From: a virus
Lineage: Duplodnaviria; Heunggongvirae; Uroviricota; Caudoviricetes
Virus record (IMG/VR): IMGVR_UViG_3300014043_000003
Location: 5,850-69,849 of that record
Reading direction: 5' to 3' (one strand)
Length of the DNA stretch: 64,000 nucleotides
Shown here: positions 1 to 64,000 of the stretch, one piece after another
Numbering within the stretch: position 1 is the stretch's first letter
Layout of the letters: every line of letters starts with the position of its first letter
Translations under genes and position numbers: made by a program
The notes under the pieces: generated by a model
Seen by the model: the letters and a program-made list of their open reading frames with translations, nothing else
The model's database searches: none
Told to the model about the DNA's origin: nothing

Positions 1-294
1 TCGGGTACTCGTGATTTCCCATTTCGTACATGAAAGCCTCCTCAGCGAAGGCCTCATCCTTTTTGATGAGCTCGCGCAGCTCCGCCAAGTGGTCCCTGTT
101 CATCCACGCGCGGACCTGTTCGGCATCCTTGCGCAGATAGAACATTCCTTCTGCTTTGTAGAGCTGATCCGTGTCAGCCGCGGTCAGTCCTCTCTTTTCC
201 ATCTCCTCGATAAGCTGATCATCAGAGAAGGCGAAGAACACCGGCAGACTGTCCATCTCTGCCCTGAGCTGATCTCTGTATTCCTTGTATGTCA
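1..294 (-). CDS. Hypothetical protein, 3' part only (gene runs off the window start)
   Basis: Minus-strand ORF starting at an ATG at about 294 (MTYKEYRDQLRAEMDSLPVFF...) and continuing past position 1. It is not in the ORF track because it is truncated. No recognisable motif. Confidence 0.35.
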
Positions 295-481
295 TCTCAG
301 CATATCCTCCCTTTTACGCGGCCGCCGGAACGCTCTCCAGCACCTCAATGTAGAAGCCGTTCGTGCTGCGCTTGGCATCGAAGCCATAATCCGTGACCTC
401 ATTGCCCAGCGCCGCCATGTATCGGGCAAAAGCCCACGCAGAAGCCGAGCTCGCGAAATGATATCTGACTTTTTCCATTGT

Positions 482-1372
482 TTACGCAGCCTCCTTTACG
501 TCATCCGCGGTGGCAAGGCTGCCTTTCAGAATGAGATCGACAGCCTTGTCCGCCTTTCCTGCCGCCTGCACAATCAGATCCGGATTACCCTTGATCGCAT
601 CGGTCCATCCCTTGAGATAGGCCGCAGAATTCTGGAAGCTGGACCGGCTCTCCACACCGCACTTCAAGCACAGAGCCGCGGCGCCCAGCTCGGCGATCAG
701 CTCCTCTTTGCTGTACTCCTCATTGCCGAAGCCAATCGCCCCGTTTTCCTTGAAACGCCCAAGGCGGGACCAATGGCCCGTCGAGTGAGTCATCTCATGG
801 AAGAGCGTCGAGTAAAACTCCTCCACCACCTTGAACTGCTCCACGCACGGCACCGTGATCAGATCCTCGCTCGGCCGGTAGAAGGCCCTGTTGCTCTCCT
901 GATCGCGGACGATCCGCAGCGTCGGATTCGCGGCGCAGTACCCCTCGATGATCTCCTCGGCCTCGGCCACGGTGTCATGCTCGAAGCGCAGATCATCATC
1001 CGCCAGATATTTCTTGTCGATGCCCTCGCAATCGTCCAAGTTGAAGACGTTGAAATATCTGAGCACCGGATATGTCTTGGCGACCTCCTCGCCGTCGTCG
1101 TTGGTCTCCACCTTGTTGATCACATTCCAGTAAACGATGAAGCGAGCCTTGGCGCCCTTCCTAACGTGGCCGCCCTCAGCCGCGATCTGCTTGAACGTCG
1201 CGTACTCGCCCGGCTTCCCCAGCAGCATGCAGTTGAGCAGACTGTAATGCTTGCCCGTTGTGTGACTCACAAAGCGATCGGACCCAAACCACGGCTGATG
1301 CCAGGGGATGACGCCCTTTTCCAGCTCTTCCAGAACACGCGCAGCGACCATTTCACAAACTTTTCCCGGCAT
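482..1372 (-). CDS. ardC: ArdC-like antirestriction protein (ssDNA-binding N-terminal domain plus zincin-like metalloprotease domain)
   Basis: The 315-aa ORF 482..1429 contains HEMTHSTGH (an HExxH zincin motif) and an N-terminal 'PWHQPW' region typical of ArdC/DUF1738. The likely true start is the internal Met (MPGKVCEM...) at 1372, which is preceded by a GGGAGGT ribosome-binding site. Confidence 0.65.
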   Translation of the reverse strand: MPGKVCEMVAARVLEELEKGVIPWHQPWFGSDRFVSHTTGKHYSLLNCMLLGKPGEYATFKQIAAEGGHVRKGAKARFIVYWNVINKVETNDDGEEVAKTYPVLRYFNVFNLDDCEGIDKKYLADDDLRFEHDTVAEAEEIIEGYCAANPTLRIVRDQESNRAFYRPSEDLITVPCVEQFKVVEEFYSTLFHEMTHSTGHWSRLGRFKENGAIGFGNEEYSKEELIAELGAAALCLKCGVESRSSFQNSAAYLKGWTDAIKGNPDLIVQAAGKADKAVDLILKGSLATADDVKEAA

Positions 1373-1690
1373 AATAGTACCTCCCATATTCCGTCCCGCA
1401 AGTGCCTTTCGCTTCTCTCTGAATGGCACGAGGCATTTTCAGCTCCAAGAAAAAAGCCCCCTGCCAGCGTCATAATAATAACACAGGCAAAGGGCTTTTT
1501 CAAGTGTAAATATACACAAATAATAGTGTTTGATTTTGGTGATTTTATCCGGGATTTCGGCGGTTTCGCTGATCGACGGTTTGGCCGCATCTTAAGACTA
1601 ACTTGCAACTAACTTGCTTCAGTTGCAACCATGTTGCAAGTTGGCCTTGTATAACTATCGTGCATATTTTGCGAAAAGGCGCACGATAGG

Positions 1691-2647
1691 TCAAGCGATC
1701 CTCTCGATTTTCCGGTAATTTTCGAGAGAACTGTACGCTTTTTCGATGAACCTCCCGAACTCCGGGTTCTCACGGAACAGCTTGTAGAGGCTCTCGCCGC
1801 TGTTGTCGGTGATTGCGTCCATCATCTTTTCTGAGTTAGAGAAAGCTCCATATTCAGCGAGGGCAAACATGATGTGAAGCCAAAACGGTTCATTTACGAA
1901 CTGCTTTTCTGTGCTGTATCCGCACAAAGCGCCCAGGATCTCTTCGTACTCCATCTCAACACCACACTGGGCGATAATGTTTATAATGGAGTGAAAGTCC
2001 TCGTTCATTTTTTGTGCCCTATATCGGATTGCACTTTTGGAGCCCTCGGGGTTTCCGTTTTTGGCCGCCATCAGGTAGGTCTTGCTGCCTTCTGCGACGC
2101 AGATACCGCCGGCCCTTCGAAGGTCCTTTCTTGTATCGTCGATGATCGCGTTTGCTTTCTTCGCGCTTCTTGGGTACAGAGACGAAACGCTCGTGTTAAA
2201 GCTCTCCATGTTGACCTGCCCAGTGACTTTCAGCTCCTCAATGAGCCGACTGCGCAGTTTGTTTACGATCTCATCCTTCTCCTCTTCAGCCAATTTGTCT
2301 CCAATTTCCCGCTTGTAGACTTGGTCGATCGTGAGTCCCTGGGAGCACATACGTATATAGTGGTTTCGCTCTTTCTCGCCCATCTCATAGAGCCATTTTG
2401 CAACGGCACGCTGTTCCTTCCTGCGAAGCTGCTCAATGCCGTCAAGCTCCGCCACTCTCACAAGGGCCTCTGCTTCGAGCTGTGCATATTGGACAGACAT
2501 CTCGTGGAAAGTCTCGTTTGCCTTGAGTGCTTCCCCGAGAGCGTTGATTTTGTTGACTTTCTTGATGAGGTCTCGCAGATCAACAGTCTGCCGTATACTG
2601 TCCAGATCGAACATTCTGTCCCTGATCGCAATCTCGTTATTTGCCAT
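1691..2647 (-). CDS. Hypothetical protein (318 aa) immediately adjacent to CRISPR array 1
   Basis: Long clean minus-strand ORF with no recognisable catalytic motif. It ends next to a 9-bp-stem hairpin at 1653-1689 and starts 27 bp from the degenerate terminal repeat of array 1. Confidence 0.5.
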   Translation of the reverse strand: MANNEIAIRDRMFDLDSIRQTVDLRDLIKKVNKINALGEALKANETFHEMSVQYAQLEAEALVRVAELDGIEQLRRKEQRAVAKWLYEMGEKERNHYIRMCSQGLTIDQVYKREIGDKLAEEEKDEIVNKLRSRLIEELKVTGQVNMESFNTSVSSLYPRSAKKANAIIDDTRKDLRRAGGICVAEGSKTYLMAAKNGNPEGSKSAIRYRAQKMNEDFHSIINIIAQCGVEMEYEEILGALCGYSTEKQFVNEPFWLHIMFALAEYGAFSNSEKMMDAITDNSGESLYKLFRENPEFGRFIEKAYSSLENYRKIERIA

Positions 2648-2673
2648 ACTACCTCCTTGATTTATATATTCTT

Positions 2674-2903
2674 ACTCTGACTTTGCACGCTTGCGCGAGT
2701 CACATCCGGGAATTGGAGGACGACAAGCGCCAAATGATTCTCTGACTCTGCACGCTTGCGCGAGTCACATCTATGACGCTGGCGGGGGCCTTTTTTCTTG
2801 GGTTTCTCTGACTCTGCACGCTTGCGCGAGTCACATCTGGAAACGCCCCTGCAAAGATTGATGGAAGCCATCTCTGACTCTGCACGCTTGCGCGAGTCAC
2901 ATC
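2674..2903 (-). CRISPR. CRISPR array 1: four 33-bp repeats (consensus on the + strand TCTCTGACTCTGCACGCTTGCGCGAGTCACATC) and three spacers of 32-33 bp
   Basis: Repeats at 2674-2706 (degenerate, 2 mismatches), 2739-2771, 2805-2837 and 2871-2903, with unique spacers between them. The strand was inferred from the degenerate repeat at the low-coordinate (trailer) end and a conserved leader-like flank (GGCAAATTTGCACAA) at 2904+. The orientation is not certain. Confidence 0.8.
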
Positions 2904-3135
2904 GGCAAATTTGCACAATATCTATCGCGCCGCTTTATGCAATTCGCGCTTTATTCGCAGTTGCGCAAGCAATGCCTACTCTGTAGACCACGCCTTTTTC
3001 GTGGAACACTACCGGCTTCTTACGCCTATTTCGGTGCGAACGCATAGGCTTTTACTCATTGTTTACGGTTCGCACCTCGCCGGGGTCAGCCTCCGGCGAT
3101 TTATATTACTTTACTTCTTTCACATTGTCTCTTCT
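2904..3135. ncRNA. Conserved structured non-coding module flanking array 1 (candidate leader and/or tracrRNA-like scaffold), ending in a hairpin plus T-run
   Basis: It is homologous to 3437-3605 and 5296-5466: a shared AGCAAAnnGCACAA start, a shared 'caccg.tttct.acgcctatttcg' block and a stem that covaries between copies (ccacg/cgtgg here versus ctacg/cgtag in copy 2). It ends with TCGCCGG-loop-CCGGCGA followed by a T-rich tract at about 3102-3135 (on the + strand). Confidence 0.35.
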
Positions 3136-3139
3136 GTTC

Positions 3140-3436
3140 ATATCATTTGGCGCACTCGCGCCGGTTGCGTCGGGGAGAGATAAGGAAACACCCCACCGGG
3201 ACCTTCTCTGGCCCTGCGCACTCGCGCCGGTTGCGTCGGAAATCCCAGAAAAGGAGGCCGACGATGGCATCCTCTGGCCCTGCGCACTCGCGCCGGTTGC
3301 GTCGGCCCATCCAGCAGGTGCTGCTGGCCTTTAAGGACTCTGGCCCTGCGCACTCGCGCCGGTTGCGTCGGAGGAGATCCGGGAGGAGCTGAGCGCCACA
3401 GATCTCTGGCCCTGCGCACTCGCGCCGGTTGCGTCA
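3140..3436 (-). CRISPR. CRISPR array 2: five 33/34-bp repeats (consensus on the + strand CTCTGGCCCTGCGCACTCGCGCCGGTTGCGTCGG) and four spacers of 32-33 bp
   Basis: Repeats at about 3140-3172 (the first 10 nt are degenerate), 3206-3238, 3272-3304, 3338-3370 and 3404-3436 (the last ends ..GCGTCAGC). Spacers are all unique. The repeat is related to but distinct from the array-1 and array-3 repeats (shared CTCTG..CTGC..GCGC core). Confidence 0.85.
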
Positions 3437-3605
3437 GCAAAAGTGTACAAAGACAGTTACGCTATTTTGTGCATTCAGACGCGAGTCTCAGTTGCGTGAG
3501 CGATAACTACCATGTGGTCCTACGCGGAGTTCGTAGAAACACCACCGTTTTCTCACGCCTATTTCGCTCGGCTTTCGTCGAGCATCGCTGGAGCCAGGTG
3601 CCAGC
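3437..3605. ncRNA. Conserved structured module between array 2 and the 3' end of the effector gene (candidate leader and/or tracrRNA-like RNA)
   Basis: It starts AGCAAAAGTGTACAAAG. It contains a repeat-like fragment GTCTCAGTTGCGTG, a stem CTACG-cggagtt-CGTAG that covaries with copy 1, and a perfect 8-bp hairpin ATCGCTGG-agccaggtg-CCAGCGAT followed by TCATTTATTT at 3571-3605. That hairpin has a + strand terminator-like geometry and lies directly after the effector stop codon on the opposite strand. Confidence 0.35.
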
Positions 3606-3616
3606 GATTCATTTAT

Positions 3617-5089
3617 TTACCCCGCTATAAGCGAGGGATAAAATGCTGCGTGGAGTATGTTAATGGCTGCGTTTACATCCTTGTCGTGAACAGTTTTGCA
3701 CTTTGGGCATCGCCAGTAGCGCGGAACGATGGATTTTCTTTCCATGATATGCCCGCAAGTGTGGCACGTTTTCACCGAAGGAAACCATTCATCGACGGCT
3801 ACGACCTCTCTCCCGTGCCATTTGGCCTTATATCTGATATTGTCCAAGATTGTACTGATTGCCGAGTCCGCGAGAACTCTCGCTGTGTGCTTGCTCTGAA
3901 ATTTTTTCACGACATCCAGCGTCTCTATGCCGATCCTTCCGTTTTCCTGAACAATTTTCCTGCTGATGATATGATTTTCGTTGGCTCGCCTGCGCGCGAT
4001 TTTTCTTTCCAGTTTTGCGAGCTTGAGTCTTGTCCTCTCATAGGTTTTCGACGGGCGGATGGTCTTATCTTGCACGTGTGCCGCACGGAACTGCTCATTT
4101 GCCCACCCCCAACGGCGCGAAAGTCTCCTGCTCACGCGCCTTTTATGCCTCTGCTCCTGCTCCTTAAACCGTTTGTTCTGGAACTTCTCGTTATCAGAAA
4201 GAGTAACCAGGTCCTTTGCTCCCATCTTTATGCCGACTTCCTTGCCCACTTTTTTGCTCATCGGCTTGTAGACCGCATTGTGCAGCTTGAAGCAAATGTA
4301 GTAGCTGTCGCAGTTATCCTTGCTGATCGTAATGGTTATCTGCTTGCTTTTGTTCTCTTGGAGCCATTCAGGAAACTGCATTTTTCCTTCTGGGTCAAAA
4401 CGGATCTCCTGATTCCAGCCTTTGATTTTGCAGGTGCTTTCTTTGCCTTCGTCACCACAGTCGCTCAGCCTTGCAAGGCGCGCATACATTGCATTGCGAT
4501 TACTTTTTGTGAAAAATTTCGAGCATGGTTCTTGGTATGTATAGCTCATTCGAGGCTTTTCCGAGTTGTAATAGCTTGGCGCTCGGAGGCCTTTCATCTC
4601 TTCTTTAAGTGCATCTATTACTTTTTGGTCTGCTCCCCTTGAGCGAAGATCTCTGATCCTCTTTCTGAGGTGCTTTTTAAGCTCGATCATCTGTTTAGTT
4701 CGTTCAACTGGCATTACTACGTGCTTTCCGTCTTTTTTTCTGGGGGCCGAGAGCGCCCTTGCAAGATCGTACTTAATGCACCCTGCATTTCCTGTGATTG
4801 CATAGGCAGGAACCTCTTTAACGATGGGGTTTTCCTCCGTTATTTTTGCCTTCCACTCTTTTGCCGTGAGATAGCCAAAATTTGGGTAGTGAGGGTATTC
4901 GCCATTTTCATTCGGCTTATCATCCTGCTTTGAAGCTGCTGGATCATTCAGGACGGCGTACAGGCTGCAGTTGTAGGCAATACGGACACCGATGAGTATT
5001 CTGTCGATTTGCTCTCTCTGCTTTTTGTTCGGATAGAGCCGACATTTCATCGTGTAGTCCTCAATAAAATCGTATGTCATCTTTTCCAT
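3617..5089 (-). CDS. TnpB/Cas12f-like RuvC-domain RNA-guided effector candidate (490 aa). Its RuvC-I aspartate is replaced by lysine, while the RuvC-II glutamate, RuvC-III aspartate and the zinc finger are retained
   Basis: The N-terminus MKCRLYPNKKQREQIDRILIGVRIAYN matches the TnpB/OrfB N-terminal motif. The central segment ..VGIKMGAKDLVTLSDNE aligns to the TnpB 'GIDLGLK.LA.LSDG' motif with K at the catalytic-D position (the codon ATA-AAG was checked on the DNA). The segment RRLSRRWGWANEQFRAAH...RIGIETLDVVKKF carries the RuvC-II glutamate. The C-terminus CHTCGH...RCPKCKTVHDKDVNAAINIL is the zinc finger plus the RuvC-III D-x-N-A-A-x-N-I motif. The gene is flanked by CRISPR arrays on both sides. 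Alternative starts at 5080 (MTYDF, AAGGAG ribosome-binding site 9 nt upstream) or 5050 (MKCRLYP). Confidence 0.8.
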   Translation of the reverse strand: MEKMTYDFIEDYTMKCRLYPNKKQREQIDRILIGVRIAYNCSLYAVLNDPAASKQDDKPNENGEYPHYPNFGYLTAKEWKAKITEENPIVKEVPAYAITGNAGCIKYDLARALSAPRKKDGKHVVMPVERTKQMIELKKHLRKRIRDLRSRGADQKVIDALKEEMKGLRAPSYYNSEKPRMSYTYQEPCSKFFTKSNRNAMYARLARLSDCGDEGKESTCKIKGWNQEIRFDPEGKMQFPEWLQENKSKQITITISKDNCDSYYICFKLHNAVYKPMSKKVGKEVGIKMGAKDLVTLSDNEKFQNKRFKEQEQRHKRRVSRRLSRRWGWANEQFRAAHVQDKTIRPSKTYERTRLKLAKLERKIARRRANENHIISRKIVQENGRIGIETLDVVKKFQSKHTARVLADSAISTILDNIRYKAKWHGREVVAVDEWFPSVKTCHTCGHIMERKSIVPRYWRCPKCKTVHDKDVNAAINILHAAFYPSLIAG

Positions 5090-5128
5090 CTCCTTGCCGT
5101 AGCCTTGTTTTGTGGTTAAAAGCCGGGT

Positions 5129-5295
5129 CTCTCAGTTCCCGCACCTGCGCGGGTTGCGTCGCATACGTGGGTGCCTTTGCTCGGATGCTCAAAGGCTCTC
5201 AGTTCCCACACCTGCGCGGGTTGCATCGGAACTAAAAGAACTGGAGGAGGATCTGTAAAATGCTCTCAGTTCCCACACCTGCGCGGGTTGCATCA
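5129..5295 (-). CRISPR. CRISPR array 3: three 33-bp repeats (consensus on the + strand CTCTCAGTTCCCACACCTGCGCGGGTTGCATCG) and two 34-bp spacers
   Basis: Repeats at 5129-5161, 5196-5228 and 5263-5295 (the last ends ..GCATCAGCAAAA, the same terminus as array 2). The array sits about 40-50 bp upstream of the effector start codon, on the same strand if the minus orientation is correct. Confidence 0.75.
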
Positions 5296-5466
5296 GCAAA
5301 ACCGCACAAATCAGTGAGGAGCTTTTTGTGCAATCCGTGCATGGTGGAGATTGACCGAGCAATAGCTACTTTGTCTGCTGGCCTACGGCCATATTGACTA
5401 CCGCTTTCTCGATCTTTTCGGCTTACGCCGCGGCGTGGCTGAGTCTCACGCCGTTTTTATTCTTGA
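5296..5466. ncRNA. Conserved structured module flanking array 3 (candidate leader and/or tracrRNA-like RNA), ending in a hairpin plus T-run
   Basis: It starts AGCAAAACCGCACAAATC and shares the 'ctaccgctttctcgatcttttcgg' block with the other two copies. It ends with CGGCGTG-gctgagtct-CACGCCG followed by TTTTTATT at about 5436-5466. Confidence 0.3.
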
Positions 5467-5491
5467 CAAAACTATTTTTGCACACTATAAT
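5463..5491 (+). promoter_or_regulatory. Consensus sigma70 promoter TTGACA-N17-TATAAT driving the divergent HTH gene
   Basis: TTGACA at 5463-5468, a 17-nt spacer, then TATAAT at 5486-5491. An AGGAGGTG ribosome-binding site lies at about 5512-5519 and a TTG start at 5525. Confidence 0.7.
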
Positions 5492-5524
5492 TTGTGTATA
5501 TAGACCACCATAGGAGGTGATATT

Positions 5525-5773
5525 TTGGCGATTATATGGAAAGTTGACCCTGTCGAGCTTCTGAAATCAGCGGGCTACAGCTCGTACCGCATCCGGCAGG
5601 AGAAGATTTTTGGTCAACAAACGTACCGCAACCTTCGTGAGCGGCGGCCAGTCGGTTTTGATGCTCTGAATACAATCTGCAAACTCACAAAAAAGAAACC
5701 CGGTCAACTCCTTGATTACGTCCCTGACAGTAAGCTCCCTCCAAAGGAGCAGGAGACTATCCCTGCTCCTTGA
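5525..5773 (+). CDS. Small HTH (Cro/CI-type) DNA-binding protein, paralogue of 6600..6833
   Basis: 82 aa from a TTG start with a strong ribosome-binding site. The ...YRNLRERRPVGFDALNTICKLTKKKPGQLLDYV segment resembles the ENIDTICSILNCQPGTLIRF HTH of its paralogue. It is transcribed divergently from the CRISPR locus. Confidence 0.55.
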   Translation: MAIIWKVDPVELLKSAGYSSYRIRQEKIFGQQTYRNLRERRPVGFDALNTICKLTKKKPGQLLDYVPDSKLPPKEQETIPAP

Positions 5774-5951
5774 TGCGGTCGAGCGCGAGGTAAATCAACG
5801 CGAGCGATTTGTCCGGATCTCCGTTCTCGGCGAGGAGGGCTGCGCCCTCCAGAAGAGCTTCGAGCTCAGCGACGAGCTCGCTCTGATCGTTCTGATCGTC
5901 ATGGATGACAGTCGTGCTATGCACCGTTACGGTGCTGTGCGTTGGCTTCAT
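5757..5951 (-). CDS. Hypothetical small protein (64 aa), paralogue of 24185..24382
   Basis: AGGAGG ribosome-binding site upstream. The C-terminus ALLLAENGDPDKSLALIYLALDRIKEQG resembles ALLFFENGKEDDSIACMYMAGDRIKEYW of the 24185 copy. Confidence 0.55.
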   Translation of the reverse strand: MKPTHSTVTVHSTTVIHDDQNDQSELVAELEALLEGAALLAENGDPDKSLALIYLALDRIKEQG

Positions 5952-5963
5952 GGCTTTTCCTCC

Positions 5964-6260
5964 TTATGCTGCGTCCGGCTTAATCGTGTTCAGCGTGAAG
6001 CGCGTGCCGGTCGTTGCCTTCGTGAAGGCCTTGTACAGATCACCGTGCTCCTTCTTGAAAGCGGCGCTGTCGAAGCGATTGCTCACGGTGTTGTGCCAGG
6101 TGGCACGCCAGCCGGCGCCCTCCAGCTCCTCAGTGCCCTGCTCGACCATCTCAGCCTTGACCGCGTCCTTGATGGCCTCGGCCTCGGCCTCCAGCTCGGA
6201 AATCATCTGCATAATCTCAAAGTAGTTGCGCACCTTGTCGTTAAGCTCGATGTTTTTCAT
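5964..6260 (-). CDS. Coiled-coil phage protein (98 aa), near-identical paralogue of 23754..24050 in inverted orientation
   Basis: MKNIELNDKVRNYFEIMQMISELEAEAEAIKDAVKAEMVEQGTEELEGAGWRATWHN... is about 80-85% identical at the protein level and about 90% identical in the central DNA segment to the 23754 copy. Confidence 0.6.
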   Translation of the reverse strand: MKNIELNDKVRNYFEIMQMISELEAEAEAIKDAVKAEMVEQGTEELEGAGWRATWHNTVSNRFDSAAFKKEHGDLYKAFTKATTGTRFTLNTIKPDAA

Positions 6261-6556
6261 GTTCGGCAGCTCCTTTCATTTTTGAGGGGGGAAGCGCCGG
6301 GCGGCATTAAGTCATCCCTATGCTATGCAATCGCTTTCATCTCTTATCGGCCCCGGTCTTACCTGTGGTAGTCTTGGCTCGGTTGGCTTTTTGCCGTACC
6401 CGCGGGGCGCATCGGATCGCCGGAGCCATCCGACCGATTTCCTTGGGACCTACTACGTCTACCTTGGCTTCCCTCTCTTGAGTACGGTTAAATAGTACAC
6501 CAAATTTCGTCTTTTTGCAAGTAGTAAATTGCACGAATTACGGTGCTTTTCTATGT

Positions 6557-6590
6557 GCGTTTTGCACTAATTTTCGTCTTTTTTTATAAG
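6557..6590 (+). promoter_or_regulatory. Candidate promoter TTGCAC-N17-TATAAG upstream of the second HTH gene
   Basis: TTGCAC at 6562-6567, a 17-nt spacer, then TATAAG at 6585-6590. The -10 element almost abuts the GGAGG ribosome-binding site, so the transcript would be near-leaderless. Uncertain. Confidence 0.35.
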
Positions 6591-6599
6591 GAGGAAACG

Positions 6600-6833
6600 A
6601 TGCTTGTTTGGAAGAAAGATGTGTTAAGTGCCCTGAAAGATGCCGGGTATAACTCTGCGAGGTTGAGGAAAGAGAACATTTTGAGTCAATCTACCATCCA
6701 AAAGCTCCGTGAAGGTAAGGGACTTGGCTGGGAAAACATTGACACAATCTGTAGTATCCTGAACTGTCAGCCCGGAACGCTTATCCGCTTCATACCAAAT
6801 TCAACAGCTCCCGCCGATCCCCCGCAGGACTAA
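6600..6833 (+). CDS. Small HTH (Cro/CI-type) DNA-binding protein
   Basis: MLVWKKDVLSALKDAGYNSARLRKENILSQSTIQKLREGKGLGWENIDTICSILNCQPGTLIRF. AAGGAGG ribosome-binding site at 6588-6594. Confidence 0.6.
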   Translation: MLVWKKDVLSALKDAGYNSARLRKENILSQSTIQKLREGKGLGWENIDTICSILNCQPGTLIRFIPNSTAPADPPQD

Positions 6834-7085
6834 TCAGTCTTGCGGGGATTCTTCTTCTCTGGACTTGTAATGGCCGCAGTATCTCGGCGGTTTATCAAAG
6901 TGCTGCTCGAAGTAGCACTCTGGATGTTTGCAAGTGTATTTCCAGAAACCTCCACCACCTTTCTTTCGCAGATAGCGGCATGAGTTACACGGTATAGTCT
7001 TCTCCCGAAGCACCACGAGAGCAGCCACGCATCCTACGGCAAGGATGGCAACTTCTTTGGCAAGCGCGGTGAAAAAAATACTCAT
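6834..7085 (-). CDS. Small membrane/Cys-containing hypothetical protein
   Basis: 83-aa ORF with an N-terminal hydrophobic segment and a CxxC...C...H motif. Confidence 0.4.
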   Translation of the reverse strand: MSIFFTALAKEVAILAVGCVAALVVLREKTIPCNSCRYLRKKGGGGFWKYTCKHPECYFEQHFDKPPRYCGHYKSREEESPQD

Positions 7086-7273
7086 AATTTATGCTCCTCA
7101 AACATCTTAGTCGTTCCGAGCCTCTTGTGGCATTTCCGGCAGTACACAGCTTTTGATTCGGCAAGCTGGTCGATCTCAAACCCTTCGGGCTCTCCGTCGA
7201 ACGAATAATCTTGGAATCCTCTGATTTTCGTGTAAACGCCGTAATTGGAACCGCAATACTTACATTTGTTCAC
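7082..7273 (-). CDS. Zinc-ribbon hypothetical protein
   Basis: 63 aa with CKYCG...CRKCHK. Confidence 0.4.
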   Translation of the reverse strand: MNKCKYCGSNYGVYTKIRGFQDYSFDGEPEGFEIDQLAESKAVYCRKCHKRLGTTKMFEEHKL

Positions 7274-7608
7274 ACTTTGTCCTCCTCATCCACGATGACC
7301 ACTTCCCACTCGGCCAGGGTCGAAAAATCGTAGAAGATGTTCTGGCCGTACTGGTAGGGCTGGATCTTGTACGCCTCCTGCTTATCGGGATAAACGATGA
7401 GGAAGGTGTTTGCAACCTTCTCGTCAAAGTAAACTTGCCTATCCTTGTCTGACAAGTATTGGGCGACCATGGTGCCCGTCTGTCGATCGAAAAACGGGCA
7501 GGCAGATCCTTTGCGTTTCCGGCCGACGTCGAGGCCGGGATAGTGGATATTGTCGCCTTTGATATTGAAATAGGCCAGCCGCGGCCTGTTTACCTTTGCA
7601 GCGCTCAT
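7270..7608 (-). CDS. Hypothetical protein
   Basis: ORF 7270..7662. The probable start is the internal Met (MSAAKVNRP) at 7608, which abuts the upstream gene. Confidence 0.4.
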   Translation of the reverse strand: MSAAKVNRPRLAYFNIKGDNIHYPGLDVGRKRKGSACPFFDRQTGTMVAQYLSDKDRQVYFDEKVANTFLIVYPDKQEAYKIQPYQYGQNIFYDFSTLAEWEVVIVDEEDKV

Positions 7609-8093
7609 TTGCTTCTCTTTCCTCCGGGAGTCCAGCACTTGGAGATCTCCCACAACGACCACTCATGCAGCCTGTACATTTTCCTACGGTAGGAGCCTAT
7701 CTTCATCTGGAAGTCAGGTCGATCCCCGTACAGTTTACGGAGGATCTGCGGCCACGGGCGGCCGATGATGTAGCGATCAATGATGATCTGTTCGGCGCCG
7801 TCTCTCCTCAATTGGGATGCAAGATCCTCGATGGTCCACCTGCACATGTTCTGGCTCTCCTGCTCGCGCTTGATCTCCTTCTCCAGAGCTTCCTTCCGGA
7901 TGAGATATTCGGCAAGCTGGTCCCGTGTGCTGCTGTTCGGCGCCTTCGGCATGTCCGTGATCTCCTGGGCGCCGATGCTGTGGGCACGGGCCTCCAAGGC
8001 TCGAAGCCGCTCATACTTCTCGTTCAGCTTCTCGGCGGATTTTCTGTAGGATGTGAGCCATTCCTTGACGGCTTCCGTCTGTTTTTTGTACAT
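7605..8093 (-). CDS. Hypothetical protein (possible ArpU/RinA-like regulator, unverified)
   Basis: 162 aa with a GGGAGG ribosome-binding site before the ATG at 8093. No diagnostic motif was recognised. Confidence 0.45.
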   Translation of the reverse strand: MYKKQTEAVKEWLTSYRKSAEKLNEKYERLRALEARAHSIGAQEITDMPKAPNSSTRDQLAEYLIRKEALEKEIKREQESQNMCRWTIEDLASQLRRDGAEQIIIDRYIIGRPWPQILRKLYGDRPDFQMKIGSYRRKMYRLHEWSLWEISKCWTPGGKRSK

Positions 8094-8241
8094 GCAAGCC
8101 TCCCGTTTGATGGTGTGTGGATATGTAAGGTCCTAAAAAAACTCTCTCTGCTTCGCCGGCACTAATCATTGCGCCGGCCTCCTTGAGTACCTTACCGTCC
8201 ACTAACTGCATGTACCAAACCGTCCAGATAATCGCCCGTTG

Positions 8242-8541
8242 TTACTCTTCTTCAGCGTCCTGGGCATCGAGATAGTTCTTGCCGAACTCTCTGTGCCAAT
8301 CCGCCATTGTCCAGTGCTGTTCCTTCATAATTTTTGCCTGTGCCCACCGAGACAGCTCATCCCTTGTCTCTCTGCATTTGTGAGCTGCCCGAGGGCCGTT
8401 TTCATGGCAGCGGTCATGGCATAGGTATACGACCGCGCCGTATTTCTCAGATTTGTTTCGTAGTGCTCCAGGGAATATGTGATGCCTGTCAAGTGGATCA
8501 CTGGCTCCGTTTCTCCCGCAGAGCCAGCATCTTTCAGACAT
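8242..8541 (-). CDS. Small HNH-like / zinc-finger nuclease-like protein
   Basis: CWLCGRNG...HHIFPG...LCHDRCHE resembles an HNH fold. Start taken at MSERCW. Confidence 0.4.
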   Translation of the reverse strand: MSERCWLCGRNGASDPLDRHHIFPGALRNKSEKYGAVVYLCHDRCHENGPRAAHKCRETRDELSRWAQAKIMKEQHWTMADWHREFGKNYLDAQDAEEE

Positions 8542-9088
8542 CCTTCTTCTCTCCCGCAACCTTTATCAGGATCTCAATCCTGGGATTTTCGCTCCACACC
8601 TTGCTCATCTCCGCATCCACGATCTGCGAGTCGTCGTAATAGGCGACCTGATTCAGCGCATCGTAGACCGTCTTCGCAAGGTTTTCTATGTCTGGGACCT
8701 TCGTGGGCCGCATCCGGCCCATGATCTTCTCCAGCCTGGTTTTCTTCGGCTCCGACTTGGCGATCTGCATATAGAAGGTCGTCTTGATGTAAAGCGGGAT
8801 GCCTTTCCCGAATCCTCGCCCCCCGTACTTGCTCTTGTACAGGAGGGCTATTGTATTCTCCGCATTATGCGTTTTCGTCGGTGTGAAGACTCCCTGTCTC
8901 GTGACTCTCGGCCTCGCCTTTGCCACCGGCTCGCCGAAAACCGTCAGCTTGACCTCCTCCCCTTCTTCCAGAGGCTCAAATTTGACCTCTGAGCGCTTTT
9001 GCCTCTTGGTGGTCCCCGTGTGCCTTGAAGCACTCAGAAGGGTGCTGTGCCCCTTTTCTCGTTTGCCTCGCCCGTATTTTATCGCCAT
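8534..9088 (-). CDS. rusA: RusA-family Holliday-junction resolvase (N-terminal extension uncertain)
   Basis: GEPVAKARPR...VPDIENLAKTVYDALNQVAYYDDSQIVD matches RusA family motifs. Confidence 0.6.
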   Translation of the reverse strand: MAIKYGRGKREKGHSTLLSASRHTGTTKRQKRSEVKFEPLEEGEEVKLTVFGEPVAKARPRVTRQGVFTPTKTHNAENTIALLYKSKYGGRGFGKGIPLYIKTTFYMQIAKSEPKKTRLEKIMGRMRPTKVPDIENLAKTVYDALNQVAYYDDSQIVDAEMSKVWSENPRIEILIKVAGEKKDV

Positions 9089-9099
9089 ACTCTAAAATC

Positions 9100-9858
9100 T
9101 CAGGCGGCAATGATGTCCTGGATCTCCTTGCCGGTCTCCATCGAGATCCTCATGAGCGAAACATTGAACATGTCCTTGTCAAGCTCCATGCCGATGAAGT
9201 TGCGGCCGGCGGCATAGGCGGCGACTCCGGTAGATCCGGAACCCATCACATTGTCCAGCACAGTATCTCCCGGATTCGTGTATGTTTCGATGAAGTAGCG
9301 GCAGGCGGCCACCGGCTTCTGAGTGGGATTGAGATTGCTGATCTGGGTATCCCAGCGGAATTTGAGTACATCCCGCGGATATCTTATTGTGCTTCCTCCC
9401 CCGCTGATCCCGGCCTTCGTTGCGCCGTAATTGGTGCCGTCGGTCGTATGCTTCGTGTAGCTGTGGACCGGCTTGTGGCCGGTGGTGCATTGTGGATTGT
9501 AGGTGGGGAGCCTCTTGTAAAAGATGAGGACGTTTTCGTGGGCCTTCATGGGCATCTTCTTGGAGTTGAGATGCCCCGTGGCCTTCGTTTTCTCCACAAT
9601 CCACTCATAACGAAATAATTTGAGATTGCTGCAGGCCAGGATCTTGTCGAAGGGGCTTTGTGCCCAGAGGGCAATGCAGCCGTCGTCCTTAATAATGCGC
9701 TCATACTCGGGCCACAGTCTGGAGAGATCCAATGGCCGATCCTTTGGATTTTGTGTCGTTCCGTATGGCAAATCCGCGAGTATCATGTTGACTGAGGCGC
9801 TCGGTATATGTTGGAGGAGATCAAGGCAATCTCCCTGATATAACTTGATATCTGACAT
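9100..9858 (-). CDS. DNA methyltransferase (N6-adenine/N4-cytosine class, DPPY motif)
   Basis: LYQGDCLDLL...ILADLPYG (motif IV, D/NPPY-like) and ..DTVLDNVMGSGSTGVAA (motif I, FxGxG-like). Confidence 0.7.
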   Translation of the reverse strand: MSDIKLYQGDCLDLLQHIPSASVNMILADLPYGTTQNPKDRPLDLSRLWPEYERIIKDDGCIALWAQSPFDKILACSNLKLFRYEWIVEKTKATGHLNSKKMPMKAHENVLIFYKRLPTYNPQCTTGHKPVHSYTKHTTDGTNYGATKAGISGGGSTIRYPRDVLKFRWDTQISNLNPTQKPVAACRYFIETYTNPGDTVLDNVMGSGSTGVAAYAAGRNFIGMELDKDMFNVSLMRISMETGKEIQDIIAA

Positions 9859-9861
9859 CGT

Positions 9862-10209
9862 CTATATCTTTCTTCTTCCTTTGTTCCAGCACTCTCTCCA
9901 CAGCTCGAACCCCGAAGCCGCGTTATCGTTGCAGCGGATGAAAGAGTCCGTTGTCTCTCTCAGTATTGTGCGGTTTTCGAGCATGCAGGAGAGGATCGCC
10001 AGATAGGTTTTTGCGTTTTGCTTTCGCTTATGATCCTTCAGATCCGTCTGAATGTTTTTGAAGGTCTCAACGACATCCTGAAGCGCCGCGGTATACCCCT
10101 GAACATAGCAAGGGTCAAAGCTGGGGACAAAGACAGGCGGGCGTTCTGGTGTGGGCGGGTATTGCGTCTTCGGCGGTGTATATCCAGCCTGATCATGCGC
10201 CGTCTTCAC
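9862..10209 (-). CDS. Hypothetical protein
   Basis: 115-aa ORF in the early operon. Confidence 0.4.
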   Translation of the reverse strand: MKTAHDQAGYTPPKTQYPPTPERPPVFVPSFDPCYVQGYTAALQDVVETFKNIQTDLKDHKRKQNAKTYLAILSCMLENRTILRETTDSFIRCNDNAASGFELWRECWNKGRRKI

Positions 10210-10540
10210 AGTACCGGACCTCTCTCGGCTGATAGTGTTTGCCCCAAGCAGCCTTCATTTCATCCTCGAACTTCTGGTCAGAGTACCAACCGTCCTTGTC
10301 TTCGCGCATATCCATGATGTTTCTGGTCTGGATCTTATCGAATTTCTCCATGAACTTCGTGCCAAACCGGAAATTGCGCTCAGGGCCGAAGCCGAACTCC
10401 TCATGGAGCACGGTCGAGGCGATATCAAGCGCCTGTTGGATTCCGTTCTGGTGGAGCTGCATGTCACGCGCCATCTGATAACGCTGATGCTTCGCCACAT
10501 AGTCCTGTGCCTGTTCGGAGTTTTTCTTGATTCCGGACAT
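10193..10540 (-). CDS. Hypothetical protein
   Basis: ORF 10193..10729. The probable start is the internal Met (MSGIKKNSEQ) at about 10540, which avoids overlap with the DnaC-like gene. Confidence 0.35.
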   Translation of the reverse strand: MSGIKKNSEQAQDYVAKHQRYQMARDMQLHQNGIQQALDIASTVLHEEFGFGPERNFRFGTKFMEKFDKIQTRNIMDMREDKDGWYSDQKFEDEMKAAWGKHYQPREVRYCEDGA

Positions 10541-10566
10541 CTTTCTCTTGCTTTTTCCCACAGTAG

Positions 10567-11400
10567 TTACCTCCCATCGGCCGGGCGCGCGGCTTTGGCC
10601 GCACGTTGATCCAGCTCTCTCATTCTCCAGTTTTCGTTTGGTGCAAGAATCGCGTATCCGCCGCGGGTCCTCTCGTATATACGGCCGGCAAGAGCCTCGT
10701 CGATATCGAAAAGCCCCCTCAATGTGCATTCGCTCGTGATGATCGTCCTGAGCTTGCTGTTGGCGTACCTCGCATTGATGATGTCAAAGGCCGTTCTGAC
10801 GTCAGCCTCGGTCCCTTTCTTGAGGAAATCGTCGATATAGAGGACAGGGACTCTGATCAGCTTGTCTATCTTCTCTGTGTATTGGGGAGTGTTCATCAAG
10901 CCCTTGAGTTCCGTAATCTCATGGCGCCAGTCCATGTAATACAGATCATTCCCGGCCTCGATCAGTGCGCTGCAGACCGCGGTGCAGATATGAGTCTTTC
11001 CGCTGCCGCTTCTGCCGGAGACGTATAACCACCAGCCGTCCCCCTCTTTCACATACCGCATTGCGCGCGCCTTGATCTTCCCGCGGAGCTCGTCCGGCGT
11101 CTCATAATTGGCGAACGTATAGCGCCGCAGCAGGTCCTCCATGTGGCTGTTTTTCAGACGCTTTATGGATCTCCGCTTTGACATACACTCGCACTCGCGG
11201 CTGTGCATTACATGAAATTCATCCTGCCACACGATATGTCCGGAGTCGTTGCACTTGTCACAGTGCAAGACATCAAGCCCCGTGCCATTCAGCACGTCGC
11301 TATGATATGTCGTAGTGGACACCTTGCCATTTGGGGTCCGTTTCCGGATCGCTTCCAGAGCCGATGCTATACCGGCTGCGTCGATTTTCTCCAGAGCCAT
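10567..11400 (-). CDS. DnaC/IstB-like AAA+ ATPase (replicative helicase loader)
   Basis: Walker A GRSGSGKTH plus a DnaC-like layout. The N-terminus overlaps the upstream gene by about 100 bp, so the true start may be internal. Confidence 0.7.
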   Translation of the reverse strand: MALEKIDAAGIASALEAIRKRTPNGKVSTTTYHSDVLNGTGLDVLHCDKCNDSGHIVWQDEFHVMHSRECECMSKRRSIKRLKNSHMEDLLRRYTFANYETPDELRGKIKARAMRYVKEGDGWWLYVSGRSGSGKTHICTAVCSALIEAGNDLYYMDWRHEITELKGLMNTPQYTEKIDKLIRVPVLYIDDFLKKGTEADVRTAFDIINARYANSKLRTIITSECTLRGLFDIDEALAGRIYERTRGGYAILAPNENWRMRELDQRAAKAARPADGR

Positions 11401-12271
11401 TTCTGTTATACTTCCCCTCCAATACCTTCACAAAGTTGTTCGGACAGACAAACCATCCGAAATCAAACCACGTCTGTTCCTTCAAGAATTGACTCGCAGC
11501 CGCTATTTCAACAGCTCGGATTACCTCTTCCGTTCCGTATTCTTTGATCCTGGCAATCAGGCTCTTCCCTCTCACTGAGCTTGGGCTTACTCGAACTACT
11601 TTGGGGAGATCTGTCTGATTCCACTTGGAGACAATCTTTTTCGCCTCATCCGTATAATTTGTTGTCTTGGTGTCTGAGCCTTCTGCCAGATTATCGCAGT
11701 CCCTTTCTTCTCCTTCTTCCCCCACACCCCTATTATCCTCTTCTTTCTCTATATCTTCAGATATAGCTTCAGAAGAAGAATAAGAATAAGAAGGAGACTT
11801 TGACAAAGGCAACCTTTGTCCTTGACATGTCAATGACATGTCTTCTTCAGTTTCTTCTTTTTCTGGGCTTCCAGAGGGGAGACGTTTTTGCTTTTGACGC
11901 TCTCTGGAGCGCTGTTTTGCAAGACGGTTATACTCACGTATCTCCGCAAGGGCAGGCTCGTTCTGATGCTCTTCCCAGCCCGTGATCGAAATAAACCCGT
12001 CTGTGCTGATCATTTCAAGACGTTCGAGCGCTTCGATGGCGAGTTTGACGGTGTTTTCCTCAAAGTCAAGCTCATCCGCGAGCATCTTTGTCGTATAAGG
12101 AATATTTTGCGTCAGGAAGATCATCCCGCCGGCATTGCACTTCCCGGCAAGGGTAAGCAGCGCAATCCAGATGAGGAGGATATTGTTCCCCTCCGGGAGC
12201 TTCCTGATATGTCTTATTTTCCGGTTGTTGAACAACTCAATATCGAGTTTGATCCACTTGACTTCGCCCAT
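11300..12271 (-). CDS. Phage replisome organizer (N-terminal Phage_rep_org_N-like domain)
   Basis: MGEVKWIKLDIELFNNRKIRHIRKLPEGNNILLIWIALLTLAGKCN is the hallmark N-terminus. The acidic/Ser-rich middle region contains palindromic repeats that are an origin candidate. Confidence 0.65.
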   Translation of the reverse strand: MGEVKWIKLDIELFNNRKIRHIRKLPEGNNILLIWIALLTLAGKCNAGGMIFLTQNIPYTTKMLADELDFEENTVKLAIEALERLEMISTDGFISITGWEEHQNEPALAEIREYNRLAKQRSRERQKQKRLPSGSPEKEETEEDMSLTCQGQRLPLSKSPSYSYSSSEAISEDIEKEEDNRGVGEEGEERDCDNLAEGSDTKTTNYTDEAKKIVSKWNQTDLPKVVRVSPSSVRGKSLIARIKEYGTEEVIRAVEIAAASQFLKEQTWFDFGWFVCPNNFVKVLEGKYNRNGSGENRRSRYSIGSGSDPETDPKWQGVHYDIS

Positions 12272-12293
12272 ATTGCGTTCCTGCCCCTTACTC

Positions 12294-12749
12294 TCACGTT
12301 ATCTTCGTGGCTTGGTCGATCTCTATACCGAGGTATATGTCTTCAAGCCGCATGCCGTCCTTGATCTCAATGCCGTAGGCCCGTTTCAAATACTCGACAT
12401 CTTCCGTGGAAGCTACGATGTGTATGACATTCTGCACTTCGCGGCCCTGTCTCTTCTTTCTGCGGTTATAGCAAATGCCTCCGATTTTCTCAAAGGCATA
12501 GGACCAGCACTTAGCACGGTGATACCTGTCAAAACTGATGTAAATTGCTTCGATAACTTCTTCAAAGCCAAACTCTTTGATCCAGAAGACAAGCTGCTCA
12601 AAGCGAGGTCCTTCTAATGGCGAATAGTACGATAGTCGGCCGATTTCTTTGGCAGCCTCTTCCGCAAGGGCTACGTATTTAGCTCTTTTATCTCTATTTT
12701 CGAGAACCGCAGACTCCGCTTTCACTGTTCTCTCCTCCTTGGCATTCAC
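12294..12749 (-). CDS. Hypothetical protein
   Basis: 151-aa ORF. Confidence 0.4.
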   Translation of the reverse strand: MNAKEERTVKAESAVLENRDKRAKYVALAEEAAKEIGRLSYYSPLEGPRFEQLVFWIKEFGFEEVIEAIYISFDRYHRAKCWSYAFEKIGGICYNRRKKRQGREVQNVIHIVASTEDVEYLKRAYGIEIKDGMRLEDIYLGIEIDQATKIT

Positions 12750-12798
12750 AAGTGCTTCAAGGCACTTTTTTCTGAATCAAAAATGGCCGTTCTGCGGC

Positions 12799-13185
12799 CT
12801 ACTCCACGAAATCTTCTTCGCCGCTGTAGGTCCCGTTGAAACCGTTCTCCTGGTCCGCCCGGCGCCTGTTTCCGAAGTATATGGACGTTGCGGACGATAT
12901 GACATGCTCATTCTTCCGCTTTTTCTCGCCGCTCGTAGATGTGTATTCCCTGATCTCCTCGCGGGCATTCACGACGATCATCGAATCCCCTTTATGGAAA
13001 TGTTGGGCAACAAATTCAGCCGTGCCGCGCCAGCAGACGAAGTCAAGGAAATCGGTAACACGATTTCCCTCTGCGTCTTTTCTGTCGCGGTCCACGGCCA
13101 ATGTAAATGACAATCTCAGGTTTTTGCCCTCTCCCACGAGCTGTGGGTCAGCAGTCAGGCGTCCGCAGAAGGTGCAACTGTTCAT
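12799..13185 (-). CDS. ssb: Single-stranded DNA-binding protein
   Basis: OB-fold motifs ..FLDFVCWRGTAEFVAQHFHKGDSMIVVNAREEIREY and an acidic C-terminal tail ..EEDFVE. Confidence 0.75.
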   Translation of the reverse strand: MNSCTFCGRLTADPQLVGEGKNLRLSFTLAVDRDRKDAEGNRVTDFLDFVCWRGTAEFVAQHFHKGDSMIVVNAREEIREYTSTSGEKKRKNEHVISSATSIYFGNRRRADQENGFNGTYSGEEDFVE

Positions 13186-13212
13186 TCTGATAGTTTATCC
13201 TCCGTGATAGTG

Positions 13213-13473
13213 TCAAGGCTCAGCAAGCCAGTACTCTTTCCAGTGTGTGCGCTCTCCGTTCTCGGAGACTTGGTAGATCATCTCATCGCGGATGGCGATC
13301 CCCCTCTTGTTTCGGAGATCCCAGATCCGGGCGCCGAGCCTCATAATCCCAAGCTCTTTCACGGCGCGCATTTGGCTGATCCTCCCGTGGCGAAGCATGT
13401 AATCGTACACCTTCGCCTCTTGCTTTGAATAACTCATTTTTGACCTTTGGCCTCCTTCTGTAAGCTCTCCCAC
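13213..13473 (-). CDS. Small winged-helix/HTH DNA-binding protein
   Basis: 86 aa; ..ISQMRAVKELGIMRLGARIWDLRNKRG. Confidence 0.4.
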   Translation of the reverse strand: MGELTEGGQRSKMSYSKQEAKVYDYMLRHGRISQMRAVKELGIMRLGARIWDLRNKRGIAIRDEMIYQVSENGERTHWKEYWLAEP

Positions 13474-13958
13474 CAGAGTTGCTTGTCTGGGGTTTCTGTA
13501 TCTATGTCAAGTTTTTCAGCCTCAAATATCAAAAATTCGATGAGTTGGGTCATCTGATCCACTGTGAAGGTGGAGCTGCCGTAGTATACGATAACATTGG
13601 TCCAGCCATCGGCAGACTGTGCGACTTCGGTTTGCCATCCGAGGCCCTTTTCCTTCCATTCTTGGCAAAACCTCGGGACGGCGGCGTCTTGCATTTGAAG
13701 AATGTCAGAGACTCCGCCTATTTCCCGTAATGCACTTCGATATACATCGTCCTTCGATGTGAGTGTTTCCGCGGCGATCTTGTCGCAGAGAACCCACATA
13801 TAGCGGTTCGCTGCGAGTGATCGCTTGCTGCGCCAGAGCTTGAATGTGACTTCCACGGCCTTGTCCCTGAACTTATCGGCAATGGTGGAGAAGTCTGTGT
13901 CAAACTGGATTACAGCTCTGTTGCTGCGGAAATCGTAATCAAGGATCTTGGCACGCAT
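13434..13958 (-). CDS. Hypothetical protein
   Basis: 174-aa ORF in the recombination module. Confidence 0.4.
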   Translation of the reverse strand: MRAKILDYDFRSNRAVIQFDTDFSTIADKFRDKAVEVTFKLWRSKRSLAANRYMWVLCDKIAAETLTSKDDVYRSALREIGGVSDILQMQDAAVPRFCQEWKEKGLGWQTEVAQSADGWTNVIVYYGSSTFTVDQMTQLIEFLIFEAEKLDIDTETPDKQLWWESLQKEAKGQK

Positions 13959-14613
13959 CTCTTGTGGCTCCTCGGTCTACGTGTTTATGGAGGAAAATGT
14001 ACTCGCTTTTCTGTTGGTCCATATTGGCATAGAGCCAATTCGTGATCTGCTCCTCCGACATATGGTAACGGCGGACGCGCATCTCATATGGATACTTGCC
14101 TTCGGCAAGCTTCGCGTCCATACGCGCCTGCAGCTCATCTTCCTTGTAGTTGTTCTCCACCAGATAGAGGTCATAACCTCGGGCGTTGACGCCATTAAGA
14201 TGCCCCATATCCGTACAGTAGAATACCTTCTCCTTGTTGGGGAAAAATATCTTGTACGCATAGTTCTGGACATCGTGGAAAACAGGGACAGGGAGTACAC
14301 TGCACAGATTGTATGGCTGGAGCATTTTGTCGTAGAGCACATTGATCTGCGACTTTTTCACTCCAGTTGCAAGCAGCTTTTTTACCATCCACGGTCCGCA
14401 CCCGAATCGGAGGAGTGGCTTTTCGGTAGCCATCCTCCGAATGGTGCTCGGGAGGAAATGATCTTGGTGCTCATGGGTGATAAGAACGAGCTTCACCTTG
14501 TCCAAATATGGAGACACGAGCTTAAAGGACACGCCGCAGTCTACCATGACAGCGTCATTCAGAATGACACAGTTTCCGGTGCTTCCGGTCGCAAGTATAT
14601 TAACCTTGATCAT
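13939..14613 (-). CDS. MBL-fold metallo-hydrolase
   Basis: HEHQDH metal-binding motif. Confidence 0.65.
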   Translation of the reverse strand: MIKVNILATGSTGNCVILNDAVMVDCGVSFKLVSPYLDKVKLVLITHEHQDHFLPSTIRRMATEKPLLRFGCGPWMVKKLLATGVKKSQINVLYDKMLQPYNLCSVLPVPVFHDVQNYAYKIFFPNKEKVFYCTDMGHLNGVNARGYDLYLVENNYKEDELQARMDAKLAEGKYPYEMRVRRYHMSEEQITNWLYANMDQQKSEYIFLHKHVDRGATRDACQDP

Positions 14614-14635
14614 TTCTGTAACTGATCCTTACGGC

Positions 14636-15631
14636 TTAGATATCGTCCAGGTTGATCTGGCCTGCGACATCGGAAAACTCCGATTCGATGATTTCAGAGT
14701 TGCCGCGGAACGTAGGAGGAGTGAACGGATCTTCAAATGTCGGCTCGTCCTCCATAATGATGTCGCCGGTGTCGGACACGCTGATGATCTGGTTATCCGT
14801 CTGAAACGCTCTCTGGAGGCCTTCCGTCTCAACGGAGATTGGACCGTAGTGGCCGATAAGCCGGCGCACGATCGTTTTGTTACCCATCGCGTCGAAGTCC
14901 TTGTACCAAAAGCTGGAGTATTTCCAGAGCTCGTCCTGGGGGATCTCGCCGTTCTGGATCTTGTGGAAGGCCTTTTTGGAGAACGCCGGGGAGAAGGTGT
15001 CGGCATAGTCGATCATCTCTTCCTTGGTCATATAGAGGGACTTCTGGAATCCGTTTTTCAGGAGAAACATGCCGTAGTAGCCGACGGTAGGCGTCATCTT
15101 GCGCTTGTAGGGATCTTTGATGATCTGGCTGTCCATCTCCTCCAGAAGGGGATTCCAACCCCGGAACTCGCCTTCCTTGATCTCCAGAATGACGATCTTC
15201 CTGTACATCTCGCTTCTGAGTGCGAGCTGCCAGTATCCGCGCCAGCCAAGGACGAACTCGGCCTTATCGCACTCCGGCACAAGGATTTCTCCGGTTTTGC
15301 GATCCCGCTTTTCCTTCTGGTGGAACGGCACCATATAGAAGAGACCGAGCTGCGGTGAAGGAGGGAGCTTCAAAGCCGCGCCATTGAGGGCGGCGCCGAT
15401 GACCGAGGCGGTCGTGCATTTCTGAATTGCAGGCGTCTTGTTGTGCGTGGTGATGATGGACGTGGTAAATTCCTTTGCCAGCTTCTCGTCGCCCAGCGTG
15501 TTAAGAATAGCCTGCTGGTAACGCTCAGTATTGACGATCTGAGAAAAGCTGAGTTTCTGGCTCTTTGCGGGCGCAGTAGTAGGCTGGGCAGCCTGCGGCG
15601 TAGGCGCCATCTGACGATTAGCAGTCCCCAT
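14636..15631 (-). CDS. recT: RecT-family single-strand annealing recombinase
   Basis: ..ASVIGAALNGAALKLPPSPQLGLFYMVPF.. and overall RecT-like layout. It lies adjacent to the MBL hydrolase and SSB. Confidence 0.65.
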   Translation of the reverse strand: MGTANRQMAPTPQAAQPTTAPAKSQKLSFSQIVNTERYQQAILNTLGDEKLAKEFTTSIITTHNKTPAIQKCTTASVIGAALNGAALKLPPSPQLGLFYMVPFHQKEKRDRKTGEILVPECDKAEFVLGWRGYWQLALRSEMYRKIVILEIKEGEFRGWNPLLEEMDSQIIKDPYKRKMTPTVGYYGMFLLKNGFQKSLYMTKEEMIDYADTFSPAFSKKAFHKIQNGEIPQDELWKYSSFWYKDFDAMGNKTIVRRLIGHYGPISVETEGLQRAFQTDNQIISVSDTGDIIMEDEPTFEDPFTPPTFRGNSEIIESEFSDVAGQINLDDI

Positions 15632-16607
15632 ACTTCAATCCCTCCTCATCCAAATATTTCTTGAGCATTTCTTTGAGATAAGCCTTGAGAGCCTTGAGCT
15701 GAGGCAGTGTACCGTAAATCTGATAGCCCAGATACTTCGTGCAGAGCACAGCTTCGTCCTCTTTCGGCGAAACGGGAGTCTCTGCCGCCGGGATCTCCTC
15801 TTCCTCCTCGGTATAGGCGACAGGAGCGTCAGGAATAAGCTCCTCAGCACTTTCCGAAGGCCTCACGGCATTTTCGGCGATGGCGGCGTCCACGGATGCC
15901 TCGTGAGCTTCGCGCGCTCTGCGGGCTTCCTCGGCGGCCTCACGGGCCTGTTTCTCTGCCTCCTGACGTGCGATCCTGTCCTTGACGGTACGGACCGCCA
16001 TGTTGAAGTCCAGATTCAGGCGATACTCGGCCATGATCTCGTCCCTGTTCTCAAGGGTCTCGATCGTTTTGAGATCGCTGTCGATCTTGTCCAGATATGC
16101 CTTGACTCTCTCCTTCAAGGATTTCATGGATTCGCTGAGGCCTGCCACTACAGGGCAAGACGGCACAAGCGTAGGGTCAAGGCCGAGGCTCGTGCGATAG
16201 TCGTGGAAGTATGTCTCAACTTCCTGCTGTCTGAGCTTCTTCTTTGCGGCCTCCACATCCTTGAGGCCGGTATCAAGGCGGCCAACGGCCTTCTTGATGT
16301 CTGTGTAGAGATCCTTGTAAGGACCAGCTTCGAACTGTTTGTACGGCGCCTCAATCTCAGCCTTGACGCGCTTCCTTGCTGTTTCGAGGGCGTCCAGCTT
16401 CTTGTTCCACTCTGCGCGGATTTTCTTGAGCTCTTTGTAATTCTCGTCCGTAGGGACAAGATTTTCCAAGATCCGGAGATCATTGTCGAGCTCACGATGC
16501 AGAGCTTCAAGCTGGTCCTCGATCACGGCGAGCTGCTTAACTGTGATAAGCTCCTGGCCGGTCACGATTGCGGTTTCATTCATTTTCTCTTTAGTACCTC
16601 CCAACAC
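15618..16607 (-). CDS. Phage coiled-coil protein (DUF1351-like)
   Basis: 329 aa, highly charged coiled coil, as typically found next to RecT. Confidence 0.4.
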   Translation of the reverse strand: MLGGTKEKMNETAIVTGQELITVKQLAVIEDQLEALHRELDNDLRILENLVPTDENYKELKKIRAEWNKKLDALETARKRVKAEIEAPYKQFEAGPYKDLYTDIKKAVGRLDTGLKDVEAAKKKLRQQEVETYFHDYRTSLGLDPTLVPSCPVVAGLSESMKSLKERVKAYLDKIDSDLKTIETLENRDEIMAEYRLNLDFNMAVRTVKDRIARQEAEKQAREAAEEARRAREAHEASVDAAIAENAVRPSESAEELIPDAPVAYTEEEEEIPAAETPVSPKEDEAVLCTKYLGYQIYGTLPQLKALKAYLKEMLKKYLDEEGLKYGDC

Positions 16608-16627
16608 TCTATTTGCAGGCTCTCCGA

Positions 16628-17401
16628 TCAGGGAGAGCCGTGCGCTTCATCAAATTCGTCCCAGTCGGACTCGTACCAGTAGTGGGCATTGCCGTCCATA
16701 GAGTCAAAGATCTGAATCTCTTTGGGCGTCCAGAGCAGATAGATCATTGAGTAGGACATCGGGCGGATACCGCTGTGCCACCTCACGACTTCCTTATATG
16801 CAATGTCATAGTTCTCCTGAGTAACCTGATTGTCCTCGCTGTATCCCATGTACGCGGACTTCTGGCTCAGGACCTCTTCCAATGTGTTGTCATAGTTCGG
16901 GCTGTCTACCCGGCAGAAGGCGCTCCAGCAGGCAGACCTCTTGCCATTCACGGTGTTGCCGTTCATGGGCTGGAGCATCTTCGCGCAAAGTCTTGCTTCT
17001 TCCTCCATGCGAGCCTGCAGGGCCTCGGCCTCCGTGATGCCATACTCATCGCGCATCTTTGTGGCAAGCTGCTGCTCCGCCTGAAATACAGCGAGCTTGA
17101 GATCCATCGCATAGCGCTCACCCAAGACCTTGCTGGTGCGCCAGTACGTGATCCCGCAGCCGATGAGCACCGCGATCAGCATGATTATCACATTGCGGAC
17201 GATGTCCCTGTTCTGGGACAGGAACCGTCCAATGTCCATTCCTCTTCTGCGGTATTCGCGGCGCCTGCTGTATCGCTCGGTCTTCTCTTCCGCCTCCTGA
17301 CCGGGGGCATCGTACTCCGCCCGGAAGTCCTCCCTGTTGAGGAGCAGAGGCTTGATCTGATTTCTGCTGTTGGGCGTCCAGATTGTCAATTTTTCGTCCA
17401 T
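16628..17401 (-). CDS. Membrane-anchored hypothetical protein
   Basis: 257 aa with one transmembrane segment (IIMLIAVLIGCGITYW). Confidence 0.4.
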   Translation of the reverse strand: MDEKLTIWTPNSRNQIKPLLLNREDFRAEYDAPGQEAEEKTERYSRRREYRRRGMDIGRFLSQNRDIVRNVIIMLIAVLIGCGITYWRTSKVLGERYAMDLKLAVFQAEQQLATKMRDEYGITEAEALQARMEEEARLCAKMLQPMNGNTVNGKRSACWSAFCRVDSPNYDNTLEEVLSQKSAYMGYSEDNQVTQENYDIAYKEVVRWHSGIRPMSYSMIYLLWTPKEIQIFDSMDGNAHYWYESDWDEFDEAHGSP

Positions 17402-17427
17402 TTCTCTTTGTACCTTCCTTTCACCTT

Positions 17428-17952
17428 TTACGCCGTAGTTCCTTTCGACTTCTCTTGCTGCATGCGCCTTAAAGCGCGGTCCTTGATAAGCTCCAGTTTG
17501 GATATGATCAACGACAGATCTTGAAGATCATCAATGATTTCGACCAGTGCCGGTATCTCCTCTTCGGACACCTCGCCGTCAGCGGCAATGTCCTGCAGCC
17601 GATGTTTGATCCCCTGTACGGTTTCCTTCCGCAGGGCCTTCGTAATTTCCACCGTGGCCCTCTCGATCCCGACCGGGACCTCAGCAAGCGATCGTCTGTT
17701 CCCGATGGGACACTCGTGCTTGCAATAGTAGTTTAAGAGTTCCGGTGATCCATATGTTTCTGCCATGAGCACAGCTTTTTCCACCGGCATGCGTTTGGTA
17801 AGATCCAATTCGGCATCGGCCAGAGCCGATACGCTCATATTCAGCACTTCGGCCGCTCCCTCACGGCTGGATAGCCTCTCGTCGTGTTCTGAGGCCTTTA
17901 TCCTCGCCTCATACCATGGGTTTCCGGCCGCTACGATAGCTCCACGCCCCAT
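17428..17952 (-). CDS. Hypothetical protein
   Basis: 174-aa ORF. Confidence 0.4.
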   Translation of the reverse strand: MGRGAIVAAGNPWYEARIKASEHDERLSSREGAAEVLNMSVSALADAELDLTKRMPVEKAVLMAETYGSPELLNYYCKHECPIGNRRSLAEVPVGIERATVEITKALRKETVQGIKHRLQDIAADGEVSEEEIPALVEIIDDLQDLSLIISKLELIKDRALRRMQQEKSKGTTA

Positions 17953-17982
17953 TTATTTCTCACCGCCTCCGCATTATAATTT

Positions 17983-18288
17983 TTACTGTGCAAAGGGGAG
18001 GTCATGAGTCATCCTGATGTGACACTTGCCATATTCAGGGCGTGAAAAAAGCCTGGCTGATTCCTCAAATCCCACGCCGAGGACATCAGCAAACGCCACC
18101 AGCTCATGAATCATGATCGGTGTTTCGCCTCTCTCCCTGCGCCGCCACGCCTGGACGCTCATATCTGCTCCATGTTCCCGGAGCGCTGACACAAAATCGT
18201 CGAGGTCTCCATAACCCTTGATCTTGCGAAGCCCTTCAATGCGCTCGCACTGCGCCTTGCTCCACGCCTCATATTTCGGTTTTGCCAT
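17983..18288 (-). CDS. XRE-family HTH protein
   Basis: ..MSVQAWRRRERGETPIMIHELVAFADVLGV HTH signature. Confidence 0.45.
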   Translation of the reverse strand: MAKPKYEAWSKAQCERIEGLRKIKGYGDLDDFVSALREHGADMSVQAWRRRERGETPIMIHELVAFADVLGVGFEESARLFSRPEYGKCHIRMTHDLPFAQ

Positions 18289-18316
18289 CTTTTCTGCTCC
18301 TTCTCCAACTTTTTCT

Positions 18317-18631
18317 TTACTTTACTTTGATTATGTCGAGGGGCACCCTTCTTCGGTGTGATACCTCGATCGTGCCGGATTCAAGCTCCGCAAGCCTTTC
18401 GGCACACTGTTCATCCGTCTCATACCCAAAGCAGAAGACCATGTTGTCCGGACCTCTGATCCCCTCCATCACGTCGATGATGAAGTACCGCACGGTCTTC
18501 TTAATATTCATGGGCTTCGTGCAGATGATATACCTGTCGCTTCGGCATCTGACCTTGTATGGGCGTTTCTCCGTGGATACCCACACGCGATCCCCCGCCT
18601 TGAGATTCTTCAAGCTCTCCATATCCAGCAC
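18317..18631 (-). CDS. Hypothetical protein
   Basis: 104-aa ORF. Confidence 0.4.
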   Translation of the reverse strand: MLDMESLKNLKAGDRVWVSTEKRPYKVRCRSDRYIICTKPMNIKKTVRYFIIDVMEGIRGPDNMVFCFGYETDEQCAERLAELESGTIEVSHRRRVPLDIIKVK

Positions 18632-18634
18632 CTG

Positions 18635-18991
18635 TCAGAAAAGCCGCGTCCTCATCCCAGTGTGCATCTCGAAGATCTCGCACATCTGGTCGAAGAAAAT
18701 GTCCTTATAGACCTTCTCGTGATCTTCCTTGATCGGAGTGAAGGTCCACGTCTTCTTGCTGAGATTCCCGCCGGTGCGGCGGAAGAAACGCATGTCGTAG
18801 AGATCGTTGCCGTTGAGCGTGATGTAAAGGCGATTGGCCTTGCTCTTGTTGTTGCCGGGGATGCTCATACGCAGCGTGTTACCATCGCCGATGAAGTCTT
18901 TGGCTCCCGTCATGGCGATGAACTTATTTCCGCCAAGCTGGCGAAGAATCATTTCCTGAACACTCACTTTCATACCCTCCATATCACTCAC
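18635..18991 (-). CDS. Hypothetical protein (first gene of the leftward early operon)
   Basis: 118-aa ORF immediately downstream of the minus-strand consensus promoter. Confidence 0.45.
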   Translation of the reverse strand: MSDMEGMKVSVQEMILRQLGGNKFIAMTGAKDFIGDGNTLRMSIPGNNKSKANRLYITLNGNDLYDMRFFRRTGGNLSKKTWTFTPIKEDHEKVYKDIFFDQMCEIFEMHTGMRTRLF

Positions 18992-19030
18992 AGTACCTTC
19001 TATTTCTCTCTACCTCTCAGGGACAGCCTT

Positions 19031-19059
19031 ATTATAAAATGCTTCGTGGTGTTTGTCAA
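19031..19059 (-). promoter_or_regulatory. Consensus sigma70 promoter (minus strand) TTGACA-N17-TATAAT driving the early/replication operon
   Basis: On the minus strand this reads TTGACAaacaccacgaagcatttTATAAT. On the + strand the TGTCAA is at 19054-19059 and the ATTATA at 19031-19036. Confidence 0.65.
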
Positions 19060-19089
19060 GTGCCTTGCGTCATTTGTTATAAAAAAATT

Positions 19090-19118
19090 TTGACAGTGTG
19101 CCATATATGGTATACAAT
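19090..19118 (+). promoter_or_regulatory. Consensus-like promoter TTGACA-N17-TACAAT driving the CI-like repressor, divergent from the early promoter
   Basis: TTGACA at 19090-19095 and TACAAT at 19113-19118, with a GGGGGAG ribosome-binding site before the ATG at 19146. Confidence 0.6.
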
Positions 19119-19145
19119 AAAGCACAAAGAAGGGGGAGCTTAATT

Positions 19146-19511
19146 ATGCCTCAAAATCGTAAATTCAAAATCCAAGACGACTACACTTGGACAGACTTCC
19201 GCACGAACCTGCGTACACTCCTGGACAGCCACGGCTTCAACTGCAAAGAGTTTGCGGATGCTGCCGGCTTCAATCCCACAACCATCTCGCGTTATCTCAC
19301 TTCGCGTTCTCCGGATCTCACTTCGATTTGGCGCATCGCTGATTACTGGGGAGTAAGCATCGACTGGCTCCTCGGTCGGAAAGTAGATGACGCCGCTTCC
19401 TACATCTCCGAGGATGCCAGGAAAGCGGCTGCCCTCTATTCTGCGGCGTCAGCGGAAGACCGCCGCATAATCGACATGATGCTGCAGAAATACGACCATG
19501 AAGCCAAATGA
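19146..19511 (+). CDS. CI-like XRE-family transcriptional repressor
   Basis: HTH ..LRTLLDSHGFNCKEFADAAGFNPTTISRYLTSRSPDLTSIWRIADYWGVSIDWLLG. The position is classical for a phage immunity repressor. Confidence 0.65.
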   Translation: MPQNRKFKIQDDYTWTDFRTNLRTLLDSHGFNCKEFADAAGFNPTTISRYLTSRSPDLTSIWRIADYWGVSIDWLLGRKVDDAASYISEDARKAAALYSAASAEDRRIIDMMLQKYDHEAK

Positions 19512-19845
19512 GATTGATGCTTGCGTAATATCCCGCAATGTGCAGCTCTCTGATCTCCTTTTAGCAACGGCTATTTACGTCTCATCCGACGGCAGAGTCT
19601 TCATAACCACAGATTCTATGTATGCCAATGAGCGTGAGATCCTCCCCACCTTATCCGTCGAGTATCTGGACGCGCTATGCTCCAAACACTATTTTGGCGG
19701 ATATGGACATCAGGGCGCCATAGCAGATATACTTCTTCTGCATGACGCCCTGACCAAAGATATGTATGACGATTTTTATTCCGCGCTACGTTCTAACCTT
19801 GCTGCGGGGAATATTACGATTGTTTCCTCGCAGTTAGCCCCATAA
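19498..19845 (+). CDS. Hypothetical protein co-transcribed with the repressor
   Basis: The start overlaps the repressor stop (ATGA). No HExxH motif, so it is not an obvious ImmA homologue. Confidence 0.4.
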   Translation: MKPNEIDACVISRNVQLSDLLLATAIYVSSDGRVFITTDSMYANEREILPTLSVEYLDALCSKHYFGGYGHQGAIADILLLHDALTKDMYDDFYSALRSNLAAGNITIVSSQLAP

Positions 19846-20080
19846 CTCCTCCCAGCAGATCGTGATAGTCGAGAGCTGCCCAAGACAGGGCAGCTCTGTC
19901 GGCGTCTTGGAGTTGGCAGCCGTCAAGCACATTCAGGATTGCTCCCAGCTTTTCAAAATATTCAATGGCCTTAGCCTCTTCGATGGCCGTAAGTCTTACA
20001 TTGTTCATCTTATTGTTTATCTCTCCTATCTTTCTTCTGTAATTGGTAATCTTTCTCATTTTTTGGAAAAAAACCGTCAC
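19814..20080 (-). CDS. Hypothetical protein
   Basis: 88-aa ORF. Confidence 0.3.
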   Translation of the reverse strand: MTVFFQKMRKITNYRRKIGEINNKMNNVRLTAIEEAKAIEYFEKLGAILNVLDGCQLQDADRAALSWAALDYHDLLGGVMGLTARKQS

Positions 20081-20164
20081 AGGAAAAGACTACTATATTC
20101 AGTCAAATTTCTTTGATTTTATGGCACTTTTGCGTGTCACTTGCCACTTTCGGATTATAAAAAA

Positions 20165-20365
20165 TCAGGTCAGATTTTTGTCCCTCGTATTGGCCCACTC
20201 GATCAAGCGCTCCTTCGGTATCAGGATTCGTCCGCCCAGCCGGAACGCTGGGAAGTCCTCTCTGTATAAGAGGTTGGAGTATAAGGTCGATCTGGAGATC
20301 CCCAGAAGCTCCGCTGCTTCCGTCACATTCAGAGTGATCTTGTCTACACTGGCATATCTTGACAT
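20165..20365 (-). CDS. xis: Excisionase/AlpA-like HTH protein
   Basis: ..LNVTEAAELLGISRSTLYSNLLYREDFPAFRLGGRILIPKERLIEW is an HTH_17/MerR-like excisionase signature. It is adjacent to the integrase. Confidence 0.55.
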   Translation of the reverse strand: MSRYASVDKITLNVTEAAELLGISRSTLYSNLLYREDFPAFRLGGRILIPKERLIEWANTRDKNLT

Positions 20366-20501
20366 TTTTTATCGGCACATCCTTCCTGGCTGTATTTTTA
20401 CATTTGTTAATATGATTATAGTCGCTCGGATGCTGTTTGTCAACTGTAAATGCCTCTTGACACATTTCTTTTTCCCTTATTGATAGTGAGGTTATGGCGC
20501 T

Positions 20502-21773
20502 ATGGCAAAACGTAAGAATAAGGAAGGCACCATATATAAGAAGACCGTTGTACGGAACGGGAAAGTATACACGTATTGGGAGTCCCAAGTCAGTCTCGGC
20601 AGCGATCCCGGAACTGGGAAGAGACTCCGCAAGACTTTCACCGGTGCCACGCAGCGCGAGGTAAGGATGAAGATGCAGGAAGCCTCCCTTGCTGTCGAAA
20701 ACAAGGAGTATTTCGAGCCATCGCGCGCTACCCTCGGGCAGTGGATAGATAAGTGGCTGGACCAATACTGCGACGAGGTCAAATACCAGACCTTGAAGCA
20801 TTATAGGGCCCAGTGCGAGACGCATATAAAGCCGGCGCTCGGTGCGGCCAAGCTCGCCGATCTCACGACCGATCAGATCCAGTCCTTCTATAAGCAGCTC
20901 TCCAAAAGTGGGAAGACTGTCATGCGCAAGGACAAAAAAACGGGGAAGATGATCTCTGAACGCTACCCCCTTGCTCCGAAAAGTATTAAGAACATTCATT
21001 CCATCCTCTCCAAATGTCTGAACGTGGCTATCGAATTGAAGTACATCAAGTTTAATCCCGCCACAGCTACAAAGCGCCCGAGAGTGGAGAAGCATGAGAT
21101 CGTTCCCCTGACCGATGATCAGGTACGCATATTCATTTCCTCTCTCGATGAGGAAAAATACGGGGATCTGTATAAGGTCATTATCTTTACCGGTCTCAGG
21201 AAGGCCGAGGCACTGGGCCTCACATGGGACTGCGTGGATTTCCGTACCGGAAACCTCAAGATAAACAAGCAGATGATCCGTCGGCCGCAGAAGGATGGAG
21301 GATACACACTCGCCTCCGTGAAATCTGATAAGGCGCGTACTTTGACAGCCACTCCCTACGTCCTCGCTGCCCTCCGTCATCGTCAGGAGGAGCAGGACCA
21401 ACACAAGGCCATCGCCGGCGACAACTGGGAGATCTTCCGCAATGAGAACGGGAAGAAAGTGGAGCTCGTTTTTACGGATGATATTGGACACCCATTGAGT
21501 CCAAAGCGTGTCTACCTCCATTACAAGAATATAGCCCATGCTCTTGATGCAGATGAAAGCCGGGTCCATGATCTCCGTCACACCTATGCTGTCATGTCTC
21601 TCCAGAATGGGGATGACTATAAAACGCTCCAGACGAATCTCGGTCACTCATCGGCAGCCTTCACCCTGGACGTCTACGGACACACTACGACGAGGATGCA
21701 AAAGGAATCGGCAGCCAGGATGCAGGACTTCATCGACACCCTAAAGCAGGGAGAAGATGACGACCAAAAATAG
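20502..21773 (+). CDS. int: Tyrosine-type site-specific integrase
   Basis: Conserved R...HDLRHTYA...LGHSSAAFTLDVYGH (catalytic R-H-R-Y). 423 aa. Confidence 0.85.
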   Translation: MAKRKNKEGTIYKKTVVRNGKVYTYWESQVSLGSDPGTGKRLRKTFTGATQREVRMKMQEASLAVENKEYFEPSRATLGQWIDKWLDQYCDEVKYQTLKHYRAQCETHIKPALGAAKLADLTTDQIQSFYKQLSKSGKTVMRKDKKTGKMISERYPLAPKSIKNIHSILSKCLNVAIELKYIKFNPATATKRPRVEKHEIVPLTDDQVRIFISSLDEEKYGDLYKVIIFTGLRKAEALGLTWDCVDFRTGNLKINKQMIRRPQKDGGYTLASVKSDKARTLTATPYVLAALRHRQEEQDQHKAIAGDNWEIFRNENGKKVELVFTDDIGHPLSPKRVYLHYKNIAHALDADESRVHDLRHTYAVMSLQNGDDYKTLQTNLGHSSAAFTLDVYGHTTTRMQKESAARMQDFIDTLKQGEDDDQK

Positions 21774-21774
21774 C

Positions 21775-22150
21775 GAAAAAAATCGAATTGGCAGAAAACA
21801 TGGCCGAAAACTTTTCGGCCATGTTTTTTCATTGAACTTTTTCAGATACATTTCCTTCATAAAAGCAAGAAAGCCACAAGATTCAATAACGAACCCTGTG
21901 GTTTTCAAGTGGCAGGGGAAGAAGGCTTCGAATTATCGGCTGTGTGTTTTATGCCGTCCAGGCGCGTCCGGAGACGCGCTTTTTTCAATGGTTTCCGTCT
22001 TTTGCTGTCCGATGTTATCCATCCGTGTGGCAGAAAAAATGGCCGAAAACTTTTTTATTGGCAGAAAACTTTTTCGGCCGGAAATTGAAGTAACCGCCGG
22101 ACCCTCGAACAGTCGGCGATTACTTCAATGACCAAGTGATCGGAAGACCA
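21775..22150. other. Candidate attP / integrase arm-site region
   Basis: A repeated TTGGCAGAAAA(C/A)ATGGCCGAAAAC element at 21788-21822 and 22027-22080, a second hairpin plus T-run at about 21963-21990, and a 10-bp inverted repeat ATTGAAGTAA...TTACTTCAAT at 22084-22129. The region is non-coding and directly 3' of int. Confidence 0.4.
21799..21830 (+). terminator. Rho-independent terminator after the integrase gene
   Basis: Perfect inverted repeat CATGGCCGAAAAC/TTTTCGGCCATG followed by TTTTTTC. Confidence 0.65.
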
Positions 22151-22153
22151 CTA

Positions 22154-22669
22154 TTATTTGCAAAAGTCAAGGCTTCCTTTTGACGGAGTTCTAATGGAGA
22201 GTATTGTTTTGCCGCCCACATTCGATATTGAGAAATCGCAGTTCTTAATAACATCCATCCCAATAAGCATTGCCAGTTCTCCATCAAGCAGTTCCGTGCA
22301 AGCTACCTCTACATCTGGAAGTCTGTTCCTATTCGGCAATTGAATATCGACGATGTATGTATGCACTGGGACTTTACCTTCTATGGATGATACCGTACTC
22401 TCGCCAAATTGTTTGAGTCCAAGTGCCTCCACGATTTCCTTTGAAATACACGAATTTGTAGCTCCTGTATCCCAAATTCCGGTAACTTCAACTCCACGTT
22501 CTTCGGAGATTACATAGGCGGTTGTCTCGATCTTCTTAACTATCCCATCAAATTCTTTTGTATACGACAGAAAACCCTCTCCGATTTTCAGACTCTCTTT
22601 CACTTCAGACCTCCAAAAAAATCGAGGGCTGCTATTTTGATGGTATAGCATGATTCGTCTGGCCCGCAT
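22154..22669 (-). CDS. Retropepsin-like (clan AA) aspartic protease
   Basis: ..GIWDTGATNSCIS.. D-T-G-A active-site motif. The start is uncertain (it overlaps the next ORF). Confidence 0.55.
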   Translation of the reverse strand: MRARRIMLYHQNSSPRFFWRSEVKESLKIGEGFLSYTKEFDGIVKKIETTAYVISEERGVEVTGIWDTGATNSCISKEIVEALGLKQFGESTVSSIEGKVPVHTYIVDIQLPNRNRLPDVEVACTELLDGELAMLIGMDVIKNCDFSISNVGGKTILSIRTPSKGSLDFCK

Positions 22670-22869
22670 TTCTGAATGATGAACGAATCTGGAGGTTCTT
22701 TTCTCAGAGTTTCTCGGAAAGCGACTCCGGGAGCATCATAAACGCCAATAATCTGTTTATCTCTTATCACCAGATATGAGTCTCCGTACTTTTTGTGCAA
22801 GGCTTCAAGATTCTGCGTAAACCATTTGAAATCTTGATGTTTTCTTTCGTCTGCTGTCATTGTATTCAC
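22600..22869 (-). CDS. Small hypothetical protein, partner of the aspartic protease
   Basis: 89-aa ORF directly upstream and co-oriented. Confidence 0.4.
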   Translation of the reverse strand: MNTMTADERKHQDFKWFTQNLEALHKKYGDSYLVIRDKQIIGVYDAPGVAFRETLRKEPPDSFIIQKCGPDESCYTIKIAALDFFGGLK

Positions 22870-22920
22870 CCTCTTTTAATATAACAGTTCCCTCTACCCT
22901 TTGTCAATCGGCAGCTTAAG

Positions 22921-23146
22921 CTATAAGGTTCCGTCCTCAGACGGAGTCTCTTTCTTTTCCTGATCGCGGGCCATTGTCTCGTCGATAGCTCGATTGACAA
23001 AAGCGTTGACGCTCTCCCCCATGTTTTCTGCGTGCGACTGTACTTCCTCATACTTGTCCTTCGCCATTCGGATACGAGCCAAAGCAAACTGATCCATGTA
23101 CTTTTGCTGCGCCCTTTTCTGCGCGGGTGTTTTCTCTCCCATCATG
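22921..23146 (-). CDS. Ribbon-helix-helix (CopG/Arc-like) DNA-binding protein
   Basis: MMGEKTPAQKRAQQKYMDQFALARIRMAKDKYEEVQSHAENMGESVNAFVNRAIDE. GGAGGT ribosome-binding site before the ATGATG at 23146. Confidence 0.5.
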
Positions 23147-23340
23147 TACCTCCGGTAGTAGATTTCCTGATAATACTTCAGAGTCCTATTATAACCAGGT
23201 GCGATATCTATGCCAAGATACAAAATAAACAAATCTATGCTTAGATATTTGTGTGAAGTGTCTATTATTATCTATGCTTAGATATGCTATATTATAACCG
23301 TGGAAGGGATCTAAGCCATTCCGGAGAAAGGGGGGACATC

Positions 23341-23541
23341 ATGGAAAAGTATTCTGTCAGCTATGAGATCGAACGGTACGAAGTTCATCTCTATGTCGGC
23401 AACAGCGACATCGGCGGCAACAACTTTTTCTATTGTGAAGAAGACGCGGTTGCCTTTGCTCGCAGCTACGTAAAGGAGCACCCGAAATGGACCGCGAAGA
23501 TCCTGCGCGTCGAGCGCGCTATTGTGGAGGAGGAAGCATGA
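23341..23541 (+). CDS. Hypothetical protein
   Basis: Start at MEKYSV, with a GGAGAAAGGGGGG ribosome-binding site. Confidence 0.4.
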   Translation: MEKYSVSYEIERYEVHLYVGNSDIGGNNFFYCEEDAVAFARSYVKEHPKWTAKILRVERAIVEEEA

Positions 23542-23735
23542 TGATGCACACAGCCGAATGCACTGTCACTGTAAGGTTCACCGACGAAGAGGTCATTGAG
23601 AGCCTTGTCGATGACGAGATCATAACGGAGGAGGAAGCAGAGACCTACACTCCGACCGATGAACAGCTCCGTGACTACGCCTGGCGCTTGATTGATGCCG
23701 ACGACGGTGAGTATGGGCACGTAAGTGTTGATTAA
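23538..23735 (+). CDS. Acidic hypothetical protein
   Basis: Start MMMHTAEC, overlapping the upstream stop. Confidence 0.35.
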   Translation: MMMHTAECTVTVRFTDEEVIESLVDDEIITEEEAETYTPTDEQLRDYAWRLIDADDGEYGHVSVD

Positions 23736-23753
23736 GAAAGGGAGGTACTGATA

Positions 23754-24050
23754 ATGGCAAACATCGAACTGAATGAGAGAGTCCGTAATTACTTCGAGAT
23801 TCTCCAGACGATCTCCGAGCTGGAGGCTGAGGCCGAGGCCATCAAGGACGCGGTCAAAGCTGAGATGGTCGAGCAGGGCACCGAAGAGCTGGAGGGTGCT
23901 GGCTGGCGTGCTACCTGGCACAACACTACGACCAACCGCTTCGACAGCTCCGCTTTCAAGAAAGAGCACGCTGAGCTGTACGCGGCGTTCACGAAGAAGA
24001 CGAACAGCACGCGCTTCACGCTGAACTCGATCAAGCCCGAGGCTGCATAA
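23754..24050 (+). CDS. Coiled-coil phage protein (98 aa), paralogue of 5964..6260
   Basis: MANIELNERVRNYFEILQTISELEAEAEAIKDAVKAEMVEQGTEELEGAGWRATWHN.. GGAGG ribosome-binding site upstream. Confidence 0.6.
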   Translation: MANIELNERVRNYFEILQTISELEAEAEAIKDAVKAEMVEQGTEELEGAGWRATWHNTTTNRFDSSAFKKEHAELYAAFTKKTNSTRFTLNSIKPEAA

Positions 24051-24184
24051 AGAGAAAGGCTGTATATCCAATTCGCCCTTGGATATACAGCCGGGACCAT
24101 CTCAGACACATACAAATTCGTGGGAAGGTCTAAAAATGATTTTACCAGACCTTCCCCCATTTTACAAGGAGGAATTTTCAAGAA

Positions 24185-24382
24185 ATGTCCGATGTGAAAG
24201 AATTTGGCTCTACGGTAGGAAGCGATAGGCTCCGGGCCGCAATGAACACCGAGAAGATCGTCAGTGAGACGCAGACCTTGATCGAAGCAGCTCTCCTCTT
24301 CTTTGAGAATGGGAAGGAGGACGACAGCATCGCCTGCATGTACATGGCTGGCGATCGAATCAAGGAATACTGGAAATCCTGA
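24185..24382 (+). CDS. Hypothetical small protein, paralogue of 5757..5951
   Basis: 65 aa with a homologous C-terminus. Confidence 0.5.
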   Translation: MSDVKEFGSTVGSDRLRAAMNTEKIVSETQTLIEAALLFFENGKEDDSIACMYMAGDRIKEYWKS

Positions 24383-24440
24383 TCCACATACATAAGGAAA
24401 CGGGCGCTCTCGTCAAGATCAACGAGGGCGCCCGATTGCT

Positions 24441-24941
24441 TTATGGCTCTTCCATGATGCCTTTGTCCAGGATCTCAATCCATGGGAACTTGCGTTTCCC
24501 GGCCGCCGGGTCTCCGTCACTGTAGTGTACAACATAATACTCATCGTACACAGCATCATAATAGTATTCATCGGCGCGGTGATCCCGGTACTTGTTGACG
24601 CCGTCATAGAAGAAGGTATTGGAGATCGCGCAGGCTCGTTTCGTGTCATAACGACGCCCTTTCACGACGCGGATGACGCGCTCCCCAACCGCGGGAGATA
24701 TCGGGACTATTTCGCCATTTGACTCAATCCTGATCTGCATGCCGAGTACATCCAGGACCTCCAGGAGATCAGTCACTCGCATGGAGCCATTCTTCACTTT
24801 TTTGAAGAAGTTCTGGCGAGTCTTCGGCTGCCCGCTTTTCTCTGCCAGCATCTCAGCAACTTGCGGATAGGACAGGCCGCGATATTTCATGATGCCTTCC
24901 ATCATGTTTATCAGCCGGTCAGTATTAAGATCGTCTTTCAT
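24441..24941 (-). CDS. XRE-family HTH transcriptional regulator
   Basis: ..LSYPQVAEMLAEKSGQPKTRQNFFKKVKNGSMRVTDLLEVLDVLGMQIRIE. Confidence 0.5.
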   Translation of the reverse strand: MKDDLNTDRLINMMEGIMKYRGLSYPQVAEMLAEKSGQPKTRQNFFKKVKNGSMRVTDLLEVLDVLGMQIRIESNGEIVPISPAVGERVIRVVKGRRYDTKRACAISNTFFYDGVNKYRDHRADEYYYDAVYDEYYVVHYSDGDPAAGKRKFPWIEILDKGIMEEP

Positions 24942-25001
24942 ACTTTTATATCTGCCTTATTGGTTTTGTTGTTGCAATTATAGTTGACAATCTTTGCTTT
25001 G

Positions 25002-25301
25002 TCAACAGCGTTTGGACTTGGTTATGACCGGATTTATGTGGTACTCATCACGCAGCACCGTCAAAAGATCAACGACGGAAACACGGCCCTCTGAGACTTC
25101 CTCGGCCAGCTTTACCACATCATTCCATACGCTGTTGATGTAGTCAGCGCCATTATACTTGTCCAGCAGGACCGTCAGAAATAGGGCCGCATACATCAGG
25201 AGTGCTTTTTCCTCTGCAAGCTCGGTTGCTCTCGCCTCGGCTTTCTTTACGTCGGCAGCAGAGACCGGCACATTTCTCGGATTGACCTTCCTTTTCCCCA
25301 T
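25002..25301 (-). CDS. Hypothetical protein
   Basis: 99-aa ORF. Confidence 0.4.
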   Translation of the reverse strand: MGKRKVNPRNVPVSAADVKKAEARATELAEEKALLMYAALFLTVLLDKYNGADYINSVWNDVVKLAEEVSEGRVSVVDLLTVLRDEYHINPVITKSKRC

Positions 25302-25307
25302 ATCGTT

Positions 25308-25715
25308 TCAGTTATGCGTTTCGATCTTGGTCGCAAGCTGGGCAAGCTGAACCTGAAGATCTACTTTTGCTGGTTCGGTCATGAGCATGTTACTGAAGAT
25401 GGAGGCAAGTGTCTTGATCATGATATCCTCGCCGCGCTGCTCAACAGCGGCAAAAAGCATTTTCCTGTACTTCTCCACTTCGTCGGCCGTGAAAGAGTTT
25501 TCAAGGATTCGTACAATCTCATTCCTCAGCTCGGGCCCACTTGAATAATACTGCCTTTCCTTGAAAAGTATTTTCTCCATCACTTTCGGATCAGAAAGGT
25601 ATGACGAGATCGCGTCCTTGGCAATTTGCGTGATTGTCTCATTGCTCAGACCCTCGATCCCCTTTTGTACAGCTCCGTCCAAAACAGAGTCAGCAATTTC
25701 AACAGATAATTTCAT
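25308..25715 (-). CDS. Hypothetical protein
   Basis: 135-aa ORF. Confidence 0.4.
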   Translation of the reverse strand: MKLSVEIADSVLDGAVQKGIEGLSNETITQIAKDAISSYLSDPKVMEKILFKERQYYSSGPELRNEIVRILENSFTADEVEKYRKMLFAAVEQRGEDIMIKTLASIFSNMLMTEPAKVDLQVQLAQLATKIETHN

Positions 25716-25803
25716 ATATTATTATAATGTAGGCGCTCCTCACGCGCTCCCGCGCTCTACGATGCTCCATAAAGGGAGGCACCGTAGAGCCTTTTACCAG
25801 CTT

Positions 25804-26628
25804 TCAAGAGGCATTCAGGGAGTCAAAAAACTCTCTTGTGCCTATCTTCTTCCCCTGCTCGGTCCATTCCTTCTCAAAATTGAACCTTCGCGCGAGGTCG
25901 AAAACGCTCTTGCCCTCCCCTTTCATGGGCTCCGGGAGACGTGCCTGCATATCCTCCAGGCGCTCCCAGTACTCAGGGAGAAGGCCATGCATAGCTCTGA
26001 GCTCCTTCAAATTCTTGTTTCGGCAACACCAGCAGCTCACTCGATCCAGCACATCGTACAGGTCAACATCGCCGTTCCTTGTGTGTTCGATCCAGCCCCA
26101 GCCGCTATTTCTGCAATACTGTAGGCAATCGGCTTCCTTCATGCCCCAATCCACAAGGGGCATTGTAGATCCGTCGGAGTGCGCTTTTTCAAACCTCAGC
26201 GGCTCGTCCGCTGCAATCCCTATGTAATCCGTGACAGGTCCTTGTAAAGACCTTTTATATCGGGAAATGGCCTGCATTTTCTCAGCAGTACCCCAGCGGC
26301 ACACGCCGCCGCACCAGCCATATCCTTTGTGATAGCCGTCTTTGCTGCGGTATTTCACCAGCTTCTCAAACATTGAGAACAGAAACGGCTCTTCTGGATG
26401 CAGTTCCACATACTCGATCCCGTGCCGCAGCAGTAAGCCGGCTGCTTTGTCCCTGACTCTGTAAATGGCGTCAAACTCCATCCCAGTATCATAAAACACG
26501 ACGGCGTCCAAGGGCTTTCCCTCTTCAATGAGTCTCAAAAGCATTGCCAGACTATCTTTTCCGAAGCTCACGCTCGCTATATACTTTTCGTTCACACCGA
26601 CCACAAACCAGATTCCGGCCGTGGTCAA
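25804..26628 (-). CDS. Phosphoadenosine-phosphosulfate reductase family (PP-loop) protein
   Basis: ..ASVSFGKDSLAMLL.. PP-loop (SxGxDS) and an overall PAPS-reductase-like layout. Confidence 0.55.
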   Translation of the reverse strand: MTTAGIWFVVGVNEKYIASVSFGKDSLAMLLRLIEEGKPLDAVVFYDTGMEFDAIYRVRDKAAGLLLRHGIEYVELHPEEPFLFSMFEKLVKYRSKDGYHKGYGWCGGVCRWGTAEKMQAISRYKRSLQGPVTDYIGIAADEPLRFEKAHSDGSTMPLVDWGMKEADCLQYCRNSGWGWIEHTRNGDVDLYDVLDRVSCWCCRNKNLKELRAMHGLLPEYWERLEDMQARLPEPMKGEGKSVFDLARRFNFEKEWTEQGKKIGTREFFDSLNAS

Positions 26629-26779
26629 TTCTCGGCTCCTCCCGTGCTACTTTCCCTCACAGTGGGGATTTGACGCAGTTATCGAGAATTTTACCCAGAA
26701 CTTATGCAAGCTGTAAGGAACCCGGTTTACCGGGCTTGGTGTTACTCCTTTCTGTTCTCAAGCATTTTTGTTGTTACTG

Positions 26780-27400
26780 TCATACAATTGTTACTGTCAT
26801 ACAATTATGGTCTATATCATTTGTTTGCGAATACCCAAGGTGATTATTGTATCTCCAGTGAGGGCATCCGATTCCGGCATCTGAGAAGAATGCGTACGAT
26901 TGTTTCAGGTCTTTTCCTGAATAAAGGCATTTTTCGAAAACAAAGTTCTCAAAATATTCGCATCCTTCAAGCTGGTGTTCTACCTTCAAGTGAAAAAGGC
27001 ATGACTCGCAATTATGTTGCGCCTGTTCCTCCATCACTTTCTTGACTTTTTCCCTTACATTTGGAAGGTCCTCTTTGAAGAGTGCAATTCGATTGCCTCT
27101 GTGAAGTGACAAATCGCGCCTCGAGACATAGATCGGGTCTTTGGCGGGAACATTCACGACACATACATTGACCATCTTTTTCATGCACTCTTTGCATAGA
27201 TCCAATGGATAAAAGCCAAGTTCTGTCGGATTTGTCTCCATTTCCAACTGGTCCAGTGCATCATCAGCGTTGTTGAAAGTCATACAAAGCACTTTATCGG
27301 GAACCTCGCTGTAGAGGACCGGCATTCTCACATCTTGGTAATCGTCAAATCTGAGTTCCTGATTACAAAAATCACAGTAATGACGGTCATTTATCTCCAT
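26780..27400 (-). CDS. Cys-rich hypothetical protein
   Basis: 206 aa with multiple CxxC pairs. The 3' end lies in a 17-bp tandem duplication. Confidence 0.4.
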   Translation of the reverse strand: MEINDRHYCDFCNQELRFDDYQDVRMPVLYSEVPDKVLCMTFNNADDALDQLEMETNPTELGFYPLDLCKECMKKMVNVCVVNVPAKDPIYVSRRDLSLHRGNRIALFKEDLPNVREKVKKVMEEQAQHNCESCLFHLKVEHQLEGCEYFENFVFEKCLYSGKDLKQSYAFFSDAGIGCPHWRYNNHLGYSQTNDIDHNCMTVTIV

Positions 27401-28004
27401 GGCTTTTTCTCCCCGTCATGCGGTCAAACGCTTCATTGTAGAGCCGATATCGCTCTCTGATGTCGCCGATCTGCTCAGGACTCCAGTCTTTCGAGATCTT
27501 TTCCCAATACCCGCATGTCCGAAGTTCCGGGCATGCTCCGCGGTAGACGCAGTTCGGGACAAGGACAGTTCCGATCTCAGGCTGCACCTCAGCGATCACG
27601 GATTTCAGGTCCTCGGCGTACTCCCTTGTTTCCGGAGATGCCTGATAGCACAGGCGCTTGCGCATGGTGTCAATGAGGGCCTGGACATTTGCCTCTCCAA
27701 CGAAGTTCACTGGGGCATCCTGTGGCAGCTTGTCCCGCGGGACGCCGGTCCTGTCGCTGCGCTGTGTCGAAACCCTGCACTCCCAGTGATGACGGACCCA
27801 GTGTGTAGCAATCCAGCTCTTAATCCCGGACCACCGCCAACGGAAAGAGATGTCACGGATGGGGCTGTGCTCCGCGATCAAGATGTCCTGTTTGAATTTC
27901 GATGAAGGCTCATGGCCGAGAGGGGGCTTGCTGACGGTCGATCTGCAGTCGTCAACGACCTCAAGCCAATCGCCTTTCATCTTCAAGAGTTCTGTTTTTG
28001 GCAC
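27387..28004 (-). CDS. Hypothetical protein
   Basis: 205-aa ORF. Confidence 0.4.
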   Translation of the reverse strand: MPKTELLKMKGDWLEVVDDCRSTVSKPPLGHEPSSKFKQDILIAEHSPIRDISFRWRWSGIKSWIATHWVRHHWECRVSTQRSDRTGVPRDKLPQDAPVNFVGEANVQALIDTMRKRLCYQASPETREYAEDLKSVIAEVQPEIGTVLVPNCVYRGACPELRTCGYWEKISKDWSPEQIGDIRERYRLYNEAFDRMTGRKSHGDK

Positions 28005-28010
28005 TTTTCA

Positions 28011-28220
28011 TCATCCTTTCTCTCTCGATTTAGAGAATATGCTGCGCAGAAACCAGCTCACGAGCCACACGATCAGGACAAGCGGCCAGCTAAAGGCAAC
28101 CGTCCACGATCCTATTGTCGTAATTCCAACGGCCTTGAGCGCCCAGCACAGGACCCACACAACGCCGCCTTCGGCCACGAAGCTCACGGCAAGGATTATA
28201 AGTACTACGAAAATTCCCAT
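28011..28220 (-). CDS. Small membrane protein
   Basis: 69 aa with two predicted transmembrane segments. Confidence 0.4.
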   Translation of the reverse strand: MGIFVVLIILAVSFVAEGGVVWVLCWALKAVGITTIGSWTVAFSWPLVLIVWLVSWFLRSIFSKSREKG

Positions 28221-28386
28221 AACTTTTTCCTCCTCTCTTATCGACTATCGGATATAAATCGCTGCGCATAATGGCATTTTTTGCAGGCATACAGTCTTTC
28301 TTCGTACTTGTTGTCCAACTGGAATCTGTAGACAAGCTCCCAGTCATGATGGCAGAATAATGACCGTATGAAATTGATGATTTCCC

Positions 28387-28911
28387 TTAGCATTTTTCGC
28401 GTTCTCCTATGATGGTAAGCTGGAGTACAGAAATTTGCTTTCCACGAATGACTTTCCCAGAGAAATCACGGCCGAAGTCATCAGTGACAAAGACGTTAAC
28501 TGAGGGAAGCTCAGGGGAAAAGGCGTTTTTCAGAGAAATACCCCCAATCCTTACTTTATTCTTATGCCCCTCAAACAATTGAGTGAGGTTTAATTCAGGC
28601 AGTTCATCTCTCTCTTCTTTGGGGATTAAGCGCTCAACGCGGGTAATCATTTTGCGAGGTTCAGTTGTGTCGCCCGCTGCAGCTTTACCGTAGTAGTGCC
28701 CATACTTCTGCAAGCAGTAATTGGTCATTTTATGCCTGCACATGTTTTCCTTCACATCATACTTTGGGCACCCACGGCACATTTCCTTCAAAATCGAAGA
28801 TACCTTTTCCGGAGGATCAGGAACAGCCTCTTCCCGATCCGGACCACATACCAGACAGTGCTCCGAGAAGTCCGGTATGTACAGGCCGCATTTTCTACAA
28901 TACCTGCTCAT
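28387..28911 (-). CDS. Cys-rich (zinc-ribbon) hypothetical protein
   Basis: CRKCG...CLVCG...CRGC motifs. Confidence 0.4.
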   Translation of the reverse strand: MSRYCRKCGLYIPDFSEHCLVCGPDREEAVPDPPEKVSSILKEMCRGCPKYDVKENMCRHKMTNYCLQKYGHYYGKAAAGDTTEPRKMITRVERLIPKEERDELPELNLTQLFEGHKNKVRIGGISLKNAFSPELPSVNVFVTDDFGRDFSGKVIRGKQISVLQLTIIGEREKC

Positions 28912-29093
28912 TTCTTTTCCTCAAACAACATGTAGTTTCCGAGTGGACCGCACCACCAGTCGATTTCTGTTTTCTCTTGATCAGCTCTGCCGCTTGCGCA
29001 ATATGCGAATGGAATGCAGATGTCCATTGTATGTTGAGGAACGGTCTTCTGACATGCTGTATATAGGGGACAGTCCGTGCTCACGCAGATCAT
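28908..29093 (-). CDS. Small Cys-rich hypothetical protein
   Basis: 61-aa ORF. Confidence 0.3.
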   Translation of the reverse strand: MICVSTDCPLYTACQKTVPQHTMDICIPFAYCASGRADQEKTEIDWWCGPLGNYMLFEEKK

Positions 29094-29311
29094 TGAGGAT
29101 CTCCGCCTTCCGTCTTTGCTTCATAGTCGTACCCCATCCGTTTAAGGGTGCGAATCATGAGCTCACGATGATTCGGATACTTCCCCTCATCCAGCCGGCG
29201 AATAAGCTGTTCCTTTTTGGCCGGTACAAAATCATCATCGCCGTGACCGGCAAGGCAGTAATCTGCCGCGCATACGGCGCATTCGCCGGAACAGTCTGAA
29301 AATAACTTCAT
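29090..29311 (-). CDS. Small hypothetical protein
   Basis: 73-aa ORF. Confidence 0.3.
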   Translation of the reverse strand: MKLFSDCSGECAVCAADYCLAGHGDDDFVPAKKEQLIRRLDEGKYPNHRELMIRTLKRMGYDYEAKTEGGDPQ

Positions 29312-29329
29312 TATTGAACTCCTTCATAT

Positions 29330-29785
29330 TTAAAACCCGTATCTCACTATCCATGGATAAGGCCGCATTCTATCTTGCAGCAGGTCATCGGCGATTGGAT
29401 CGCACGGCTGGACTTGGTAAGGGTAAAGAAAAGGCTGCTTTTCTGGAGTAATCTTGAGCTTGTCTGCGAGCTTTGCCACATCGTCGAAGTCGAAATTGGC
29501 AACAGATATGGGGCTGAGGTATGGGGTATCTTTTGCCTTCTTCATGATGGCCTTTATCTTAAGATAATCATCCCGAGTGACCATCAATACCCCGCCAGAG
29601 ACCATTGCCTGCCCTTTTTTAAGCGGTTGTCCACTCCACACCCCGTACCGTTTCAGCCATTTCTTGTTAATACGGCGCTTGTGGTGCTTCCTCCGCTGCT
29701 CACCGTTTCCGTGCCGGCAGACAACAACGACTTGATATCCGAAAAGTCGCTCTGGCTTATCCAATTTCAGATAGTTCACTTTCAT
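29330..29785 (-). CDS. Hypothetical protein
   Basis: 151-aa ORF. Confidence 0.4.
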   Translation of the reverse strand: MKVNYLKLDKPERLFGYQVVVVCRHGNGEQRRKHHKRRINKKWLKRYGVWSGQPLKKGQAMVSGGVLMVTRDDYLKIKAIMKKAKDTPYLSPISVANFDFDDVAKLADKLKITPEKQPFLYPYQVQPCDPIADDLLQDRMRPYPWIVRYGF

Positions 29786-29950
29786 GTTTCTTCCTCATGC
29801 TCAATGATCCAAAACTCTGAGAGGATTTCTATAGCTTCAATGCACATGGCCCAGAGTCCTTGATTTCCGCTTTCAAGAACCTTTTTTCTGGCTTCATCCC
29901 ACACTTCCTCCGGAAGCCGTTTGACAATTTCTGAGATATAATCGCCCATA
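29783..29950 (-). CDS. Small hypothetical protein (55 aa), not in the ORF track
   Basis: ATG at 29950 preceded by an AAGGAGG ribosome-binding site. The stop overlaps the next start (ATGA). Confidence 0.4.
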
Positions 29951-29961
29951 AAGTGCCTCCT

Positions 29962-30162
29962 TCACAGGCTACCATCGGTCCTGACGCCGATAAGCTTGCC
30001 GATCTTCTGAGCGCAGAACGGGCAGATCCAGCCGTCATCCCGAACGAACACGGCATAGGGATCTTGCTTCTTCAGACAAATAGAGCATTGCTTGGTAGGC
30101 GGCCTGTCGGAGCCTGGGACTTTGTCATAACGCATTACGCACGCGGTTTTTTCTTCTGACAT
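29962..30162 (-). CDS. Small Cys-rich hypothetical protein
   Basis: 66-aa ORF. Confidence 0.3.
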   Translation of the reverse strand: MSEEKTACVMRYDKVPGSDRPPTKQCSICLKKQDPYAVFVRDDGWICPFCAQKIGKLIGVRTDGSL

Positions 30163-30355
30163 CGGATGCTCCTAACCGAACATACAGGGAGAGCCTGTTT
30201 TTTGCTGCTTGAAGCTCATTCTCTGCATCGTTCACGAATTGTTTGTTGCGGATTGTAGGCGAAATCGAGTATTGGTGCTCCGCGATCCGCTTCCTTTCGA
30301 GGGCAGCGTAGACGGCAGTCCAAAGTAATTTTTCACGATCCATCTTTGTCTCCAT
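30125..30355 (-). CDS. Small hypothetical protein
   Basis: 76-aa ORF. Confidence 0.3.
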   Translation of the reverse strand: METKMDREKLLWTAVYAALERKRIAEHQYSISPTIRNKQFVNDAENELQAAKNRLSLYVRLGASDVRRKNRVRNAL

Positions 30356-30515
30356 CTTTGTTCACTTTCCTCTTCCAGCACGGACAGCCGCGCTCGTCTG
30401 GCTCGGGTGGGCAGTCGGCGCAGTACTCACTATCTCCGTTGCAGCACACGCCAAACCAGTCATAGTACCAATCGCAGGTTTCGCATACCTGCTTCACCGG
30501 CGTTTCGTTATCCAT
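30333..30515 (-). CDS. Small Cys-rich hypothetical protein
   Basis: 60 aa with many Cys residues. Confidence 0.3.
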   Translation of the reverse strand: MDNETPVKQVCETCDWYYDWFGVCCNGDSEYCADCPPEPDERGCPCWKRKVNKDGDKDGS

Positions 30516-30900
30516 GCAAAGCCTCCATGCAATACCCGCTGTCCACGAATCTCAGCGTTTTCTCGTGATTGACAGCGTTCCCGATATAGGTGTATATCTC
30601 GTCCATATCCTGCTGAGTGAAGCTGGTGCCGAGGAAGCGGTTGATCCCATCAATATGGTATTTCTGAGACCATGGGTACACGCTTTTTGACGCCTCTCTG
30701 GAAAGCCATTCGAGGATCTTTGCGGTAAGCTCTCTCTCGGTATGCACACCGTCAAGGCTGAAATAGGTGTTTCTTTTTGGCTCAATAATGAGCTCAAAGT
30801 TATGATTGATAAAGAGCCTCGGGAAGGCCGCTGTAAGCCTGTTCCGGATCTCCTTATTTTCCATGACGTTCACGCCACTCGCCCTCCTTTTTGATCTCAT
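30508..30900 (-). CDS. Hypothetical protein
   Basis: 130-aa ORF. Confidence 0.4.
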   Translation of the reverse strand: MRSKRRASGVNVMENKEIRNRLTAAFPRLFINHNFELIIEPKRNTYFSLDGVHTERELTAKILEWLSREASKSVYPWSQKYHIDGINRFLGTSFTQQDMDEIYTYIGNAVNHEKTLRFVDSGYCMEALHG

Positions 30901-30958
30901 ATTGGTTTACCGTCCCCAGAGTATTCCGGGGACGGTTTGTTATCTTGGCGCTGAGAGA

Positions 30959-31342
30959 TCAGGTTTCGTCGATGAGCTGGCGCAGCTCTTCAACAGATTT
31001 CTTGCTCAGCTCCTCCTCTTCCTTCTTTTCGAGCAGGGCCATGTACTTTTCGCGCTTAGCCTGGCGATCGGCCTCGTTGCGTCTCTCAAGGATCTCCTTC
31101 TGTTTCTCCTCGAAGACATACTTGACGATCTCGATGCGGTTCTCCAGATCAACGTCATCCTTGGTCTGGCCGATGGTCATGAGCAGGGAATCTTCGGTCT
31201 GGACGCGGCGGGACTTGACGAGGGCCTTGTAGATGGAGTTGAGCTGTTCCAGGGATAGGTCCCACAGTTCCTCGGTGCTGATCATGCCCTTGAAGGGGAA
31301 GCGATATTTTTCACGAGAAGCGATTTCAAAGACGTTTTTCAT
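30959..31342 (-). CDS. Hypothetical coiled-coil protein
   Basis: 127-aa ORF. Confidence 0.4.
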   Translation of the reverse strand: MKNVFEIASREKYRFPFKGMISTEELWDLSLEQLNSIYKALVKSRRVQTEDSLLMTIGQTKDDVDLENRIEIVKYVFEEKQKEILERRNEADRQAKREKYMALLEKKEEEELSKKSVEELRQLIDET

Positions 31343-31528
31343 TGTTTGATTTCTCCTTTAGTTTTTTTCTTTCGTGAGATTGGAAATGGTATTTTGCTGT
31401 TCCTCCAAACGGTTTGCGACATCGCTGCAAAGTAAGTCCCAGCGCATTTCACCTGTTCCGACGTGATCATTCTTGTGGATTTCAGCGAGTCTGCGCAGTT
31501 CACGAATCATATCATCTGTATCCATAAA

Positions 31529-32443
31529 TCACTCCTTGTCTCCCTGAAGGTAATCCGATGCATTCACGATGGTGGACCCTCCGGACGTGATACGGGGAAG
31601 CATACCGTCCCAAGCCTGCGCGTATGTATAGTCAATCAAACCAGACGTGATAGACTCTGCGATGGCACGGTTGGCATCCGCCTCAGCCTCCGCCGCAATT
31701 CTCACGGCTTTTGCATTGGCTTCTGCCTCGATAATCTCCCGTTCAGCATTGATCTGTGCAACCTGCTTGTCTTTCTCAGCTTGTACTTTCGCGGTCTGAG
31801 CTTCGATATTGGCAAGCTCAAGTTCCTGCTGCGCGGTAACTTTTTTCTGGATGGCCGCGGCCGTCTCATCATCAACTGAGATATCTGTGAAGTTTACGGT
31901 GTCGATAATGATGCCGTATGGGTCAAACTTCTGCTTCAGGTACGTATCAAGCTCGGCGTTGATTGCTGTGCGCTGATCTCCAAAAATGTCTGTGACGGGA
32001 TAATGTGCACTGACCTCCTGCGTCCAAGCAATGATCTTCGGCTTGATAAACGTGTCTTTGATTACTTCGCCGCTTTTGCCCTTAAAACGAACAAAGGTTT
32101 CTGTGACGCGATCCTCATCGAAGCGATAGGAGAACTCAAGATTGACGCGGACTGTCTTTCCGTCTGAGGTCGGAATACTAAAGCTCTCGTCTTCCTTGCT
32201 GTCTCCCTTGTTGTCTGAGGTAAGATAGCTCTGTTCGAGGCCAATGCTGTATGTCGTCACTTTCTTTGTCGGAGACACGACATGCCAGCCCTGCGTGATA
32301 TACTCACCGTCAACGCCGCCGTTCATGTTGTACACGACTCCGACATAGCCAGCCGGGATCTTTTCCAGGCATACGACGCCGCACACGAGCGCCACAATCA
32401 GTATGATTGCGACGAAAACTCCTCCAACTGTACCACTTCTCAT
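31529..32443 (-). CDS. SPFH/band-7 (prohibitin/HflK-like) domain membrane protein
   Basis: N-terminal transmembrane segment, an SPFH-like core and a C-terminal coiled coil (QQELELANIEAQTAKVQAEKDK..). Confidence 0.6.
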   Translation of the reverse strand: MRSGTVGGVFVAIILIVALVCGVVCLEKIPAGYVGVVYNMNGGVDGEYITQGWHVVSPTKKVTTYSIGLEQSYLTSDNKGDSKEDESFSIPTSDGKTVRVNLEFSYRFDEDRVTETFVRFKGKSGEVIKDTFIKPKIIAWTQEVSAHYPVTDIFGDQRTAINAELDTYLKQKFDPYGIIIDTVNFTDISVDDETAAAIQKKVTAQQELELANIEAQTAKVQAEKDKQVAQINAEREIIEAEANAKAVRIAAEAEADANRAIAESITSGLIDYTYAQAWDGMLPRITSGGSTIVNASDYLQGDKE

Positions 32444-32602
32444 CTTTCTTCGTCCTCCTCTTCGTAGACGTCATTCATTTCGTCGCGGGTGTATTCCACC
32501 TCGCCCTTGATGGCTCTGCCTATGGCTCCAAACACTGGGCGGAACAGAGCCCAGATTGCTACACCAATCACGGCGATAGCAAGCCAAAATACGATATTCA
32601 TT
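32444..32602 (-). CDS. Small membrane protein upstream of the SPFH gene (52 aa)
   Basis: MNIVFWLAIAVIGVAIWALF.. The stop overlaps the SPFH start. Not in the ORF track because it is under 60 aa. Confidence 0.35.
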
Positions 32603-32703
32603 GAATACCCCCTACAAATTTGCCAGTGTATTGTAAAAAATGCGGGTATTTTTTTAATACCCGCACAGATTCGCGGGATTATTGCAAGACTACTTTAAAT
32701 ATT

Positions 32704-34752
32704 TCAGAAACAGATCCGCATGATACGCTCGGTTGCCCCCTTGACCTTCAGGACAATGTCGCCGCGCTTCGTGGTGCTGAATCCGAGGCCGGAGAGCTGA
32801 TCATCCACATAGGCGACCTTCATTTTGCCGCCCAGGGCCTCAAATACGCGCTTGTGTTCGACAAGCTCCTGCTTGAGGAACTCATTGTAGAAGCCGTTTG
32901 GCTCCTCCGGATTCTTGCAGTCCTTCAAGATGAAGAAGAGGTGCTTGTGGCCGATGCCGGTCTGCTCGTCCCAATAATTTGGAGAGAACATCACGACGCT
33001 GACGGGGACAAAGTCCATCGTCTTGATGCCCCAGATTTCAGTGCTGGAGGTATCGACGGGAAGAGAATGCTCAATGGTGAAGTTGCCCTTGGAATCAAGG
33101 GTAACGACAGCCACTTCCACCTTCTCGTTCTGGCGGAGTTCCTTTCTGTAGTCATACTTGAAGATCTGACCGTCGAATTCAATTTCGGCGCGGAAACCGT
33201 CACGGCCGCCGCGATTGGTGTACTGGTGTACGAAGAATCTGTACTTGCCGGGCCTCATGCGCCGCAAGTCAGGCCAAGTGATGTTTTCGACCGCGGCAAC
33301 CGTATTGTACGGGTGCGTGATATCCACATCCAGATTGCCGCCGTCTCTGCACAGTTTGTTATAGTAGGCGATCTCCTCGCCGCTGGGCTCAAAGCAATGT
33401 GCATCAAGGTCGTTCCGGCTGTATTCCCCGGTGTCGTTCCACTGGATGCTGAATCTGAGGACACCATCGACACGGCCGCCGGCTGACTTGACGTTCTGCT
33501 TCACATCGCTGTCGGTGATATTCCCGGCGTAGGCCCACGAGAACGGGTTGTTCCACTTGAACATGGAGGGCGCATCGCTGTTCTGAGGGGCGATCACGGA
33601 AACGAAGTTGGGCGCGTGGCGGTTCTCCACATAGGCCTCGATCTCCTTTGCCGTCGGAAGGACCTCCTTGATGAAGGTCTCCGCGGAGATCTCCTCCACT
33701 CGATCGAACTTCTTCGGGGATTTCTTTGCATCGGCCTTCATCTCATCGAAGACCGTGGCGCCGACGATCCGCTTGGCCGCATCCCTGTTTGAGAACAGGA
33801 TGTTGTTCACGCGGATATCGTCAAGCTGAGCGTAACGGCGGGGCAGAGACTCCATGTATCCGAGGTCCCGGATGGTCTTCTTGGCCTCCTCCAGCATCTT
33901 TTCGGTGAAGATGGCCTTGGGCCTTTTGTAATTTGCTGGGGCTACAATGGCCTCGTAGCGCCTCACAGCCTCATTGAGATCCACGTTCTCGGAAATGTCC
34001 ACCAACAGAGTGCCGATGGAGTGATTGCGCATGCGGCTCAGGACAGGACCGGCCTTCTTCGACGCTTTCAGGGCATACAGGTTCTTCTTTTCCTCAGAGA
34101 TATTGTCGTACTCCGTCTTATATTTCTTGAGCTCCAGAAGGCTGTTCTTCCACTCCTGGCCCTTGTACAGGGTGTTGCTGCCGATGAGTTCAAGGACGGT
34201 GTCTATGGACTCCATCGTGATCTCCCGCAGGGTACGGGCGAAGACCTCGGCCGCCGATCTGCGGTGGGCTTTCTCGGTATCAATGGTGTCCCTGCCGCGG
34301 TACTGCCACGGATCAGGGATGGGGAGGTAAAAGTGCTCCCAGGTCGTGAGGTTGCCGGTGTTGCTGTCGTACTCGTGGCTCTTCTCTGTGCCGGCGAAGG
34401 TCTCCTTGGTGATGTACTCGTCGGTGATGCTCCGGCTGAGCACATATGTGTTCACGGCGTCAAGGACAAGCTGGAAATCCGGATCTTCCACGGTGAAGCC
34501 CCAGATCGTATGGCGGTCCAGATTCTCGTCAATGAACACGATGCCGCCGATCGTCTTGATGAAGTGACGGCAGCAGGAGCAGTCGAACTCCCGGCGGGTC
34601 CTGTAGATCGGATTGACTCTTGCGGGGAAGCTCTCCAGATAGGTGCTCCAGAGAACGTCCTTGTCCACATCGGTCTGGTAGGCCGTGCCGTAGCGCGCCA
34701 CCAGATCATCGAAGTTCTTTCGCAGCGCAAGCTGCAGATCGTGAAATCTCAT
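32704..34752 (-). CDS. Large hypothetical phage protein (682 aa)
   Basis: Long clean ORF with no recognisable motif. Confidence 0.5.
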   Translation of the reverse strand: MRFHDLQLALRKNFDDLVARYGTAYQTDVDKDVLWSTYLESFPARVNPIYRTRREFDCSCCRHFIKTIGGIVFIDENLDRHTIWGFTVEDPDFQLVLDAVNTYVLSRSITDEYITKETFAGTEKSHEYDSNTGNLTTWEHFYLPIPDPWQYRGRDTIDTEKAHRRSAAEVFARTLREITMESIDTVLELIGSNTLYKGQEWKNSLLELKKYKTEYDNISEEKKNLYALKASKKAGPVLSRMRNHSIGTLLVDISENVDLNEAVRRYEAIVAPANYKRPKAIFTEKMLEEAKKTIRDLGYMESLPRRYAQLDDIRVNNILFSNRDAAKRIVGATVFDEMKADAKKSPKKFDRVEEISAETFIKEVLPTAKEIEAYVENRHAPNFVSVIAPQNSDAPSMFKWNNPFSWAYAGNITDSDVKQNVKSAGGRVDGVLRFSIQWNDTGEYSRNDLDAHCFEPSGEEIAYYNKLCRDGGNLDVDITHPYNTVAAVENITWPDLRRMRPGKYRFFVHQYTNRGGRDGFRAEIEFDGQIFKYDYRKELRQNEKVEVAVVTLDSKGNFTIEHSLPVDTSSTEIWGIKTMDFVPVSVVMFSPNYWDEQTGIGHKHLFFILKDCKNPEEPNGFYNEFLKQELVEHKRVFEALGGKMKVAYVDDQLSGLGFSTTKRGDIVLKVKGATERIMRICF

Positions 34753-35444
34753 CTCTCCATTTCCTTTCTCAAGCTGTCTTTTATATAGTAATCAAGGCCG
34801 ATTCTCTGGCAGAGGGCCTCAGCCTCAATCCCAAACTGTTTCCAGTCGATATCCGACTGATGGTAGTTCAGCTTCCCGATCTTGACGCGGTCAACAAAAT
34901 AGTACTTCGCCAAGACGATATAGCTTATAACGCGGACGTTGTTCAGCACAGGCTCGAACGAAATCCATGTATTTATGCCCTTTGTTTTCGCCAATCTGAG
35001 CGTTTCGAGTCTCGAAACTGCTACGTTGCCGTCTTCGCTGCCGTCAAGCGTGACACCATACCAGTCGTTTTCGTCCAGCAGGTCTAAGGCATCGCTGCCG
35101 TCCCCTTTGGTGAGGATCTGAACATGATTCCCGTGCTCTTTCAGCAGCTTGATAATCTCAAGCGTCGTGGTGTGATCATAGCCCGTGGGGAATGGATCAC
35201 AGGTGAAACACAGGAAAATCGTCTTCCCGGTGATCGACTCCTTTTGGAGCTGTTTTCTGACCTCCTCAACGATGTTGGGGCGCGGTGTGACGGAGGCATG
35301 GAACTGTGCCCTATCCTTGTGCAGGACGTTCGGAACGTAGCAATAGGGGCAGGCATGGGGGCATCCGTCATAGATATTCAGTGCGAAGCCATCTTCGGCG
35401 TACTCGCCGGCGGCTCCTCGCGGCCTATATATTGGTGGTCTCAT
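34749..35444 (-). CDS. Radical SAM protein
   Basis: CPHACPYC CxxxCxxC cluster. Confidence 0.55.
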   Translation of the reverse strand: MRPPIYRPRGAAGEYAEDGFALNIYDGCPHACPYCYVPNVLHKDRAQFHASVTPRPNIVEEVRKQLQKESITGKTIFLCFTCDPFPTGYDHTTTLEIIKLLKEHGNHVQILTKGDGSDALDLLDENDWYGVTLDGSEDGNVAVSRLETLRLAKTKGINTWISFEPVLNNVRVISYIVLAKYYFVDRVKIGKLNYHQSDIDWKQFGIEAEALCQRIGLDYYIKDSLRKEMER

Positions 35445-35964
35445 TTTTTCTCCTTTTCAATGCGGCTTCGGCCGCTTCCCGAGTGAGGAAAACATCTTTC
35501 CCGATTGCATCGGCCCACACGCCGTCAATCTTGTGTTCTCCAATTATGCCTTCTTCGAGCCTCCAAGCGCAGAACATGTATCTTGGCGTTATGCTGACAT
35601 GAAGCACACGGAACACAGACACAAAGTCCCTTGTCAGGGCATACAGCTTGTCCCCAGGCTTACAGGGGAGGTCCACAGTGAGACCGGATTTCCGTTTCTC
35701 CTTGTTTTCCTTGTACTCCAGGCAAATCGCGGCGAGAGAGGCCAGATCCTCGCTCTTGTATATTGCTCCGGTCATATTGTGCTTCATCTTCTGGATCTCT
35801 TCCGGCTCAAGCCCGGTGTCCTCATAAGCTGCGAGCTTGAGGAGCGCCACACGTATATCGTGTCCGGACATTTCGCTCGGTTCTACGAATACGTCAGGAT
35901 CATCCGTTGACGCCATCCGCACAATTTCTTCGGTTTTCTTAGTCAGCCTTTCCATCGGCAGCAC
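35425..35964 (-). CDS. Hypothetical protein
   Basis: 179-aa ORF. Confidence 0.4.
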   Translation of the reverse strand: MLPMERLTKKTEEIVRMASTDDPDVFVEPSEMSGHDIRVALLKLAAYEDTGLEPEEIQKMKHNMTGAIYKSEDLASLAAICLEYKENKEKRKSGLTVDLPCKPGDKLYALTRDFVSVFRVLHVSITPRYMFCAWRLEEGIIGEHKIDGVWADAIGKDVFLTREAAEAALKRRKNETTNI

Positions 35965-36565
35965 CTTCCGCTTCTTTTTCCGCCTTTAGGCATTTCTCGT
36001 ATTCTTTATTTATTATGTCGGTGATAGACTTGATGCTCGTTTTTGAATTGTAGTGAAACTCAAAGGTAAACAGGATATCGTCGGAGAACACCTTCCGGGC
36101 CTTTACCTTGCAGATATTCCTGTCGTATTCAAGCCCGCCAAATCTTACTGTGTATGAGTGATCGGCGGCAGCGAAGGCCTTCCAGACCTTCTGGTACACC
36201 TGATACTGGACCCCTTCAAGCAGTTCATAATAACCAAGAAGATGTTTTGGGAGTCGCATAAAGGACTCATTTCCGTAGTTGCACAGCCTGTCGCTCCCGA
36301 TCTCCCTGATTACGACCATTCCGCTTTTATCCGGCGGCTCATGCACAAAGCCTACAATGAAATCGTTCGGACGGAAGGACGTGGAGGCAACAACCAGATC
36401 CCCGCGCTCAAGCGGTCTCCTTACGTTTTTGCTAAATCCCAAGAGTGGAGGCTGATCATTTTGCCACTTGTTTACCTCCCCGCGGTCATACAGCGCTTTC
36501 CTGAACACCTCCTGCAGAAGCATCATAAGAATACGTTCTTTGTCTGTCATCGTAGTTCCTCTCAT
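35939..36565 (-). CDS. Hypothetical protein
   Basis: 208-aa ORF. Confidence 0.4.
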   Translation of the reverse strand: MRGTTMTDKERILMMLLQEVFRKALYDRGEVNKWQNDQPPLLGFSKNVRRPLERGDLVVASTSFRPNDFIVGFVHEPPDKSGMVVIREIGSDRLCNYGNESFMRLPKHLLGYYELLEGVQYQVYQKVWKAFAAADHSYTVRFGGLEYDRNICKVKARKVFSDDILFTFEFHYNSKTSIKSITDIINKEYEKCLKAEKEAEGAADGKAD

Positions 36566-37152
36566 TTGCTATCGCATTGCGCGGCTCTTTTTTCTCTCTC
36601 GTTCATGTCGTTGATCATTCGCATGACCTTGAGGGCATCCGCCTGGATCACATGGTTTTCGATGGTCTCAAGCTCGGCCTTCGTCGGCTTGAAGTATTCA
36701 TTGCACAGGGCCTTTACATTCCGGATGGTGATTTGTACGTTGTCCGGCAAAAGCTCCATAGCGTAAACAGATTCCAGAGCCGTTGTGAAGTCAGCACGCT
36801 TTTTGCACCTCTCGAACTTTCTGCGCAGGATCTCCACGACGAAAACCCCTTCGCCGCATGTTGGCTCCAGAAAGGTGCTTTCCGGCTCGAATGCATTCTG
36901 TGGGAGGCTGTCACACATCAGGTCAACGACCCATTGCGGTGTGAAGACTTCTCCAAATTTTGACACTCTCTCAGCTTTTGTGAGGCGTTGTACTGAATCT
37001 GTCCCCAAGTCTTCCCGTGCTTTTTCCTGAATGCTTCTCGCCCCCCTTTGGATGCTTTCACCACCTTCGGATAACAGCTCTCGCACAGGCGGATAGGTTC
37101 TCCGCCCCATGCTGTAACCCCTTCCATATACGGTTTTCCGCATATGTGGCAA
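36562..37152 (-). CDS. Protein with an N6-adenine-methyltransferase-like N-terminal motif pair (FGEVFTP...EPTCGEGVF). The N-terminus is uncertain and overlaps the upstream ORF
   Basis: The 'FTP' and 'EPxCGxG' motifs resemble motif X/I of gamma-class methyltransferases, but no NPPY motif follows. There is a 234-bp overlap with 36918..37385. Confidence 0.35.
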   Translation of the reverse strand: MPHMRKTVYGRGYSMGRRTYPPVRELLSEGGESIQRGARSIQEKAREDLGTDSVQRLTKAERVSKFGEVFTPQWVVDLMCDSLPQNAFEPESTFLEPTCGEGVFVVEILRRKFERCKKRADFTTALESVYAMELLPDNVQITIRNVKALCNEYFKPTKAELETIENHVIQADALKVMRMINDMNEREKRAAQCDSK

Positions 37153-37385
37153 TACCCATCAAGGCGGCGCGTCGGGTAGCTCGGTTCTTTCTCCTGCTTG
37201 ATGTATTCGATCGGCGTTTTGTGGCGGTAATGGGTGTGCTCAAAGCACCGCGGATGTCCGGAAATCGTGTAGGCATCTTCTTTTCCGCATTCCGTACACA
37301 AATGGTGCTGCCGGAAGAAATCTCGGCGCTCCTTCATGTACTGACGGTGGTAAGCGCGCCTATCCTCAATTTTCTTGTACCCCAT
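36918..37385 (-). CDS. Zinc-finger hypothetical protein (C-terminal part doubtful)
   Basis: CTECGK...H...CHICGK...CESC. The C-terminal 70 aa overlap the methyltransferase-like frame. Confidence 0.35.
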   Translation of the reverse strand: MGYKKIEDRRAYHRQYMKERRDFFRQHHLCTECGKEDAYTISGHPRCFEHTHYRHKTPIEYIKQEKEPSYPTRRLDGYCHICGKPYMEGVTAWGGEPIRLCESCYPKVVKASKGGREAFRKKHGKTWGQIQYNASQKLRECQNLEKSSHRNGSLT

Positions 37386-37578
37386 CCGAGACAGCCATCA
37401 CCTTTTCTGGATTTACATATACGATGCAGTTTTCATTTTTGTCCAACAAGCCAGCAGAAATGACGAGCTTCTTTGCCGGGCAGCTATAAACGATCTGGCA
37501 AACTTTCAGGTACTCAATACCGTTGCATGTTACAGGCACAGCGTTGAACAGAGCGTCTTTCAGCTCGGTATTGGTCAT
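37366..37578 (-). CDS. Small hypothetical protein
   Basis: 70-aa ORF. Confidence 0.3.
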   Translation of the reverse strand: MTNTELKDALFNAVPVTCNGIEYLKVCQIVYSCPAKKLVISAGLLDKNENCIVYVNPEKVMAVSDGVQEN

Positions 37579-38114
37579 GATTTCTCAGACACAGTGAAGC
37601 CAAACGGCACTTTCCCGGCGGCAATAGATTTCAAGTGCATCACAACAGAGTTGGCAGCACATCCATCGCTCAAGCCCTCCAGTTCTTCTCTGGCTGCTTT
37701 CTGGACTGCCTCCCATACTTCGGGTTTGATCGTTTTATTGAAGCTGTCTTCGTACTGCGGGTAAAGGAGTTTGTCATAGTCGATGATCTTCAGTCCGCAC
37801 TTATTGCTTGTGTAGGTCCAGTTGCGAATGAAGTCCCACATCACAAAGCCAGCCTGGAATCCGGTGATTCCTCCACGCGCGCCCTCCATTCGGTCACACG
37901 CCCAAGCCGTGGCGACCGTACAGGCGCCGATCGCGCGGCAGACAGTCCCGTAGTCATGAACATAGTCGTTCATCACATGGCGGATGAACTCAGGCAGCGT
38001 ATCAAATGTCTGATCTCTCGCCTGCTCAAACCACTCCTGGATCTCGGCTTTGTTGTCTTCTTCGGTGATCGCCTTTTTGGTGCTTTCCTCAGTGATTCTC
38101 TTCTGTTCGTCCAT
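37575..38114 (-). CDS. Hypothetical protein
   Basis: 179-aa ORF. Confidence 0.4.
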   Translation of the reverse strand: MDEQKRITEESTKKAITEEDNKAEIQEWFEQARDQTFDTLPEFIRHVMNDYVHDYGTVCRAIGACTVATAWACDRMEGARGGITGFQAGFVMWDFIRNWTYTSNKCGLKIIDYDKLLYPQYEDSFNKTIKPEVWEAVQKAAREELEGLSDGCAANSVVMHLKSIAAGKVPFGFTVSEKS

Positions 38115-38547
38115 CTTGTTCCTCCAGATATTTTTCCCATGTCCGGCGCATCGGTGGATCTTTGGTCCAGCCCCATGTGCGCTCGTATTTTTCTGTCAGC
38201 TCCTTGGCATGAAGCGCAGCTTCGCGGGCGGTGTAGAAAACCTTCGTCCCAATATCAGACAGCTTGTGATAGCGCGGAGTAGGAGAACTGTAGTCTCCAT
38301 TTGGTATTGGGCCGCACATTACCAGTTCTACGTATCCACCCTCAAAATAGCTCTCAATAGGGGCAGATGTAACTACATACTCCAAACGCACCAAGACGCT
38401 GCCTTTTTCGTAATACCTGTTTTCATGTACATCCCACATCACGGTCCCGATCGGCGGCCTTTTCTGTCTTGCTCCCATACGCCCCCCTATCAGATAGCCA
38501 CGGCCTGCATCAGGGCGGCCATGTCTACGTAAGTAACCTGGCACCAC
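38089..38547 (-). CDS. Hypothetical protein
   Basis: 152-aa ORF; the start is uncertain. Confidence 0.35.
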   Translation of the reverse strand: MVPGYLRRHGRPDAGRGYLIGGRMGARQKRPPIGTVMWDVHENRYYEKGSVLVRLEYVVTSAPIESYFEGGYVELVMCGPIPNGDYSSPTPRYHKLSDIGTKVFYTAREAALHAKELTEKYERTWGWTKDPPMRRTWEKYLEEQDGRTEENH

Positions 38548-41177
38548 TCCGGCATGTTGGCCTTAACCACAGCCGTCGCCATCGGCGGGCACACCGCGTT
38601 CCCGCAGCGCGCGACCTGTGCCGTCTTCGGGTAATCCTTCCCCGTGTAATCCTTATCAATGACATAATCGTCTGGGAATCCCATTGCCGAGTACAGCTCC
38701 CGCGGTGTCAGCATTCTCATAGAAATATCGCTCAGGTAATACCATGTCCCACCGAGATTCAACAGTAGGATCTCATCATCAGCCAGCTTATAATCGCAAT
38801 ACTTGTTCAGGAGCGCGCGGATCTCCGGCCAGTGGCCCAAAGACTGTGTTCCCGGCGCGTATTTCTCGATGCGCACCGAGGCAACCGCAAACTCCCCGCC
38901 GCCGGCCGTGACCGTCTGCATAGGCTCCGCAGGGATTTGCCCAAGATTGTCGCCCTTGAATTTGACGACGTGAACAGCAGTCAGGGCCTCCCGGTCATGC
39001 CCGGTAACTGTGTGCATCGGCTCCCGAAGATCCAGAGGGACCCCGTTGCCGTAATACTCGGTCAGATGAGCAGCCGTCAGGCTGTATCTGTTGGAGGAAT
39101 CCACGGTCGGAAGAGGATCGCGCAGGCCGTTTGCTCTGACTGTTTCGGTCTGCTCCGTGTGGTACTGGATCAGGTTTGTTGCGACAAGGCCCTTCGTGCA
39201 TTTCTGGGTTATTGTCCCAAGCGGTGTATCTGTCCCAGCGACATGTCCGCCTCCAGAGTGGTTACACTCCGCAATGAACGGCTTACCGCTCTTGATGGTG
39301 AACTTATCCACGCCGCGGATGATTCTCCGCATAGTGTTGTTCGCAAGAGGCCGGACGGCGTTGACGCCGTATTTCTCCTTGAGTTGTTCTTTTGTATCGA
39401 ATACGGAGTACATCGGAACGCTCCAGTTGATGATCTCCGCGGCGGAGCGCCACGGCTTATACTTGCCGCTCTTGACCTCCTCGCTGTCTACAGGCGCGTG
39501 TGTCCGTTCAGGCCACACAACGGGCTTTCCGTCGCACCTTGCGACAAGGACGAAGCGCTTGCGCGTGGTAGGGGCGCCATAGTCGGCTGCCACCAGCTCA
39601 CGGTGTTCGACCTGATACCCCAGGTCTTGGAGTTGCTTGAGCCACTTTTTGAAGGTCTCCCCAGCCTTTTTCTTGATCGGTTTTCCCTTGCGGACGGGTC
39701 CCCAGGTCTGGAACTCCTCCACGTTTTCGAGGATGATGACGCGAGGCCGAACAGTACCGGCCCAGCGAAGCACGATCCATGCGAGGCCCCGGATATTCCG
39801 GTCCACGAGGGCGCTGCCCTTGGCCTTGGAGAAGTGCTTGCAGTTGTGGACGATGACTCCCTCAGCAATGTAGCTTTCGTCCTTATCGACGCTGATGTTA
39901 TAAAACTCTTTCTGATTGCCGGTGACGGTCGTCTCTTTGATCGGCGCCCAGAGGACGCCGTCTTCTGTGAAGGTCTGCCTATGTTTCTCCTCAACAGCGC
40001 GGCGCCACTTGACCCTGAATTGGTCTCTGGTGTTGACGACTCGGCCCTCTATTGGCCGTCCAGGAGCATCGGCGGCATACACCATAGGGGAAAACCCGAC
40101 CGTACCAGCAAGCGTTTTGAGGCCATACGCGAGCTTCTTGGAGACTGTAGTTGCCTCCACCAGTCCATCCTTCTCATAACCGTCCGCGCTGAGGTAGCCC
40201 GCGAGGAACGCTCCACGCAATCTCATACTGGAGCCGAACAGCCACGCCGGGATTTTCTTCTCTCCCGCCAAATGGCCGAAGTTCTCGCGGAGCCACTGGA
40301 CAAGGCTTCGATTGCTGCATGTAAACTGCCCGCCTGTCCTGACCTTCCTGAAATGCCATGCAAGCTCTCCATCCTTGCATCGCAGCCCCGTTCGCGGCCA
40401 CATATCCAGATTCTTCTGCAGATATTCGATGTCCTGCGGTCCGCAGCAGATGACAAGCTCACCACGCTTTTCGCTCAGGCGACTCCATCCATCACCGACG
40501 TATCTGCCGGCGAGCCACAAGAGGCGCTCGTCAATCGGAAGGACAGAGCACTTGCCGCTCGACTTTGTCATCAGGGGAATCGGGAGCTGTTCAATCTCGA
40601 TCGGCATTCCCCAATAATCCTTTGGCGTCAGCTCTTTGGCCTTCTTCCAGACCGGGGCACTGTATTGGTGATCGTAGTTTCTGCGGTCATTGTTCCACAC
40701 CTCCGAGCGCTCTCTGACATAGAACGGATGCCCGGTGCTGCACACGATTCCCGGATGCCCATAGCCTTTGACGATCATCTCATCTCTGAGCGTCTTCATT
40801 GTGGCCGTGACCTTTCTCCACCTGTTCTTGTGGGTGAGGACGCAGTCTCCCTCGCGGATCTCCTCAATGGGCTTGTAGCCATCTGTGGTGAGGATCAGCG
40901 TCCCCGCTTCAAAACAGTCAGGGGAAAACCACGCGAGGCCAACAGGCCGCCCAGCGCACACCTCCGTCGGGTCAACATCCCAAACCGAGGCTTGGAGGTG
41001 CAGCGTATAGGGGTGATTCGTCTTGTGCATGAGTATGGCCGCGGGATTGTGATTGATCGCTATGGTAACAGGGCGGCCGGTTGCCAGCTCTATCCCGGTA
41101 GAGGCACCGCCACCGCCGGCGAAGTTGTCCACGATAATCTCATCAAGGAGATTGATCTGTGCGTTTTCTCGGCTCAT
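38490..41177 (-). CDS. dcm: DNA (cytosine-5)-methyltransferase interrupted by an intein with a LAGLIDADG homing-endonuclease domain
   Basis: Motif I ..VDNFAGGGGAS, motif VI ..VIILENVEEF, motif X ..GNAVCPP. The catalytic PC motif is split: FSPD|C FEAGTLILTTDGYKPIEEIREGDCVLT (intein block A) ... IVCSTGHPFYV (block B) ... LWLAGRYVGDGWS and FLAGYLSADGY (two LAGLIDADG motifs) ... EGVIVHN|CKHFSKAKG (intein C-terminal HN plus the +1 Cys). Confidence 0.8.
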   Translation of the reverse strand: MSRENAQINLLDEIIVDNFAGGGGASTGIELATGRPVTIAINHNPAAILMHKTNHPYTLHLQASVWDVDPTEVCAGRPVGLAWFSPDCFEAGTLILTTDGYKPIEEIREGDCVLTHKNRWRKVTATMKTLRDEMIVKGYGHPGIVCSTGHPFYVRERSEVWNNDRRNYDHQYSAPVWKKAKELTPKDYWGMPIEIEQLPIPLMTKSSGKCSVLPIDERLLWLAGRYVGDGWSRLSEKRGELVICCGPQDIEYLQKNLDMWPRTGLRCKDGELAWHFRKVRTGGQFTCSNRSLVQWLRENFGHLAGEKKIPAWLFGSSMRLRGAFLAGYLSADGYEKDGLVEATTVSKKLAYGLKTLAGTVGFSPMVYAADAPGRPIEGRVVNTRDQFRVKWRRAVEEKHRQTFTEDGVLWAPIKETTVTGNQKEFYNISVDKDESYIAEGVIVHNCKHFSKAKGSALVDRNIRGLAWIVLRWAGTVRPRVIILENVEEFQTWGPVRKGKPIKKKAGETFKKWLKQLQDLGYQVEHRELVAADYGAPTTRKRFVLVARCDGKPVVWPERTHAPVDSEEVKSGKYKPWRSAAEIINWSVPMYSVFDTKEQLKEKYGVNAVRPLANNTMRRIIRGVDKFTIKSGKPFIAECNHSGGGHVAGTDTPLGTITQKCTKGLVATNLIQYHTEQTETVRANGLRDPLPTVDSSNRYSLTAAHLTEYYGNGVPLDLREPMHTVTGHDREALTAVHVVKFKGDNLGQIPAEPMQTVTAGGGEFAVASVRIEKYAPGTQSLGHWPEIRALLNKYCDYKLADDEILLLNLGGTWYYLSDISMRMLTPRELYSAMGFPDDYVIDKDYTGKDYPKTAQVARCGNAVCPPMATAVVKANMPEWCQVTYVDMAALMQAVAI
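39843..40916 (-). other. Intein (about 358 aa, Hint plus LAGLIDADG endonuclease) inserted at the catalytic Cys of the C5-methyltransferase
   Basis: Boundaries inferred from Cys1 (aa 88) through His-Asn (aa 444-445) with Cys +1. Coordinates are approximate. Confidence 0.65.
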
Positions 41178-41371
41178 TCGCTGTCCTTCTTTTCTTCGTC
41201 GGAATTATTGGCCTGCTTGTTGTTTCTCACCGTCACTCCGTTGAGCAACACCAAAACCAGAAACCAAAGCAGGGACCATTTGTGGAACTGGACGGCCGCG
41301 TAAGTAACGCAAACCGTTATCGCTATGTTCTCAAGGGTTACGCAAAGCCACGCTACCGCTATAGCCATCAT
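41174..41371 (-). CDS. Small membrane protein
   Basis: 65 aa, hydrophobic. Confidence 0.35.
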   Translation of the reverse strand: MMAIAVAWLCVTLENIAITVCVTYAAVQFHKWSLLWFLVLVLLNGVTVRNNKQANNSDEEKKDSE

Positions 41372-41703
41372 TTGTCATACCCCGCAATTCCGAATTTCCT
41401 GAAAATCTCCTTGAGCTCAGGAACCTGGAGGACCTTCATGTTGCGGAAGCCATCCTTCTTGAGGGGAGATCCACCAAGCTCGTCCGCGATGATTCTCGAA
41501 ATGGCATTCCACTTATTATTGATTTCGAGGACCGCGCGGGCGGCCGACTCATTCGACCGGATCTTCCTTGCCTCCAGCGTGCGGCTGAGGTCTTCCTGGA
41601 GCTCGTTTAAGATCTTCGACGTGATCTCTATCAGCTTTTCCTGACTCTGGACGTTCTCCTTGATCTCCGGTATGTATTTCCGTGCATAGTCCTTTGCCTT
41701 CAT
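41368..41703 (-). CDS. Hypothetical protein
   Basis: ORF 41368..41832; start taken at MKAKDYARKY to avoid overlap. Confidence 0.35.
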   Translation of the reverse strand: MKAKDYARKYIPEIKENVQSQEKLIEITSKILNELQEDLSRTLEARKIRSNESAARAVLEINNKWNAISRIIADELGGSPLKKDGFRNMKVLQVPELKEIFRKFGIAGYDK

Positions 41704-41707
41704 CCTT

Positions 41708-42076
41708 TTACTCCTTCTTAAATCCCGGAACCTGTACCGGGTTTTCTTTCTTGAAGCCAATGTAGACACTTGCTTTCCGGCCGATGACTCGCCCATAGAA
41801 ATCCGTCTTGTCTTCAATGGGTAAGGCTTCAAAGATCTTCTCTGACATGTCGGCCTTCAATTTCTCGTCAATAATTCGAAGAAGCACGGCCTTCATGTCG
41901 TCGTCGCTCGTGTGATAGTCGCTCATAAATGTGTGTTCACACCTGAGCTCCTTGAAATCAAACGAGGAAGGTTGTTTCGTCATCGGGAGCCAGTACAAGG
42001 TCGTTCCGCAGTACGGGCAAATGCTGGAAAACCCGATTGGCGCGCCGCAGTTTGGGCAGTTATATTTTCTGTCCAT
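41708..42076 (-). CDS. Zinc-ribbon hypothetical protein
   Basis: CPNCG...CPYCG. Confidence 0.4.
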   Translation of the reverse strand: MDRKYNCPNCGAPIGFSSICPYCGTTLYWLPMTKQPSSFDFKELRCEHTFMSDYHTSDDDMKAVLLRIIDEKLKADMSEKIFEALPIEDKTDFYGRVIGRKASVYIGFKKENPVQVPGFKKE

Positions 42077-42083
42077 TGCCTTT

Positions 42084-42653
42084 TCAATCCTCGAAGTCCA
42101 TGTACATCCGGCTTGCCTGGACGCCGTTGTTTCCCTGATACTTTCCGCTGTAGGGCTTCAGGCACTCGCCCTTGATCGGCTGGTAGTACACCTGGCCGAT
42201 GCTCACATCCGCATAAATACGGATCGGCTGGATCGGCGTGATCTCCAAGGTCCAGCGGCCATCAAACCCCGGATCGCCAAACCCGGCGGTAACATGGACA
42301 AACACGCCGAGGCGTCCTACAGAGGAACGCCCGTCAAAGATCGGCTCCAGATTGGTGCCTGTAATGGTCCTCTCTTTGGTCATGCCGAGGTACAGCCGGC
42401 CGGGATAAATGACAAGCCCCTCTTCCGGGATCTTGATCTTCTTCGTGGGATTATTCTTTTTCATGTCAAGGACGCCGTGAACAGACGCCATGTAGCCATG
42501 TCGGGGATCAACATAGTCTGTTTCATAGATGAGGAGCGTATCGTCCAAACGGACGTTGTAGCTCGCTCCGTTGAGCTGGTCACGGGAAAAGTTTTCGATT
42601 ACGATGTTCCCGGCTTCCACCTCTTTCAGAATTTCGCTGTCGGCGAGAATCAT
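42084..42653 (-). CDS. dcd: dCTP deaminase (dUTPase-fold)
   Basis: ..IFDGRSSVGRLGVFVHVTAGFGDPGFDGRWTLEI.. conserved dCTP-deaminase segments. Confidence 0.7.
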   Translation of the reverse strand: MILADSEILKEVEAGNIVIENFSRDQLNGASYNVRLDDTLLIYETDYVDPRHGYMASVHGVLDMKKNNPTKKIKIPEEGLVIYPGRLYLGMTKERTITGTNLEPIFDGRSSVGRLGVFVHVTAGFGDPGFDGRWTLEITPIQPIRIYADVSIGQVYYQPIKGECLKPYSGKYQGNNGVQASRMYMDFED

Positions 42654-42801
42654 TGTGCGTGTCCTCTCTTTTTCCTTTTGCCATTCATAAATGCCTCTTG
42701 CCATTTACGAAGGAAAAATAAATAGCTGTGTCCAGCACCTATATATTATCATATATAGGCACTCGCGTCAACTGTTTTGGTAACTTTTTACCTTGTTTTG
42801 C

Positions 42802-43452
42802 TTACAGTTTGTAGATCTTGCTTCTTCTCTTGCCGGTCCCCTTCTTGTACTCGTCTATCCAAACGACGCTGCCGTTCTTGTAGTGGCGATAGTGGCCGCG
42901 GACAGAAAAGATGCCGTTCGGCTTTGCGTGGCCTCCCCGCTTGTGAATGGAGATCCCGGTCTTGCCGCGACGCATGAGATAGGTGACAGGATCGTCCGGC
43001 TTTTTCTTCTTTGCCGGTTTTGCTGTGTTGCTTTTCTTTGCTTCCTTCGGCTCTTTTTCCGCTGCAGGAGAGGCAGCCTTTTCCTCCTCCCCTTCCGATA
43101 TATCAGGGCATCCGTAGGCCATGAGGGCCATAAGCGAGCAATAGAGAGTAATGACAGACTGCAGTTCCTCCGGCTTCACCTTCATCGTATTTTTTCCTCT
43201 GGCAGCCAACTGCTTTACATTTCCGCGATATATGATCTCGAAGTGCGCGGCGCCGAGAGGCTTTCCGTCAAGGGCAAGGTGGAGATCTACCCTGTCGCTG
43301 TTGCGGAAGCCGCGGATTGTGAAGCCGCTGTCCTTGCAGATGATCTCGATGCCGCGAAGCGATGGAGGCATGGAGCGAACAAAATCCTTGTGCTCATCGC
43401 GCCACTCGAAGAGCGCGTCTATATCCTTTTTGGTGAGGATCGCTTTGTCCAC
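42802..43452 (-). CDS. Hypothetical protein
   Basis: 216-aa ORF with a basic C-terminus. Confidence 0.4.
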   Translation of the reverse strand: MDKAILTKKDIDALFEWRDEHKDFVRSMPPSLRGIEIICKDSGFTIRGFRNSDRVDLHLALDGKPLGAAHFEIIYRGNVKQLAARGKNTMKVKPEELQSVITLYCSLMALMAYGCPDISEGEEEKAASPAAEKEPKEAKKSNTAKPAKKKKPDDPVTYLMRRGKTGISIHKRGGHAKPNGIFSVRGHYRHYKNGSVVWIDEYKKGTGKRRSKIYKL

Positions 43453-43481
43453 GCCGTTCGCCTCCTTTCCGTTTTTATAGG

Positions 43482-44129
43482 TTAATCCCAGTAGGCATTT
43501 ATATCCTTATATTGAGGAAAATGCTCCTCCATATAGTTCTCAACCTCACCGCGGAGGCGCTTCATGATGGCATCGGAGGCATCGTATTGGATGCACCCAT
43601 TTACCTTCGGTGGCGCCGGAACATGCTCCGTCTCATAAATCACTTTGTCTCCGTCAAGAGCAACTCCGTGATAATCAGACGCATCCCACGTCTCCCAATC
43701 CGCCGTTTCAGGTGCGCAGTGGTTGGCGTAGACGCTATACCGGCATTTGAAGTATAGGTCTGCGTACCTGTCGTATGGTGCGGCTTTGTAGCAGAATTTT
43801 GCTCTGAGCCTCCCTTTGCTGTCGCGGAGCTCGCTCCACAGCGGCCCGTCGTATTCTGATGCGCGGATTTCCCATCCTTCCGGCAGAGCGACATTGTAGA
43901 ACAGGTCATCGTACTCGCCGATAACCTTAATTCCCATTCTTTCGTACTGGGCCCTTGCATCAACCTCCTTGCAAACTGCGATGTAGTGGCCGCGCGGAAG
44001 CCTCTGGTTTCTCACGACGTCCTGCTGGCCTCTGCGTTCGGCATCTTCAATGGCTTTTGCCGGGTTTATCCCTTCGGCAGCATAGAGCATTGCGTCAAGC
44101 AAGATGCGTTCTGCTTCTGAAGTGTTCAT
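43482..44129 (-). CDS. Hypothetical protein
   Basis: 215-aa ORF. Confidence 0.4.
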   Translation of the reverse strand: MNTSEAERILLDAMLYAAEGINPAKAIEDAERRGQQDVVRNQRLPRGHYIAVCKEVDARAQYERMGIKVIGEYDDLFYNVALPEGWEIRASEYDGPLWSELRDSKGRLRAKFCYKAAPYDRYADLYFKCRYSVYANHCAPETADWETWDASDYHGVALDGDKVIYETEHVPAPPKVNGCIQYDASDAIMKRLRGEVENYMEEHFPQYKDINAYWD

Positions 44130-44146
44130 CTTATGTGATCCTCCTC

Positions 44147-44338
44147 TCAGGCATTCACGACCTTGTTGATATCATAGTGGCTGCACTGGAGAGTCTTGGT
44201 CTTGCCGTCGGCGAAAGTGCATGTCCAGAACTTTGTCGGGCGGCCGTTACGGCCTTTGCTCCAGGTCATTTCGACCGTTTCTACATCGTCCTGGCGCAAG
44301 TAGGTCTCGCGCCTCTTATCCCAGAAGAAAACAGTCAT
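44147..44338 (-). CDS. Small hypothetical protein
   Basis: 63-aa ORF. Confidence 0.3.
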   Translation of the reverse strand: MTVFFWDKRRETYLRQDDVETVEMTWSKGRNGRPTKFWTCTFADGKTKTLQCSHYDINKVVNA

Positions 44339-45180
44339 CAGGCACTCTCCTTTCTCTCCTCATTCATCTTGTGAATCAGTGTCCGGAAGTGGAAGCACTG
44401 AATGTTGTACCCGCCGGCGCCGATGGTCTTGACCTTGGCGGTCCCCTTCTTGCCGACAATGAATCCGTTCAGATCCCCGGAAGACCCTACCTTGAGGCCG
44501 GAGGCGTCCGTGATCTTCCCGGTGATCGCGTTCGTGCGCTCGATAATGAAGTCGTATTTCCTGTTGGCCTCTTCATCCAGATCCTTGCGCAGCCTCTCCA
44601 CGCCCTCCTCATAGCTGGAGCGTATGTAGTGCAGAGCATATTCCCACTCGCCGTCGCTGACCTTTACCTGCTTTTTCCGCGGGCAGCCGTACACAATAAC
44701 CTCCTGCTCCTCGAAGCGGCCGTAGAGCTTTTCGCGGTAGATCTCGTGGAGCTCCTTGAACGACTTCTCCAGATCCTTGTACTCCGGAGTACCCCACCCG
44801 GCGCGCTGCATGTCCTGATCTATCTCGCGCAACCGTGCGCGGAGCTCAAAGGCGGCCTTGATCGCCTTTTCGTACCACTCGAAGCAGTGCTTCTTCCACA
44901 GTTCGAGAAACTGGAGAATCGCCGGGACATTGCGGCTCGCTGCCTTCTCTTCCGCAGTGCGGAGCTGTTCCTGCCAGTCGGCCAGCGCCTTCCGGGCAAG
45001 GTCCAGATCGTTGAGCGTGTATCTCTTGTCGGACGGTCCGTAGTAGTACGGATTGTTCTCCTCCCAGCCGGAAGCCTCGGCCTTTTCGATCCGCTGGAGC
45101 TTGGCTTCGAGCTTGGCGATTTCCTTTTCCTTGCCCGCGATTCTCTTGCTGATGAAATCAATGCTTGCCATTCTGGTCAC
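44338..45180 (-). CDS. Hypothetical coiled-coil protein
   Basis: 280-aa ORF. Confidence 0.4.
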   Translation of the reverse strand: MTRMASIDFISKRIAGKEKEIAKLEAKLQRIEKAEASGWEENNPYYYGPSDKRYTLNDLDLARKALADWQEQLRTAEEKAASRNVPAILQFLELWKKHCFEWYEKAIKAAFELRARLREIDQDMQRAGWGTPEYKDLEKSFKELHEIYREKLYGRFEEQEVIVYGCPRKKQVKVSDGEWEYALHYIRSSYEEGVERLRKDLDEEANRKYDFIIERTNAITGKITDASGLKVGSSGDLNGFIVGKKGTAKVKTIGAGGYNIQCFHFRTLIHKMNEERKESA

Positions 45181-45431
45181 TCCTCCCCTTCTTCATGAGC
45201 TTCGATTACGCAATCGGCTCCGCGGTACGAGTACAGCACAACGCTCTCGTTGCCCGCTTCGTCGCGGCGGATCTCATACCTCTCACTTCTCTTGTGAGAG
45301 CCGTCGATCTCCATTGCATGAACCTTGAAATACACGCTGCGCTTGGAGACCTTCGAGACGGTCATATCGCTCCTGCCGCCTGAAAACCAGTCATAGTGAG
45401 CATACTGCTGACCAACGGAAAACTTCCTCAT
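45177..45431 (-). CDS. Small hypothetical protein
   Basis: 84-aa ORF. Confidence 0.3.
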   Translation of the reverse strand: MRKFSVGQQYAHYDWFSGGRSDMTVSKVSKRSVYFKVHAMEIDGSHKRSERYEIRRDEAGNESVVLYSYRGADCVIEAHEEGEE

Positions 45432-45450
45432 TGAGAAAACCTCCTTCTTT

Positions 45451-45693
45451 TCAAACGACAGTGCGGCGCCGCACCTTTACCTTGTGAATCCTGTCCACGA
45501 CCTCAAAGTGAATGTGCTCAAAAACGAGAGCTGAATAATCCTCCGGCTTCCCGGTCAGATACCCGCGGCGGATCATCCGTTCGCCAGCCTCGCAGACTTT
45601 TCCGTCATGCTCATGCCGGAACAGGGAATGAACCGCATTGTACCCGCGGGCCTCCTCCAGCCGAGCCCATTTCTCAGCCGTCACAAAGATCAT
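45451..45693 (-). CDS. Small hypothetical protein
   Basis: 80-aa ORF. Confidence 0.3.
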   Translation of the reverse strand: MIFVTAEKWARLEEARGYNAVHSLFRHEHDGKVCEAGERMIRRGYLTGKPEDYSALVFEHIHFEVVDRIHKVKVRRRTVV

Positions 45694-45709
45694 CGTGTCA
45701 CGCTCCTCC

Positions 45710-45916
45710 TCAGTGCTTGGCGCACCATTCGGCGCCCATCGTATTGATCACCGCGGGATTCGTTCTCCCGCGAATCGTTCTCTTTGCATTCGCAAGACCT
45801 GTGACCGTTACCTCCGCCCATCCAGGAACCGTAAACGTATAGGCGGTTTGCTTTCCTTCTTTCACGACGCGGCATTCGATACCGTAGATCTTTTCGGTCC
45901 ATTCCACTTTCTCCAC
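45710..45916 (-). CDS. Small hypothetical protein
   Basis: 68-aa ORF downstream of the promoter at 45982-46010. Confidence 0.3.
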   Translation of the reverse strand: MEKVEWTEKIYGIECRVVKEGKQTAYTFTVPGWAEVTVTGLANAKRTIRGRTNPAVINTMGAEWCAKH

Positions 45917-45981
45917 CGCGTTCTCCTTTCGTCAAGCCGCGAACCGCGCAGCGCCGGTGCCGGGCCTCTCCCAGCATCGTA

Positions 45982-46038
45982 ATTATACACTATTAGTAGT
46001 GCGTTATCAAGTGTAATTATGCACAATTATTTGTGCTT
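45982..46038 (-). promoter_or_regulatory. Minus-strand consensus promoter (TTGATA-N17-TATAAT) with the palindrome GCACAATTATTTGTGC immediately upstream of the -35 element
   Basis: On the minus strand this reads TTGATAacgcactactaatagtgTATAAT. On the + strand the TATCAA is at 46005-46010 and the ATTATA at 45982-45987. The 20-mer ATGCACAATTATTTGTGCTT at 46019-46038 is repeated exactly at 49126-49145. Confidence 0.5.
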
Positions 46039-46253
46039 TTGCTTGTTGAAAAATGCCGCTTCTTTGCGAGTGCGGCGTAGTAGGCGCGGCGGATGCCGGT
46101 GACCTCGCACACATCATACATGGCGTCCGGATCTATGCGGCGTCTGATCGCTTCCCCCGCCGCATCGGCAGCGGCGTAATTTGGGAAAAAGCCGACCTCT
46201 GTGTGCTTCTCAGATCCACCGTTGGGAAATACGTCTATTCTAAACATGGTCAT
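46017..46253 (-). CDS. Small hypothetical protein
   Basis: 78-aa ORF. Confidence 0.3.
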   Translation of the reverse strand: MTMFRIDVFPNGGSEKHTEVGFFPNYAAADAAGEAIRRRIDPDAMYDVCEVTGIRRAYYAALAKKRHFSTSKSTNNCA

Positions 46254-46270
46254 GAGTTGCTGTCCTCCCT

Positions 46271-46579
46271 TTATTCAATGTACAGGGCTTTCGACAGCCC
46301 CTCCAGATGCTGAAGCTCGCGCTTGAAAGCCTTCTGATTCTTCATGTAGTCGTCAAACTGATAGAGGATGTTTTTGATTGTGCCGGTGACATCAACGACG
46401 CGCCTGGTGTACTAGTTTACGATCTCTTCTTTGGCGTCTTCCTCTTTCTTCCCGACCACCATATCGAGGAGATCAAGCACGTCATCGCCGCACCCGTCTC
46501 TAATGATGGTGCGAAGCATGTCCTCAGCATTGCTCTCAGAAATGAGCTCATGGGTCCCGTTTTTAAGGCAAATGTGCAT
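46271..46579 (-). pseudogene. Small gene interrupted by a single in-frame amber (TAG) codon
   Basis: A GGGAGG ribosome-binding site precedes the ATG at 46579. The two halves are in the same frame and both look protein-like (MHICLKNGTHELISESNAEDMLRTIIRDGCGDDVLDLLDMVVGKKEEDAKEEIVN * YTRRVVDVTGTIKNILYQFDDYMKNQKAFKRELQHLEGLSKALYIE). The TAG is at 46412-46414 (read on the minus strand). Confidence 0.4.
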
Positions 46580-46611
46580 GTTTTCTATCCTCCCACAGTG
46601 TTGTTTGTTTT

Positions 46612-46809
46612 TTAGCTCCAGGTTATCTCGTACGGCGTTTCATTTCGATGCTGCGCAGATCGGAGAAAAAGGCGCTCTTCTGACGGCAGCGCCATTTCCG
46701 GATACTTGCAGAGGTACGGGCCGCGGCTGTCCCTATACACAACAGAATATAGGTGCTGCACCTTCCGGTATCTGACGGAGATGATGGTAAGGCCCTCGGC
46801 TCTGATCAT
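46612..46809 (-). CDS. Small hypothetical protein
   Basis: 65-aa ORF. Confidence 0.3.
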   Translation of the reverse strand: MIRAEGLTIISVRYRKVQHLYSVVYRDSRGPYLCKYPEMALPSEERLFLRSAQHRNETPYEITWS

Positions 46810-47009
46810 GCCGTCATCCTCTGGCCGTCCTCGCGCTCCACGTCCTTCATAACGGCCATGTACAGGTCAACACCGTACTTATCCCGGATATCCTCCAGCT
46901 TCTTCGGATCGAAGATCATGATCATCGGATCAAAGACAATGGGCTCCGGCAGCCTTGCCTTTTCCACTTCCTTGCGGCACTCATCATATCCGGCGATTTT
47001 CTTTGTCAT
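46806..47009 (-). CDS. Small hypothetical protein
   Basis: 67-aa ORF. Confidence 0.3.
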   Translation of the reverse strand: MTKKIAGYDECRKEVEKARLPEPIVFDPMIMIFDPKKLEDIRDKYGVDLYMAVMKDVEREDGQRMTA

Positions 47010-47035
47010 TTTCTCTCTCGGCCTCCTGATTTATA

Positions 47036-47236
47036 TTATTTTTTGGCACCTTCACGACGGCGGACCTTTACCTTTACTGCGGCCGGCGCCTTTGCCCCCG
47101 GCCAGGTGTCTTCCTCCAGCGCGCGGGCGCAGGCGCTCTCATATATCCTTGTGGGGATGCCAAGCTCTCTGGCAAGAACAGTGGTCGATTTCCTCGGATT
47201 CTTGAAGCGGTGTATCATTATCTCTCGGTCAGTCAT
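47036..47236 (-). CDS. Small sigma-70 region-4-like HTH protein (possible late-gene regulator)
   Basis: MTDREIMIHRFKNPRKSTTVLARELGIPTRIYESACARALE resembles a sigma region 4 / LuxR-type HTH. Start taken at MTDRE. Confidence 0.4.
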   Translation of the reverse strand: MTDREIMIHRFKNPRKSTTVLARELGIPTRIYESACARALEEDTWPGAKAPAAVKVKVRRREGAKK

Positions 47237-47258
47237 AGTCAAGCCTCCCTCCGACGGC

Positions 47259-48629
47259 TTAGGCATTTGCGGCGGCCACAAACTCACTGATGGCCTTTTC
47301 CGCGGCGTCATTCCACGGCGCTGCGTTGGTAGCCGGCTTTTCGGCCGGATACTCCACCTTGCAGCGCGTGAGCTCGGTCTGCTTGATGCCTTTGTACTCT
47401 TTCAGCTCTTTGACCTTACCGGTGATCGTCGCGCCGACGATTCTCCTGTCATTGACCCAGTTACTTGTCTTCCAGGTGCATTCATGGCCCTCGGTATCCG
47501 TGAACTTGTAGACGAAGGTGCTTCCCCACTGAGTATCCCAGCTCGTAATCACGCGGAAATCCGAGACAGTGAAGGAGACCCTGTCTCCCACATCGCCAAG
47601 CCAAGAGCTTTTGGCCCTTGCCTCGGCCTCCTTGGCCTCTCGGTCGCGTCTCTCGGCCTCAAGCTCAAGCTCCCGATCATAAGCCGGGAAGGCAGAGACA
47701 AGCAGCCCCAGCTTCCACGAATCGCAGTAGTCGAGAGAGCAGACGACTTTCAGATTGTGGCAGTAGTTGTCGTCGCGTTCGTTCTCGGTGATCCACTTTT
47801 TGACCGTGGCGGCCAGCTCCACGCTCTCTTTCCTTTTGATGTCAAAGCCACGGCTCACCGCCTCGTCATACATTTCAAGGATCTCTTTGGCGCACGGACC
47901 GAGGCGCATGCCGTACTCCACCCGGTAAAGATCTTCGGCGCGCGATGCCGTCGGGATCGCCTCGCCGTCACGCTTTGCATACCCGTAAATACGGATCGTC
48001 TCGGCTGCAACCGTCAGGAAGTCATCGGTCTTGAAATAGCTCTTGCCGCCGATGAAGTTGCCGTCGTACTCGCTCTCCTCTTCGCAAATCTTGAAGAAGC
48101 TCTCAAACTGCGCCACGTTTTCAGCACTCAGCCCGCCGGTGAAGTCACGCAAGCAGGAAGATCCGACCTGCTTAAACTCTCCACTCTCTTCATTGAAGAC
48201 GATGAAGCTGGACCGGCGGCCGCGGCTTCTCTGGCAATGCTCGCACCACGGCTCGCAAGTGTAGTAGCGGCTCGGAATTTCGAGGCCTTCCACGCCATTG
48301 ATGATATTGCCCTTGTCAGTGAAGTCCAGAGTGGCGGCGAAGCGCCAGCCGTTCACCGCAGCCTTTCCCTCCACCTCAATGTCGATGAAATGGACGGTCT
48401 CCGTGTAAGCTCTGTCCGGCCCTACCGGATTCTTCACCGGGAAGGTGATTTCCTCGTAGTGATCGCCGACGCGCTCATACCGGAATTCGCACCCGTACTT
48501 GGCGCATTTGTTCCGGATTTTCGTCAGCTTCTTCTCCAGAGCCTCAATATTGTCTTCAGGAATAGCGAATTTCATCTCTTTCAGGCACTCTCCTTCCTTG
48601 CCGTTTGCCAACGTGCTATCAGTCGTCAA
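47259..48629 (-). CDS. Large hypothetical protein (456 aa)
   Basis: Clean ORF with no recognisable motif. Confidence 0.45.
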   Translation of the reverse strand: MTTDSTLANGKEGECLKEMKFAIPEDNIEALEKKLTKIRNKCAKYGCEFRYERVGDHYEEITFPVKNPVGPDRAYTETVHFIDIEVEGKAAVNGWRFAATLDFTDKGNIINGVEGLEIPSRYYTCEPWCEHCQRSRGRRSSFIVFNEESGEFKQVGSSCLRDFTGGLSAENVAQFESFFKICEEESEYDGNFIGGKSYFKTDDFLTVAAETIRIYGYAKRDGEAIPTASRAEDLYRVEYGMRLGPCAKEILEMYDEAVSRGFDIKRKESVELAATVKKWITENERDDNYCHNLKVVCSLDYCDSWKLGLLVSAFPAYDRELELEAERRDREAKEAEARAKSSWLGDVGDRVSFTVSDFRVITSWDTQWGSTFVYKFTDTEGHECTWKTSNWVNDRRIVGATITGKVKELKEYKGIKQTELTRCKVEYPAEKPATNAAPWNDAAEKAISEFVAAANA

Positions 48630-48882
48630 ATTCGATCTGCCGGACCTCTCGCGCCGCAGATTTAAGGCGCTCTACCGCATTCTTGGCGTAAGGATACATT
48701 TTCTCGGTCTCCTTCGCCTTGTCCTCCAGGTAATCAGCAACGACGCCGATGATCGCGTCTTCTCCATCACCAAGATAACGGTCCTCCAGATACTTGCTAA
48801 ATCTTTTCATTCGCTGCATCTCCTCTATATCTTCCCAGCTTTTATTAACTCGTTCGTGAGCTTCACGGTCTTGCTCAGCCAC
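48619..48882 (-). CDS. Small hypothetical protein
   Basis: 87-aa ORF. Confidence 0.3.
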   Translation of the reverse strand: MAEQDREAHERVNKSWEDIEEMQRMKRFSKYLEDRYLGDGEDAIIGVVADYLEDKAKETEKMYPYAKNAVERLKSAAREVRQIEFDD

Positions 48883-49037
48883 ATGTCAGCATCATGCCGA
48901 TTGTAAAACCCGCGCTTGACGCAGGTCGTTCCGTCTTTCGTGAAAACCCCATACTCAAACTGATTCTCCTGATTAAGAAGACGTCTGCCGGTACGCCAGC
49001 TCTTAATCACGAACTGATTCTTGAAAACCTTTTTCAC
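48825..49037 (-). CDS. Small hypothetical protein
   Basis: 70-aa ORF downstream of the promoter at 49089-49117. Confidence 0.3.
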   Translation of the reverse strand: MKKVFKNQFVIKSWRTGRRLLNQENQFEYGVFTKDGTTCVKRGFYNRHDADMWLSKTVKLTNELIKAGKI

Positions 49038-49088
49038 AGCTTTCGCCTCCTGACTTCAAGACATTTGTAAATGCCTCTCAGCATCTTT

Positions 49089-49145
49089 AATATACCATGT
49101 GCCATTCGTTTTTTCAACTGTAAATATGCACAATTATTTGTGCTT
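49089..49145 (-). promoter_or_regulatory. Minus-strand promoter (TTGAAA-N17-TATATT) with the same GCACAATTATTTGTGC palindrome just upstream of the -35 element
   Basis: On the + strand the TTTCAA is at 49112-49117 and the AATATA at 49089-49094. The 20-mer ATGCACAATTATTTGTGCTT at 49126-49145 is identical to 46019-46038. Confidence 0.5.
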
Positions 49146-49177
49146 GGTTTTGTTTGTTTTATCCTTCCCAATAACAA

Positions 49178-49215
49178 AAAAAGTCCCGCCACAGTGCTTA
49201 ACTATGGCGGGACTT
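49178..49215 (-). terminator. Rho-independent terminator (bidirectional hairpin) downstream of the membrane-protein gene
   Basis: AAAAAAAGTCCCGCC-acagtgcttaactat-GGCGGGACTT. On the minus strand the stem is followed by a T-run. Confidence 0.6.
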
Positions 49216-49244
49216 ATCATGTATGTTGAATTATCAGGTAAAAA

Positions 49245-50351
49245 TCAGCCGAGCATACTGTTCAACTTATTGGCAAACTCAGCGCCTTTGTTATAGTAGA
49301 AATCTTCGCTCGCTGTTTCGGATGCTGAGAACATATCGACATTGTCTTTATCCGTGTAGATCATATCGACCAGGGGGATCTCATACTTTTCCTTTACGTC
49401 AGCGCCGATGTCGGAGCCAAGGATGCCGGTTCCTTTGGCGTAAACCTTGACTGTGCTGAGGCCAGCGCCAGTGGCATAGACCGTAATATAGTCGCCAGCC
49501 ATAAGCCGCGGTTCACGAAGCTCTCGCTTGTCGTGGACGCCTATCTCTCCTCCATTATAGGTGGCGAAGATGTTTCCAACAGTGAGAAGGCCGTCAGCCT
49601 CGACATTGTCTACATAGAGGTAGAGCTTCAGGGCCTTGCCTTTATAGGTATCAGGATAGCGGCGAAGATCATCATGCGAGACCTCAACGGCAGATGCAAT
49701 GAAGTCTTCACGGGCCTTTACCTTGGCTGCTCTTACCGCTGCTTCATACTCCGAAACCAGAGCCACATAATCCGACGGCGCTTCTGTTCCATACCAGAGG
49801 ACTTCGGCATTGGTGATCGAAGCATATCCGTACTTCACCTCAGCCATACCGCGCACAGTGGCAAAAGCGATGTCATTTTTCTTCTTGTAGAGAGATTCGT
49901 CATTTGTCTCGATGCGAAGCTCGCTCTTGATGCGGTCTCTTACCGTAAATCTGCCAGACGTGTTGACTTCCTTGACGGGGACAGTCATTTCAACGATCTT
50001 GCCCTCATACGATCCGAAGTCTTTAGACAGATCAACATAAAAAACAGGGATGGCGGGAGTTTGAGTCGGTTCTGGTGTTTCGACCGCGGCTGGAGTCTCA
50101 CTGGCTTTTACGGGAGCCGCCGTAGCTTCGGGCGCGTCAATCTTCTGTTCACTTGTTGGCTCTACCGTGATAAGAGACATGGCTATCAGCAGAGCCGCAG
50201 AGATCACAATGGATATGCCGCCTCTCTTGAAGCGAGATTTTGCAAGGTCTTTGTTCTTTCTCAATGACGCTATGCCTTTGAAGCACTGTACAATGGCATA
50301 GACAAGGACTGCGAGGGATGCAAGGAACATAACAAGGGTCAATGCAGCCAT
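49245..50351 (-). CDS. Membrane-anchored hypothetical protein (368 aa)
   Basis: Two N-terminal transmembrane segments followed by a Pro/Ala/Thr-rich linker and a large extracellular domain. Confidence 0.45.
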   Translation of the reverse strand: MAALTLVMFLASLAVLVYAIVQCFKGIASLRKNKDLAKSRFKRGGISIVISAALLIAMSLITVEPTSEQKIDAPEATAAPVKASETPAAVETPEPTQTPAIPVFYVDLSKDFGSYEGKIVEMTVPVKEVNTSGRFTVRDRIKSELRIETNDESLYKKKNDIAFATVRGMAEVKYGYASITNAEVLWYGTEAPSDYVALVSEYEAAVRAAKVKAREDFIASAVEVSHDDLRRYPDTYKGKALKLYLYVDNVEADGLLTVGNIFATYNGGEIGVHDKRELREPRLMAGDYITVYATGAGLSTVKVYAKGTGILGSDIGADVKEKYEIPLVDMIYTDKDNVDMFSASETASEDFYYNKGAEFANKLNSMLG

Positions 50352-50426
50352 CAGCTTTTCCTCCTATGTAGTTTTTTGCAATTGACAAACACATGATACA
50401 GTCAGCGGTTTTTTATGTCAAGACGC

Positions 50427-50470
50427 AAAAAATCCCCCGACAAGGCGCGAAGCCAAGCCGGGGGACCACA
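50427..50470 (-). terminator. Rho-independent terminator downstream of the holin-like gene
   Basis: AAAAAATCCCCCG...CGGGGGA. On the minus strand the stem is followed by TTTTTT. Confidence 0.5.
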
Positions 50471-50561
50471 ATCTATAGCGCCGCCGCTTTTCGTGCAGTG
50501 CAGGGGAACACCGCTCGACGGCGCTGCCAAAACGGGTGGAGGTCTTACCCGTGATAGCCGC

Positions 50562-51056
50562 TTAGTTTTCTTTCTTCGTCACGAGCAGCGTGACGAGAGC
50601 TTCGATGATCTGCTGCTGAGTCATTCCTGCGGTTTCAATTCCGAAGCCGCTTGCAAAGGATCGGAGCCCGACGAGGCTGAAGGATGACAAGCCCTCCACA
50701 AGGTCATGGGCCAGCTCTTCAGTGGTCTCCTTGTAGGGGTCTTCTGGCGCGTTTTCCTTTTTGGAGTTGATATAAGCGTTCGTGTATTTCTTCATGTAAT
50801 CGTAGATTTTCTGCGCCAGGATCTGAAGCACAGCCTTGTTCAGAATCTGGCGGAAGGGCGCGGGAATCATATCGTACAGCCAGTCCACGACGAGAGCCAT
50901 TTTTTCCGGTCCGAGAAGGCCGGTTTCTTCGGCGTTGGCGATTAGGCTGGATGCCGCGGCAGCGGCATTGCCCTTTGTCTTGCAATACAGTCCCCACACG
51001 AAAATGCCGACATTCAGGATGATGGAGACTATGAGGATGATCTTGTCTGCGTTCAT
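50562..51056 (-). CDS. Holin-like protein (LL-H family-like)
   Basis: MNADKIILIVSIILNVGIFVWGLY.. N-terminal transmembrane segment, amphipathic remainder, adjacent to the endolysin. Confidence 0.5.
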   Translation of the reverse strand: MNADKIILIVSIILNVGIFVWGLYCKTKGNAAAAASSLIANAEETGLLGPEKMALVVDWLYDMIPAPFRQILNKAVLQILAQKIYDYMKKYTNAYINSKKENAPEDPYKETTEELAHDLVEGLSSFSLVGLRSFASGFGIETAGMTQQQIIEALVTLLVTKKEN

Positions 51057-51203
51057 TGTATTTTCCTTTCCGGGAGTCATGCACTCCCCTGCTCAAATTT
51101 CGCGTTTGGGACGGTTTTATGGCATTTTGCCGCCGAGTGTGAAAAGATACCCGGCGGCAAATTTGCCACTTTCTACGGCAAGTAGATGAATTCGGCGGTA
51201 TCT

Positions 51204-51551
51204 TTACAGCTTGAGTGAGGTGTCGAGATCCTCCGTATCCTCGGAGGGGGCTCGGTCTTTCGACAGAATCTTGAATACCGAATCGGCGTCCCGTCCGTAG
51301 ACACGCCTCAGCTTTATCATGTTCTCGCACTTGGCTTTCCACAGGTAGGCCAAAATTATTACCATAGCAAGCTTCTCAGAGCTGTCGATGGCATCAGAAA
51401 CGACCATGGAATCGACGGTTATGATGCCGAATATCAGAGCATAGACGAACACGACCACCCAGGAAGCCGAGATGATCCCGACGATGATCTTCGAGTATTC
51501 AAACTTCTTCTCCTTGATAGGGACGGGCTCATTCTTTTTCTGCTCCTCCAT
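51204..51551 (-). CDS. Holin-like membrane protein
   Basis: Two transmembrane segments (IIVGIISASWVVVFVYALIFGIITV; LAMVIILAYLW) and a charged C-terminus. It lies directly downstream of the endolysin. Confidence 0.5.
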   Translation of the reverse strand: MEEQKKNEPVPIKEKKFEYSKIIVGIISASWVVVFVYALIFGIITVDSMVVSDAIDSSEKLAMVIILAYLWKAKCENMIKLRRVYGRDADSVFKILSKDRAPSEDTEDLDTSLKL

Positions 51552-51552
51552 G

Positions 51553-53199
51553 TTAGATCGCCTCCAGGTCCTCTTCGTTCACCCAGCCCATGACATTGGA
51601 GCCTCCGAGAAGGATGCGCACCACGTAGTACGGGTGCTTCGCCCCGGCACTCACCTTGGAGACCTTCGCTTTTCCGGGAGTGCAGGTGCGGCTCCGGTCA
51701 GACTGTGCGCTCGTGTATTGTTTCTTCCCGTAAAACATGACCTTGTCTCCGGCCTTGAATCTGAGCTTCTTGACGGAGGGAGCGGACGGCTTGGCAGAGG
51801 CTACGGCTGGTTTAGCGGTGGCTTTCTCTGCGTCAGCCTCGCTCTTCATGGCCTTGAAGGTCTGAGTACCGAAGTAGCCGCACTCGCCAAGATTGCGGTC
51901 TTTCTGGTATTGCTTGAGAGCAGCGAGGGTGTTGTCGCCGAACTCGCCATCTACTCCGTCAGGTCCAAGATCGTATCCTGCGGCTTTCAGACGCTCCTGC
52001 ATGAGAGCGACCTGTTCTCCGGTGTCGCCGAGCTTCAGTATCATTTTGATGTTGCCGTTTACATTGACATTGATTGTGGTCTGCACAGGGCCGCCAGAGT
52101 TGCTTGCGCCGGCGGCAAGCTCCCACAGAGGACGGCCATATCCGGCGATGTAACCGCTATTGATGTCGTACTGACGGCGGGCTACGCGATCAGAGCTGTT
52201 GCCTTCGATGGTCGTGACGGTATTGCCATCAACGCTCTCGACAATTCCGGTATGATTGATCTGACCGGAATCGTCAAAAAAGAAAATCTGGTCGCCTGGC
52301 TGGGGATCGCGTGTCCAGCGGCCGGCGGCCTTGTAGTATTGCGCAGAGTAAGAGCATCCAGCTCCGGCACTGTTCTGTGGCTGGCAGAGCATACGCATTG
52401 CCAGGTCAGCGCCGAAACAGGTCTTGAACAGCCAGTCGTAGAAAACGTCGCACCATGCAAAGCCCTGTTTCTTTCCGTTGTAGAATGTAGGTTCGGCGTC
52501 CAGATCGCGGGCATACTTTGTAAAATTGCCGGAACCTGCATTGCCGTCCTTTACGTCAAGGGCCTGATTGTTGGCTTTCTCGCGGTAGTTTACCTCGCTC
52601 TTTGCCAAGGCGAGCACCTTTCCGATGGCGGCCTCGACACCGCTTGTCTGGCTTTGCTGCTGGGTGTCCTCTTCTTCATTGAGGGCGCCACTGGCTTCAA
52701 GCGCTTGAGCTTGTTTGAGCCATTCCTGGGCAAAGCCGTAGCGCTCGATCATGTTCTGCTCCTTCTCGTCAGGGTTTTCCCATTTGTCCAGCAAGAGCCA
52801 TGTGAGAGCGTATAGATCATGGCTTGTGCAGAGCTGCGCCCAGATGCCGGGGAACTTTTTGTAGAGCTCCCACAGAATATAGGCAGTCTGATTATCCAGA
52901 TCACCGATGGACTGCTTTCTGATCTGCGTGAAATTCCAGAAGGCTGTTTTGCGGTCAGAATGGGTAAGCTGTATGAGTCCATACCCGATTTCGTCAGTGC
53001 AGAAGTCTCCATAGGTTCCGTTGTCAACGGCCCAAGTGTAATCGTCGTCTGTCCAGCCGCAGCCGTCTTGGACGTTGTTGACTATGAAACGGCTTTCCTT
53101 TTGGATCTGTGCAAGTGAGGAACAGGCCCCCTCGATGGTCATTCCGGCCTTGCGAAATGCCCGGTACAGATAACCGGCAACGGTTTTCACTTCGCTCAT
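51553..53199 (-). CDS. Endolysin: N-terminal lysozyme-like domain, CHAP peptidase domain, PG_binding_1 domain and SH3-like C-terminus
   Basis: CHAP Cys...His (..FAWCDVFYDWL....INHTGIV), the PG-binding repeat LKLGDTGEQVALMQERLKAAGYDLGPDGVDGEFGDNTLAALKQYQ, and C-terminal ..KHPYYVVRILLGGSNVMGWV. Confidence 0.75.
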   Translation of the reverse strand: MSEVKTVAGYLYRAFRKAGMTIEGACSSLAQIQKESRFIVNNVQDGCGWTDDDYTWAVDNGTYGDFCTDEIGYGLIQLTHSDRKTAFWNFTQIRKQSIGDLDNQTAYILWELYKKFPGIWAQLCTSHDLYALTWLLLDKWENPDEKEQNMIERYGFAQEWLKQAQALEASGALNEEEDTQQQSQTSGVEAAIGKVLALAKSEVNYREKANNQALDVKDGNAGSGNFTKYARDLDAEPTFYNGKKQGFAWCDVFYDWLFKTCFGADLAMRMLCQPQNSAGAGCSYSAQYYKAAGRWTRDPQPGDQIFFFDDSGQINHTGIVESVDGNTVTTIEGNSSDRVARRQYDINSGYIAGYGRPLWELAAGASNSGGPVQTTINVNVNGNIKMILKLGDTGEQVALMQERLKAAGYDLGPDGVDGEFGDNTLAALKQYQKDRNLGECGYFGTQTFKAMKSEADAEKATAKPAVASAKPSAPSVKKLRFKAGDKVMFYGKKQYTSAQSDRSRTCTPGKAKVSKVSAGAKHPYYVVRILLGGSNVMGWVNEEDLEAI

Positions 53200-53361
53200 T
53201 CTTCGATTTCCTCCTCTCTTTCTGTATTGTCGATTGCTTTCTTCACAGCGTCATTGACGGTCGGCCCATGTGCAATAACGCTATTGTCCTTCAAATTGAT
53301 GATTTTCCAGACGAGGATGCCGCCAATATAAGATGGCTCAGCTTTGATTCCGTCTCCCATG
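53198..53361 (-). CDS. Small hypothetical protein (54 aa) upstream of the endolysin
   Basis: MGDGIKAEPSYIGGILVWKIINLK... The stop overlaps the endolysin ATG. Not in the track. Confidence 0.3.
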
Positions 53362-53363
53362 GA

Positions 53364-53687
53364 TTAGGTAATCACATCCCACTTCCGGACTTCTTTTTCA
53401 ATGTCGTCAATGAAGCTGTTTCCGCCGAGAGCTTTGTACGCGGCGTAGCTATACAAGAAATTTTCTTTCTCATACTGGCGTATCTTGTCCTCCTCGCGGT
53501 GGCGGTAGTATGTTCTCAACATGTCAGAACGGAGCTGGCACTTGTTTGCTTCTCTGACATCTTTCAGCCCGAAGAGTCGTTCTCTCACTGGCTTCACAAT
53601 GAGCGCAATAAACGCAAGGACGCTCATGACGTGGCTGAGAACTTTTGCGACTTCGTCAAGGCCGTCGATAATGGTCTGAAAATCCAT
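53364..53687 (-). CDS. Hypothetical protein with an N-terminal transmembrane helix
   Basis: 107-aa ORF. Confidence 0.4.
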   Translation of the reverse strand: MDFQTIIDGLDEVAKVLSHVMSVLAFIALIVKPVRERLFGLKDVREANKCQLRSDMLRTYYRHREEDKIRQYEKENFLYSYAAYKALGGNSFIDDIEKEVRKWDVIT

Positions 53688-53798
53688 ATCTTTTTTCCTC
53701 CTGAGATGGTTTCGACCGCGAGGCTTTTCGTAATATAGCGGCCGACTGCCTATGATTTTTTATTCTGGTAAGGGCATTTACGCCCATACCAGAATCTT

Positions 53799-54146
53799 TC
53801 AGTTGCCGAACATGTTGTCGATGTCACTGGTGGATGCCGTGGTAACTCCAACAATGTCATCAAAAGTCTCCTGGCCTTCATCGTCTCCAATTGCCTCAAG
53901 AAGCTCCTTCATGGTTGGCTTGTTCAGAATTGCAGATGGACCGGACGTGGCGTTCCAGTCCGCTTGCACAACACCAGAAGCGCCAGGGATTCCACCATGA
54001 TCTTCAAAATAGATCGCAAGCTGTTCAAGGGAGTCATTTGCACGGCTCCCGGTCGGACTATCAAGATCGTCAGTTGAGGTGATTGCATCTGCTATTCTGT
54101 CGATGAGAATTGTTTTCCGATCAAACGGGCCGGAGTAATTAGACAT
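53799..54146 (-). CDS. Hypothetical acidic protein
   Basis: 115-aa ORF. Confidence 0.4.
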   Translation of the reverse strand: MSNYSGPFDRKTILIDRIADAITSTDDLDSPTGSRANDSLEQLAIYFEDHGGIPGASGVVQADWNATSGPSAILNKPTMKELLEAIGDDEGQETFDDIVGVTTASTSDIDNMFGN

Positions 54147-54230
54147 AAGTAGCTCACCTGCCTTGTTCAGAATTTACGGCGTAAATGAAGGAGACGGTCA
54201 CTGTTGGCCGTCTCCTTCATTGTCTGTTTG

Positions 54231-54395
54231 ATTATGATTCGGATAAAGGAAGGTCCTTGGCGTCCTCACCGTCGTTTTCCAGTACAACCGTATAGCTGTA
54301 CTGACTCTTGATGACGTTCTCCGGCTTCACATGGAAATAGTCAGCAAGAATCTGCTTTATGTCGTTCGGTTCTACTACTTTCGCGTTTTTCATCT
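54231..54395 (-). CDS. Small hypothetical protein (54 aa)
   Basis: MKNAKVVEPNDIKQILADYFHVKPENV... Not in the track. Confidence 0.3.
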
Positions 54396-54412
54396 ACCGC
54401 ACGTACCTATTA

Positions 54413-54544
54413 CTCGACGATGAGATCCTCGCGACCTCTCTCAATCAGAATCTCGCGAACCTGATCTTTCAGCTTCGCCGGAACCTGAGCGAAGGTCTTG
54501 TCTCCGCTGATGACGCGGTCAGCCCACAGTTTTGCAATCATGAT
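54413..54544 (-). CDS. Small phage protein (43 aa), tandem paralogue of 54556..54687
   Basis: MIAKLWADRVISGDKTFAQVPAKLKDQVREILIERGREDLIVE versus MLAFLWANQIILGKKTFAQVPAKLKAQVREILIDAGCEDLIDE. Confidence 0.4.
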
Positions 54545-54555
54545 TTTCTTCCTCC

Positions 54556-54687
54556 TTATTCGTCAATGAGGTCTTCGCAGCCGGCGTCGATCAGTATTTC
54601 TCTGACCTGTGCCTTCAGTTTTGCAGGAACCTGTGCGAAAGTCTTCTTCCCCAGAATGATCTGATTCGCCCAAAGAAATGCAAGCAT
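54556..54687 (-). CDS. Small phage protein (43 aa), tandem paralogue
   Basis: See the previous entry. The 63-aa track ORF starts upstream, but the paralogue alignment suggests the M at 54687. Confidence 0.4.
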   Translation of the reverse strand: MLAFLWANQIILGKKTFAQVPAKLKAQVREILIDAGCEDLIDE

Positions 54688-54736
54688 TTGTTTTTCCTCC
54701 TTAGTCAAAAGTAGATTGATGATTCCAAAGCGAAGA

Positions 54737-55042
54737 TTACTCAGCATAGAGAATCTCGCTCATTTCCAGGATGCATTCCGTGAGGACTTCGTTTTCCTCA
54801 CGGAGTTCGCGAAGCGTACGCTCAAGGTCGCTCTCCTCAACAAAAGTGAACCAGTAGCGTCCGTCGATGCTGGCGCAGCGCTGTACGCTTGCATTCACGT
54901 ATACGATACTGCCGTTGTCGGTCTCCACCGTCACCTGACTGAGATCGGCGGGGAAGGTCGGCTCCACAGGGACAATCAGACTGTCGCCGTTCTGCTCCGC
55001 CGTGAGGGTTGTGCCGTTTTTGAAGATGATTCTGGCTTCCAT
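54737..55042 (-). CDS. Hypothetical protein downstream of the reverse transcriptase
   Basis: Start taken at MEARIIFKNG. It overlaps the reverse-transcriptase 3' end by about 66 bp. Confidence 0.35.
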   Translation of the reverse strand: MEARIIFKNGTTLTAEQNGDSLIVPVEPTFPADLSQVTVETDNGSIVYVNASVQRCASIDGRYWFTFVEESDLERTLRELREENEVLTECILEMSEILYAE

Positions 55043-56202
55043 TTCAATTCCTTTCCGAAGAGCTCCATATACAGACTCTTCATGTGCTTGATTTGGTCTT
55101 TTGACATGATCCTTGAAAAATCGCCCATCCATGATCGAGCCGCCTGCTCAATCTCCGGATAGGCGATCTTTCCGTTGTCCATGAGACGCTTATACGCTTT
55201 CAGTTTCCTTCTTTCGCGGGTTACTGATTGTGGATTGATCCTCCGGACAACCTGCCCTGTTTCGGTAAGACTGTACTTGATCTGTAGAAACTTGTAAGTG
55301 CCGGAGAGCTTGACGATCCTTGTCTTGCTTTCATTGATAAACAGGCCAAGAGAATCCGCTTCGGCTTTCACCCCATTGATGATGGACTTCAATTCCTCAA
55401 GGTCTTTGCAGATGATATACATGTCATCCATATACCTGCCGTAATACTTGCATCTGCGGACAATCTTCACGTAATTATCAATGGGTGTCGGAAAGAAAAC
55501 GCCGATGTCCTGCGACACCTGATCCCCTATGTCTACAGACTTCGGCATGAATTTTTCTCCCGTCCGATTCGCCTTTGGGACGTTCTTGTAGTATTCAACA
55601 GAGTTGAATTTCCGATTCATGCAGGAGGCAAATTCATTGTCGCTCATATACGATACATCGACCTCGAACGTACGGAGTATCTTGTCCATAAACCATTGGG
55701 CTTCGCTGCTGATCTTCGGATACACCTGCTCTTTGATCTTGTCATGCTGGATGTTGTCATAGAACTTTGAAAAGTCAACGAAACCAACATATCCATCATT
55801 CGTGCGGTGTTTTAACCAGAAGTTATGCAAATCCTTCTCGAACATCATTCTTGTGAAGCTGATGCCCTTTCCCTTCTGACTGGCACCGTTGTTATGAATC
55901 AGATACGGATGCAGCGCCGATGTAAGCTCGCCGTCACATAACGCATGGCGAACGACCCTGTCACGGACCTTTACGCCATGGATGTGCCTGATCTTCCCTC
56001 TCTCATTCAGAGTAAACTCGACGCCCGGAAGGGTTTCGTAGGTGCGAGATTCCATCTCATGTTTCAGCTTGACAATCTCCGACAGAAAATCCCTTTCAAA
56101 AAGCTGAGGCTCTTCTTTCCATGCGCTCCCCTTCATGGATGCAAGAAATGAATCGTAGAGCAAATTCAGATCACACAGTCTATTCTCGCTCATATTTCGC
56201 AT
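54976..56202 (-). CDS. Diversity-generating retroelement reverse transcriptase
   Basis: RT motifs ..YGRYMDDMYII.. (YxDD) and ..VDIGDQVSQDIGVFF.. (the DGR-specific I/VGxxxSQ). Strong GGAGGT ribosome-binding site. It lies directly 3' (in the minus direction) of the template repeat. Confidence 0.85.
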   Translation of the reverse strand: MRNMSENRLCDLNLLYDSFLASMKGSAWKEEPQLFERDFLSEIVKLKHEMESRTYETLPGVEFTLNERGKIRHIHGVKVRDRVVRHALCDGELTSALHPYLIHNNGASQKGKGISFTRMMFEKDLHNFWLKHRTNDGYVGFVDFSKFYDNIQHDKIKEQVYPKISSEAQWFMDKILRTFEVDVSYMSDNEFASCMNRKFNSVEYYKNVPKANRTGEKFMPKSVDIGDQVSQDIGVFFPTPIDNYVKIVRRCKYYGRYMDDMYIICKDLEELKSIINGVKAEADSLGLFINESKTRIVKLSGTYKFLQIKYSLTETGQVVRRINPQSVTRERRKLKAYKRLMDNGKIAYPEIEQAARSWMGDFSRIMSKDQIKHMKSLYMELFGKELKWKPESSSKTAQPSRRSRTATV

Positions 56203-56382
56203 ACCTCCCTCCGCGGGTTAAGCCCCGGATATTAGTTCGTCGTAACTCACTACATGAAGCAAACCGGGTATGCGCGGCTCCGCATTGCTGCGCTGTCTTT
56301 TAGCCTCCTTATCGGAGGACATGGATAATCTTTCCTTTCGGTAAAACGCCGGCCTATCTTATAGAGGACTTACTATGCGTTT

Positions 56383-56505
56383 CCAAAATCCGGACGGACG
56401 CCGATCCTTGAGTTCGAAGCGTTGTTGTAGTTGCAGTTGCCGTTGTTGTTCACATTGGCGAAGTTCGACGCGGAGACGACATCACGCAGCCACCAGTTGG
56501 CGCGT
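56383..56505 (-). repeat. DGR template repeat (TR)
   Basis: About 123 bp homologous to the 3' ends of both target genes, with a constant offset (894 bp to VR1, 1955 bp to VR2) and no indels. Nearly every TR/VR mismatch lies at a + strand T (an A on the sense strand) of the TR. The spurious ORF 56373..56651 is its translation. Confidence 0.85.
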
Positions 56506-56529
56506 TCAAAGATTACCCAAATATTAGAA

Positions 56530-57204
56530 TCATTGCTTTGTGACTTCCGCTTCCTTGCTGACCAGCAAACTTTTCTCAACCTTGGCGATTTTGCGGATAA
56601 TGTCTGCAATATTCTCGAAGATTGTGATAATGTGCTGATCCATGGAGTCAAGGATTTTTCCGGTCTTTCTGTCCTTTCGCGGCTTTATGAGCTTATTATC
56701 CGCAGAACGGACGCCCTTGTAGAGGGCGATCTGCTTATCTATCAGCTCCGCAAACCTCTCGTACTTGTTGATGTCGACCGGAAGCGTCCTGATGACGTAG
56801 TTGATCTCCTGCTTCAGAGAATAGCAAAGGCCAATCGCCTTGTTCATGTGCCATCTGCGCACAAGGAACTCCATGAGTCTCGCCGGTGTCTCAGATGGAA
56901 AAATAGAATTGCCGGACGTAAATTCTTCTTCGATCCTTCTGAGCAAATCCAGTAGGGCGCGGGCTTCCTCGTCGATAAACCATTTGTCAAATGCGTCCAG
57001 CTTTTGCTGTTTCAACGCTATAGTCTCAAGCGACTTCGGATTGTTCACGTTTGCCGCCTTGAGCTGGTCAATCTTCATCTGATATTTCTCTTTGCAGAAG
57101 CCGAAATCATTCAGAATGAGGCCGGTCACTTCATTCCGCAAGTAATAGAAATGATGGGACGCCTCGAAGCGTGATTCCTTCCTTCGGCCTTTCGGTACAC
57201 TCAT
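56530..57204 (-). CDS. DGR accessory protein candidate (in the Avd position; 224 aa, not obviously an Avd fold)
   Basis: It occupies the canonical position between the target genes and the TR. No recognisable Avd-like four-helix-bundle sequence, so the call rests on synteny only. Confidence 0.4.
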   Translation of the reverse strand: MSVPKGRRKESRFEASHHFYYLRNEVTGLILNDFGFCKEKYQMKIDQLKAANVNNPKSLETIALKQQKLDAFDKWFIDEEARALLDLLRRIEEEFTSGNSIFPSETPARLMEFLVRRWHMNKAIGLCYSLKQEINYVIRTLPVDINKYERFAELIDKQIALYKGVRSADNKLIKPRKDRKTGKILDSMDQHIITIFENIADIIRKIAKVEKSLLVSKEAEVTKQ

Positions 57205-57263
57205 GTGTGATTCTCCTTATCTCCTTGAATCCCGCCCACAAGGGGCGGAGATTCAAGATACGC

Positions 57264-58238
57264 TTACGCTTTGATACCGAAAGCCGGACGGACGCCGATC
57301 CATGAACCCGAAGCGCTGTTGTAGTCGCAGGCGCCGTGGTTGTTCACATAGGCGAAGTCCGACGCGGAGACGACATCACGCAGCCACCAGACGGCGCGGT
57401 TGCAGATGTACTGCGGCGCCAGCTTGAACAGAGGCAGTTGTCCCTTGTCTATCGTGTAGGCATTGGGAATGTTCGTGCCATGCACAACGTTGGAGAACAC
57501 ACGGCATCCATAGACCATCTGTTCATTCATCAGGTCAACTGCGCTGTCATACCAGGCGCCTGCGTTCTGATACCCGCCGGTCGTGGAGTTCGCAAAATAC
57601 TCGCGGTGAGTAAGGATGTGAGAACTTCCAAAGGCTTCTTCGATCATACCGACGGCCGTTGCCTTGCCGACATTGTCGTTGTTGCCGGTGTAGAAGTCGG
57701 ACCCGATGTACGCGCCTGTCGTGATATTCGTCTTGTTCATCGGCGCGTTGGAGCCGAGGTTCGTATCCGGGACGATAACCGCGTGGTGGGTAGTGCATTC
57801 GGTGTCGCCGCATCTGAGCCAGTAGTCAAAGGCGGCAATACGCCAGTTCTTGCCGCCGATCACCCAGTAGTCGCCGATAAAAAGATCCTCAAACGTACCG
57901 GCGCTGATCGCCGCATACTGATCGGCGGTAACGGATGTGCCAAGGTTCTTTCCACGGAACAGGCTGTTGTGAAATCCGGCGTTATTATAGTTTCCGGCGA
58001 CATTGCGAATCCTTGCTATGTCTGCAACATGCTCATTGATCGCACCGGTCAGGTTCTGGGCCGTGGTCAGGAGCGCAGCAGTACCAACGCGGGCCGCAAT
58101 TGCCTTGTTCTCGACAGGGTTCGTCGAGGTCGTGGAGAGTGCGCTGTCGATTGTGTCGATCACGCCGGTTGCCAGGTCGGTGTATGTGCCGTCCTGATTC
58201 CGTTTCTTGACCGCGCTGGGATAAAGGGTTACAGGCAT
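57264..58238 (-). CDS. DGR target protein 1: tail-fibre/receptor-binding protein with a C-terminal C-type-lectin-like variable region
   Basis: The C-terminus ..NRAVWWLRDVVSASDFAYVNNHGACDYNSASGSWIGVRPAFGIKA is encoded by VR1. It is a paralogue of 58325..59326. Confidence 0.8.
   Translation of the reverse strand: MPVTLYPSAVKKRNQDGTYTDLATGVIDTIDSALSTTSTNPVENKAIAARVGTAALLTTAQNLTGAINEHVADIARIRNVAGNYNNAGFHNSLFRGKNLGTSVTADQYAAISAGTFEDLFIGDYWVIGGKNWRIAAFDYWLRCGDTECTTHHAVIVPDTNLGSNAPMNKTNITTGAYIGSDFYTGNNDNVGKATAVGMIEEAFGSSHILTHREYFANSTTGGYQNAGAWYDSAVDLMNEQMVYGCRVFSNVVHGTNIPNAYTIDKGQLPLFKLAPQYICNRAVWWLRDVVSASDFAYVNNHGACDYNSASGSWIGVRPAFGIKA
57277..57399 (-). repeat. DGR variable repeat 1 (VR1)
   Basis: Aligned to the TR with substitutions only where the TR sense strand has A. 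An identical 18-bp GC-rich segment (CCGGACGGACGCCGATCC on the + strand) lies at the sense 3' end (IMH candidate). A conserved hairpin CCCGCCC-ACAA-GGGGCGG lies at 57231-57248, just 3' of the gene. Confidence 0.8.
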
Positions 58239-58324
58239 AAATTATCCCTCCTATTCTAATTCTATTTATGCCCCATGAAGTAGTCTGAATCCCCGCCCAC
58301 AAGGGGCGGTGATTTAAGATTCGC

Positions 58325-59326
58325 TTACGCTTTGATTCCGAAAGCCGGACGGACGCCGATCCCGGAGTACGAAGCGTAGTTGAAGTAGCAGCGGCCGTAG
58401 TTGTCCACAAGGGCGAAGCGCGACGCGGAGACGACATCACGCAGCCACCAGACGGCGCGGTTGCAGATGAACGAAGGCGCGAGCGCAAACAGCGGGAGCT
58501 GCCCTTTGTCGATGGTATAGGCATTCGGAATGTTCGTTCCGTGCATTGCATTGGAATAGACGCGACAGCCGTACACCATCTGCTCGTTCATCATATCCAC
58601 CGTGGAGTCGTACCACGCTCCAGCGCTTTGATAGCCGTTGGTCACAGCATTGGCGAAGTATTCTCTATGGCTGAGAATATGCGCAGCGCCGAAGGCACCC
58701 TCGGCCATTGCGATGCAGTCAGCCTTGGCAGTGTTCTCAGTTTCATTGGCATTGACGCCGGTGTAGAAGCCGCTGCCGACATACGCGCCGGTCGTGATGT
58801 TCGAGGTGTTCATGTAATGAGTGGTACTGCCATCGGCAACTTTCAGGTTGGAGTCTGGAACGATCACGGCATGATGCTTTGTGCATTCGGTATCTCCGCA
58901 TCTATACCAGTAATCAAAGGCCGCAATGCGCCAGTTAATGGAGTTGATCGTCCAATAGTCTCCAATGAACAGGTCTTCAAAGGTTCCGGCGTTGATTGCC
59001 GCCCACTGTTCCGCCGTAATGGTGGAGCCGAGGCTTTTCCCCCTGAAAATGCTATTATGGAAGCCTGCGGTGTCACTGTTGCCGAAGATCGCCATGAGCT
59101 CCTCAATGTCCGCTTCCTGCTCATTGATCGCTTCAGCAAGGGTTTGAGCTGTGGTATCCAGGGCCGCCGTGCCGAGCCTGTTTGTGATAACAAGGTTCTG
59201 AACGGGACTCGAACTGATTGTAGAGAACACATCGTCAACTTCGGTTACGACGGCAGGGGTAACGTCGGTGTACGTTCCGTTGTCGTTGCGTTTCTTTACA
59301 ACGCCGGGATAAAGAGTCAAAGGCAT
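58325..59326 (-). CDS. DGR target protein 2: paralogous tail-fibre/receptor-binding protein with a C-terminal variable region
   Basis: The C-terminus ..NRAVWWLRDVVSASRFALVDNYGRCYFNYASYSGIGVRPAFGIKA is encoded by VR2. Confidence 0.8.
   Translation of the reverse strand: MPLTLYPGVVKKRNDNGTYTDVTPAVVTEVDDVFSTISSSPVQNLVITNRLGTAALDTTAQTLAEAINEQEADIEELMAIFGNSDTAGFHNSIFRGKSLGSTITAEQWAAINAGTFEDLFIGDYWTINSINWRIAAFDYWYRCGDTECTKHHAVIVPDSNLKVADGSTTHYMNTSNITTGAYVGSGFYTGVNANETENTAKADCIAMAEGAFGAAHILSHREYFANAVTNGYQSAGAWYDSTVDMMNEQMVYGCRVYSNAMHGTNIPNAYTIDKGQLPLFALAPSFICNRAVWWLRDVVSASRFALVDNYGRCYFNYASYSGIGVRPAFGIKA
58338..58460 (-). repeat. DGR variable repeat 2 (VR2)
   Basis: Same relationship to the TR as VR1, with a conserved downstream hairpin CCCCGCCC-ACAA-GGGGCGG at 58291-58309. 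Confidence 0.8.
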
Positions 59327-59372
59327 AAATTATCCCTCCTTATTTCTCCATCTATGCCTTATGGATGATGTT

Positions 59373-61427
59373 TCAGGACGTACCTTCAAGGGCAGCCACT
59401 TTCGCTTCGAGCGTAGCGACTCTGTCTGCAAGAGCGAGGAGCTCCGCGTAAGTTGCCATCTCGATACCTGCCCCGGTGGTCTTGTTGATCCAGACCTGAT
59501 TGGTTGTAGCGGTCGGCTGCGTGTCAGACACGATGACCTCGCTCTCAAGCTGGTTAAGAGCGATAGCGACAGCTTTGTTCTGGACCGGGTTTGTGGACGA
59601 AGTGGACAAGGCGGAATCAACAACATTTCGTGTAGCTCCGGCCTCAATCCCGAGAAGTTTCGCCTTTTCCTCGCTTGTGTAGTCGCTGCTGGAGAGTCCC
59701 TTCCCGGAGATGGCCGTGACCTTCGTGTTGACCTCTGCCTGGAGAGCTTGCAGCTCCGCGTAGGTAGCGACAGAAGACGCCGATCCGAGTGTTTCGGCCA
59801 CCCAGAGCTGGTTCGTTGTCGCCGTGGGCTGTATGTCAGAGACAATGAGCTCACTGTCGAGCACGTCAAGGGCGGCCTTGACGACCTTGTTCTGGACAGG
59901 ATTCTCCGATGTGGTAGACAGGGAAGAATCCACCACGGTCTTGTTGGCCTCCGCTTCGATACCGGACAGCTTGTTCTTCTCTGTGGTCGTGTAGTTATTG
60001 TCCGTATGGACATAGCTGGCATCGACCGGGAAGTTGCTGTCGTTCGTGAGGTCAGAGGTCTTCGTCGGGACAGTGACATCGACCGCCTTGTTCGTGACCG
60101 TGAGCGCGGTCCCGTTGACCTTGACGGCTTCAATGACGTTCACATCCGCGCCGGAATCCACGCCGTCCAGCTTGCTCTTGTCAGATGCGCTCATGAGTCC
60201 GGCGGCCGAGGTAGTCGCTTCGGAATACGTGGTGTCCGATCCGGGGATGCCGAGTCCGGTGATGTCGCTCTTCTCGACAGCGGTTGCGGCGGTGACGTGT
60301 CCCTCGCTGTTGGTCGTGATCTTATACAGGCCGCTGGCAAAGGCCGATCCCTTGTTGGTTACGCCGTGGGCGTAGGCAGAAGCGCCGTAATCGCCGCGGA
60401 ACGCGGTGGAAGACGTGGTGCCAAGAGCGAGGTCTGACGCGATGAATACGTAAGCCGAACCGCTCCAGCGGTAGCACTTGTTCGTGGATGTATCGAGATA
60501 AATCTTGCCACTCTCGCCGGTAGCTGGAAAAGCAGACTGGCCGTTATACTCCACAATGTCGTCCACGTAGGACGGGAGCTGGCTGGACGGAACCTTGCCG
60601 TTCGCATCGAGCTCCGCAAGACCGTTCGCCGCACCCTTGAGGCTTGTGTCGAGCTTGCCGCTGATGTCCTGATGGGCGGTGATAACGGTGCCGAGATCCA
60701 CGACGCCGCTTGTGCCCTTGGAAGCTCCGTTCATGGTGATGCCGGTGATCGTGCCGGTATTGCCTGTGTAGCCCTTGTTCTCTATGGCCGCGTCCAGCAC
60801 AGCCGCGGAGATCAGCTTTGCCTCTGTAGCTGTCCCTGCCTCGGCCTCGGCTTCGGTCATCCCGGAATAGGTGGTGTCGGTCTCAGGCGGCGTATATCCG
60901 AGGGCGTCTGTGACGTTCTTCTTGGTCAGCTCGCCGCGGATATCTGCGGAGGACTTGTCCTCTACATTGCCAAGGCCGATATTGCCCTTGGTGATGTTGA
61001 CGTTTCCGGTCCTATAGCTTTCTTCGGCGCTGCCTTTGACGCCTGTGATGCTGTTGACCTGAGCGCCGCTGGCGATACCTGCGAGCTTGTCCTTTTCTAC
61101 CGTGGTGTAGTTGTTGTCTGTGTGGACATAGTTTGCGTCCGACACATAGTTGCCGTCGTTCGTCAGGTCGCTCAGCTTGGTGGGCACCGTGACGTTAACG
61201 GACTTCGACGCGACAGGCAAAGCGGTTCCATTGACGGCGACAGACTCAATGACGTTGACCTGAGCGCCGCTGGCGATATTGCCGAGCTTGGTCTTCTCAT
61301 CTGTCGTGTAGTCGTTTGTGGACAAGCCCTTTCCGGACTCTTTATCCACCTTGCCGTTCAGCAGAGTCTTGATCTTCCCGAGGAAATACCCGAGTTTCTC
61401 AAGGTCCACTAAATTGTGAAATGCCAT
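59373..61427 (-). CDS. Tail fibre protein with repeated K-L-x-G-I-x-x-G-A-Q-V-N modules
   Basis: 684 aa with repeated ..KLGNIASGAQVNVIESV.. and ..KLAGIASGAQVNSITGV.. units. Gly/Ser/Thr/Asn-rich, fibre-like. Confidence 0.65.
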   Translation of the reverse strand: MAFHNLVDLEKLGYFLGKIKTLLNGKVDKESGKGLSTNDYTTDEKTKLGNIASGAQVNVIESVAVNGTALPVASKSVNVTVPTKLSDLTNDGNYVSDANYVHTDNNYTTVEKDKLAGIASGAQVNSITGVKGSAEESYRTGNVNITKGNIGLGNVEDKSSADIRGELTKKNVTDALGYTPPETDTTYSGMTEAEAEAGTATEAKLISAAVLDAAIENKGYTGNTGTITGITMNGASKGTSGVVDLGTVITAHQDISGKLDTSLKGAANGLAELDANGKVPSSQLPSYVDDIVEYNGQSAFPATGESGKIYLDTSTNKCYRWSGSAYVFIASDLALGTTSSTAFRGDYGASAYAHGVTNKGSAFASGLYKITTNSEGHVTAATAVEKSDITGLGIPGSDTTYSEATTSAAGLMSASDKSKLDGVDSGADVNVIEAVKVNGTALTVTNKAVDVTVPTKTSDLTNDSNFPVDASYVHTDNNYTTTEKNKLSGIEAEANKTVVDSSLSTTSENPVQNKVVKAALDVLDSELIVSDIQPTATTNQLWVAETLGSASSVATYAELQALQAEVNTKVTAISGKGLSSSDYTSEEKAKLLGIEAGATRNVVDSALSTSSTNPVQNKAVAIALNQLESEVIVSDTQPTATTNQVWINKTTGAGIEMATYAELLALADRVATLEAKVAALEGTS

Positions 61428-61504
61428 AGTTCATCCCCCCTGAAAAAAGTGAGGGCACATACCCCAAAATGGGGTATGCACCCTCGCGGATGTTTGATAA
61501 ATGC

Positions 61505-64000
61505 TCATGAATTGAACAAAGCGTCGATCTGGGCCTCCGTCACGATCGACACATCGTCATTTGTAACGAATTGCGTAGTATCAATGGCATTGCCCATGAG
61601 CTTCCAGTCTTCGCCGTCCCAGAAGTATGTGCTTTGCTCGTCATCGACGTACCAGACATCGCCGCTCTTGTTTCCAGAAGCGGGGAGATCCGTATAGGAC
61701 GTCTTTGAACCCTTGATTTCAAAGGCGGAGGCGACAGCCGCAGTGATCGCATTAGAGACAAACTCCGTTGTGGCAATCTGCGTCGTGTTCGTGCCGGATG
61801 CAGCCGTCGGGGCTGTGGGAGTGCCTGTAAATGCGGGGCTTGCGAGAGGCGCTCTTGAGGTGTCCGTCGGGTGGATGTGGTCTGCTCTGGCAAAGTTCTG
61901 GGAGGTGCCGGGGGATGCTACACCGTCCACGACGGGGTTGGCATCTGACAGATCGGCGTGGGTGACGAAATCTGAGTCGTTCGTTATATCTGAGGTCTTC
62001 GTCGGGACCGTGATATCCACAGATTTGTTGACCACAGACTGGGCAGTGCCGTTGACCTTCACGCTTTCGATCACATTGACCTGAGATCCGGCTTCGATCG
62101 CGTCGAGCTTTGCTTTCAGAGGATCGGTGAAGTCGTTCTTGGACAGGCCGTAGCCCGTGACCTTATCCACTTTCCCGGATTCGAGCTGGCCGATCTTCTC
62201 GCCCACACTCCCGGTTGTATAAGCAGTTCCGGTCTGATACCCAATGTCCCCGGCTCCGATTTCGACCGCAGCCACGTCCAGAGCATGGCCGTTTACAGTG
62301 GTAGTCTTGTTGACCTTATCGTCGCCGAGGTTTGCCACGTTCTGCTTGAGCGTTTTCACCTCAGCGCCCACGGTGCCGCTGTTGTAGGTCTCACTGTCGG
62401 AGTATCCGATATCCCCAGGACCCACAACGACGTTCGCGCTCAATGCGTGTCCGTTGACCGTGGTGGTCTTGTCGGCCTTCGTACTGCCGAGGTTATCCGA
62501 AGCATCGGAGAGGCTTTTCACCTTGGCTCCGATGGACCCGGTCTGATACTCAGCACCATTGTTGTAGCTGATATCTCCTGGGCCGACAACAACATCGTCT
62601 GTCAGCGCGTGGCCGTTTACCTTTGTGGATTTATCTGCCTTTGTGCTGCCAAGAGTGTCTGCAGTATCGGAAAGACTCTTGACCTTCGCCCCGAGGCTTC
62701 CAGCCTGGTAATTCGTGCTGTTGCTGTAAGCAATGTCCTCCGGGCCGACGACAACATCATCCGCAAGGGAATGACCGTTTACGGTGGTATCCTTGTCGGC
62801 CTTGGTGTCTCCGAGGCTTTCTGAGGCGACAGTCAGATCCTTCACCTGTTTGCCAAGGGTGTTGGCATCATAGGAGGCGGTCCTGTCAAAAGCGATGTCC
62901 CCGGAGCCTACAACGACATTATCGCTGAGGGCATGCCCGTTGACAGTCGTGACTTTATCGACCTTGGTGTCTTCGAGCGTATCGGCCTTATCTGAAAGGC
63001 TCTTCACCTTTGTTCCGAGAGATCCGGACTGGTACTCGCCGCTGTCGCTATACGCTATATCCCCCGGTCCTACAACGACATTTGCACTCAGGGCATGACC
63101 ATTCACGGTCGTGGTCTTATCTGCTTTTACGTCGTTGAGGTTCTCCGAAGCGGTGGTCAGGTCCTTGACCTGCTTGCCCAAGCTGTTGTTCTCGTAAGTC
63201 TCCGCTTGGCTGAAGGCGATGTCCCCGGCGCCGACGGTCACATCTGATTCAAGAGAATGACCGTTGACCTTTGTTGCCGCATCAGCCTTGACGCTTCTGA
63301 GGATGTTAAGGGCATTTCCGATAGTCCCGGCGTCAAACTGCTGTGTAGGCTCATAGCTGATGTCGTTCGGGGTAATGGTTACATTGCTGGACAGCGCATG
63401 CCCATTTACCGTTGTGGTCTTGTCCACCTTGACGGACATGTCAGGCTGGAAATTCTCTTCGCTGACATAGGCGGGATAGCCGTCTGCGGAGCTTGCCGCA
63501 AAGTACTCGAAGATCCCGGCGGCGAAGCTGGCAAACTCCACCTTGTAGGAAGTCACACCCGCGGAGGTCTCGGTCTCTACCCTATAGCAGAGGCAGATCG
63601 ACTCAAGGCCCCCGTTGGATTCCTGGTAATAAAGGACGCCGTTGGATATGGCGTCCTTGCATTCCTGCCATGTGAGGTTGAGCTTTGCCGGCTCTCCTGA
63701 CTCCTGATCGAAAATCAGACGGGCAATCGTTATTTTGGGGGCATCAGGGTCCAGTCTGCCGAGCTTTGTCTTCTCCTCCAGGGTGAAATTCTCGTCAGAG
63801 AGGGCTTTTCCCATGACCTTGTCCACTTTCATGGACAGGGCATCAAAGATGGCTCTGTTCTCCACGGGATTCGTGGAGCTGTCGGAGATCTGACGGTCGA
63901 TTACGGTATTGGTGGCGTTCGCCTCGATACCGGCCAGCTTGTTTTTCTCCGGTGTGGTGTAGTCGTTCGTCGAAAGGCCTTTTCCTGAGACCTTGTTGAC
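61505..64000 (-). CDS. Tail fibre protein with about nine tandem 47-aa repeats; 5' end beyond the window
   Basis: Repeats of ..TTVNGHALSxNVVVGPGDIAYSxSxxYQxGSLGxKVKSLSDxxDxLxxTKADK.. The track ORF starts at M 63865, but the same frame stays open upstream to the window end, with tail-fibre-like sequence (KGLSTNDYTTPEKNKLAGIEANATNTV..). Confidence 0.65.
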   Translation of the reverse strand, partial: VNKVSGKGLSTNDYTTPEKNKLAGIEANATNTVIDRQISDSSTNPVENRAIFDALSMKVDKVMGKALSDENFTLEEKTKLGRLDPDAPKITIARLIFDQESGEPAKLNLTWQECKDAISNGVLYYQESNGGLESICLCYRVETETSAGVTSYKVEFASFAAGIFEYFAASSADGYPAYVSEENFQPDMSVKVDKTTTVNGHALSSNVTITPNDISYEPTQQFDAGTIGNALNILRSVKADAATKVNGHSLESDVTVGAGDIAFSQAETYENNSLGKQVKDLTTASENLNDVKADKTTTVNGHALSANVVVGPGDIAYSDSGEYQSGSLGTKVKSLSDKADTLEDTKVDKVTTVNGHALSDNVVVGSGDIAFDRTASYDANTLGKQVKDLTVASESLGDTKADKDTTVNGHSLADDVVVGPEDIAYSNSTNYQAGSLGAKVKSLSDTADTLGSTKADKSTKVNGHALTDDVVVGPGDISYNNGAEYQTGSIGAKVKSLSDASDNLGSTKADKTTTVNGHALSANVVVGPGDIGYSDSETYNSGTVGAEVKTLKQNVANLGDDKVNKTTTVNGHALDVAAVEIGAGDIGYQTGTAYTTGSVGEKIGQLESGKVDKVTGYGLSKNDFTDPLKAKLDAIEAGSQVNVIESVKVNGTAQSVVNKSVDITVPTKTSDITNDSDFVTHADLSDANPVVDGVASPGTSQNFARADHIHPTDTSRAPLASPAFTGTPTAPTAASGTNTTQIATTEFVSNAITAAVASAFEIKGSKTSYTDLPASGNKSGDVWYVDDEQSTYFWDGEDWKLMGNAIDTTQFVTNDDVSIVTEAQIDALFNS

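Follow-up and report, generated by a model that had tools for sequence, protein, structure and literature searches.

A phage-borne TranC-like effector with a lysine at the RuvC-I catalytic position, probably deprived of DNA cleavage and possibly acting as an RNA-guided binder

TranC effectors belong to a family intermediate between TnpB and Cas12, of which LaTranC is the best characterised member, and those characterised so far are nucleases. They are accompanied by small CRISPR arrays, with reported repeats of 32-38 bp in 3-20 copies (32-36 bp and 3-17 repeats in clade 11), and TTC has been reported as the PAM of LaTranC/TranC11a (bioRxiv 10.1101/2025.09.28.678669). Carriage by phages is also known, the described example being CauTranC9.

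In TnpB and Cas12 proteins, mutation of any residue of the Asp-Glu-Asp (DED) triad abolishes nuclease activity (bioRxiv 10.1101/2023.11.30.569447). Nonetheless, several natural relatives bind DNA without cutting it. The TldR proteins, among them the prophage fliC-associated ones, form clades with conserved inactivation; they have usually lost at least two DED residues, are often truncated at the C-terminus and rely on one neighbouring gRNA with a guide of 9-16 nt directed at a defined host promoter. The screen that described them demanded fewer than two conserved DED residues, and apparent losses of a single residue were considered frequently spurious (bioRxiv 10.1101/2023.11.30.569447). Cas12m, Cas12k and dCas12f are separate type V lineages that reached inactivation by another route. 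Cas12m, found on plasmids and some prophages, blocks transcription, Cas12k acts together with Tn7-like transposition proteins, and a cluster of dCas12f proteins is known that lies close to CRISPR arrays and has guides matching promoters. Short arrays also occur on viral genomes, where a spacer aimed at a closely related virus would look self-like but mismatched, in line with the concept of inter-virus competition (PMC11656645).

The phage effector studied here is encoded by the sole gene of its kind in the window, that is, the whole 64-kb stretch of phage DNA that was analysed (Table 1). Its open reading frame is unbroken, and both its location on a phage and the CRISPR arrays beside it, as pointed out in an earlier sequence-only reading of this DNA, were confirmed. 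The true start is likely the second ATG, at 5080, which would give a protein of 487 aa: an AAGGAG motif lies 9 nt upstream of it and the database protein (P0001) has this same length. Residues are numbered here according to the 490-aa frame, K288 becoming K285 if translation starts at 5080. The effector scores 184.6 bits with the NCBIfam superfamily profile guided_TnpB (NF040570), whose cutoff is 100, and Pfam matches were obtained for OrfB_IS605 (40.3/30.5) and Cas12f1-like_TNB (76.5/26.3). The sequence-only reading had compared the effector with TnpB/Cas12f; database comparison indicates that the effector is a member of the TranC group, nearer to LaTranC. The latter is the best match among solved sequences (9jfo, E 1e-60, with three aligned stretches spanning most of the protein) and the top Foldseek match (9jfq, E 1.3e-33, TM 0.76/0.78), with TnpB and Cas12f structures ranking below it. 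The Cas12f profile NF038192 (V_cas_c2c8) yields 76.7 bits where its cutoff is 350, the PADLOC Cas12f/Cas12u models match only in part, and Cas12f entries of the PDB give E-values of 1e-6 or weaker.

The resemblance to TranC extends to the compact, TnpB-like architecture, to adjacent small arrays whose 32-nt repeats in 3, 5 and 4 copies fall within the reported ranges, to the tracr/reRNA-like scaffold predicted next to each array and perhaps, as regards LaTranC/TranC11a, to the TTC found at the only protospacer-like site. The phage effector is, however, only ~26-28% identical to LaTranC and ends without the long C-terminal extension seen in the LaTranC-like subgroup (P0099-P0106). It further departs from TranC in its Lys at RuvC-I, in the three scaffold-plus-array modules surrounding a single gene, and in a unique helical insertion of ~40 aa, which is missing in 36/36 aligned relatives and in LaTranC. 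The AF2 model is confident for the protein (pLDDT 92.4) and across this insertion (pLDDT 91-97). When aligned with full-length relatives, the effector keeps 60 of the 68 columns conserved at 90% or more, including all four zinc cysteines, and the conserved basic residues of the family are all present save for the conservative R470K. The zinc finger and the fold appear intact, as do the remainder of the protein and the guide-RNA modules.

Table 1. Coordinates of the effector gene, its motifs, the guide modules and the protospacer-like site in the window.
Feature	Position	Strand	Remarks
TranC-like (TnpB/Cas12-family) effector gene	3617..5089	-	490 aa including stop; from the ORF list
Zinc finger CxxC...CxxC (C442, C445, C461, C464)	3698..3766	-	all four cysteines retained; alignments
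Lineage-specific insertion of ~40 aa, predicted helical hairpin (H128-150, H155-166)	4592..4708	-	
AAG codon, K288 at the RuvC-I catalytic Asp position	4226..4228	-	codons read; alignments
GAG codon, E389, RuvC-II catalytic Glu (RIGIETLD)	3923..3925	-	retained; alignments
GAT codon, D471, RuvC-III catalytic Asp (second D of HDKD)	3677..3679	-	retained; alignments
Scaffold C, tracrRNA/reRNA-like structured leader upstream of array C	5295..5475	-	aligns with scaffolds A, B and L003
Array C, 3 repeats (GATGCAACCCGCGCAGGTGTGGGAACTGAGAG), 2 spacers	5129..5294	-	directly upstream of effector start
Scaffold A, tracr/reRNA-like leader	3436..3616	-	directly 3' of effector stop codon
Array A, 5 repeats (GACGCAACCGGCGCGAGTGCGCAGGGCCAGAG), 4 spacers of 34 nt	3140..3435	-	
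Scaffold B, third paralogous leader	2904..3139	-	repeat detection, scaffold alignment
Array B, 4 repeats (GATGTGACTCGCGCAAGCGTGCAGAGTCAGAG), 3 spacers	2675..2903	-	spacer B2 = 2772..2805
Protospacer-like site for spacer B2	1441..1474	+	29/34 identical; 5'-TTC at 1438..1440
Sigma-70-like promoter (TTGAAA-17-TATTAT with TG)	1475..1503	-	10/12 match; abuts B2 site

The effector frame includes KKVGKEVGIKMGAKDLVTLSDNE, and the codons GGC ATA AAG ATG GGA, at 4234..4220 of the minus strand, encode GIKMG, the counterpart of G-x-D-x-G in relatives. In phmmer alignments this motif stands opposite GLDVG of LaTranC (9jfo/9jfq) and GVDVG of ISDra2 TnpB, where the aligned Asp is D193 of the 8h1j chain and native D191 by counting with a chain offset of +2. 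In MAFFT alignments, the column of K288 is occupied by Asp in 36/36, 119/119 and 100/100 full-length relatives. A Lys at the RuvC-I catalytic Asp had already been proposed from the letters, with these very codons, and it is borne out by the pairwise and multiple alignments, which put the family Asp on K288 itself. The position then given for it, 4270-4282, was ~45 nt off, as this segment encodes HNAV, 12-16 codons upstream of the motif. The retention of the RuvC-II Glu and of the RuvC-III Asp was likewise correctly read: D471 corresponds to D361 of ISDra2 TnpB (after the +2 chain offset), and its column holds Asp in all aligned relatives that reach it. In the AF2 topology, K288 ends strand E284-289, E389 ends strand E385-389 and D471 starts helix H470-483. 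The triad of the effector reads, in this way, K288-E389-D471 in place of a complete Asp-Glu-Asp. Such a D288K replacement would break the metal-binding triad, which makes the protein most likely unable to cut DNA.

The guide components are arranged in three paralogous scaffold-plus-array modules around the effector, on the same strand as the gene, where only two arrays had previously been counted. Each module would begin with a structured scaffold resembling a tracrRNA or reRNA and continue with a mini CRISPR array. Arrays A, B and C share 32-nt repeats and spacers of ~34 nt; repeats of one and the same array hardly differ, except that the last one of array A is degenerate at its 3' end, and the repeat and scaffold variants differ among the three modules. 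RNAalifold analysis of scaffolds A and B together with that of a relative (L003) revealed compensatory double changes in 13 of 46 pairs, and no Rfam family matched the scaffolds. The L003 relative has an array with a similar repeat upstream of its effector, and relatives that retain the Asp show the same multi-array layout. No adaptation genes were detected among the genes called over ~10 kb on either side of the locus. Judging from the near-identical repeats and the compensatory changes, the guide modules look functional.

When the nine spacers and the three trailing sequences were compared with the window, only spacer B2 found a match, the others showing at least 12 mismatches at their best self-match. 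The B2 match is limited exactly to the extent of the spacer and has mismatches at spacer positions 2, 3, 4, 17 and 22. The TTC flanking it, the reported PAM of clade 11, was seen at one protospacer-like site (n = 1, with an imperfect match). The site lies directly downstream of the -10 element of a predicted promoter, upstream of an ArdC-like anti-restriction gene (1372..482). By analogy with Cas12, the TTC-proximal end of B2 is presumed to be the seed, and because three of the mismatches fall at this end the self-site is probably not bound in this phage. A repressor working by occupancy would act at just such a place in a related phage; one promoter-proximal site among nine spacers is weak statistics. 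Further afield, the spacers of arrays A and B had no BLAST match in 50,697 GenBank phage records, exact, partly degenerate searches for the B2 target retrieved nothing from IMG/VR, JGI metagenomes or GTDB genomes, and none of the spacers matched the 97 loci of relatives. The array spacers of relatives (L003, L018, L021-L023, L026) likewise showed no cross-targeting of the window or of these loci. The silencing of host or competitor genes put forward by the sequence-only reading is hence not established: a perfect target is lacking for all nine spacers, and the one sequence that comes close belongs to the phage itself, in the promoter region of ardC.

The explanation that we tentatively favour, with a probability of about 0.42, is that of a cleavage-dead TranC adapted to a role as an occupancy binder. 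The apparatus for guide loading and DNA recognition appears intact, and complexes of effector and guide RNA would still bind TTC-flanked targets and, in the style of CRISPR interference, keep related superinfecting phages from being transcribed or replicated. We infer retained binding, with repression as the mode of action. A more specific proposal, according to which the dead TranC and its three mini-arrays constitute a programmable superinfection-immunity repressor that silences early promoters of related phages, such as that of the ArdC-like operon, is rather unlikely. Precedents for a natural dead binder would be provided, by analogy, by TldR, Cas12m and the CRISPR-array-associated dCas12f. 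A binder working like these or like Cas12k, as anticipated from the letters, is plausible; it is unproven inasmuch as the inactivation concerns one of 120 family members, versus entire conserved clades in the known cases.

The phage effector shares with TldR a derivation from TnpB, carriage by a phage, a damaged RuvC site with fold and RNA-binding parts preserved, and promoter occupancy as the proposed action. It differs from TldR in being known from a single genome, with the Lys in 0/119 relatives, in having lost one DED residue (E389 and D471 are present), in its intact zinc finger and RuvC-III, and in possessing arrays with ~34-nt spacers and one imperfect promoter-proximal match instead of a single promoter-matching gRNA. 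The likeness to Cas12m, Cas12k and dCas12f would reside in crRNA-guided binding of DNA without cutting. Homology to Cas12m and Cas12k is poor, however, with Foldseek TM values of 0.37-0.45 (ranks 25-43) and a match to UnCas12m4a (E 3e-6) confined to the C-terminal RuvC segment, and no Tn7-like transposition proteins were seen at the phage locus. As in other viral mini-arrays, short arrays are found on a viral genome and one spacer resembles that genome with mismatches, but here the phage supplies its own effector too.

Among the competing explanations, a nuclease that is still active, either through rescue of catalysis by another acidic residue or through tolerance of the Lys, seems highly improbable. 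Alternate catalytic positions have led to false "dead" calls in TnpB/Fanzor proteins (bioRxiv 10.1101/2023.11.30.569447), and the acidic residues D293, E301, D392 and E434 do lie in the RuvC segments of the effector. Yet E301 and E434, the only query-specific acidic gains in these segments, would be at far strand ends according to the model topology, no effector-specific compensating acidic residue was found near the active site, and D293 and D392 are not compensatory gains because relatives that retain the Asp also have them. ISDra2 TnpB, too, has an Asp where the effector has D293 (GVDVGIKD), yet its D191A mutant, from the 2021 work of Karvelis et al., is reportedly inactive. The alternate position that has been documented is one for the RuvC-II Glu and is not known for the RuvC-I Asp, and a cationic Lys is incompatible with metal coordination in a two-metal site. 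With a Lys on the catalytic Asp, no compensating acid and the rest of the protein intact, loss of RuvC DNA cleavage is very likely, in agreement with the attenuated or dead nuclease expected beforehand. That the real codon is an Asp codon disguised by a sequencing or assembly artefact is barely credible. The change from GAY to AAG requires two nucleotide changes, and the window shares the identical codon with two separate ENA assemblies encoding the same protein, with 99.99-100% identity over 13-15 kb, although all copies may come from one sheep-rumen project (PRJNA214227) and so may not be independent. The need for two changes and the recurrence of the protein in both assemblies argue that the Lys is neither error nor chance, while V289M and other changes close to the active site fit a real, older event.

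If cleavage was indeed lost, the gene may simply be a freshly disabled nuclease, neutral or slightly deleterious and decaying without a new role, with arrays that are leftover or serve another effector of the host or of a co-resident element; we regard such a recent loss of function as possible but doubtful. It would explain why the Lys is unique among the 120 family members, no clade having it, and why the conservation in homologues that was sought is not observed (the nearest relative, ~46-52% identical, has Asp). It would also agree with the longer branch of the effector lineage, which evolves ~1.6x faster than its sister, a rate that fits relaxed constraint as well as adaptation, and with the lack of perfect spacer targets in the databases searched. 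In addition, the relatives include genes broken in two after RuvC-II (P0104/P0105) and one with a truncated C-terminal end (P0081), meaning that inactivation events do occur in the TranC-like family. Against a recent loss stand the intact frame, the confident fold and the 45 of 48 conserved positions kept outside the active site, the essentially identical repeats within the three arrays, the compensatory pairing in the scaffolds and the fact that no second effector exists in the 64-kb window. The two-substitution codon and the four changes beside catalytic residues imply that the loss is not brand new, yet no stop or frameshift has arisen. Changes affect 5 of the 20 conserved columns near catalytic residues (D288K, V289M, M396K, A409S and R470K) and 3 of the 48 elsewhere, a clustering that is marginal and post hoc (Fisher p = 0.04); five such changes are the maximum among unbroken family members, the runner-up having three. 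A loss of catalysis in the more distant past, with selection continuing on other functions, would be expected to leave this pattern, which in an otherwise conserved protein weakly supports the adapted binder. Close relatives were sought by a word-indexed protein search of 5.8 billion clusters, in which the nearest was only 46% identical (BLASTP), by a search of IMG/VR with the protein, which returned none, and with the DNA pattern around the Lys codon (codon as NNN), absent from JGI metagenomes and IMG/VR. With a singleton Lys and no close relatives in the collections searched, exaptation cannot be demonstrated in the customary way, through a dead state that is conserved. A dominant-negative, anti-CRISPR-like decoy, in which the dead effector and its scaffolds sequester the guide RNAs of a host TranC or occupy its targets, is improbable. 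A phage Cas9 with inactivated RuvC has been proposed to sequester host crRNAs (PMC11656645), the present effector is phage-borne, and three repeat/scaffold variants around one protein could mimic several host systems. However, the merged pattern of repeats A and B retrieved no arrays from 185,579 GTDB species genomes or IMG/VR, and the Asp-retaining relatives have the multi-array layout too, so that it does not depend on a dead effector.

Should the favoured adapted binder prove true, the phage effector, possibly the first natural dead TranC, would represent a TranC-type protein caught just after nuclease loss, with full-length arrays and with zinc finger and RuvC-III still intact, and an early stage of the route that yielded TldR, Cas12m, Cas12k and dCas12f. 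It would mean that a phage employs RNA-guided repression rather than cleavage against competitors, as a CRISPR-interference analogue of the phage repressor. It would also offer a compact (~490 aa), naturally dead DNA binder with a TTC PAM for practical use, and a natural experiment on the changes that surround a disabled RuvC site. If the gene is merely recently broken, its value would be as a record of how often phage systems get inactivated.

Two minor observations concern the family and the phage. P0104/P0105 were considered as a dead truncated subclade and rejected as such, their zinc-finger/RuvC-III part being encoded in an overlapping second frame. A retroelement origin of the Lys codon was ruled out, the effector gene having no similarity to the template repeat; the source phage, a rumen phage, does possess a diversity-generating retroelement.

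The available alignments place K288, the lysine of the effector's GIKMG motif (numbering of the 490-aa ORF throughout), at the RuvC-I catalytic position. In phmmer searches against PDB sequences, the query stretch vgkevGIKMGakDLvtLSD was aligned to ipepiGLDVGiKDiaiLnt of the characterised TranC LaTranC (9jfo, 9jfq), and the GIKMG stretch also to aGVDVGIKDFAIVTD of ISDra2 TnpB (8h1j). The ISDra2 residue facing K288 is D193 by count along the 8h1j chain, the numbering of which is offset by +2 relative to the 408-aa protein, meaning that it corresponds to D191, the RuvC-I catalytic Asp. The same column was Asp in 36/36 and 119/119 relatives and in 100/100 full-length relatives (three MAFFT alignments). 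The lysine substitution proposed by the sequence-only reading was thus borne out, and its other sequence-level statements on the effector, including the GIKMG codons (GGC ATA AAG ATG GGA at 4234..4220, minus strand, by translation), were correct on re-reading; the interval it gave, 4270-4282, encodes HNAV and lies about 45 nt off. The real effector start is probably the second ATG (5080), because AAGGAG is found 9 nt ahead of it and the database copy of the protein (P0001) has 487 aa.

Effector gene and guide modules (window positions)
Feature	Position	Strand	Content
Effector ORF, 490 aa	3617..5089	minus	contains KKVGKEVGIKMGAKDLVTLSDNE
AAG codon of K288	4228..4226	minus	
Module C, upstream of effector	scaffold 5475..5295, array 5294..5129	minus	3 repeats GATGCAACCCGCGCAGGTGTGGGAACTGAGAG, 2 spacers
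Module A, after effector stop codon	scaffold 3616..3436, array 3435..3140	minus	5 repeats
Module B	scaffold 3139..2904, array 2903..2675	minus	4 repeats

As also stated from the sequence, the RuvC-II Glu (E389) and the RuvC-III Asp (D471, the second Asp of the H-D-x-D motif) are retained; D471 corresponds to ISDra2 D361 (same +2 offset), and all aligned relatives extending that far have Asp at this position. The CxxC...CxxC zinc finger is complete. The family alignment gave a confident AF2 model (pLDDT 92.4, pTM 0.84), with K288 and E389 each ending a beta strand and D471 beginning a helix; two catalytic residues at strand ends and one at a helix start is the usual RuvC arrangement. Within the RuvC segments, the search for a compensating acidic residue yielded just two gains specific to the query, E301 and E434; D293 and D392 are also present in relatives that retain the RuvC-I Asp. 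Cleavage is, therefore, very likely to have been lost. The effector also carries a lineage-specific insertion of ~40 aa (4592-4708, minus strand), predicted with high confidence to form a helical hairpin and present neither in LaTranC nor in any aligned relative.

By homology and locus architecture, the locus is a TranC-type system in which cleavage, the defining TranC activity, is predicted lost. TranC effectors are recently described TnpB-Cas12 intermediates, with CRISPR arrays of few copies and 32-38 bp repeats, no adaptation genes of their own and some members in phage genomes. The query scores above the cutoff of the NCBIfam guided_TnpB model (184.6 vs 100) and below that of the Cas12f-type C2c8 model (76.7 vs 350). 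LaTranC is its closest solved relative by sequence (E 1e-60) and fold (Foldseek TM 0.76/0.78), followed in Foldseek by TnpB (TM about 0.6/0.75) and then Cas12f. The family as recovered here comprises ~100 full-length members with 31-46% BLASTP identity to the query; several relatives (L018-L027) sit on IMG/VR viral contigs, and the contig of the nearest relative (L003) has phage-type genes such as YopX. In two other phages (L098 5001-6519, L099 5001-6522) the effectors P0105 and P0104, 79% identical, share a split across two overlapping ORFs, the first (413-419 aa) ending after RuvC-II and the second (106-107 aa, other frame) encoding RuvC-III and the Zn finger. The arrangement may reflect programmed frameshifting, a split gene or a pseudogene common to the two.

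The CRISPR arrays noticed from the sequence alone are present, although as three scaffold-plus-array modules rather than two, all on the effector strand. The final repeat of array C stops 39 nt before the effector's first ATG (5089), and array B stops 27 nt before the next gene's start (2647). The 32-nt repeats are near-identical inside each array and mutually different between arrays (A and B differ at 10/32 positions, no indels). The scaffolds can be aligned with one another and with that of L003, and 13/46 pairs are preserved via changes on both sides (RNAalifold; scaffolds A, B and L003), which supports the view that they are structured RNAs under selection. The multi-array layout is a family trait not produced by the lysine, since it occurs in relatives with an intact RuvC-I Asp: L003 has one array upstream and one downstream of the effector (5552-5921, 7505-7953) and L022 one upstream and two downstream (3830-3992, 5613-5913, 6157-6323). 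In both loci, the arrays flanking the one effector gene carry different repeat variants; L018 has one upstream array. Directly past array B lies a gene for a 318-aa protein (1691-2647, minus strand) that matches nothing in Pfam, PHROG or PADLOC, syntenic with that of a 315-aa protein (38% identical) directly past the array in L003 (7982-8929).

Nine spacers were extracted from the arrays, eight of which had best window matches at chance level (at least 12 mismatches). The ninth, B2, the second spacer of array B (2805..2772, minus strand), is identical at 29/34 positions to plus-strand 1441..1474, with mismatches at spacer positions 2, 3, 4, 17 and 22; a match of this type has a chance expectation of ~1e-7 by our own estimate. 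The similarity ends exactly at the spacer borders, with 5'-TTC directly upstream (site plus flank 1438-1474, plus strand); TTC is the PAM reported for TranC11a (bioRxiv 10.1101/2025.09.28.678669). The site, which lies some 70-100 nt ahead of the ArdC-like gene, adjoins the -10 of a minus-strand promoter-like element (TTGAAA-17-TATTAT with TG). The analogy of Cas12 effectors suggests that positions 2-4, beside the TTC, would form the seed; three of the five mismatches fall there, so B2 probably does not recognise the copy in its own phage. The simplest reading is that B2 is aimed at a related phage, at the homologous early promoter region; no phage bearing the target was found in GenBank phage records, IMG/VR, JGI metagenomes, GTDB genomes or the fetched loci, nor were targets of the other spacers found in GenBank phage records (array A and B spacers) or the fetched related loci (all spacers). 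A 19-nt motif, CACTAT(A/T)ATTTGTGTATAT, occurs exactly twice in the 64 kb (0 expected) and looks like a putative shared operator: a Cro/C1-type HTH gene (5525..5773) has a perfect TTGACA-17-TATAAT promoter (5463-5491, plus strand) whose -10 is overlapped by the copy at 5483-5501 (plus strand), and the copy at 1510-1528 (minus strand) lies upstream of the ArdC-like gene.

The sequence-only reading had proposed a nuclease-dead RNA-guided binder. Its first part, the loss of cleavage, is very likely; an adapted binder or repressor role, in which an effector without cutting would be retained for a maintained, non-cutting function, is the single likeliest explanation, at a probability (about 0.4) that stays below one half. 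The ORF is unbroken, the predicted fold is confident and 60/68 columns conserved at >=90% are kept. Changes are concentrated by the catalytic residues, at 5/20 nearby conserved columns (D288K, V289M, M396K, A409S, R470K) vs 3/48 elsewhere (Fisher p = 0.04, with "near" columns chosen post hoc), the most among unbroken family members (runner-up 3). In addition, two nucleotide substitutions are required from Asp to AAG. These features speak for a maintained, non-cutting role. Accident or decay is favoured by the isolation of D288K: the lysine is a singleton, shared by no homologue in the proposed conservation check, and the nearest relative, ~46-52% identical, has Asp. Searches of protein clusters, IMG/VR, GTDB genomes and JGI metagenomes yielded no closer relatives, and the query branch is ~1.6 times longer than its sister. 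Moreover, the authors of the study on TldRs, the TnpB-like nuclease-dead repressors, found single losses in the catalytic DED triad frequently spurious and required two (bioRxiv 10.1101/2023.11.30.569447).

An adapted binder would share its mode of action with TldR, Cas12m and array-associated dCas12f, but the query lies outside all these lineages, and it has neither the conserved multi-residue inactivation nor the single short guide of TldRs. No natural nuclease-dead TranC was found in the literature searched. If functional, the query would be a variant among TranCs, and otherwise a one-off inactivation.

The window, from a sheep rumen metagenome (PRJNA214227), is phage: it encodes tail-fibre proteins, an endolysin, an ArdC-like anti-restriction protein, a DNA methyltransferase and a reverse transcriptase, with RecT, SSB, replisome organiser and RusA genes upstream. 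No second TnpB-like gene is present within its 64 kb. Hairpin-like TTGCAAC/GTTGCAA repeats (1590-1650), flagged terminator-like at 1628..1603 (minus strand), separate the 318-aa and ArdC-like genes. An inverted duplication of ~300 bp (5956-6255 and 23759-24057, 85% identity) covers a 98-aa ORF (5964..6260) with weak DUF7376 similarity. Finally, a diversity-generating retroelement (54976-58475) comprises the reverse transcriptase (54976..56202, minus strand), a template repeat (56369-56513) and two variable repeats (57263-57407 and 58324-58468) each at the 3' end of an ORF (57264..58238 and 58325..59326, respectively), their mismatches falling mainly at template adenines (17/25 and 20/27).

What the first reader, a model, noticed from the sequence alone, without database searches (positions are those of the whole stretch)
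38490..41177. Intein with LAGLIDADG homing endonuclease inserted at the catalytic Cys of a phage C5-cytosine methyltransferase
The 895-aa ORF has all the C5-methyltransferase motifs (FxGxG, ENV, GN.VCPP), but the PC motif is split by about 358 aa. That insert starts CFEAGTLILTTDG.. (intein block A), contains TGHPFYV (block B) and two LAGLIDADG motifs (LWLAGRYVGDGWS and FLAGYLSADGY), and ends ..VIVHN followed by Cys. The mature methyltransferase would read ..FSPD-CKHFSKAKG.. Insertion at the catalytic nucleophile is the classic intein niche. Inteins in phage DNA-modification enzymes are uncommon.
Basis: partly seen in the sequence, partly recalled or inferred. Interest (0 to 1): 0.6.

Follow-up and report, generated by a model that had tools for sequence, protein, structure and literature searches.

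The report
Intein inside a phage cytosine methyltransferase
A phage DNA cytosine-methyltransferase gene is interrupted, exactly in front of its catalytic cysteine, by a self-splicing protein element (intein) that carries its own homing endonuclease; it is a genuine textbook-type intein and belongs to a large family that is almost unmentioned in the papers I could search.

Summary
ORF 38490..41177 (-) encodes 895 aa. Residues 88-445 (358 aa; window 39843..40916) are an in-frame insertion between D87 and C446 of a C5-cytosine methyltransferase. Intein-less homologues (up to 88% identical) run straight through "WFSPD|CKHFSKAKG". The insert hits intein-splicing, Hint and LAGLIDADG profiles. Its AlphaFold model (pLDDT 95) matches solved endonuclease-bearing inteins (TliVMA, PI-SceI, PI-PkoII). 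Cys1, the block B His, the terminal His-Asn, the +1 Cys, both LAGLIDADG aspartates and a lysine are present and conserved across the family. The +1 Cys aligns with the motif IV cysteine of a solved C5 methyltransferase. A second contig carries the same intein; dN/dS is 0.11 and synonymous divergence is lower than in the flanking exteins, which fits recent homing. This is not a rarity. About 820 protein clusters hold relatives, mostly at the same methyltransferase position, including Pseudomonas phage Lana and P1-like phage-plasmids in 152 of 5426 complete E. coli genomes. A 2025 preprint lists C-5 methylases as intein hosts. Verdict: real, canonical, a new member of a known kind, of modest interest. 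Splicing and cleavage are inferred, not shown.

The parts
38490..41177 (-). Whole precursor ORF (895 aa plus stop): C5-cytosine DNA methyltransferase interrupted by an intein. The ATG overlaps the stop of the upstream 65-aa ORF (ATGA), and a GAAGGA ribosome-binding-like site lies about 10 nt upstream.
   Evidence: Pfam PF00145 4.6e-23
40917..41177 (-). N-extein, residues 1-87. It holds motif I (DNFAGGGGAS, 41100..41129) and ends in WFSPD, the N-terminal half of motif IV (40917..40931).
   Evidence: 93.9% nt identity to L004 and 92.7% to the intein-less L003
39843..40916 (-). Intein, 358 aa (residues 88-445): a Hint splicing domain split by a double-motif LAGLIDADG homing endonuclease.
   Evidence: Pfam Intein_splicing, Hint_2 and LAGLIDADG_3 above cut-off; absent from intein-less homologues; AF2 pLDDT 95.4; Foldseek best match TliVMA intein 7qsu, E 1.7e-18, TM 0.69
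40830..40916 (-). Intein block A: CFEAGTLILTTDGYKPIEEIREGDCVLTH. Cys88 (intein Cys1) is the first splicing nucleophile.
   Evidence: C1 is invariant in 39 family members; V26 and T28 invariant, H29 at least 90%
40719..40760 (-). Intein block B: GHPGIVCSTGHPFY. His150 (intein H63) is invariant. The usual Thr of TxxH is Ser here (S60).
40482..40523 (-). First LAGLIDADG motif: LLWLAGRYVGDGWS. Asp229 (intein D142) is the putative catalytic acid.
   Evidence: G137 and G143 invariant, D142 at least 90% conserved; helix 130-142 in the model
40248..40262 (-). EKKIP motif of the endonuclease. Lys307 (intein K220) is invariant across the family.
   Evidence: aligned with KRIP of PI-PkoII
40176..40217 (-). 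Second LAGLIDADG motif: RGAFLAGYLSADGY. Asp332 (intein D245) is the putative catalytic acid.
   Evidence: G240 invariant, D245 and G246 at least 90%; helix 231-245 in the model; aligned to PI-PkoII and PI-SceI
39843..39905 (-). Intein blocks F and G: FYNISVDKDESYIAEGVIVHN, ending in His444-Asn445.
   Evidence: NCBIfam intein_Cterm 31.5 bits against cut-off 15.6; V343, D346 and N358 invariant, H357 at least 90%
39840..39842 (-). Cys446: the +1 extein nucleophile for splicing and also the motif IV catalytic cysteine of the methyltransferase.
   Evidence: Invariant in the alignment with homologues; aligns with the Cys of PPCQGFS in solved methyltransferase 3g7u; the Pfam DNA_methylase match restarts exactly at residue 446
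38490..39842 (-). C-extein, residues 446-895 plus stop. It holds CKHFSKAKG (motif IV, C half), ENV (39720..39728), APTTRKR (39555..39575), RMLTPRELY (within 38691..38735) and GNAVCPP (38583..38603). Between motifs VIII and IX lies a roughly 300-aa variable region with four P[LM]xT[VI]-type repeats.

Best explanation
The gene encodes an 895-aa precursor of an apparently orphan phage C5-cytosine DNA methyltransferase; no restriction endonuclease was recognised among the neighbours I scanned. Its catalytic loop (motif IV, SPD-C) is interrupted by a canonical class-1 intein. The following steps are inferred from established intein chemistry plus the residues present. Cys88 undergoes an N-S acyl shift. 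Cys446 (+1) attacks the resulting thioester. Asn445, assisted by His444, cyclises and releases the 358-aa intein. An S-N shift then joins Asp87 to Cys446. The product is a 537-aa enzyme with an intact WFSPDCKHFSKAKG motif. The cysteine that served as splicing nucleophile then serves as the nucleophile that attacks cytosine C6. The precursor cannot be active, because the catalytic loop is split. The excised intein is a monomeric double-motif LAGLIDADG endonuclease. It should cut intein-less alleles of the gene in the DNA that encodes motif IV, during co-infection or a phage-prophage encounter. Repair from the intein-bearing allele then copies the intein in (homing). This intein belongs to a large lineage that occupies this one position in many C5-methyltransferase subfamilies and has moved between them.
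For: Shown directly: (1) The ORF is uninterrupted and the 358-aa gap is exact against nine intein-less homologues; among the best 120 homologues only P0002 has the insert. (2) Intein, Hint and LAGLIDADG profiles pass curated cut-offs. (3) The AF2 model has pLDDT 95.4 and pTM 0.92; the top Foldseek matches are all endonuclease-bearing inteins (TliVMA, PI-SceI, PhoVMA, PI-PkoII, PI-PfuI), followed by I-DmoI. (4) Splicing residues C1, H63 and N358 are invariant and H357 and the +1 Cys are at least 90% conserved in a 39-member alignment; endonuclease residue K220 is invariant and D142 and D245 are at least 90% conserved. (5) Removing the insert restores one continuous Pfam DNA_methylase match (residues 16-210, E 1.2e-26), and C446 aligns with the PC-box Cys of solved methyltransferase 3g7u. 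(6) An independent contig from another sample (L004) has the same intein. dN/dS is 0.11 (19 synonymous against 8 non-synonymous changes). Intein dS is 0.085, against 0.22 and 0.39 in the adjoining extein stretches and 0.14 in the last 150 codons (Fisher p = 1.3e-5 against all three pooled). (7) Syntenic phage contig L003 has the empty site. (8) About 40% intein identity persists in canonical GFPCQ methyltransferases whose exteins are only about 27-35% identical to this one, always at the same site. (9) The phage context is clear: tail fibre, endolysin, diversity-generating retroelement, dCTP deaminase.
Against: No experiment shows splicing, DNA cleavage or methylation. Two positions depart from the commonest class-1 consensus (consensus from my own knowledge of intein blocks). 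Block B reads S-x-x-H instead of T-x-x-H. The block F position that is Asp in many inteins is Asn (FYN); both variants are shared by this intein's relatives and the second resembles VMA-type inteins. The evidence for recent homing rests on one pair of alleles. The four empty sites I examined differ from the window's flanks at 7-10 of 60 nt, so their susceptibility to the endonuclease is unknown. The model of the spliced methyltransferase was poor (pLDDT 51.9), so there is no structural confirmation of the repaired active site.
Confidence: 0.9

Rival explanations
1. The element is a genuine intein by descent, but its endonuclease is no longer active. It persists only because precise splicing is needed to keep the methyltransferase working (a 'stuck' intein late in the homing cycle).
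For: Endonuclease decay is the common fate of fixed inteins (established knowledge). Relatives show decay: P0131 and P0170 are shortened (259 and 239 aa), and P0122 is disrupted by a TnpB-like sequence. The non-synonymous changes between the window and L004 fall mainly in the second half of the intein.
Against: Both catalytic Asp residues and the conserved Lys are intact. Whole-intein dN/dS is 0.11. The endonuclease domain is modelled with pLDDT of about 95. Intein dS is lower than extein dS, which suggests recent transfer. The distribution among close homologues is sporadic, 1 in 120.
Confidence: 0.2
2. The insert is a non-splicing Hint-type domain (bacterial intein-like domain or a domesticated insertion), and the 895-aa protein functions as such.
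For: Weak sub-threshold hits to PT-HINT and Vint, and to a bacterial intein-like domain, 2lwy.
Against: Cys1, block B His, terminal His-Asn and the +1 Cys are all present and conserved. The intein_Cterm profile passes its cut-off. The insertion splits the catalytic loop of the enzyme at an otherwise invariant motif, so an unspliced protein could not methylate. The closest structures are true inteins. Bacterial intein-like domains typically lack an endonuclease and sit in variable regions (established knowledge).
Confidence: 0.03
3. The architecture is an assembly or annotation artefact, for example a chimeric contig or a group I intron with a free-standing endonuclease read through by accident.
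For: None found. The 823-aa antisense ORF 38832..41303 (+) could mislead an annotator.
Against: The same architecture occurs in an independent sample (L004), in cultured phages (Lana, RCS47) and in hundreds of protein clusters. The reading frame is continuous, with the Hint halves flanking the endonuclease. The antisense ORF has no Pfam match. GC content and GC3 of the insert match the exteins.
Confidence: 0.01

Closest known systems
Endonuclease-bearing class-1 inteins of the VMA / PI-SceI type (PI-SceI 1vde/1lws, TliVMA 7qsu/7qss, PhoVMA 7qst, PI-PkoII 2cw7, PI-PfuI 1dq3)
   Same: It has the same bipartite architecture: a Hint splicing domain with a double-motif LAGLIDADG endonuclease inserted in it. 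It has Cys1, a C-terminal His-Asn and a +1 Cys, and the block F/G sequence is of the same style. The structural matches are the best found (E 1e-18 to 1e-12, TM up to 0.71).
   Different: Sequence identity is only 13-18%. The host protein and host organism differ (phage methyltransferase against ATPase or polymerase). At 358 aa it is more compact than PI-SceI (454 aa).
Inteins at the same site of other phage C5 methyltransferases: Pseudomonas phage Lana gp71, P1-like phage RCS47 Dmt, Escherichia phage A4, Propionibacterium phage B22 gp50, Mannheimia phage 587AP2, EBPR siphovirus 2 gp44
   Same: For Lana gp71 and RCS47 Dmt I read the junctions and the insertion point is the same, immediately before the motif IV Cys: Lana WFSPD|C...VVHN|CTHFSVAKGG and RCS47 GGTP|C...VVHN|CQAFSIAG. 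For the other four phages I have only tblastn matches to the intein under methyltransferase annotations; their junctions were not read. All are homologous inteins with 30-41% identity over 100% of the length.
   Different: They are divergent (41% identity at most). Apart from Lana gp71, which belongs to the same SPDC subfamily, the hosts are of different subfamilies or were not examined. None of these records annotates the intein; the genes are named only 'DNA methyltransferase' or similar. I found no paper describing them.
Published phage methylase inteins (mycobacteriophage DNMT-1/2, Kelley et al. 2016, PMC5050341; actinophage methylase intein, PMC9957025; actinophage survey, bioRxiv 10.1101/2025.01.02.630785)
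   Same: These are inteins with LAGLIDADG endonucleases in phage DNA methyltransferases, sporadically distributed, with evidence of horizontal transfer between divergent methylases. The 2025 survey lists C-5 methylase (IPR001525) as a host.
   Different: The characterised cases are in N6/N4 (PF01555) methylases. C-5 hosts are only listed, and in the passages I searched no insertion site or catalytic role is discussed. The present phage is from a different lineage; its nearest relatives are gut Clostridia phages and MAGs.
C5-cytosine DNA methyltransferases (Pfam PF00145), the phage 'SPDC-HFS-AKG' subfamily (e.g. Dulem virus 34, Roseburia phage Jekyll, Pseudomonas phage Dolphis)
   Same: The spliced extein has motifs I, IV, VI, VIII, IX and X. 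It is 60% identical to the Dulem virus 34 enzyme and 51% to that of Roseburia phage Jekyll, and 55-88% identical to thousands of metagenomic homologues.
   Different: It carries the intein. The number of P[LM]xT[VI] repeat modules in the variable region differs between homologues. The target sequence is unknown.

Membership tests
Canonical (class 1) intein | In-frame insertion that is absent from orthologues, with exact boundaries | tested here: met
   There is a 358-aa gap between D87 and C446 in nine intein-less homologues. The empty allele occurs in syntenic contig L003.
Canonical (class 1) intein | N-terminal Cys/Ser nucleophile (block A) | tested here: met
   Cys88 (intein C1) is invariant in 39 relatives. 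Hint_2 matches residues 88-129.
Canonical (class 1) intein | Block B TxxH motif | tested here: met
   H63 is invariant. The Thr position is Ser60 here (S-T-G-H), a conservative variant also seen in relatives P0121 and P0125.
Canonical (class 1) intein | C-terminal His-Asn followed by a Cys/Ser/Thr +1 residue (block G) | tested here: met
   The sequence is VIVHN|C. N358 is invariant, and H357 and the +1 Cys are at least 90% conserved. TIGR01443 intein_Cterm scores 31.5 bits against cut-off 15.6.
Canonical (class 1) intein | Hint fold | tested here: met
   AF2 model with pLDDT 95.4. Foldseek matches to solved inteins have probability 1.00 and TM up to 0.71.
Canonical (class 1) intein | Protein splicing actually occurs | not testable with these tools
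   This needs expression and detection of the ligated exteins.
LAGLIDADG homing endonuclease (double-motif, monomeric) | Two LAGLIDADG helices, each ending in a conserved acidic residue | tested here: met
   The motifs are LLWLAGRYVGD229G and FLAGYLSAD332G. D142 and D245 (intein numbering) are at least 90% conserved. Pfam LAGLIDADG_3 scores 32.3 bits against cut-off 22.5.
LAGLIDADG homing endonuclease (double-motif, monomeric) | The alpha-beta-beta-alpha-beta-beta-alpha fold, twice | tested here: met
   Secondary-structure elements 130-272 of the model. Foldseek matches to I-DmoI and I-Tsp061I and to the endonuclease domains of PI-SceI and PI-PkoII.
LAGLIDADG homing endonuclease (double-motif, monomeric) | Site-specific cleavage of the intein-less allele | not testable with these tools
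   There is indirect support only: sporadic distribution, and intein dS lower than extein dS.
C5-cytosine DNA methyltransferase (PF00145) | Conserved motifs I (FxGxG), IV (PC), VI (ENV), VIII (RxR), IX and X (GN.V.PP), in order | tested here: met
   The motifs are FAGGGG, SPD-C, ENV, TTRKR, RMLTPRE and GNAVCPP. Pfam gives 1.2e-26 for the spliced protein. Aligned motifs are seen in DNMT1 and 3g7u. Motif IV is P-D-C rather than P-C.
C5-cytosine DNA methyltransferase (PF00145) | Catalytic Cys in motif IV | tested here: met
   C446 (C88 after splicing) is invariant in 20 homologues. It aligns with the Cys of PPCQGFS in 3g7u.
C5-cytosine DNA methyltransferase (PF00145) | 5-methylcytosine formation and target specificity | not testable with these tools
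   This needs methylome sequencing or an enzyme assay.
Bacterial intein-like (BIL) domain | Hint domain without an endonuclease, in variable non-conserved regions of the host protein, lacking the canonical +1 nucleophile or C-terminal motif | tested here: not met
   An endonuclease is present. The insertion lies in an invariant catalytic motif. The canonical HN|C is present.

The most novel reading that the evidence does not exclude
The intein may be more than a passenger. Because it splits the catalytic loop and uses the enzyme's own catalytic cysteine as its +1 nucleophile, splicing could act as a post-translational (for example redox-sensitive Cys1/Cys+1) switch that times methyltransferase activity during infection. 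The released endonuclease could also act as a weapon that cuts the methyltransferase gene of co-infecting, intein-less relatives. Separately, the 'motif IV' intein lineage, spread over hundreds of C5-methyltransferase clusters and present in P1-like phage-plasmids of about 3% of complete E. coli genomes, appears to be an essentially undescribed major intein allele family.
Probability: 0.15. Interest if true: 0.55.

Novelty: new member of a known kind. Interest (0 to 1): 0.3.

Why it matters
For this window it corrects the annotation. The 895-aa ORF is a 537-aa methyltransferase plus a 358-aa mobile element, and the enzyme is active only after splicing. More broadly, the same-site intein family is large and hardly annotated. 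RefSeq names the P1-like hosts 'Dam family methyltransferase'. A compact (358-aa), well-modelled intein that uses Cys at both junctions, together with a LAGLIDADG endonuclease that targets a conserved methyltransferase motif, could interest protein engineers and people who study phage competition. None of this overturns current understanding. Inteins characteristically sit in active sites of nucleic-acid enzymes of phages.

Tried and rejected
(1) Megablast of the gene against GenBank phages gave no match, so no near-identical annotated phage is available.

(2) The AlphaFold model of the spliced methyltransferase, built from a 20-sequence alignment, was poor (pLDDT 51.9). I did not run a fold search on it and draw no conclusion from it. 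The catalytic-Cys assignment rests on sequence alignment instead.

(3) Profile search of the extein alignment against PDB did not display motif IV. A shorter query did.

(4) Literature searches for a dedicated description of inteins at the C5-methyltransferase catalytic Cys found none. Apparent co-occurrences in PMC4487195, PMC6266608 and bioRxiv 10.1101/2024.08.14.607894 were unrelated. One search failed on a term that was too short.

(5) The long antisense ORF 38832..41303 (+) was considered as a possible antisense endonuclease and rejected, because it has no Pfam match.

(6) I looked for a compositional anomaly in the intein. There is none: GC is 56.1% against 58% in the exteins, and GC3 is similar.

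(7) The idea that the closest empty allele (L003) is endonuclease-resistant rests on a cluster of 9 changes in 60 nt, including F84C, next to the junction. It is suggestive only, because other empty alleles differ by 7-10 of 60 nt as well.

(8) The first MAFFT alignment of the three genes misplaced the L003 N-extein. I redid it with spliced sequences.
Full report
OBSERVATION. The minus-strand ORF 38490..41177 exists and encodes 895 aa. Its ATG overlaps the stop codon of a 65-aa upstream ORF (ATGA), and a GAAGGA ribosome-binding-like site precedes it. The insert runs from Cys88 to Asn445, which is 358 aa at window 39843..40916. Cys446 follows at 39840..39842.

DOMAINS. Pfam finds DNA_methylase (PF00145, 4.6e-23) split into two stretches. 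The second stretch restarts exactly at residue 446. For the insert alone, Intein_splicing, Hint_2 and LAGLIDADG_3 all pass their curated cut-offs. NCBIfam intein_Cterm scores 31.5 bits against a cut-off of 15.6. When the 358 aa are removed in silico, the DNA_methylase match becomes one continuous stretch (residues 16-210, E 1.2e-26).

INSERTION, NOT DOMAIN. A search with the spliced sequence returned thousands of homologues. The best 120 are 55-88% identical and 530-720 aa long, and only one of them (P0002, 932 aa) carries Hint domains. In an alignment with nine intein-less homologues and P0002, the intein-less proteins read WFSPD directly followed by CKHFSKAKG. The 358 residues form a single clean gap.

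CATALYTIC CYSTEINE. The extein carries motifs I (FAGGGG), IV (SPD-C), VI (ENV), VIII (TTRKR), IX (RMLTPRE) and X (GNAVCPP). In a direct alignment with the solved cytosine methyltransferase 3g7u, 'awfspdckhfsk' pairs with 'iiggppcqgfss'. This puts C446 on the PC-box cysteine. That this cysteine is the nucleophile attacking C6 of cytosine is established knowledge for the family. In this subfamily an Asp sits between Pro and Cys, so the intein lies between Asp87 and the catalytic Cys, and that Cys is the intein's +1 residue.

THE INTEIN ITSELF. PDB sequence matches are to PI-PkoII and PI-SceI over the endonuclease, and to Hint domains over the ends. An AlphaFold model built on 39 relatives is confident (pLDDT 95.4, pTM 0.92). 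Its 16 best Foldseek matches in the PDB are all endonuclease-bearing inteins: TliVMA 7qsu (E 1.7e-18, TM 0.69), PI-SceI, PhoVMA, PI-PkoII and PI-PfuI. Free-standing LAGLIDADG enzymes such as I-DmoI follow.

CONSERVED RESIDUES. In the family alignment C1, H63 (block B), K220, V343, D346 and N358 are invariant. D142 and D245 (the two LAGLIDADG acids), H357 and the +1 Cys are at least 90% conserved. There are two mild departures from the commonest class-1 consensus (consensus from my own knowledge). Block B reads SxxH. The block F position that is Asp in many inteins is Asn (FYN), as in VMA-like inteins. Both features are shared by this intein's relatives.

EVIDENCE OF ACTIVITY AND MOBILITY. Contig L004 comes from another sample and carries the same intein at the same site. 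Syntenic contig L003 carries the empty allele. Between the window and L004 the intein is 97.5% identical at the DNA level, while the N- and C-exteins are 93.9% and 90.2% identical. Intein dN/dS is 0.11 (19 synonymous and 8 non-synonymous changes). Intein dS is 0.085, against 0.22 in the N-extein, 0.39 in the first 190 C-extein codons and 0.14 in the last 150. Pooled against those three stretches, the difference in synonymous changes gives Fisher p = 1.3e-5. Purifying selection on the whole element, and a younger common ancestor for the intein than for its host gene, are what homing predicts. This rests on one allele pair only. Four empty alleles differ from the window's flanks at 7-10 of 60 nt around the junction, mostly at third codon positions. 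L003 has the most changes adjacent to the junction, including F84C. Whether that confers resistance is speculation.

A LARGE FAMILY AT ONE SITE. A word-indexed search with the intein alone found 54 relatives, most of them with PF00145. An exhaustive phmmer scan of 1.84 billion cluster representatives found 7133 hits at E up to 1e-3, 2711 at E up to 1e-10 and 821 at E up to 1e-30. Among 126 full-length matches in the top 147, 95 fit a strict pattern: the upstream sequence ends in Pro or Pro plus D/E/P, and Cys follows the intein. About 14 more are variants of the same C5-methyltransferase motif IV (SPA|C, SPS|C, SLE|C, SHE|C). The remainder sit in other proteins, some of which carry several inteins. 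The hosts span several methyltransferase subfamilies: SPD|C[KT]HFS.AKG, canonical GFP|CQD[IL]S.AG, SPP|CQ.YS and SPE|CT.HS. Intein identity to the window stays near 40% in canonical GFPCQ enzymes, whose exteins are only about 27-35% identical locally. Intein and extein identities correlate only moderately (Spearman 0.45). The intein lineage has therefore moved between distant C5-methyltransferase genes while keeping the homologous insertion point.

KNOWN GENOMES AND LITERATURE. tblastn against GenBank phages finds the intein family in genes annotated only as methyltransferases. These include Pseudomonas phage Lana gp71 (41% identity), P1-like phage RCS47 Dmt, Escherichia jumbo phage A4, Propionibacterium phage B22, Mannheimia phage 587AP2 and EBPR siphovirus 2. 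I read the junctions of Lana gp71 (same SPDC subfamily, WFSPD|C...VVHN|CTHFSVAKGG) and of RCS47 Dmt (GGTP|C...VVHN|CQAFSIAG). The RCS47 intein DNA occurs in 152 of 5426 complete E. coli genomes, 148 places on plasmids. RefSeq labels the host gene 'Dam family ... methyltransferase' or, once, 'LAGLIDADG family homing endonuclease'. In the literature, mycobacteriophage methylase inteins are in N6/N4 enzymes (PMC5050341; PMC9957025). A 2025 preprint lists C-5 methylase (IPR001525) among actinophage intein hosts and, in the passages I searched, does not discuss the site. I found no paper describing an intein at the catalytic Cys of C5 methyltransferases, but the library is incomplete.

CONTEXT. The window is phage DNA. 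It holds a tail fibre, an endolysin, a reverse transcriptase with template and variable repeats, a dCTP deaminase homologue, a radical-SAM/DUF5131 protein and a second small methyltransferase-like ORF. The nearest annotated relatives of the extein are Dulem virus 34 (60%) and Roseburia phage Jekyll (51%), and MAG proteins from Oscillospiraceae and Eubacteriales. This points to a phage of gut Clostridia.

MECHANISM. Shown: the architecture, the residues, the fold, the empty alleles and the selection signal. Inferred: the four-step class-1 splicing pathway, using Cys88, Cys446 and Asn445 to give a 537-aa active methyltransferase; inactivity of the precursor; cleavage of the motif IV coding DNA of intein-less alleles by the released LAGLIDADG enzyme; and homing by repair.

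RIVALS. A decayed endonuclease is possible, at about 0.2. A non-splicing Hint domain (0.03) and an artefact (0.01) are effectively excluded.

VERDICT. It is a canonical intein in a canonical niche, a divergent new member of a lineage that is abundant and already listed in one survey, though scarcely described. Novelty: new member of a known kind. Interest: 0.3.

Noticed in passing
window 54976..59326 (-): RT ORF 54976..56202; template repeat about 56369..56520; variable repeats about 57263..57414 and 58324..58475: This is a diversity-generating retroelement. A reverse transcriptase (phrog_1423, 4.9e-54) has a 152-nt template repeat just upstream. Two roughly 80% identical copies lie at the 3' ends of two paralogous ORFs (57264..58238 and 58325..59326). 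Nearly all differences in the repeat core fall on template adenines (AAC codons).
   Followed up: partly
L002 (Escherichia phage RCS47, NC_042128.1) 2270..5557; intein DNA L002:2501..3523: The bifunctional Dmt methyltransferase of P1-like phage RCS47 carries a related intein (31% identity) before the catalytic Cys of its C5 half (GGTP|C...VVHN|CQAFSIAG). The intein DNA is present at 95-100% identity in 152 of 5426 complete E. coli genomes, mostly on P1-like plasmids. RefSeq names the gene 'Dam family ... methyltransferase'. I found no paper mentioning it.
   Followed up: partly
proteins P0175, P0185, P0191, P0197, P0207, P0239 and others: Some relatives carry two to four copies of this intein type in one polypeptide. 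P0175 is a methyltransferase with a second intein about 45 residues after the first. Others are in P-loop proteins (HN|S.GKS) and in a DNA-polymerase exonuclease motif (DIE|C).
   Followed up: no
window 38490..39555 (-), residues about 280-410 of the spliced protein; alignment A1 columns 640-850: The region between methyltransferase motifs VIII and IX contains four degenerate repeats built around P[LM]xT[VI][TD] (TPLGTIT, DPLPTVD, EPMHTVT, EPMQTVT). Homologues differ by whole extra modules of about 32 aa (P0001, P0016) or other insertions (P0002). This may be a modular target-recognition region.
   Followed up: no
window 34749..35444 (-), 36562..37152 (-), 42084..42704 (-): The neighbours of the methyltransferase are a radical-SAM/DUF5131 protein, a short N6-methyltransferase-like ORF (phrog_21201, 9.5e-18; Pfam N6_Mtase below cut-off) and a dCTP-deaminase homologue (phrog_1663, 3e-48). 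In the syntenic contigs a CxxCxxCC protein is also called. This may be a DNA-modification gene neighbourhood.
   Followed up: no
window 38832..41303 (+): An 823-aa open reading frame lies antisense to the whole methyltransferase-intein gene. It has no Pfam match and is most likely a shadow ORF produced by GC3-rich codon usage.
   Followed up: yes
window 3617..5089 (-): A 490-aa ORF matches phage 'transposase' families (phrog_506, 1.1e-65). It appears to be an insertion-sequence-type gene inside the phage region.
   Followed up: no
window 62404..63301: Six tandem 162-nt (54-aa) repeats at 63-74% identity lie inside the 786-aa tail-fibre ORF 61505..63865 (-).
   Followed up: no
protein P0122: In one relative the C-terminal part of the homologous intein is replaced by a TnpB-like sequence. 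This is an intein allele destroyed by an insertion sequence.
   Followed up: no

Follow-up and report, generated by a model that had tools for sequence, protein, structure and literature searches.

The window analysed was a 64-kb stretch of a large gut phage (~140-160 kb, uncultured, carnivore gut). A cassette with the layout of a diversity-generating retroelement (DGR) was located on its minus strand in the order two paralogous target genes, accessory gene, template repeat (TR), 180-nt spacer and reverse transcriptase (RT), and all of these parts were observed directly (Table 1). The ORF positions confirmed the placement and strand given in an earlier sequence-only reading of this DNA. The variable regions (VRs) were located at the 3' end of each target ORF. 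No extra VR or second RT was found in the 64-kb window, and a megablast search with the cassette as query found no match among 50,697 phage records. Of the two proteins encoded directly upstream of the targets, that of 786 aa matched PHROG tail-fibre families and that of 684 aa matched only PHROGs of unknown function and one annotated as a peptidase; the latter is labelled a putative tail fibre from its position and a shared motif. This N-terminal motif, repeat family D5, was common to the targets and the upstream tail-fibre genes.

Table 1. Features of the cassette and its flanks (positions in the 64-kb window)
Feature	Position	Strand	Details
DGR reverse transcriptase gene	54976-56202	-	408 aa ORF
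Structured spacer (Sp) RNA between TR and RT	56203-56389	-	nested stem-loops 56345-56381, distal helices 56222-56292 (predicted)
3' strand of long-range 11-bp TR-bracketing duplex	56323-56333	-	predicted to pair with 56508-56518
Sp strand CGAAA	56336-56340	-	predicted to pair with TR 3' end 56384-56388 (TTTTG)
Template repeat (TR)	56381-56506	-	mutagenic core 56390-56498; IMH*-like end 56381-56389
5' strand of TR-bracketing duplex	56508-56518	-	GGGTAATCTTT; in gap between accessory stop codon and TR
Accessory gene	56530-57204	-	224 aa ORF, pI 9.4
GC-rich hairpin downstream of VR1	57224-57257	-	CCGCCC-CTTGT-GGGCGG core with 8-bp outer stem
Target gene 1	57264-58238	-	324 aa; VR1 57275-57400, core 57284-57392
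GC-rich hairpin downstream of VR2	58288-58314	-	identical CCGCCC-CTTGT-GGGCGG core
Target gene 2	58325-59326	-	333 aa; VR2 58336-58461, core 58345-58453
Two genes directly upstream of targets (tail-fibre label)	59373-63865	-	684 and 786 aa

A gap-free alignment placed the TR at the 3' end of each target (offsets +894 and +1955), as the sequence-only reading had described; its TR limits (56383-56505) were correct to within 2-7 nt, and the plus-strand strings and C-terminal variable-region peptide that it quoted were verified in the sequence and the translation, respectively. Over 56381-56506, VR1 differed from the TR at 17 positions, 15 of them TR adenines (hypergeometric P 5e-9), and VR2 at 19 positions, 18 of them TR adenines (P 3e-12), and the near-exclusive adenine differences claimed in that reading were thereby observed directly. 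Within the core (109 nt, 27 adenines), 12 A and 1 non-A mismatches were counted for VR1 and 16 A and 0 non-A for VR2; the next-best placement of the core in the window, on either strand, carried at least 40 non-A mismatches. The sole non-A change in the core (C56412 to T in VR1) fell at a third codon position. Adenines of the TR were at codon positions 1 or 2 in 29 of 32 cases, and its 11 AAY codons have no mutation route to stop codons. Mismatches common to both VRs (56389, 56385 and 56382) lay 3' of the GC-rich block; they are read as the IMH/IMH* difference and not as mutagenesis, because the A-to-C difference at 56389 was present again in nearly all related loci. A GC-rich 13-mer was common to TR and VRs, and the sequence 3' of it differed between VR and TR in a fixed manner.

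Of 30 related loci scanned, 29 had a GC-rich hairpin comparable to those in Table 1 on the 3' side of the VR, and none had one 3' of the TR. Compensatory changes were observed in the stems of these related hairpins, and their loop was mostly CTYGT. Covarying stems with a near-constant loop agree with the rule that the hairpin stem matters by structure and the loop by sequence (PMC3240598). In BPP-1 a 4-nt GRNA loop is critical (PMC3240598); the loop here has 5 nt (CTYGT), unlike GRNA, which counts against the explanation favoured below. The 3' IMH/IMH* difference and the GC-rich inverted repeat beyond the VR, both DGR features, were present, and the hairpins probably act as cruciform target-recognition elements. 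Intrinsic terminators were also considered and rejected; the hairpins lack a trailing T-run and were not called in the terminator scan.

The RT contained YMDD (residues 257-260) and IGDQVSQ (residues 225-231), both noted in the sequence-only reading, the latter as DGR-specific. Its best PDB match was the Bordetella phage DGR RT bRT (8ub7_A), in which IGSLTSQ aligned to IGDQVSQ, and the two motifs conform to the DGR type ([ILV]GxxxSQ and YxDD). Matches were obtained to Pfam RVT_1 (1e-12), phrog_1423 (5e-54) and Brt (24% identical over 302 aa, E 6e-13). The NCBIfam group II, retron, Drt and Abi models all scored far under their cut-offs (19-55 bits vs 200-550 for group II, Drt and retron). By PDB match and model scores the RT was nearer to DGR enzymes than to those of group II introns, retrons or defence systems; a grouping with retron or group II enzymes, which the earlier reading had named as contrary to a DGR, was not indicated.

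The accessory protein, encoded between target and TR, is basic (pI 9.4; Avd proteins have a mean pI of 9.5, PMC5758913) and was modelled as an elongated helical bundle with Avd-family four-helix bundles as best fold match, so that the fold, charge and position expected of an Avd were all found, the fold by prediction. Four-helix bundles are a common fold. Searches of Pfam, NCBIfam, PHROGs and PDB sequences with the single sequence and with a 34-sequence profile returned nothing meaningful, 0 of 34 family members matched PF05635 (Pfam), alignment to BPP-1 Avd (hhalign) gave a probability of 0.4%, and the model had no match among the viral models of BFVD at E ≤0.001 (Foldseek), an 'Avd-like protein' appearing only at E 1.0. 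The protein resembles Avd in predicted fold, position and charge and is without sequence similarity to it; the canonical accessory ORF claimed earlier thus stood on those three points and found no Avd match by sequence. The accessory family (at least 699 representatives) was undetected by Pfam, NCBIfam, PHROGs and Avd profiles.

Targets 1 and 2 were 67% identical, and the target structure model gave a C-type-lectin-like DUF6273 fold, in line with the fold type proposed earlier for the target C-terminus. Both are predicted to carry a C-type-lectin-like, putatively DUF6273 (PF19789)-type domain with a C-terminal VR. From gene position and fold they are presumably tail-fibre or receptor-binding proteins. 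The statement that one TR serves two such genes held for the adenine-specific pattern of both VRs, and its receptor-binding label derives from that same position and fold.

The spacer RNA was modelled from an alignment of 26 related spacers with RNAalifold. Covariation was observed directly: of 40 predicted pairs, 27 had compensatory changes, and 96% of cells were paired vs ≤49% when the alignment was slid, with 0 of 500 shuffles reaching the observed values. No Rfam family was found over 54000-60000 at E up to 1. Helix 1, which joins the Sp strand to the TR 3' end, was 99% paired, and both partners had changed in 3 of its 5 pairs. The 11-bp duplex bracketing the TR was paired in 98.9% of cells across 25 loci vs ≤64% when slid, and 7 of its 11 pairs were changed on both sides. 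A local hairpin (H4; 3 invariant pairs in RNAalifold) was set aside as probably superseded by this duplex, which uses identical bases. In BPP-1, a TR:Sp duplex and a stop duplex are RNA elements of the system (bioRxiv 10.1101/2023.10.23.563531). Covarying RNA structure flanking the TR, a DGR feature, was present here, and by analogy to BPP-1 helix 1 would be the template:primer duplex, with the priming adenosine at or beside 56336, and the 11-bp duplex would be the cDNA stop duplex.

Related loci were collected from IMG/VR, and all 36 have a target homologue and/or the RT arranged about the accessory gene as in the present cassette. For 30 of them, a restricted diagonal scan recovered a TR together with a single VR whose mismatches were A-only. 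In the lineages examined a single VR was the rule, the one exception being a two-target relative (L042/L043) with two clean VRs. The close relative L041 has a single target (P0122) 80% identical to target 2 and an accessory protein 66% identical to that described here. In L018, one of three paralogues had a clean VR and the VR of a neighbouring paralogue was decayed (13 A and 20 non-A mismatches). Eleven differences separated L026 from L028 over 5676 positions, each of them in the VR opposite a TR adenine, and differences among the near-identical L026, L028 and L031 were observed solely at VR A-sites; since every such change lies at an A-site, the DGR appears to be active in nature within their lineage. 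The VRs of L042 and L043 were identical despite 33 nearby differences, and turnover is therefore not necessarily fast.

Taken by analogy with BPP-1, an RNA would be made that starts shortly 5' of the TR and extends across the spacer, the 11-bp duplex would close the 5' side of the TR, and pairing of the TR 3' end (56384-56388) with the spacer (56336-56340) would allow a spacer adenosine to prime cDNA near 56389/56390. The RT, with the basic, predicted helical-bundle accessory protein, would copy the TR faithfully save at its 27 adenines. This cDNA would then take the place of the homologous 3' terminus in one or the other target gene, with three features guiding it there: the common GC-rich block, the 3' sequence particular to VRs, and the GC-rich hairpin that follows each VR. 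Up to ~10^15 variants of a C-type-lectin-like (DUF6273) surface patch could result for each of the two proteins, which, being encoded beside tail fibres, are presumably receptor-binding tips. Priming, termination, homing and receptor binding would all follow this course in the present DGR.

Ordinary paralogy (a gene fragment duplicated beside an unrelated RT of retron, group II intron or defence type), with adenine bias by chance, is effectively refuted and was given almost no weight: the weak sub-threshold NCBIfam matches to group II, Drt and retron models fall far short of cut-offs, the best solved RT relative is a DGR enzyme, and the adenine bias of each VR, the core mismatch counts and the recurrence of the pattern in 30 independent loci all oppose it. 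It is unlikely, to a lesser degree, that only one target is live and that the other paralogue is a diverged duplicate still resembling the TR. VR1 holds the sole non-A change and has 12 A changes vs 16 in VR2, L018 retains a clean VR in only one of its paralogues, and one VR was present in all related lineages examined but L042/L043, as such a duplicate would allow. Against this, the GC-rich block, VR-specific 3' sequence and hairpin were kept in both VRs, the non-A change is synonymous, and VR1 and VR2 differ from each other at 18 positions, 17 of them TR adenines, so both were rewritten independently after duplication.

Equally to be weighed was a fossil cassette, a once-active DGR that diversifies neither target any longer, its VR patterns being left over from earlier homing. 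Three assemblies of this phage from one sample (including L002 and L003) were identical across the cassette, L042 and L043 were without VR differences, and the L018 paralogue shows that decay occurs among these loci. Such loss of activity is quite improbable here: the RT and accessory ORFs are full length with catalytic motifs intact, both hairpins and all RNA helices are intact, and just 0 (VR2) and 1 (VR1) non-A mismatches were counted in the cores, whereas decayed copies gather many. The DGR reading is supported, every defining feature that could be examined being present, and the cassette is very probably a genuine, apparently intact and complete DGR serving two tandem paralogous targets from one TR.

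This type of system is already well known, and two-target cassettes and DUF6273 targets in gut phages have been described before. Two targets occur in ~13% of DGR cassettes (PMC10743442, PMC11661182), and VR-VR-TR-RT is the second commonest layout (PMC11661182). BPP-1 is similar in gene order (tail fibre, target (mtd), accessory (avd), TR, RT (brt), small ORFs, endolysin (lysis)), in A-specific TR/VR differences with a C-terminal VR in a C-lec fold, and in the GC-rich block with hairpin after the VR, the TR:Sp duplex and the TR-bracketing duplex (10.1101/2023.10.23.563531; PMC3240598). It differs in having one target (two here), of Mtd type (putatively DUF6273 type here), a 128-aa Avd (accessory protein of 224 aa here, without sequence similarity) and a GRNA loop of 4 nt (CTYGT, 5 nt, here); the RT here is 24% identical and has a ~40-aa insertion. 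DGRs of gut phages (nd4, nd12; Faecalibacterium phages Lelie, Roos and Pioen) have DUF6273 C-lec-like targets with a C-terminal VR, and in some one TR serves two targets (PMC10743442, PMC11792537). Their RTs are 24-28% identical to that described here and their accessory family is another; in nd4 and nd12 the two targets are unlike (a tentaclin with an N-terminal VR and a small protein with a C-terminal VR), whereas those here are 67% identical tandem paralogues. Acutalibacter phage Fontainebleau (ON453893), the nearest isolate, has the same order of target, accessory gene, TR and RT (identities: RT 45%, accessory 29%, target 47%). Its TR and VR mismatch at 16 A and 3 non-A positions over 94 nt, a stricter scan giving 14 and 2, respectively. 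It differs in its lone target, its genome of 39 kb and its accessory protein of 184 aa. The DGR is without annotation in that record, and the TR is annotated as a CDS. Bacterial multi-VR DGRs (Treponema denticola, Legionella and others) also have several paralogous targets per TR and RT, but these are surface lipoproteins, often dispersed in the genome, in contrast to the adjacent targets of this phage cassette.

The cassette is one more phage example of two binding proteins diversified from a single template, and current understanding of DGRs is left unchanged; the practical value lies in the by-products (accessory family, RNA model and hairpin loop). It is suggested tentatively, as possible yet rather doubtful, that a distinct, hitherto unclassified DGR accessory class (elongated helical bundle with an extra C-terminal helix), with ~190 nt of covarying TR-flanking RNA and a CTYGT loop, marks a separate mechanistic sublineage of phage DGRs in which targets may have been duplicated in tandem on more than one occasion. 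As the accessory family is missed by standard profiles, automated DGR annotation may label such cassettes 'Avd-less'. The variant hairpin loop could be tested for target recognition. The well-supported RNA model (priming duplex, nested stem-loops and stop duplex) would carry the mechanism worked out in Bordetella over to a distant phage lineage of Firmicutes type and may seed a covariance model with which to find DGRs.

The cassette of the diversity-generating retroelement (DGR) spanned 54976–59326 on the minus strand, and the order of targets, accessory ORF, template repeat (TR) and reverse transcriptase (RT) proposed in the sequence-only reading was borne out, with the ORFs as placed (see table). 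Three in-register copies of the repeat were returned by a repeat finder (56369–56520, 57263–57414 and 58324–58475). Targets 1 and 2 were 67% identical over their full length, and no second RT was found in the 64 kb window. A 92-aa ORF (56373–56651, minus strand; 10086–10340 in IMG/VR locus L001) ran across the TR and overlapped the accessory gene at its end; it arises as a side effect of the TR copying a coding 3′ end, and its counterpart in Acutalibacter phage Fontainebleau carries the label hypothetical protein (WAK78963.1). Another minus-strand ORF (131 aa; 54737–55132) shared 157 nt with the 3′ part of the RT gene and was missing on this strand from public gene calls of the same DNA.

Features of the DGR cassette, in transcription order, and other ORFs (window coordinates)
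Feature	Coordinates	Strand	Details
Target gene 2	58325–59326	minus	333 aa; first
Target gene 1	57264–58238	minus	324 aa; second
Accessory ORF	56530–57204	minus	224 aa; third
TR copy	~56381–56506	minus	fourth; repeat copy adjoining RT side
Spacer, non-coding	TR to RT	minus	180 nt; fifth
RT gene	54976–56202	minus	408 aa; last
Transposase	3617–5089		ORF
DnaD-like	11300–12271		ORF
RecT-like	14636–15631		ORF
Methyltransferase fusion	38490–41177		ORF; 895 aa
CHAP/PG-binding endolysin	51553–53199		ORF

The window was drawn from a 140-kb wolf-gut metagenome scaffold (sample SRR948119), other assemblies of which carried a cassette identical throughout. Nearly all long ORFs of the window (1–64000) lay on the minus strand, and no tRNA genes were found in it. 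A contig of 140 kb fits a large phage infecting a Gram-positive gut host.

Mismatches between the TR and each variable repeat (VR1 of target 1, 57275–57400; VR2 of target 2, 58336–58461) were scored on the sense strand. VR1 showed 17 mismatches to the TR, of which 15 lay at TR adenines (hypergeometric P = 5e-9), and VR2 showed 19, with 18 at TR adenines (P = 3e-12), upholding the earlier claim that one TR serves two VRs with adenine-specific differences. Within the 109-nt mutagenic core (56390–56498), VR2 had 16 adenine and no non-adenine mismatches and VR1 had 12 and 1, respectively; this sole non-adenine change was synonymous, at a third codon position. VR1 and VR2 differed from one another at 18 positions and 17 of these were TR adenines, indicating that both copies were rewritten independently. 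Nowhere else on either strand of the 64 kb was there a VR-like site with <40 non-adenine mismatches. The 27 variable TR adenines were spread over 16 codons, 11 of which were AAY and could not mutate to stop, for a computed capacity of ~10^15 peptides per target.

Homology between TR and VRs reached its 5′ limit at ~56505/56506. A GC-rich 13-mer (56390–56402) was common to TR and VRs and was followed on its 3′ side by mismatches at 56389 (A to C) and 56385 (T to C) in both VRs and at 56382 (A to T) in VR1 only. Almost every related locus repeated the 56389 difference (VR GGCTTTCG versus TR GGATTTYG), and we read these mismatches as the distinction between IMH and IMH*, the VR-side and TR-side 3′ end elements, rather than as mutagenesis.

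A GC-rich hairpin (CCGCCC-CTTGT-GGGCGG) was located 20–30 nt past the end of each VR, with an additional 8-bp outer stem at VR1. Of 30 related loci scanned, 29 had a comparable GC-rich hairpin after the VR, and none had one after the TR. Their stems varied with compensation (CCGGCC/GGCCGG, CCACCC/GGGTGG, CTGCCCC/GGGGCAG and others) and the loop was CTYGT in most related loci. Experiments on the Bordetella phage BPP-1 DGR have shown that the hairpin stem is needed as a structure but is free in sequence, while the loop is sequence-specific (PMC3240598). The same variable-stem, fixed-loop rule was seen here, but the loop was 5 nt (CTYGT) rather than the 4 nt (consensus GRNA) of BPP-1 (PMC3240598). 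The hairpins were also considered as terminators and rejected, as no T-run followed them and a terminator scan made no call.

The spacer between TR and RT is a conserved structured RNA. Alignment folding of 26 related spacers (RNAalifold) gave 40 pairs, 27 with compensatory changes; 96% of cells in the helices were paired, versus ≤49% with slid partners, and no shuffle attained the observed values. Helix 1 paired the last bases of the TR (56384–56388) with spacer 56336–56340, and a long-range 11-bp duplex joined 56508–56518, just 5′ of the TR, to 56323–56333 (7 of 11 pairs covarying; 98.9% of cells paired). Both fell exactly on the two TR/VR homology boundaries and, by comparison with BPP-1, may act as the priming and stop duplexes, respectively. 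Rfam held no family match over the region.

The RT matched RVT_1 and phrog_1423, and its best solved relative was the Bordetella DGR RT (8ub7). IGDQVSQ aligned with IGSLTSQ of the BPP-1 RT and YMDD with YMDD, in agreement with the DGR-type motifs initially assigned. Models for group II, Drt, retron and Abi enzymes scored 18–55 bits on the RT against cut-offs of 200–550. The modeled target fold matched numerous C-type lectin domains as well as FGE-like proteins; DUF6273 has already been reported from gut phages as a C-lec-like DGR target domain (PMC10743442, PMC11792537). A short motif, S-x-S-x-NPV-x-NK, was present once near the start of target 1 (N-terminus) and at two sites in the tail-fibre protein upstream (58102–58143, 59572–59613 and 59884–59925), and target 2 has it as well; it may connect targets and fibre as a common attachment or collar motif.

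The accessory protein had no match in Pfam, NCBIfam, PHROGs or PDB sequences, as single sequence or profile, and was aligned to BPP-1 Avd by hhalign with a probability of 0.4%. Its pI of 9.4 is near the mean of 9.5 for Avd proteins (PMC5758913). Fold, charge and position therefore make it Avd-like in our reading, without demonstrable sequence membership in the Avd family. Avd itself forms a pentamer. The accessory protein's own family is large, with 350 close clusters and at least 699 representatives at 50% identity.

No close DNA match to the cassette was found among deposited phages. The nearest isolate, Fontainebleau (RT 45%, accessory 29% and target 47% identical), shares this layout with a single VR, and its DGR is unannotated. 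An IMG/VR search using the accessory alignment gave 36 related loci, all with a target homologue and/or RT in unchanged order around the accessory gene; a scan found a TR and a single adenine-only VR in 30 of 36 (7–24 adenine and 0–3 non-adenine mismatches). The closest relative (L041; accessory 66% identical) had a single target, which shared 80% identity with target 2. Two targets with two clean VRs were present in a less closely related phage (L042/L043; 162-kb contig), and locus L018 (3404–5969) had three tandem paralogues with one clean VR, farthest from the TR. The middle L018 paralogue had the look of a decayed VR (13 adenine and 20 non-adenine mismatches), and the one nearest the TR had essentially no TR likeness (65 mismatches in 122 nt). 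In the two-target phages, target paralogues were more alike within each phage than between phages, which suggests independent duplications or concerted evolution.

Variation was compared between near-identical genomes from different samples. Between loci L026 and L028, 11 of 5676 positions differed, every one a VR site opposite a TR adenine; between L026 and L031, 28 of 10298 differed, with 11 falling in the VR and 16 forming another tight cluster. The VR adenine-site differences among these three loci show that the DGR lineage is active in nature. The related 126-kb phage combined this cluster of 16 with an additional RT-like gene, 30% identical (L026 10807–10895 and 12019–12441; also L027 and L031), and probably has a second DGR, the cluster being its VR. 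L042 (6615–6935) and L043 had 33 differences in 10-kb stretches that matched everywhere else; every one lay in the 3′ end of the tail-fibre gene directly upstream of the targets, and most were spaced in multiples of 3; this patch looks like recombination rather than DGR action. L042 also carried an IS605-family OrfB/TnpB gene (13179–14318) between DGR and endolysin.

The gene order is identical to that of BPP-1 (mtd-avd-TR-brt). VR-VR-TR-RT is the second most frequent DGR layout (95 versus 512 for VR-TR-RT; PMC11661182), two-target cassettes make up ~13% of all (PMC10743442), and two-target DGRs with DUF6273 proteins are known in gut phages (PMC10743442, PMC11792537). The DGR is thus real, correctly interpreted and of known type. 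Modestly new are the long accessory protein, which has no sequence link to Avd, this lineage's RNA architecture with its support from covariation, and the hairpin loop of 5 nt.
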